Below, piece by piece: positions 1 through 16,415 of a stretch of DNA of 16,415 nucleotides. The stretch lies in assembly GCA_039802265.1 (NCBI GenBank), contig JBDRWI010000049.1, forward strand, positions 1 to 16,415, given 5' to 3'. Numbering within the stretch: position 1 is the first letter of the stretch; every line of letters starts with the position of its first letter. The translations under genes and the position numbers were made by a program. The stretch is from a candidate division WOR-3 bacterium. GTDB lineage: Bacteria; Hydrothermota; Tepidihabitantia; SM23-42; JAOAFX01. Below the pieces are notes generated by a model, which was given only the letters and a program-made list of their open reading frames with translations, was not told the DNA's origin and ran no database searches.

Positions 1-127
1 CTTATTCTGGTTTGGCAACTGCGATAAACAATACTGGCACGACTTCTGATACGGTTAGAATTTATGTGACGGTGAATCCATATTATGATTTGGATATCGC
101 TGACAATGAGCAGAGTTTATTTGGTAA
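1..127 (+). repeat. Exact 127-bp direct repeat, second copy at 1639-1765
   Basis: Base-by-base match at offset 1638; first mismatch 128 C vs 1766 T. May extend upstream of the window. Confidence 0.9.
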
Positions 128-3100
128 CAAGCTGAGGCTTGCGGCACCGATGGGTGATTCGACTCAGGTTGGTTATTTCCGGGTGATTAATCCGAACACA
201 GCTGAACTTAATGTTGATCCGGACATTTATGGTAATGCTGATTTTGATAGTATTAAGGTTCAGGTGAGTAATTTGAATTATGTGCCGGTTCCGGGTTCAG
301 ATATTAGTTATGTGATTCCGGCGGGTAATGTGCATATTGTTCCGATTCCTGGTTTATTGAGCGGTGAGTCATTTGATGCTTATGTGCGGGTGTATGTGCC
401 GTTTGATGTTTATGCTGGTACATATCGTGGGACAGTGACGGTGACTGGATATCCGACAACGCCGGGAACAACGACTGATGAGTTTACATTAGAGGTAGTG
501 GTTGGTGCGGTTGATGACATTGATATTACCGAGGCGTCAGTATCAGCTACTGGTGGAATGTTTTCTACAGTATCATTACCGCCATTTACAGTCTGGTCGA
601 CTGATGCGGCAAATAACCCGGATGCTTATGACGGACCGGGTAATACGACGCTTTATGGAGTGAACTTTACCGCCACTGATTTATATGGACCATATTCAGC
701 AATAGTAATTCCAGCATCAAATATTTCGTTTGAGCCATATTTAATTGACTCGATTGCTCCTGGCACATCAGTTTCTGTAATTGCAAAAGTTTATATTCCT
801 CATGGCATATATGCAGGAACTTACTCTGGTCTCGTGACTGCTAGTAACAATAGTGGAACAACTTCTGACACGATTCGGATAAATGTCACGGTAACGCCAA
901 TTTATGATTTAGATATAGCTGACAATCAGGCAAATCTCTTTGCCAATACAATGCATTTAGCTGGTCCAATGGGAGAAACACGAAGTGGTTCCTTCAAAAT
1001 GGTTAACCCCGCTAATGATGGGCAGAACGTTGACCCGGATTTATACGGCAATGCTGACTTTACTGGCTTTACTGCAACAGTTGATACCCTTTGGTATATA
1101 CCTGGTGGTGCTGAGGACATTAACTACTTTATTCCGCCATCAGCAGTTAGTTTTATTTTACCGACGGGGCTTGATTGGGGAGAAGTATTTAATGCGACTG
1201 TCACAGTTAATATTCCATATAATACATATTCTGGAGTATACCGAGGATTAGTAACAGTCACTGGTACTCCGGGTAGTCCCGGTAGCCCGACCGATCGGTT
1301 TATATTAGAGGTTTCGGTGGGTCCTTTAGATGACATTGATATTGCTGAGGCGTCAGTGAGTGCGACAACTGATCATGGGACATCGGTTTGGACCGCGCCG
1401 TTTACGGTTTGGTCTACTGATGATGATGACCCGTCACATAATCCGGATGCTTATGACGGACCTGGTAATACAACGCTTTATGGTATTACTTTCTTAGCTC
1501 AAGATTTAAGAGCCGGTGACTTAATAATTCCAGCTGCAAATATTGAATTTAGCCCAAGCACAATTGACTCGCTTGCGCCAGGGCATTCGGTTGAGGTGCG
1601 GGCAAGAGTCAATGTGCCGTATGGCACTTATGCGACGACTTATTCTGGTTTGGCAACTGCGATAAACAATACTGGCACGACTTCTGATACGGTTAGAATT
1701 TATGTGACGGTGAATCCATATTATGATTTGGATATCGCTGACAATGAGCAGAGTTTATTTGGTAATAAGATGCGGCTTGCTGGGCCGATGGCGTCGCCGA
1801 CGCAGACCGGTTATTTCCGGATGATTAATCCTAATACATCTGCGCTTAATGTTGATCCCGACCAATATGGTAATGCTGACTTTACTGGTTTTGATTTGTA
1901 TGTGAGCGATTTGAATTATGTGCCGGTTCCGGGTTCAGATATCAGTTATGTAATTCCGTCATCAGCGGTGGTTGTGACTTTACCGACTGGTCTTTTGAGT
2001 GGTGAATCTTATAATGCGAGTGTAGTTGTAAATATTCCGCCGGATGTTTATGCTGGAACTTATCGTGGTATTGTCAGAGTTACTGGTTTACCGGGGATTC
2101 CGGGCACACCGACTGATGAGTTTACATTAGAGGTAGTGGTTGGCGCAGTTGATGATATTGATATTACCGAAGCATCGGTATCTGGGACAGGTAATCATGG
2201 CACTACGGTAAATACTGGCTATTTTACGGTTTGGTCAACTGATGCGGCGCATAATCCGGATACTTATGATGGGCCAGGGAATACGACTTTGTATGGTATT
2301 ACTTTTATTGCTCAGGATTTAAGGGCCGGTGATTTGGTAATCCCAGCAGCTAATGTTTCATTTGAGCCGATAACGATTGAAAGTTTACCGCCTGGTCAAT
2401 CAAGAGAGGTTAGGGCGTTAGTGAATGTGCCTTACGGCACTTATGCAACAACTTATTCTGGTTTGGCAATGGCAATCAATAACACCGGCACAACTTCTGA
2501 TACGGTGAGAATCTACATTACTGTTTTACCGAGTTACGATTTGGATATTTCTGACAATACCGGCAACTTGATTGAGAACCAGATGAGATTAACCGTAACA
2601 CCGCTTCCTGGAGTTTCATACGACTCAGCGTACTTTGTTTTAATCAACCCGAATAATCCTGATTTAAATGTGGATCCGGATCCCTTTGGCAATTATGATT
2701 TAGCGAATATCTACTGGTCAATTGGCGATTTAAATCACATTACCGACCCGTTGGCTTATATTCCAAAAGAAAGCGTTGATGTCTATATGACTACGCCACA
2801 TTTCTTAGCATCAGGTGGGTCTGAGGATATTGTGGTGAAAGTGAATGTTCCGGAATTTCAAGTGGCTGGCGAGTATAAGTCGTGGTTAATTGTTTATGAT
2901 GAAGATGCGGATGTTGCCGATTCGTTTGAGCTAAAAGTGATAGTTAATCCGCTTGAAGACATTGATATTATTGAAAATCAGATTGTCAACACTGTAAATA
3001 CTGGTGACACTTTAGTTTATATTGGCGAATTTACGGTTCTTAACCAAGATAAAGAACAATGGCTTTCAGGTTATGGTGATCCGGACTTTCCATCAAACAT

Positions 3101-6100
3101 TGACTTAAATAATTTGAGGTTTACTTGTGAAAACTTAAGAGAGATTGGACCAACTGGCCGATTTATTCCGGCAGAAAATGTGTTTGTCGAAGTAGTTGGT
3201 TCATCAGCAGGTCCATCGCCGTATGGGACGGCTAATATTTCCGAGCTTGCTTTAGGTCAAACGCAAAATATTAAGATATGGGCGCTCATTCCACGCGGCA
3301 CATATGCGACTTCATACCGTGGTGAAATGCGAGTAATAGATGATGATGGTATTCCATCAGATGTTATTGCAATCCAGATTAATGTTAACGCTTATTATGA
3401 CTTAGACATTGCAGATAATGAGCAGAGTTTATTTGGCAATAAGATGCGGCTTGCTGGGCCGATGGCATCGCCCACACAAACTGGTTATTTCCGGATGATT
3501 AATCCTAATACTTCAGCACTCAATGTTGATCCGGATGTTTATGGTAATGCTGACTTTACTGGCTTTAATTTGTATGTAAGCAATTTGAATTATGTGCCGG
3601 TTCCGGGTTCAGATATTAGTTATGTAATTCCGTCATCAGCGGTGGTGGTTACTTTACCAACCGGTCTTTTAAGCGGCGAATCTTATAATGCCAGTGTAGT
3701 TGTAAATATTCCGCCGGATGTTTATGCTGGGACTTATCGTGGTATTGTTAGGGTTACCGGTTTACCAGGAATACCAGGGACACCAACCGATGAGTTTGTT
3801 TTAGAGGTTGTAGTTGGTGCGGTTGATGATATTGATATTACCGAAGCATCGGTATCTGGGACAGGTAATCATGGCACGACGGTAAATACTGGCTATTTTA
3901 CGGTTTGGTCAACTGATGCGGCGCATAATCCGGACGCTTATGATGGTCCGGGCAATACGACTTTATATGGTATTACATTTACAAGTCAGGATTTGCGGTT
4001 TGGTAATTTTGTGATACCTGGAGCGAATGTTTCGTTTGAGCCGGTCACGATCGAAAGCTTGCCACCGGGTCAGTCACGACAGGTCAGGGCTTTAGTTAAT
4101 GTGCCTTATGGAGTGCATAATGGAACCTATTCAGGTTTAGCAATGGCAATTAACAATACCGGCACTACATCTGATACGGTGAGAATTTATGTAACGGTCA
4201 ATCCTTATTATGATTTAGATATTGCGGATAATCAACAGAGCTTAATTGAAAATAAGATGACGCTTTCAGGCCCGATGGGTGCAATAAGGCAAGGCACATT
4301 TAGAATGGTTAATCCGAACACGCCAGAGCTTAATGTTGACCCAGACCAATTCGGTAATGCTGACTTTACAGGCTTTACTTACTCAGTTGATACGTTAAAA
4401 TATATACCATTTGGTAATGAAGAGATATTATATCGCATTCCACCATCAGCAGTGAGCGTTAGTTTGCCGAGCGGACTCGTATCTGGTGCTTCCTATGACG
4501 CTCAGGTGACGGTTAATATTCCTATGAACACTTTTGCTGGTGTCTATCGCGGCAAGATTCGAGTCACTGGAACACCGACTTTAAATACCCCGACCGATTC
4601 ATTCTGGTTAGAGGTAGTAATTGGGCCATACGATGACATTGACATCGATTCAGCGGCAGTGCATGCAACAACCAATCAAGGTACAACGGTCAACACCACA
4701 TCATTCAGGGTGTATTCAACCGATGCCGCAGTCAATCCAGATCCGGACGGTCCAGGTAATACAACGCTCTATGGTGTGACATTCAGCTGTACAGATTTGC
4801 GAAATGGCAATCTGTATATCCCAGCAGAAAATGTCCAGTTTGTACCGACTATTATTGACTCAATCCGACCAGCTGAGTCGTATGCGGTCTATGCACGAGT
4901 TAATGTGCCATACGGAACTTATGCTACAACTTACTCAGGTATTGCCACTGCTACTAACAATACAGGCACAACATCGGATACGGTCAGAATTTATGTCACA
5001 GTTAATCCTTACTATGACTTGGATATTGCCGATAACCAGCAGAATCTCATCGGCAACAAACTAATTTTATCCGGACCAATGGGCGCAGTAAGACAGGGCA
5101 GATTCAGAATAATTAATCCCAATTCAGCCGAACTTAATGTTGACCCAGATCAGTATGGCAACGCTGACTTTACATCGCTGAGTGCAGTAGTTGAGACTCT
5201 AAAGTACATGCCTTTTGGCAATGAGGATATTCTGTATTACATCCCACCGTCAGCAGTGACTATTAGTTTACCGAGCGGGCTGGCATCAGGCGCATTCTTT
5301 GATGCTAATGCGACCGTCAATATTCCGATGAACACCTTTAGCGGTACCTATCGTGGAAAGGTGAGAATTACCGGCACGCCTGGAACTCCTGGCACGCCAT
5401 CTGACACGTTTATTCTTGAAGTCTTTGTCGGTCCGTTTGACGATTTGGATATCAGAGAATCATCAGTTAGTGCAACAACTAATCACGGTACAATTGTCAA
5501 CACATCGACTTTCCGTGTCTATTCAACTGATGCAGCACACAACCCAGACCCAGATGGGCCAGGTAATACCACGCTATATGGCGTGACCTTTAGCGCGACT
5601 GACTTAAGATTCGGTAACCATGCTATTCCGGCTGCGAACATTCAGTTTGTGCCAGTTACAGTGGACTCAATCAGACCCGGTGATTCAGTGTTTGTTTATG
5701 CTCGAGTCACTGTGCCGTATGGTACGCATAACGGTCTATACACAGGACTTGCAACCGCTTACAATAATCCAGCTACGACATCAGATACGGTGCGCATTAA
5801 TGTAACAGTAAATGCCTATTATGACTTGGATATTGCCGATAATCAGCAGAATCTAACATCTAACAAGATGACGCTTGCTGGACCAATGGGTGCGACGCGT
5901 TATGGATATTTCCGAATGGTCAATCCCAATACACCAGAACTCAACATTGACCCGGATATGTATGGTAATGCCGACTTCACCAGCTTTACCTATACGGTTG
6001 ACACTTTGCGTTATGTGCCGATGGGTGGTGAAGAGATACTCACTTATATACCGCCATCAGCAGTAACGTTAACGCTACCGAGTGATGGGCTCGTTTCGGG

Positions 6101-7685
6101 TGGGATGTATGATGCTCGAGTGCAAGTGGTAATTCCAATGAATACTCTGACTGGAACATATCGTGGTCAGGTTACAGTTACCGGCAATCCGTCAGAACCT
6201 GGAACACCGACCGACCACTTCATATTAGAAGTTGTAGTTGGAGCATTAGAAGATCTTGACATTGCAGAAGCATCTGTCTCGGCTTCAGGTAATCAAGGAG
6301 CGATTGTTACTACTACGAATTTCACAGTTTGGTCAACTGATGCTGCCGAAGGGCATAATCCTGATAGTTATGATGGACCGGGCAATACAACCTTATATGG
6401 TATTAATTTCATCGTCAGTGATTTGACCCTTGGCAATCGAACAATTCCTGCTGCCAATGTTCAATTCGTGCCGCCGACAATTGCCGAATTATATCCTGGA
6501 ACATCAGCCACAGTGAGAGCGATAATTACTATTCCATATGGTACCTATAACGGCACATATACGGGATTAGTGACTGCTCAAAATAATACCGGTTCGGTTT
6601 GGGATACAGTTCGAATCTATCTGACAGTCAATTCGGCATATGACCTGGACATTGCAGACAATTTACAAGGACTTGTGGAAAACAAAATGACATTGAGATT
6701 GATTCCGAATTTAACGCAATCATCGCAGTTCTTGCTTATCAATCCTGACCGATCAGAAAACAACTATGACCCGGATCCGTATGGCAATGCTGATTTAACA
6801 AATCTGCGGTACCATGTTTCTGAGATTTTATATTCCCATGATGGCTACACGCTTGATGGTTCGGAAATCATCTTCAGCAACAATCCTGAGAATCTTGGTT
6901 GGGGTCAGTCAGTGTCGGTAAATGTTATCGCAACTGTCAAACCGACTCAACATTACGCAACCTATTATGGTACCGTAACAGTTTCAAAACCGATCGGCGA
7001 GATTGATTCAATCTATGATTCATTCACTCTTGAAGTAGTAGTTGGACCACGAGAGATGTTTATGATGCCGGATACAATTGTCGTTATTGGCAATGCCGGT
7101 GAATTTGCTGATACAGTCTTCTATGTCAAAAACATTGGAAATAAGACGATTGACCGGATTGAACTCTTCCCAATGACCGACTTCTATTCAGCCGGTGGTA
7201 TCAGAATACCAATGAAGACTATCGAATTTACACCACCGATTATTGTTGATTCAATAAAAGTTGGCGAATCGACCGAAGTTACACTCAGAGTAGATATTCC
7301 ACGTGGTATGCTACCAGGTCATTATATCGCCAAAGCCAAAGCAATGCAACAGCGCGGTGACCCAGCATTTAACTTTATTATTCTGCTCAATGTTCGATAT
7401 CGCCCAGATATTTCCGAAGAGATTATCTTCTCAGATAATCCAGTGACCGGTAGTTATGTTGATATTGGAGTTTATGGTTCAGAACCGAGACTGACGATAA
7501 TGAATATGGCGGCTGAGATTGTGTTGACGGTGCCAACTGAAGAAATCAAAGACGGCGTCTATCGTTGGAATTTAGTAAATGCAAAAGGAAAATCGGTTGC
7601 CCCAGGATTATATGTTGTGATTCTGCAGTCAAAGATTGACGAAAAAGATAAGGTCTTTACTAAAAAGCTACTAATCGTAAAATAA
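3..7685 (+). CDS. Giant repetitive surface protein/adhesin (5'-partial, >2560 aa): alternating A/B Ig-like (NEW3-like) domains plus T9SS-like CTD
   Basis: Frame is open from position 3 (YSG-LATAINN...). TTG at 12 lies mid-repeat (same peptide at 1641-1765), so the true start is upstream of the window. ~270-aa AB period with motifs YDLDIADN, DPDxYGNADF, DDIDI, DGPGNTTLYG, PxxxYxxxYxG. Stop TAA at 7683-7685. Confidence 0.9.
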   Translation, partial: YSGLATAINNTGTTSDTVRIYVTVNPYYDLDIADNEQSLFGNKLRLAAPMGDSTQVGYFRVINPNTAELNVDPDIYGNADFDSIKVQVSNLNYVPVPGSDISYVIPAGNVHIVPIPGLLSGESFDAYVRVYVPFDVYAGTYRGTVTVTGYPTTPGTTTDEFTLEVVVGAVDDIDITEASVSATGGMFSTVSLPPFTVWSTDAANNPDAYDGPGNTTLYGVNFTATDLYGPYSAIVIPASNISFEPYLIDSIAPGTSVSVIAKVYIPHGIYAGTYSGLVTASNNSGTTSDTIRINVTVTPIYDLDIADNQANLFANTMHLAGPMGETRSGSFKMVNPANDGQNVDPDLYGNADFTGFTATVDTLWYIPGGAEDINYFIPPSAVSFILPTGLDWGEVFNATVTVNIPYNTYSGVYRGLVTVTGTPGSPGSPTDRFILEVSVGPLDDIDIAEASVSATTDHGTSVWTAPFTVWSTDDDDPSHNPDAYDGPGNTTLYGITFLAQDLRAGDLIIPAANIEFSPSTIDSLAPGHSVEVRARVNVPYGTYATTYSGLATAINNTGTTSDTVRIYVTVNPYYDLDIADNEQSLFGNKMRLAGPMASPTQTGYFRMINPNTSALNVDPDQYGNADFTGFDLYVSDLNYVPVPGSDISYVIPSSAVVVTLPTGLLSGESYNASVVVNIPPDVYAGTYRGIVRVTGLPGIPGTPTDEFTLEVVVGAVDDIDITEASVSGTGNHGTTVNTGYFTVWSTDAAHNPDTYDGPGNTTLYGITFIAQDLRAGDLVIPAANVSFEPITIESLPPGQSREVRALVNVPYGTYATTYSGLAMAINNTGTTSDTVRIYITVLPSYDLDISDNTGNLIENQMRLTVTPLPGVSYDSAYFVLINPNNPDLNVDPDPFGNYDLANIYWSIGDLNHITDPLAYIPKESVDVYMTTPHFLASGGSEDIVVKVNVPEFQVAGEYKSWLIVYDEDADVADSFELKVIVNPLEDIDIIENQIVNTVNTGDTLVYIGEFTVLNQDKEQWLSGYGDPDFPSNIDLNNLRFTCENLREIGPTGRFIPAENVFVEVVGSSAGPSPYGTANISELALGQTQNIKIWALIPRGTYATSYRGEMRVIDDDGIPSDVIAIQINVNAYYDLDIADNEQSLFGNKMRLAGPMASPTQTGYFRMINPNTSALNVDPDVYGNADFTGFNLYVSNLNYVPVPGSDISYVIPSSAVVVTLPTGLLSGESYNASVVVNIPPDVYAGTYRGIVRVTGLPGIPGTPTDEFVLEVVVGAVDDIDITEASVSGTGNHGTTVNTGYFTVWSTDAAHNPDAYDGPGNTTLYGITFTSQDLRFGNFVIPGANVSFEPVTIESLPPGQSRQVRALVNVPYGVHNGTYSGLAMAINNTGTTSDTVRIYVTVNPYYDLDIADNQQSLIENKMTLSGPMGAIRQGTFRMVNPNTPELNVDPDQFGNADFTGFTYSVDTLKYIPFGNEEILYRIPPSAVSVSLPSGLVSGASYDAQVTVNIPMNTFAGVYRGKIRVTGTPTLNTPTDSFWLEVVIGPYDDIDIDSAAVHATTNQGTTVNTTSFRVYSTDAAVNPDPDGPGNTTLYGVTFSCTDLRNGNLYIPAENVQFVPTIIDSIRPAESYAVYARVNVPYGTYATTYSGIATATNNTGTTSDTVRIYVTVNPYYDLDIADNQQNLIGNKLILSGPMGAVRQGRFRIINPNSAELNVDPDQYGNADFTSLSAVVETLKYMPFGNEDILYYIPPSAVTISLPSGLASGAFFDANATVNIPMNTFSGTYRGKVRITGTPGTPGTPSDTFILEVFVGPFDDLDIRESSVSATTNHGTIVNTSTFRVYSTDAAHNPDPDGPGNTTLYGVTFSATDLRFGNHAIPAANIQFVPVTVDSIRPGDSVFVYARVTVPYGTHNGLYTGLATAYNNPATTSDTVRINVTVNAYYDLDIADNQQNLTSNKMTLAGPMGATRYGYFRMVNPNTPELNIDPDMYGNADFTSFTYTVDTLRYVPMGGEEILTYIPPSAVTLTLPSDGLVSGGMYDARVQVVIPMNTLTGTYRGQVTVTGNPSEPGTPTDHFILEVVVGALEDLDIAEASVSASGNQGAIVTTTNFTVWSTDAAEGHNPDSYDGPGNTTLYGINFIVSDLTLGNRTIPAANVQFVPPTIAELYPGTSATVRAIITIPYGTYNGTYTGLVTAQNNTGSVWDTVRIYLTVNSAYDLDIADNLQGLVENKMTLRLIPNLTQSSQFLLINPDRSENNYDPDPYGNADLTNLRYHVSEILYSHDGYTLDGSEIIFSNNPENLGWGQSVSVNVIATVKPTQHYATYYGTVTVSKPIGEIDSIYDSFTLEVVVGPREMFMMPDTIVVIGNAGEFADTVFYVKNIGNKTIDRIELFPMTDFYSAGGIRIPMKTIEFTPPIIVDSIKVGESTEVTLRVDIPRGMLPGHYIAKAKAMQQRGDPAFNFIILLNVRYRPDISEEIIFSDNPVTGSYVDIGVYGSEPRLTIMNMAAEIVLTVPTEEIKDGVYRWNLVNAKGKSVAPGLYVVILQSKIDEKDKVFTKKLLIVK
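81..7049 (+). repeat. Tandem domain array: 9 A domains alternating with 8 complete B domains
   Basis: A domains start at ~81, 903, 1719, 2535, 3393, 4206, 5010, 5817, 6639. B domains start at ~513, 1329, 2151, 2955, 3825, 4632, 5439, 6249. A partial B domain lies at <3-80. Confidence 0.9.
1719..4205 (+). repeat. Near-identical AB unit duplication (1719-2534 vs 3393-4205)
   Basis: Offset 1674. Proteins are almost identical and 2151-2260 vs 3825-3934 differ at one base by eye; most differences are synonymous. Confidence 0.88.
7416..7682 (+). other. Atypical T9SS-like C-terminal sorting domain of the giant protein
   Basis: IFSDNP...LTIMNMAAEIV...WNLVNAKGKSVAPGLYVV...TKKLLIVK: has the W-x-L-x-N-x2-G-x2-VAxGxY and terminal KxxIxK pattern, but SDNP replaces YPNP. 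Confidence 0.7.
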
Positions 7686-7692
7686 GAAAAAA

Positions 7693-7757
7693 TGCCACGG
7701 AGGCACAGAATGTCCAGAGAAAAACATAAAAGAATCTGGTTCTGTGCCTCCTGGGCA
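7693..7757 (+). promoter_or_regulatory. Intergenic RNA stem-loop without a U-tract
   Basis: GGAGGCACAGAA (7699-7710) / TTCTGTGCCTCC (7740-7751) is a perfect 12-bp stem; inner CCAGA/TCTGG (7714-7718/7735-7739); outer TGCC/GGCA; A-rich loop. Confidence 0.75.
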
Positions 7758-7766
7758 AACCCTTTT

Positions 7767-7771
7767 GGAGG
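7767..7771 (+). promoter_or_regulatory. Shine-Dalgarno GGAGG for ATG 7776
   Basis: TTTTGGAGGAAAA-ATG, followed by a signal-peptide-like sequence. Confidence 0.8.
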
Positions 7772-7775
7772 AAAA

Positions 7776-9206
7776 ATGAAAAGTATTAGCATATATCTTT
7801 TGGTATCGATTTTATGCATTACTGGCGGATATGCAATTTCCAATAGAGCGGGTGAAGCATTGGTATCGCCGTTTGAGATTTCAATTACTGCTCGGCAAAC
7901 AGGTGTCGGCGAAGCGTTCACGGCTTATTACGACTGTAACTCTTTTCTCTACAACCCGGCAAGTTTGGCGATGCTTGAATACGAGTTTATTTCTGCAACC
8001 CATAATCGTTGGATTGTGGGTTCATCGCAGTCGTATTTAGGAGCGGGGCTACCTTTTAACTGGGGATTTCTCTCGTTAGGTTTAATCTATTTTAAACAAG
8101 GTGAAATCGACCTTTACAATAACTGGGTCAATCAACTTGAGCGTAAATCAGTTTATGACCTTGGCTGTATTTTTGGCTATGGTGGCAACTTTCATCGTTA
8201 TCTTTCAGCTGGTATCAACGCCAAAGTGTTATATCATGATTGGGCAGACTATACGATGGCTGGTTTTGCGTTTGATGTCGGTGCTATTTGCCCCAATGTC
8301 AAATTGCCTTATGATATCGGCAACCTTAATGCTGGTCTTGTTATCCAAAATATCGGACCAAAAGAACGGTTAAGGTATGTCGGTTTTAATCAACCGTTAA
8401 CCCCAAAACTGGGCATCGCGGTTGAGTTTCCAGAAGTATCAATCTTTAACTTTAACTTTTTAGCTGATGCGTCGTATCCGATATATGATGCAAACTTCCG
8501 CGCTAATTTTGGACTTGAAATTTGGGCCTGGAAACAACTGGCATTACGAGCTGGCTATCGACTTGGTTATGATATTAGCAAAGCAAATCTAACTTTTGGT
8601 GCTGGGTTAAAATATAAGTCATTCAATTTTGACTATGGGTTGGTTGATTATGATTATGTTGGTTTAACTCATCGATTTACCGTGTGTATGCGTTTAAATG
8701 AAATGAAACCGGTTGGACCATTTAGAGTGCTTGATAGAAAAATTGATGGTTTAACAGATAAAGTTGATGCCCTTAAAGGAGACGTTACTGATTTAAAATT
8801 ATCGGTTGACCAAGTTAAAGATTTAATAAAGACATCATTAAAGACCGCGGTTGATTTATTCTACATTCGCCATTTCCTAAATGTCCATTTCCCGTTTGAC
8901 TCTTATGAAATTACCAAGTCAGAATATTGGAAAATTGATGAGGCGGTTCGATTAATTAAAACTTATTATGCTGACCAGGTGATTATTCTTGAAGGACATA
9001 CCGATGTTGCCGGCAGCGATCCTTACAATCAGGTTTTGTCAGAACGACGAGCACAAGCAGTCAAGGATTATATGGTCAGCAAAGGTATTCCGGCTGAGCG
9101 AATTGAAATTCGAGCCAAGGGTGAGACTGAGCCGATAAATTATGAGACCGGACCGGGCGTTCGCGGAAGGGAAAATAGGAGAGTTGTATTTGTGGTATCT
9201 GAGTAA
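7776..9206 (+). CDS. PorV/PorQ-family outer-membrane beta-barrel fused to a coiled coil and an OmpA-like peptidoglycan-binding domain (476 aa)
   Basis: Signal peptide MKSISIYLLVSILCITGGYA. ARQTGVGEAF...YNPASLA matches the FadL-like/PorV/UPF0164 N-terminal motif; amphipathic strands (FAFDVG, QNIG, LALRAGY, FDYG, THRF). Heptad region 8724-8843. OmpA-C motifs HFPFDS, EGHTD...YNQVLSERRAQAV, GETEP, NRRV at 8880-9203. Confidence 0.85.
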   Translation: MKSISIYLLVSILCITGGYAISNRAGEALVSPFEISITARQTGVGEAFTAYYDCNSFLYNPASLAMLEYEFISATHNRWIVGSSQSYLGAGLPFNWGFLSLGLIYFKQGEIDLYNNWVNQLERKSVYDLGCIFGYGGNFHRYLSAGINAKVLYHDWADYTMAGFAFDVGAICPNVKLPYDIGNLNAGLVIQNIGPKERLRYVGFNQPLTPKLGIAVEFPEVSIFNFNFLADASYPIYDANFRANFGLEIWAWKQLALRAGYRLGYDISKANLTFGAGLKYKSFNFDYGLVDYDYVGLTHRFTVCMRLNEMKPVGPFRVLDRKIDGLTDKVDALKGDVTDLKLSVDQVKDLIKTSLKTAVDLFYIRHFLNVHFPFDSYEITKSEYWKIDEAVRLIKTYYADQVIILEGHTDVAGSDPYNQVLSERRAQAVKDYMVSKGIPAERIEIRAKGETEPINYETGPGVRGRENRRVVFVVSE

Positions 9207-9250
9207 TAAATAATAAATCAATGCTTAATATAATAAATAATAAAAAATAA
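9204..9250 (+). repeat. AT-rich tract with a 14-bp direct repeat TAATAAATAATAAA (9204-9217, 9231-9244) and a TATAAT at 9229-9234
   Basis: Read directly from the sequence. No matching -35 box seen. Confidence 0.6.
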
Positions 9251-9260
9251 TCGCAGGGTA

Positions 9261-9332
9261 TGTCTTTGCGAGATGCACGAGATAGTTGGTTTTCGACACC
9301 AACAGCAAATCTGAGGCAATCTCGCAAAGACA
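9261..9332 (+). promoter_or_regulatory. Long 5'-leader stem-loop upstream of gene 3
   Basis: TGTCTTTGCGAGAT (9261-9274) / ATCTCGCAAAGACA (9319-9332) is a perfect 14-bp stem; AGAT/ATCT (9280-9283/9309-9312); GTTGGT/ACCAAC (9285-9290/9298-9303); loop contains TTCG. Confidence 0.8.
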
Positions 9333-9339
9333 AATCCGA

Positions 9340-9345
9340 AAGGAG
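9340..9345 (+). promoter_or_regulatory. Shine-Dalgarno AAGGAG for ATG 9352
   Basis: AAGGAG-ttaact-ATG, 6-nt spacer. Confidence 0.8.
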
Positions 9346-9351
9346 TTAACT

Positions 9352-12300
9352 ATGTGTAATAAAAAATATGTTGCCTTACTTATTCTTGTGGTTTTTGTGC
9401 TACCGCTGGTTGCTGATGTGCTTCTGGATGAAAACTTCGATTTGGTGACTGTTCCTAATATGCCGACAGGCTGGGTAGTGATTGATAACAATAGCGATGG
9501 CAAGACTTGGACAACAACCACTTCTCATCCCCGCTCTATCCCGAATTGTATCAGATATAATTACAGCACATTGAATACGGCTAATGACTGGTTTTATACC
9601 AGTGGTTTGGCGTTACAATCCGGAATAACTTATACCTTGGAGTTTTATTACCGAGGTTCAAATCCGTTCTTTACTGAAAAGTTAAAGGTTTATTATGACA
9701 ATGACCAATCAGTCGGTGGCGGAACACAGATTCTCGATTTACCCAATATCACTAATACCATTTACCAACAGGCATTGGTTGATTTTACCGTGCCAAGTTC
9801 GGGCACTTATTATCTTGGTTTTCAGTGTTATTCAGCGGCTAATCAGTGGAATCTGCGGATTGATGATATTAAGGTCTATAAGCAAGTGCACGATGTTGGT
9901 GTAGATTCCATTCTCGAACCCGACCCGATTACCTATAATGTCTCAACACCAATTACTCCGGAAGTGCGGGTGAGAAATTATGGTCAGAACACCGGTGGCG
10001 AAGTTAATGTCAAGGTTTACGGAATGATTTTGTGGTATGGCAATGATTCTACCCGCACAACAACGCCGACTGTGGTTTACTTTGATTCAGTATTATTGCC
10101 GAGACTTGAAATCTGTTCACCGGAAATTGTGCAGTTTACACCATGGCAACCGATTGCGTGTTATTCACGATTTGTTGCCTGGACTGCGCTGGCTAATGAT
10201 ATTGACCGAAGCAACGATACTTCAAAGGTTGATTTTGCAGTTGACTTCCGCGATGTTGCGGTAAAAAGTATTGTTATTCCCCAAGACACTGTGCTATGGT
10301 GCACCGAATCAATTCCGACCGATACAGTTGTCAATTATGGTCATAGAACCGAATCATTCTGGGTTTTCTTTAAGTCTTTGAATAATCTATCGCAAGTTGA
10401 ATATTTAGATTCGGTTTATATTGTCGATTTGGCAGCTGGTGCGAAGCAAGTGGTTATGTTTAAGCCCTGGCACTTTCCAGTCTGTAATCATACTGCAATT
10501 TCCTGGACTAAATTGAGTGGTGACGAAAATCCGCATAATGATACAGTAGTAAAGCCTTACGTGGTTAAAAAGTATGACTTTGAAGTCATTAGCGTGTATA
10601 ACATTCCAGATACCGCGCAGGTCTGCAACTGGTATATGCCAAAGATGATTATCCATAATAATGGCGCACATACTGGACCACAATCAGCAATTGCCCATAT
10701 GAATATCTATCGTAATAACGTATTAATTAGCCAGTTCACTGCTCCGACCAGGTTATTAAATCCTTGCGAAAATGATACGATTAGTTTTGAATGGCATGCT
10801 GAATCGGCGTGTAGTCATACTATCAAAGCCTGGGTTGAGTTGGCTGGAGACCAGAACCACGCTAATGACACTGTCTGGAAGAATTTTGTCGTGAAATATT
10901 ATGATGCCGAAGTAGTTGCGATTCTCAATGTGCCTGATACGGTCACGGTTTGCAATAATGTGACTGCTAAAGTTGTTGTCCATAATAATGGTGTGCATAT
11001 CGGACCGCAACTGTGCTGGGTGTATTTTAAGCTTTATCGCGGTGTCGATAATGGTGAAATTGACTGGACATTGATTAAACAGGATTCGATGCAAATGACC
11101 TTAACCCCATGTGTCTATGATACTGCGTTCTTTACCTTTCATGCCGATAGTGCCTGCTGGCATAGAATTTTTGCAAAGGTTAAATGTCCACTTGACCAAA
11201 ATCCCCACAATGACTCAATCTACAAAGACTTTGTGATTAGATATTATGACTGGGAATTAATTGGACCAATTACTGGTTTGCCAGATACAATGAAGGTTTG
11301 TAACTTGTATTATCCAACAGTCAATGTCCACAATAATAGCAAACACACCTATCCTGAATCAGCACGGGTCTTTATGAAAGTTTATCGTAATGGGCAGTTG
11401 TTGCCGATGTTTAGTTTTGTTGAGGTCTATTTAGCACCTTGTCAGACCATCCCGGTTCAGTTTGAATGGCATGCTGACTCGGCTTGCACTCACGAATTTG
11501 TGTTCTATGTCGAACCCTATATTGCCGGTCATGATGCTAATCCGAATAACGATACCTTGAAAAAGACAACTGTTGTCCAGTGGTTTGATGTCGGTGTCGT
11601 TTCAATTGGCGGTATTCCAGATACGGTGCAGTACTGCAATGATATTACTCCAACTGTAACGCTTCACAACTACGGCATCCATACCGGCCCAGTCAATTGC
11701 ACACTGAATGTTGTCATTTATCGTAACCAGAATCTGATACCGGTCTTTAGCACGACAATACCAGTAAATGACTTAAGACCTTGCGTTGACAGCGTAATTA
11801 CACTTGACCCATATCATCCTGATACCTGCTTCCACCGAATTGTTGCAACAGTGAATTTTGCGTCTGATCAGAATTCGACTAATAACTCAAAAGAAGACAC
11901 GTTTGTGGTTAGATATTTTGATGTTGAAGCGGTTTCAATTGAAAATCTACCAGACACGGTTGACTACTGCAGCACAATCAATCCGAAGATTGTCGTGCAT
12001 AATAACGGAGTGCATGTGCCATCACAATCGGGGTGGGTGATTTATGAGGTCCAGCGTTCGCACGATATGATTAACTATTATCCAGTATATGTTGACTCGC
12101 AACCGAAGACTCTTGAGTATTGCGTGATGGATACAGTTGAATTCAGCTATCATCCAGATTCGGCTTGCTATCACAAAGTTGTTGCAACGGTCAGATTCAA
12201 TCCTGACCAGAATCCGAGTAATAATATGGTTTCAAAAGACTTTGTCGTGCGCCTGTATGACTTTGAGATTGTAGATGTTATTGGTGTGCCTGATACTATT

Positions 12301-14019
12301 GAACAGTGCAATTACTTTGATGTAAAGGTCAAGATACATAATAATGGCGTCCATACCGGACCGCAACCTTCGACAATCTATCTTCAAGTCTATCGTGAAG
12401 GCATGCCAATCGGAGTACCGCTACAACAATCAATGCCGAACTTAGAACCGTGTGAAATAGATTCGTTCACATTTACTATCCATGCCGAGCAATATTGTAA
12501 TCACACAATTAAAACCTGGGTTTCAGCACCAATTGACCAAAATCCAATAAATGACACAGTATGGAAGAACTATGTTGTATCATATCACGATGTCGGTGTT
12601 GTTGCGATTTCAGTGCCAGATACGATTGATTACTGCACATTTATTTCGCCAGCAATCACGATTCATAATTTTGGTATCCATACTGGCTCTGTAAATGGCG
12701 AGCTTAATGTCACCATCTATCGTCGTTATGGCAGTGAACCAGAAGTTGTTGAAACAACCTATGTGGTCAATGTTGAAAATCTAAGACCATGCGTTGATTC
12801 AATAATTACTTTGATACCATACCATCCTGATACCTGCTTCCACCGAATTGTTGCCACCGTAAACTTTACCCCTGACCAGGTTTCAGCAAATAATACTATG
12901 GAAGATACATTTATCGTTAGATATCGTGATGTTGCAGTCGGTAATATCTGGTTTGACCCAAGTCTACCCGGTGATACGGTAATTACTTGTAACGATGTTA
13001 CGCCCAAGGTTGAGGTTTATAATAATGGTTCTCATGTTGGACCAGTGCCGTGCACTGTTAGAATGCGCATCTGGCGTTATGAAATTAAACTTGATAGCTT
13101 GTGTTCAATCTCGCCAGATACCTTAAAACCAATTGTGCTCTACGATACCTTTGTCGTGGTAGTGCTTAATCCTGGCCTGAATATTGTTGATATGCCGCAA
13201 ATCCACTTCTACTGGTATAATATCTTCTGGGTTGGTGACCATCATCGTGTTGAAGTAACGGTCAGCTCACCTGGCGACCAGAATCCAACCAATAACTACA
13301 ACTGGAAGAAATTCATTGTTAAAGGTTCGAATAATGATTTACAGGTTAGTTATGTCGGCTTACTCAAGAATAGCATCCAGGTTATTCCTGATGGTGAATC
13401 ACTAAAGGTTGGCTATGCCTACAACCCAATTGCCGTTGTGGCTAATACTTCGCCAACCGCTTCGTTTAGAAGTTATTACAAGATTGTTCGCGAACGTGAT
13501 GGAAATATTGTCTTCTCGCGTTACTTAGACAAGACCTTACTACCATGGACATATGCTTGTCTGTATTATCAATCAGGCTGGGTGCCAACTGATACCGGTT
13601 GGTATACTGTGACTTGTTGGCTCGGATTCAGACCAGGTGTTGATGTTAATCCAGTTAATAATTCAATGAGCAAGCGCTACTATGTTAAATCTCCACATGC
13701 AAGTGACAAAGCAATTCAGGCCGAAGAAGTCGCAACACCAAAGGTCTTTGCAATGCATCAGAACTATCCGAACCCATTTAATAATCTAACTCATATCAAA
13801 TGGCAGATTCCAGTTGATGCCCATGTAACACTTTCAGTCTATGATGCTTCTGGTCGAGTTGTGAAGACATTGGTTAATGAGAAACGAGCAGCTGGTTATT
13901 ATAGCACAATCTGGGATTGCACCGATGAGCACAATCGTAAAGTCTCCGCGGGTATCTATTTCTATGAGATGAAGGCGGGCGAATTTAGTCAACGCTATAA
14001 GATGGTAATCACGCGTTAA
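9352..14019 (+). CDS. T9SS type A cargo (1555 aa): cleaved-adhesin/choice-of-anchor-J-like domain, 11 Cys/His-rich CARDB-like repeats, type A CTD
   Basis: Signal peptide MCNKKYVALLILVVFVLPLVA. ENFD...PTGWVVIDNNSDGKTW...NDWFYT...YYLGFQ...IDDIKV (9415-9880) resembles gingipain cleaved-adhesin domains. Repeats read DVxV...NxG...LxP...DxNxxND. CTD FAMHQNYPNPFN...VYDASGRVV...WD...VSAGIYFY...KMVITR at ~13735-14016. Confidence 0.9.
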   Translation: MCNKKYVALLILVVFVLPLVADVLLDENFDLVTVPNMPTGWVVIDNNSDGKTWTTTTSHPRSIPNCIRYNYSTLNTANDWFYTSGLALQSGITYTLEFYYRGSNPFFTEKLKVYYDNDQSVGGGTQILDLPNITNTIYQQALVDFTVPSSGTYYLGFQCYSAANQWNLRIDDIKVYKQVHDVGVDSILEPDPITYNVSTPITPEVRVRNYGQNTGGEVNVKVYGMILWYGNDSTRTTTPTVVYFDSVLLPRLEICSPEIVQFTPWQPIACYSRFVAWTALANDIDRSNDTSKVDFAVDFRDVAVKSIVIPQDTVLWCTESIPTDTVVNYGHRTESFWVFFKSLNNLSQVEYLDSVYIVDLAAGAKQVVMFKPWHFPVCNHTAISWTKLSGDENPHNDTVVKPYVVKKYDFEVISVYNIPDTAQVCNWYMPKMIIHNNGAHTGPQSAIAHMNIYRNNVLISQFTAPTRLLNPCENDTISFEWHAESACSHTIKAWVELAGDQNHANDTVWKNFVVKYYDAEVVAILNVPDTVTVCNNVTAKVVVHNNGVHIGPQLCWVYFKLYRGVDNGEIDWTLIKQDSMQMTLTPCVYDTAFFTFHADSACWHRIFAKVKCPLDQNPHNDSIYKDFVIRYYDWELIGPITGLPDTMKVCNLYYPTVNVHNNSKHTYPESARVFMKVYRNGQLLPMFSFVEVYLAPCQTIPVQFEWHADSACTHEFVFYVEPYIAGHDANPNNDTLKKTTVVQWFDVGVVSIGGIPDTVQYCNDITPTVTLHNYGIHTGPVNCTLNVVIYRNQNLIPVFSTTIPVNDLRPCVDSVITLDPYHPDTCFHRIVATVNFASDQNSTNNSKEDTFVVRYFDVEAVSIENLPDTVDYCSTINPKIVVHNNGVHVPSQSGWVIYEVQRSHDMINYYPVYVDSQPKTLEYCVMDTVEFSYHPDSACYHKVVATVRFNPDQNPSNNMVSKDFVVRLYDFEIVDVIGVPDTIEQCNYFDVKVKIHNNGVHTGPQPSTIYLQVYREGMPIGVPLQQSMPNLEPCEIDSFTFTIHAEQYCNHTIKTWVSAPIDQNPINDTVWKNYVVSYHDVGVVAISVPDTIDYCTFISPAITIHNFGIHTGSVNGELNVTIYRRYGSEPEVVETTYVVNVENLRPCVDSIITLIPYHPDTCFHRIVATVNFTPDQVSANNTMEDTFIVRYRDVAVGNIWFDPSLPGDTVITCNDVTPKVEVYNNGSHVGPVPCTVRMRIWRYEIKLDSLCSISPDTLKPIVLYDTFVVVVLNPGLNIVDMPQIHFYWYNIFWVGDHHRVEVTVSSPGDQNPTNNYNWKKFIVKGSNNDLQVSYVGLLKNSIQVIPDGESLKVGYAYNPIAVVANTSPTASFRSYYKIVRERDGNIVFSRYLDKTLLPWTYACLYYQSGWVPTDTGWYTVTCWLGFRPGVDVNPVNNSMSKRYYVKSPHASDKAIQAEEVATPKVFAMHQNYPNPFNNLTHIKWQIPVDAHVTLSVYDASGRVVKTLVNEKRAAGYYSTIWDCTDEHNRKVSAGIYFYEMKAGEFSQRYKMVITR
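9889..13692 (+). repeat. Eleven tandem ~110-135-aa CARDB-like domains
   Basis: Each begins (H/R/Y/F/N)D-hydrophobic and ends with a DxNxxN(D/N)-like motif plus a final strand; R3-R9 (10573-12924) are the most uniform. Confidence 0.85.
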
Positions 14020-14043
14020 CGAACATTCATTAATCGGCTTTCT

Positions 14044-14086
14044 GGGGCTTGCGCCGAAGAGCAAGCCCCTTTAATTTATGTTTTTT
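14044..14086 (+). terminator. Intrinsic terminator-like hairpin with interrupted U-tract
   Basis: GGGGCTTGC (14044-14052) / GCAAGCCCC (14061-14069), 8-nt loop, then TTTAATTTATGTTTTTT. Confidence 0.65.
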
Positions 14087-14104
14087 ATTACATTTGGAGG
14101 AAAT

Positions 14105-16415
14105 GTGAAACAGAAATTAATAATTGAATTTGTGTCGCTGATGTTAATTCTTGGCATCGGTCTTGCCAATACTCCCCAAGTTGTTTTTGATAAAGATGCA
14201 ATGCATCCGAAAAGACCAGACCCTGCAGATTTGATAGTTGTCACCAACGGGTTCTATGATTTGATTATTGAGACTGATTATGGTATTGGCACATACACTG
14301 TTAGAACTGGTAGTAATCACCCAGCAACCGTTGCTGCCGGTGGAGTTAAACAGAATGTGTTGTATGGTGGTGCATACGGTAATCCCTGGTCAACTTACCT
14401 AACCGTGAAATCTTATACTTCTAATACGAATTATTATACAAGAACAGGCACTCCATATCCAGATTCAGGTTGCACTGGCGTGCAACTTGATAATGCGATA
14501 TCTTCAATAACGCAACCTACACCGACATCAGTCTTATGTGTTTGGAATATTACTGGTATGAATGATTATTTGACAATCAAACAGAATACTTTTATTGACG
14601 GCACGACGCTGGATGATTCCAAAATCGGCGTGACCGCTACAGTTAAGAATACCGGCAATGATACCGTAAAAATTGGTATTAGATACGAATGGGATATTAT
14701 GATTGATGGTAATGACGCTTCAATATTCAGAACAAAAAATCCCCAAGGACCTTGGCTAAATACCGAAACTCAATGGTCAAACATTTATTATACTCATTAC
14801 GAGATAACTGACAATCAGTATACTCCGACTTTTTATAATTTAGGAACAGCAACCGGGCCATCTTATCTTACACCACCACCAACACCGCCTGATTTATTAT
14901 CTTATGCATCCTGGTATTATAGCTATTCCAATGCATTTAATTATACGGTGCAGGGTTTGTCTGGTTATGACAGCGCAATCCTCTATTACTGGGGCGATAA
15001 TTTAGCTAATGCCAAAATACTTGCACCGGGCGATTCAATAATGGTAACCCAATACTTGTTCGCTTCGCTATTTACATTTACTTATCAAGCGGATAATCAT
15101 ATCAAGAATTCTAATGAGGGCACATACATTGGCGACAATATTTATAATCTGAATGGTGAAGGGCAAACCAAAACACAAAATGCCTCGACTGTCAATCCGG
15201 CAGTCTATCATATCAAGATTGAAAATGATGGTAATGGGTCAGATGGTTTCATTGTTAACGAATTAACGACTGACAGACAAAATTGGAATGTCAGTTATTA
15301 TGACGCATTAATCGGTGGCAATAATATTACATCAGAGATTCAAGGTAGCGGTTGGTCAACCGGTGCGCTTAATCCCGGGCAATTCCGTGAAATCAGAATG
15401 GAAGTTATACCCGATGCCGGCGTCGCCAACGGCAGCACAAAAACAATTGATGTAATGTCAACATCAGTGAATGATAACGCCAAAAAAGATGTTGTCCGAA
15501 CAATCACTACTGCCGGTATCCAAGGCGTTCATGATGTTGGGGCATATCAGATTATATCGCCAAGCGGTGTTGTTAATGTCGGGGATTTAGTAATTCCCAA
15601 AACAGTTGTTCAAAACTACGGTGATTTTACCGAGTCATTTAGTGTTAACCTTTCGTTTAATGGCTATAGCGATACCAAGAGTGTATTTAATTTAGCCCCT
15701 GGTGCAATTGACACGGTTGAGTTTGATGGTTGGACTGCAGTTCCTGGCTGGTATTTAGTAAAATCGTATACCATGCTCAGTGGCGATGAAGACCCTGAAA
15801 ATGATACGACTTATATGGAATTTTATGTTTCGGCTCAGATGGTTGATGTGGCAATTGTTGATATTTTAGTGCCGTCAGAACCAATCGTCAGTTGTTATGA
15901 TTATGAGCCAGCAGTGCTTATTCATACAAGCGGTGCCAGCGGTCCAGTCCCCTGTTCAGTTTTAGTTAGAATTACTCGTTTTCCATCACGAATGATTAGT
16001 TACTGTAATGTCGGCGTCGACTCACTCAATCCAATTGTTGAATATGAAGAATGGGTTTATACAATGGTTAATCCTGATTATGACACAGTTTATTTGCCAA
16101 GTTGGCATCCTTATTGGTGGGATATCGACTGGACTCAATACCCAGCATATCATCTTGTTTATGCCGAAGTAATTTCACCTAACGATGAAAATCCTAATAA
16201 TAATAGTATGTTAAAGCAATTTACGGTTGATGGACGGCCTAATGATTTGCAGATGAACTGGACTGGGCTGTTAAATGGCTACGAAGTAATCCATGATGAA
16301 ACAATTCCGAATGTGACCTACAATGTTGCATCAGCGGTGTCATTATCTGAAGGTGGCCCGAATGCCCGATTCCGCTCCTGGGTTAAAATCATCCGTGAAG
16401 CAGATAATGCCGTTG
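14105..16415 (+). CDS. Secreted multidomain surface protein (3'-partial, >770 aa): unassigned beta-rich N-domain, Ig/NEW3-like domain, CARDB-like domains; probable T9SS cargo
   Basis: Absent from the ORF track because there is no stop in the window. GGAGG at 14096-14100 then GTG; my translation runs MKQKLIIEFVSLMLILGIGLANTPQ... to ...FRSWVKIIREADNAV without a stop. CARDB-like domain at 15530-15829; 15845-16415 aligns with gene 3 repeats 10-11. Confidence 0.85.
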   Translation, partial: MKQKLIIEFVSLMLILGIGLANTPQVVFDKDAMHPKRPDPADLIVVTNGFYDLIIETDYGIGTYTVRTGSNHPATVAAGGVKQNVLYGGAYGNPWSTYLTVKSYTSNTNYYTRTGTPYPDSGCTGVQLDNAISSITQPTPTSVLCVWNITGMNDYLTIKQNTFIDGTTLDDSKIGVTATVKNTGNDTVKIGIRYEWDIMIDGNDASIFRTKNPQGPWLNTETQWSNIYYTHYEITDNQYTPTFYNLGTATGPSYLTPPPTPPDLLSYASWYYSYSNAFNYTVQGLSGYDSAILYYWGDNLANAKILAPGDSIMVTQYLFASLFTFTYQADNHIKNSNEGTYIGDNIYNLNGEGQTKTQNASTVNPAVYHIKIENDGNGSDGFIVNELTTDRQNWNVSYYDALIGGNNITSEIQGSGWSTGALNPGQFREIRMEVIPDAGVANGSTKTIDVMSTSVNDNAKKDVVRTITTAGIQGVHDVGAYQIISPSGVVNVGDLVIPKTVVQNYGDFTESFSVNLSFNGYSDTKSVFNLAPGAIDTVEFDGWTAVPGWYLVKSYTMLSGDEDPENDTTYMEFYVSAQMVDVAIVDILVPSEPIVSCYDYEPAVLIHTSGASGPVPCSVLVRITRFPSRMISYCNVGVDSLNPIVEYEEWVYTMVNPDYDTVYLPSWHPYWWDIDWTQYPAYHLVYAEVISPNDENPNNNSMLKQFTVDGRPNDLQMNWTGLLNGYEVIHDETIPNVTYNVASAVSLSEGGPNARFRSWVKIIREADNAV

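What the first reader, a model, noticed from the sequence alone, without database searches (positions are those of the whole stretch)
10573..12924. CARDB-like repeats with three turn glycines replaced by Cys and four conserved His: possible metal- or disulfide-stapled rod
Seen: R3-R9 all carry PDTxxxC, HNx(G/S)xH, Lx(P/Y)C and H-x3-4-C-x-H, i.e. 3 invariant Cys and 4 His per domain (about 37 Cys in the protein versus 2 seen in the giant neighbour). The ordinary CARDB in gene 4 has Gly at the same three positions (VVNVG 15581, LAPG 15701, WTAVPGWY 15746). R2 and R10 lose the first His and the LxPC Cys together (VNYG/LAAG, YNNG/LNPG); R1 is an exception (RNYG/LEIC). Inference: an odd Cys count on loops at both domain ends suggests inter-domain Zn/Cu/Fe sites or disulfides that rigidify the stalk, or an extracellular metal-binding or redox array. 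I do not know this variant as described.
Basis: partly seen in the sequence, partly recalled or inferred. Interest (0 to 1): 0.75.

Follow-up and report, generated by a model that had tools for sequence, protein, structure and literature searches.

The report
Surface rod studded with Cys-His pairs
An uncultured WOR-3 bacterium encodes a likely surface rod of Ig-like repeats in which three turn glycines per repeat became cysteines; each cysteine is gained and lost together with one particular histidine, not with another cysteine, so the pairs likely bind metal ions rather than form disulfides.

Summary
All seven repeats R3-R9 carry 3 Cys and 4 His at the stated sites. None of 699 ordinary CARDB-like relatives has two such Cys.

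The protein (9352-14019) has a choice-of-anchor J tip, 11 CARDB-fold repeats and a type IX secretion signal. Its family is small (4 of 271 phylum genomes) and sits in a conserved operon.

New here: in 109 non-redundant family repeats each Cys travels with its own His. C1-H3 is perfect (84 both, 25 neither). C2-H1 is nearly so (61/8/3/37). C3 probably pairs with H2 of the next repeat. Cys does not track Cys, and no DsbA, DsbB, VKOR or cytochrome c assembly gene was found in four host genomes. This argues against disulfide staples and against one cluster per junction.

The two clear pairs lie inside a repeat, at mirror-image ends of strands B and E. Best reading: up to three two-ligand soft-metal (Zn/Cu) half-sites per repeat that clasp the rod or zip it to a partner (about 0.5). 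Rivals: His-activated thiols, or covalent Cys-His cross-links. Metal binding and distances are untested.

The parts
9340..9345 (+). Shine-Dalgarno-like AAGGAG before the ATG at 9352
9352..14019 (+). Gene for the 1555-aa Cys/His rod: likely signal peptide, choice-of-anchor J domain, 11 CARDB-fold repeats, T9SS type A sorting domain
   Evidence: signal peptide judged from the sequence only
9421..9876 (+). Choice-of-anchor J domain (aa 24-175), likely the distal adhesive tip
   Evidence: NF038128 59.3 bits, cut-off 30; adhesive role inferred
9889..10248 (+). R1: C2 (10114) and C3 (10159); no C1/H3, no H1, no H2
10249..10572 (+). R2: C1 (10300)/H3 (10471), C3 (10483), shifted H2 (10342); site 2 is Gly
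10573..10899 (+). R3, full set: C1 10624, H1 10654, H2 10669, C2 10765, H3 10795, C3 10810, H4 10816
10900..11244 (+). R4, full set: C1 10951, H1 10981, H2 10996, C2 11110, H3 11140, C3 11155, H4 11161; two extra Cys
11245..11583 (+). R5, full set: C1 11299, H1 11329, H2 11344, C2 11440, H3 11470, C3 11485, H4 11491
11584..11916 (+). R6, full set: C1 11635, H1 11665, H2 11680, C2 11782, H3 11815, C3 11827, H4 11833
11917..12255 (+). R7, full set: C1 11968, H1 11998, H2 12013, C2 12121, H3 12151, C3 12166, H4 12172
12256..12585 (+). R8, full set: C1 12307, H1 12337, H2 12352, C2 12451, H3 12481, C3 12496, H4 12502
12586..12924 (+). R9, full set: C1 12634, H1 12664, H2 12679, C2 12790, H3 12823, C3 12835, H4 12841
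12925..13707 (+). R10-R11 base module: R10 keeps C1 (12988)/H3 (13204) and H2 (13033), lacks C2/H1 and C3; R11 lacks all three site Cys; further conserved Cys at 13051, 13102 and 13558
13765..14010 (+). T9SS type A C-terminal sorting domain (aa 1472-1553)
   Evidence: TIGR04183 32.2 bits, cut-off 23; PF18962 and PF13860 over cut-off
3..7685 (+). Upstream giant Asp/Thr-rich repeat protein (5' end open, 2 Cys); conserved operon partner
7692..9206 (+). PorV/PorQ-family barrel fused to an OmpA peptidoglycan-binding domain; conserved operon partner
   Evidence: NF033709 133.7 bits, cut-off 90; PF00691 77 bits
14078..16414 (+). Downstream gene (3' end open): one Gly-type CARDB repeat (15530-15835) and a paralogue of the R10-R11 module that keeps C1/H3

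Best explanation
The gene encodes a likely T9SS-exported surface rod whose CARDB-fold repeats each carry up to three separately evolving Cys-His pairs, and each pair likely supplies two ligands for a soft metal ion (Zn2+, or Cu+/Fe2+). Shown: the fold, the sorting signal, the pairing of C1 with H3 and of C2 with H1, and the lack of Cys-Cys coupling. Inferred from the model's strand pattern: C1-H3 and C2-H1 sit at the two ends of the antiparallel B/E strand pair, on the same outer face, each Cys in the turn two residues before its His's cross-strand partner. Inferred from the array ends: C3 pairs with H2 of the next repeat across the junction. Predicted: metal binding repays the strain of putting Cys where Gly is normal, clasps strands B and E and stiffens the junctions. 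The open coordination positions would be filled by solvent or by the same pair on a second rod, giving an inter-chain Cys2His2 zipper. The result would be a stiff stalk of about 40 nm (domain length recalled) that holds the choice-of-anchor J tip away from a cell in which no disulfide-forming enzymes were found.
For: C1-H3: 84 both, 0, 0, 25 neither among 109 non-redundant repeats; each changes 12 times on a tree built without those columns (also 12 and 12). C2-H1: 61/8/3/37, and all 8 lone C2 are first repeats; interior repeats 52/0/1/12. An unbiased mutual-information scan of 73 interior repeats ranks C18-H75 and H28-C65 first and second (z 8.4, 6.3). Both pairs have the same residue sum (93), and the model's bridges 20-21/74-75 and strands 24-29/67-71 imply register 95, so both have one geometry. 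Where Cys is absent the site holds a turn residue (site 1: G 13, N 6 of 25; site 2: G 28 of 40) and the His position scatters over 12 and 10 other residue types. C3(n)-H2(n+1): 95/0/2/10 in 107 adjacent pairs; H2 is in 73 of 73 and C3 in 71 of 73 interior repeats. No DsbA-like, DsbB, VKOR or CcmF/CcsA match in 4 of 4 host genomes. Cys plus His as a soft-metal ligand set is established knowledge (recalled).
Against: No metal binding was measured, and the folding tool returned no coordinates, so S-N distances are unknown. No third or fourth ligand covaries with either pair, so a four-coordinate site needs a partner chain or solvent. The tree is weakly supported: only 3 independent pairs lie on well-supported branches (sign test p=0.25; 12 on all branches). 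The C3-H2 link rests mostly on the two array ends, close to one evolutionary event, and 2 repeats with Ser at C3 keep H2 in the next repeat. Outside the family, 18 of 22 domains with a site-1 Cys lack H3 (they include TA06 proteins), so this Cys can exist without the His. One paralogue lineage keeps H3 after C1 became Gly. H4 tracks C2 in the same repeat (67/2/26/14) although they lie at opposite ends of the fold; this is unexplained and may be shared ancestry. The genomes are 89-95% complete, G163 has a DsbD/CcdA-type gene, and the window's contig may not belong to G000.
Confidence: 0.5

Rival explanations
1. Each His activates its Cys as a thiolate-imidazolium pair. The rod would be an array of about 25 reactive thiols used for covalent capture (quinones, polysulfide, acyl or sugar groups), as an oxidant sink, or for enzyme-free disulfides to the same Cys of a neighbouring rod.
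For: Strict 1:1 pairing with no further ligand. Each pair is gained and lost on its own. Cys never stands without His at sites 1 and 2 of interior repeats, while His sometimes stays without Cys. No Dsb oxidase found.
Against: No oxyanion-hole or acceptor residue covaries. Exposed dyads on a structural stalk have no precedent that I found.
Confidence: 0.2
2. Each pair forms a covalent Cys-His thioether cross-link, as in tyrosinases and haemocyanins (recalled). It would staple strands B and E at both ends and one repeat to the next, a counterpart of isopeptide and ester bonds in adhesin stalks.
For: A two-residue bond explains perfect 1:1 coupling, independence of the sites and the lack of a third partner. 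Stalk domains of the same Ig clan use isopeptide cross-links for stability (PMC12617251, passages). The window's sequence occurs in hot-spring metagenomes.
Against: Known Cys-His links form oxidatively at a dicopper centre (recalled); no such centre or partner enzyme lies in the operon. Lone site-1 Cys exist outside the family.
Confidence: 0.13
3. All loop Cys and His of a junction (C1, H3, C3, H4 of one repeat; C2, H1, H2 of the next) build one multi-ligand or multinuclear site.
For: 40 of 75 interior junctions hold the full 3 Cys + 4 His. H4(n)-C2(n+1) shows a weak link (p=0.02). Both.
Against: C1(n) and C2(n+1) are independent (p=0.71). 35 of 75 junctions are incomplete and 3 hold a single Cys. 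The strong couplings are inside one repeat.
Confidence: 0.07
4. The Cys form fixed intra- or inter-domain disulfides within one chain.
For: Extracellular Ig domains often hold disulfides (PMC8416519, passage). 21 of 93 repeats have C2+C3 and 23 have C1+C3, which are even counts.
Against: 40 of 93 repeats break any fixed pairing by having all three Cys (38) or only C3 or other single sets, and no Cys-Cys pair covaries in interior repeats (C1-C3 51/2/12/0, C2-C3 50/2/13/0). It does not explain the His. No Dsb oxidase was found.
Confidence: 0.05
5. Each Cys anchors a haem or an Fe-S unit with the His as ligand, making a protein wire for extracellular electron transfer.
For: About one pair per 37 residues, spaced along a rod; almost every repeat keeps at least one of the two B/E pairs (1 of 109 lacks both).
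Against: No CxxCH motif in this protein (the one 9-motif ORF in the genome is a low-complexity frame). No CcmF/CcsA in 4 of 4 genomes. The sites are on an exposed sheet face. In interior repeats alone the at-least-one rule is not significant (p=0.10).
Confidence: 0.05

Closest known systems
CARDB domain (PF07705; PDB 3IDU, PF1109 of Pyrococcus furiosus)
   Same: Same fold: top match among 48,161 chains, Z 13.2, rmsd 1.7 over 100 residues, 21% identity. The D..V start, N-x-G and D-x-N-x-x-N motifs are kept. 7 of 8 close homologues carry a precomputed PF07705 hit.
   Different: Three turn Gly are replaced by Cys with partner His. The window's repeats score under the Pfam cut-off (best 13.3 bits against 22.7). 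3IDU's title mentions di-metal ions; I did not see its ligands.
Ordinary WOR-3/TA06 T9SS proteins with CARDB-like stalks
   Same: Same repeat type, T9SS sorting domain and tandem layout.
   Different: Gly at the three sites; at most one Cys there (25 of 699 domains), mostly without the His. 422 of 696 have instead a single Cys in strand F.
Staphylococcal Aap/SasG B-repeat (G5-E) zinc-dependent self-association
   Same: Works-like model: a long repeat stalk whose repeats join a second chain in a zinc-dependent way (PMC9802226, start of abstract and passages).
   Different: Different fold, Gram-positive sortase anchoring, His/acidic rather than Cys-His ligands (recalled), antiparallel pairing between cells. 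Self-association of this protein is untested.
Self-cross-linking adhesin stalk domains (isopeptide CnaA/CnaB/CLIPPER-DUF11, ester, thioester)
   Same: Tandem Ig-like stalk domains stabilised by side-chain links; DUF11 is in the same E-set clan (PMC12617251, passages).
   Different: Those use Lys-Asn/Asp, Thr-Gln or Cys-Gln. CARDB is not mentioned in that paper's main text (0 hits). Here the coupled residues are Cys and His, up to three pairs per domain.
T9SS cargo with its own PorP/PorV-like barrel and PorE peptidoglycan tether
   Same: A large cargo gene next to a PorV-family barrel with an OmpA domain recalls the PorE-PorP-PG1035 complex (PMC9143113, abstract).
   Different: Here barrel and OmpA domain are one protein. 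Which cargo it holds is unknown; the Cys/His rod has a type A signal.

Membership tests
CARDB (PF07705) | Pfam HMM score above the gathering cut-off | tested here: not met
   R3 12.8 and R8 13.3 bits, 9 other repeats no hit, cut-off 22.7; whole protein no hit. Filed as CARDB-like only.
CARDB (PF07705) | Seven-strand Ig-like fold matching a solved CARDB | tested here: met
   AF2 pLDDT 91.9; 3IDU top match, Z 13.2, rmsd 1.7, 100 aligned
CARDB (PF07705) | Gly at the three turn positions | tested here: not met
   Cys at all three in 7 of 7 repeats; Gly dominant in 699 relatives
T9SS type A cargo | C-terminal sorting domain above cut-off | tested here: met
   TIGR04183 32.2 against 23; PF18962 27.3 against 27
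T9SS type A cargo | N-terminal Sec signal peptide | tested here: inconclusive
   Basic then hydrophobic N-terminus seen in the sequence and homologues; no predictor run
T9SS type A cargo | T9SS machinery in the host | tested here: inconclusive
   PorV-family gene adjacent. Long PorU-like matches in G163, G166 and (in pieces) G165, none over the cut-off; only partial matches in G000
Cys2His2 or other four-ligand intra-chain metal site | All ligands are gained and lost together | tested here: not met
   Pairs vary independently within a repeat and across junctions
Disulfide-stapled Ig stalk | Cys-Cys covariation | tested here: not met
Disulfide-stapled Ig stalk | Periplasmic oxidase system in the host | tested here: inconclusive
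   DsbA-like, DsbB and VKOR not found in 4 of 4 genomes, 89-95% complete; DsbD/CcdA in 1 of 4
Multihaem c-type cytochrome | CxxCH motifs | tested here: not met
   The protein is not among the ORFs with CxxCH
Aap/SasG zinc-dependent stalk | G5-E repeat fold | tested here: not met
   The fold is a CARDB-like beta-sandwich; no G5 Pfam hit
Aap/SasG zinc-dependent stalk | Zinc-dependent self-association | not testable with these tools
Isopeptide/ester/thioester stalk domains | Reactive residue pair and catalytic acid in 3D proximity | not tested
   No coordinates were returned for the model

The most novel reading that the evidence does not exclude
The Cys-His pairs are a new kind of self-forming staple for bacterial surface proteins: either a direct Cys-His covalent cross-link, or a two-coordinate metal bridge, repeated about 25 times along one rod, gained and lost as two-residue modules on a plain Ig scaffold, and standing in for disulfides in cells without Dsb enzymes.
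Probability: 0.2. Interest if true: 0.9.

Novelty: new variant of a known kind. Interest (0 to 1): 0.62.

Why it matters
The scaffold is ordinary; the chemistry on it is not. I found no description of an Ig stalk with three modular Cys-His pairs per domain (searches; most subscription papers are outside that library). Each pair is a two-residue change from Gly plus any residue on a small, well-folding domain. That makes the mechanism easy to test, and if it is a metal clasp or cross-link it could be grafted onto other Ig domains. It would also show how surface proteins are stiffened or glued together without disulfide enzymes, in a phylum with almost no characterised proteins. The family is narrow (4 of 271 phylum genomes), which limits its general reach.

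Tried and rejected
Recoding of TGY to Gly, or a G-to-T artefact: rejected.

Sequence search of the PDB with the repeat profile: nothing below E 0.2. Foldseek gave only generic multi-Ig matches. ESM Atlas gave unnamed or CARDB clusters and no structure.

The search for related loci failed with the single-repeat alignment.

A mirror rule for antiparallel zipping (C2 pattern equals reversed C1 pattern) was checked by eye: 9 of 11 in P0004, 4 of 9 in P0006, 4 of 8 in P0008. Not supported.

A rule that each junction needs C1(n) or C2(n+1): 3 of 75 lack both, as chance predicts.

The complex prediction (two copies of R3-R4 with Zn) was not available, so dimer formation is untested. No RNA holder was listed. 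Earlier scan notes held nothing on this protein.

Rows dropped before counts: L016 (near copy of P0002), 6 partial repeats and 8 Gly-type last repeats, repeats under 100 aa, 11 Gly-type last repeats and 12 repeats at 90% identity or more, P0169, P0037 (a family member) and domains under 70 matched columns. Only the best 150 of 1347 hits were available for the non-family comparison.
Full report
OBSERVATION. The finding lies in a 1555-aa ORF (9352-14019, +) with 37 Cys and 49 His. It splits into 11 repeats of 108-136 aa, 15-67% identical to each other. R3-R9 each carry C1 (DTxxxC), H1 and H2 (HNxGxH), C2 (LxPC), H3, C3 and H4 (HxxxxCxH); coordinates are. Among 699 CARDB-like domains from 152 other proteins (the best 150 of 1347 hits plus the weaker hits), the sites are Gly in 429 of 644, 498 of 699 and 565 of 694; none has two Cys there. 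The Cys are real: both codons are used, homologues keep them, other assemblies cover the gene, and TGY serves known Cys motifs.

WHAT THE PROTEIN IS. It has a choice-of-anchor J domain at the N-terminus and a T9SS type A sorting domain at the C-terminus, both over cut-off. AlphaFold2 on R3-R5 with 35 sequences gave pLDDT 91.9, pTM 0.64 and three seven-strand domains. The best structural match among 48,161 chains is the CARDB domain 3IDU (Z 13.2, rmsd 1.7). The repeats score below Pfam's CARDB cut-off, so I call them CARDB-like. Eight close homologues (E 2e-109 or better) are followed by a gap to 4e-22; two more fragments came. The named ones are candidate division WOR-3. The family was found in 4 of 271 genomes of the phylum: G000 and three of another family, f12. 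The order giant repeat protein, PorV/OmpA fusion, Cys/His rod recurs wherever the contig reaches upstream (L016, L018, L019, L021, L032, L033; L020 reaches only the fusion). A paralogous secreted protein follows in L016, L017 and L033. The window's own sequence is held by hot-spring metagenomes of two studies.

HOST CAVEAT. Contig C49 is the outlier of G000 in tetranucleotide content (r 0.73, median 0.98, 75 contigs) and in synonymous codon use (r 0.65, median 0.93, 71 contigs; other T9SS-like genes 0.99). None of 14 other genomes of its family has the gene. Long PorU-like matches occur in the three f12 genomes but not in G000. So the contig may be mis-binned, recently acquired, or biased by high expression; the G166 operon also departs from six neighbouring housekeeping genes (r 0.63). 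The G166 copy lies on a 326-kb contig beside MurA- and IspG-like genes, which secures the family's place in this phylum.

THE KEY RESULT: WHO PAIRS WITH WHOM. I scored the seven sites in 132 repeats from 15 family proteins and kept 109 non-redundant ones. Counts are both / first only / second only / neither. C1-H3: 84/0/0/25. C2-H1: 61/8/3/37, with all 8 lone C2 in first repeats. C1-C2: 45/39/24/1. C1-C3: 72/12/24/1. C2-C3: 67/2/29/11, where the 'neither' class is mostly the terminal R10 type; in interior repeats it is 50/2/13/0. C3-H4: 80/16/13/0. On a tree made without these columns C1 and H3 each change 12 times, C2 and H1 9 times, H4 7, C3 3, H2 once. Only 3 independent pairs fall on well-supported branches, too few for significance (p 0.25). 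A mutual-information scan over all columns of 73 interior repeats put C18-H75 and H28-C65 on top and found no third ligand. Across junctions, C1(n) and C2(n+1) are independent (49/16/7/3), while C3(n)-H2(n+1) is 95/0/2/10: R1 has C3 but no H2, R10 has H2 but no C3. That last link rests on the array ends and is the weakest of the three. Where a Cys is absent the site holds Gly, Asn or Asp in most cases, so the turn conformation likely persists and Cys is kept there at a cost (inference).

GEOMETRY (inferred, no coordinates). The model has bridges at 20-21 and 74-75 and strands at 24-29 and 67-71, which implies an antiparallel B/E register of i+j=95. H75 then faces residue 20 and H28 faces residue 67; each Cys (18, 65) lies two residues before that partner, in the turn, on the same outer face. 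The two pairs are mirror images at the two ends of one strand pair. C80 precedes strand F at the C-terminal end of the domain, where the BC loop (H2) of the next repeat would pack. H4 is the corner residue: His in 160 of 699 ordinary relatives and Trp or Tyr in some family repeats, so it is probably structural. Its link to C2 (67/2/26/14) is unexplained.

MECHANISM. Independent one-Cys-one-His units fit neither disulfides nor one cluster per junction. No DsbA-like, DsbB, VKOR or CcmF/CcsA gene was found in the four host genomes (89-95% complete; controls rang), and one has a DsbD/CcdA-type gene. I commit to soft-metal half-sites (0.5): two clasp strands B and E, one likely bridges the junction, and the remaining positions are filled by solvent or by the same pair on a second rod. 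A parallel self-pairing would allow each site to come and go alone, as seen. Rivals are His-activated thiols (0.2), covalent Cys-His cross-links (0.13), a junction cluster (0.07), intra-chain disulfides (0.05) and a haem or Fe-S wire (0.05).

COMPARISON. It is a CARDB-like T9SS stalk by fold and signal, not a Pfam CARDB member by score. It may work like the zinc-dependent Aap B-repeat rope (PMC9802226: start of abstract and three passages) or like self-cross-linked stalk domains (PMC12617251: passages; CARDB not mentioned in the main text), but it belongs to neither family. PMC8416519 (passages) places CARDB in the E-set Ig clan and mentions conserved Cys in an archaeal Ig domain, with no His pairing in the passages seen. 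PMC9143113 (abstract and outline) gives the PorE-PorP-cargo parallel for the neighbouring fusion. Other papers were seen only as search listings. No supplements were read; those of PMC12617251 might list CARDB-like domains. Searches found no description of this variant. The tyrosinase Cys-His link, Aap ligand types, the O-glycosylation motif and domain length are recalled, not from a call.

VERDICT. A real, conserved and apparently undescribed variant of a common stalk domain. Novelty: new variant of a known kind. Interest 0.62.

Noticed in passing
window:12925-13707 and window:15839-16414; paralogues in L016, L033: The R10-R11 base module is shared by two paralogous families. The Cys at 13102 is in 25 of 25 copies and the Cys at 13558 in 24 of 24 that reach it; the Cys at 13051 is in 24 of 25. 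The first two may form a true inter-domain link at the base of the rod.
   Followed up: partly
window:7692-9206: A PorV/PorQ-family barrel, a coiled-coil-like linker and an OmpA peptidoglycan-binding domain in one protein, conserved between the giant gene and the rod gene. It looks like a fused PorP-PorE-type surface tether.
   Followed up: partly
window:3-7685: A giant protein (over 2560 aa, 2 Cys) of alternating repeats with acidic DxDIxD and NPDxDGPGN motifs, possibly calcium-binding. Its C-terminal domain matches T9SS signals only weakly (TIGR04183 13.2 bits, PorZ CTD 20.8).
   Followed up: no
window:10573-12924 and T9SS-like proteins of G000: The motif D-[ST]-[AILVMT] occurs 20 times in R3-R9 against 2.7 in shuffles, and at 0.98 per 100 aa in 130 T9SS-like proteins against 0.32 shuffled. 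It matches the Bacteroidota O-glycosylation motif (recalled), suggesting heavy glycosylation in WOR-3.
   Followed up: partly
G000 contig C49 (whole window): The contig is the composition and codon-usage outlier of its genome bin, and G000 lacks the long PorU-like match seen in the other three hosts. It may be mis-binned or recently acquired.
   Followed up: partly
proteins P0069, P0150, P0153, P0132 (site 1); P0097, P0106, P0107, P0125, P0131, P0138, P0151 (site 3): Single Gly-to-Cys changes at the same turn sites recur in other CARDB-like arrays, including TA06 proteins, mostly without the partner His. They may be precursors or a separate use of these sites.
   Followed up: partly
non-family CARDB-like domains, strand F: 422 of 696 ordinary relatives (121 proteins) carry one Cys in strand F with no equally common second Cys column; the Cys/His family lacks it.
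   Followed up: no
window about 10617 and 11256, run X1: One contig joins R5-like letters to R3 (table 5c), and homologues differ in repeat number (about 9-14) and order, which points to ongoing repeat shuffling.
   Followed up: no
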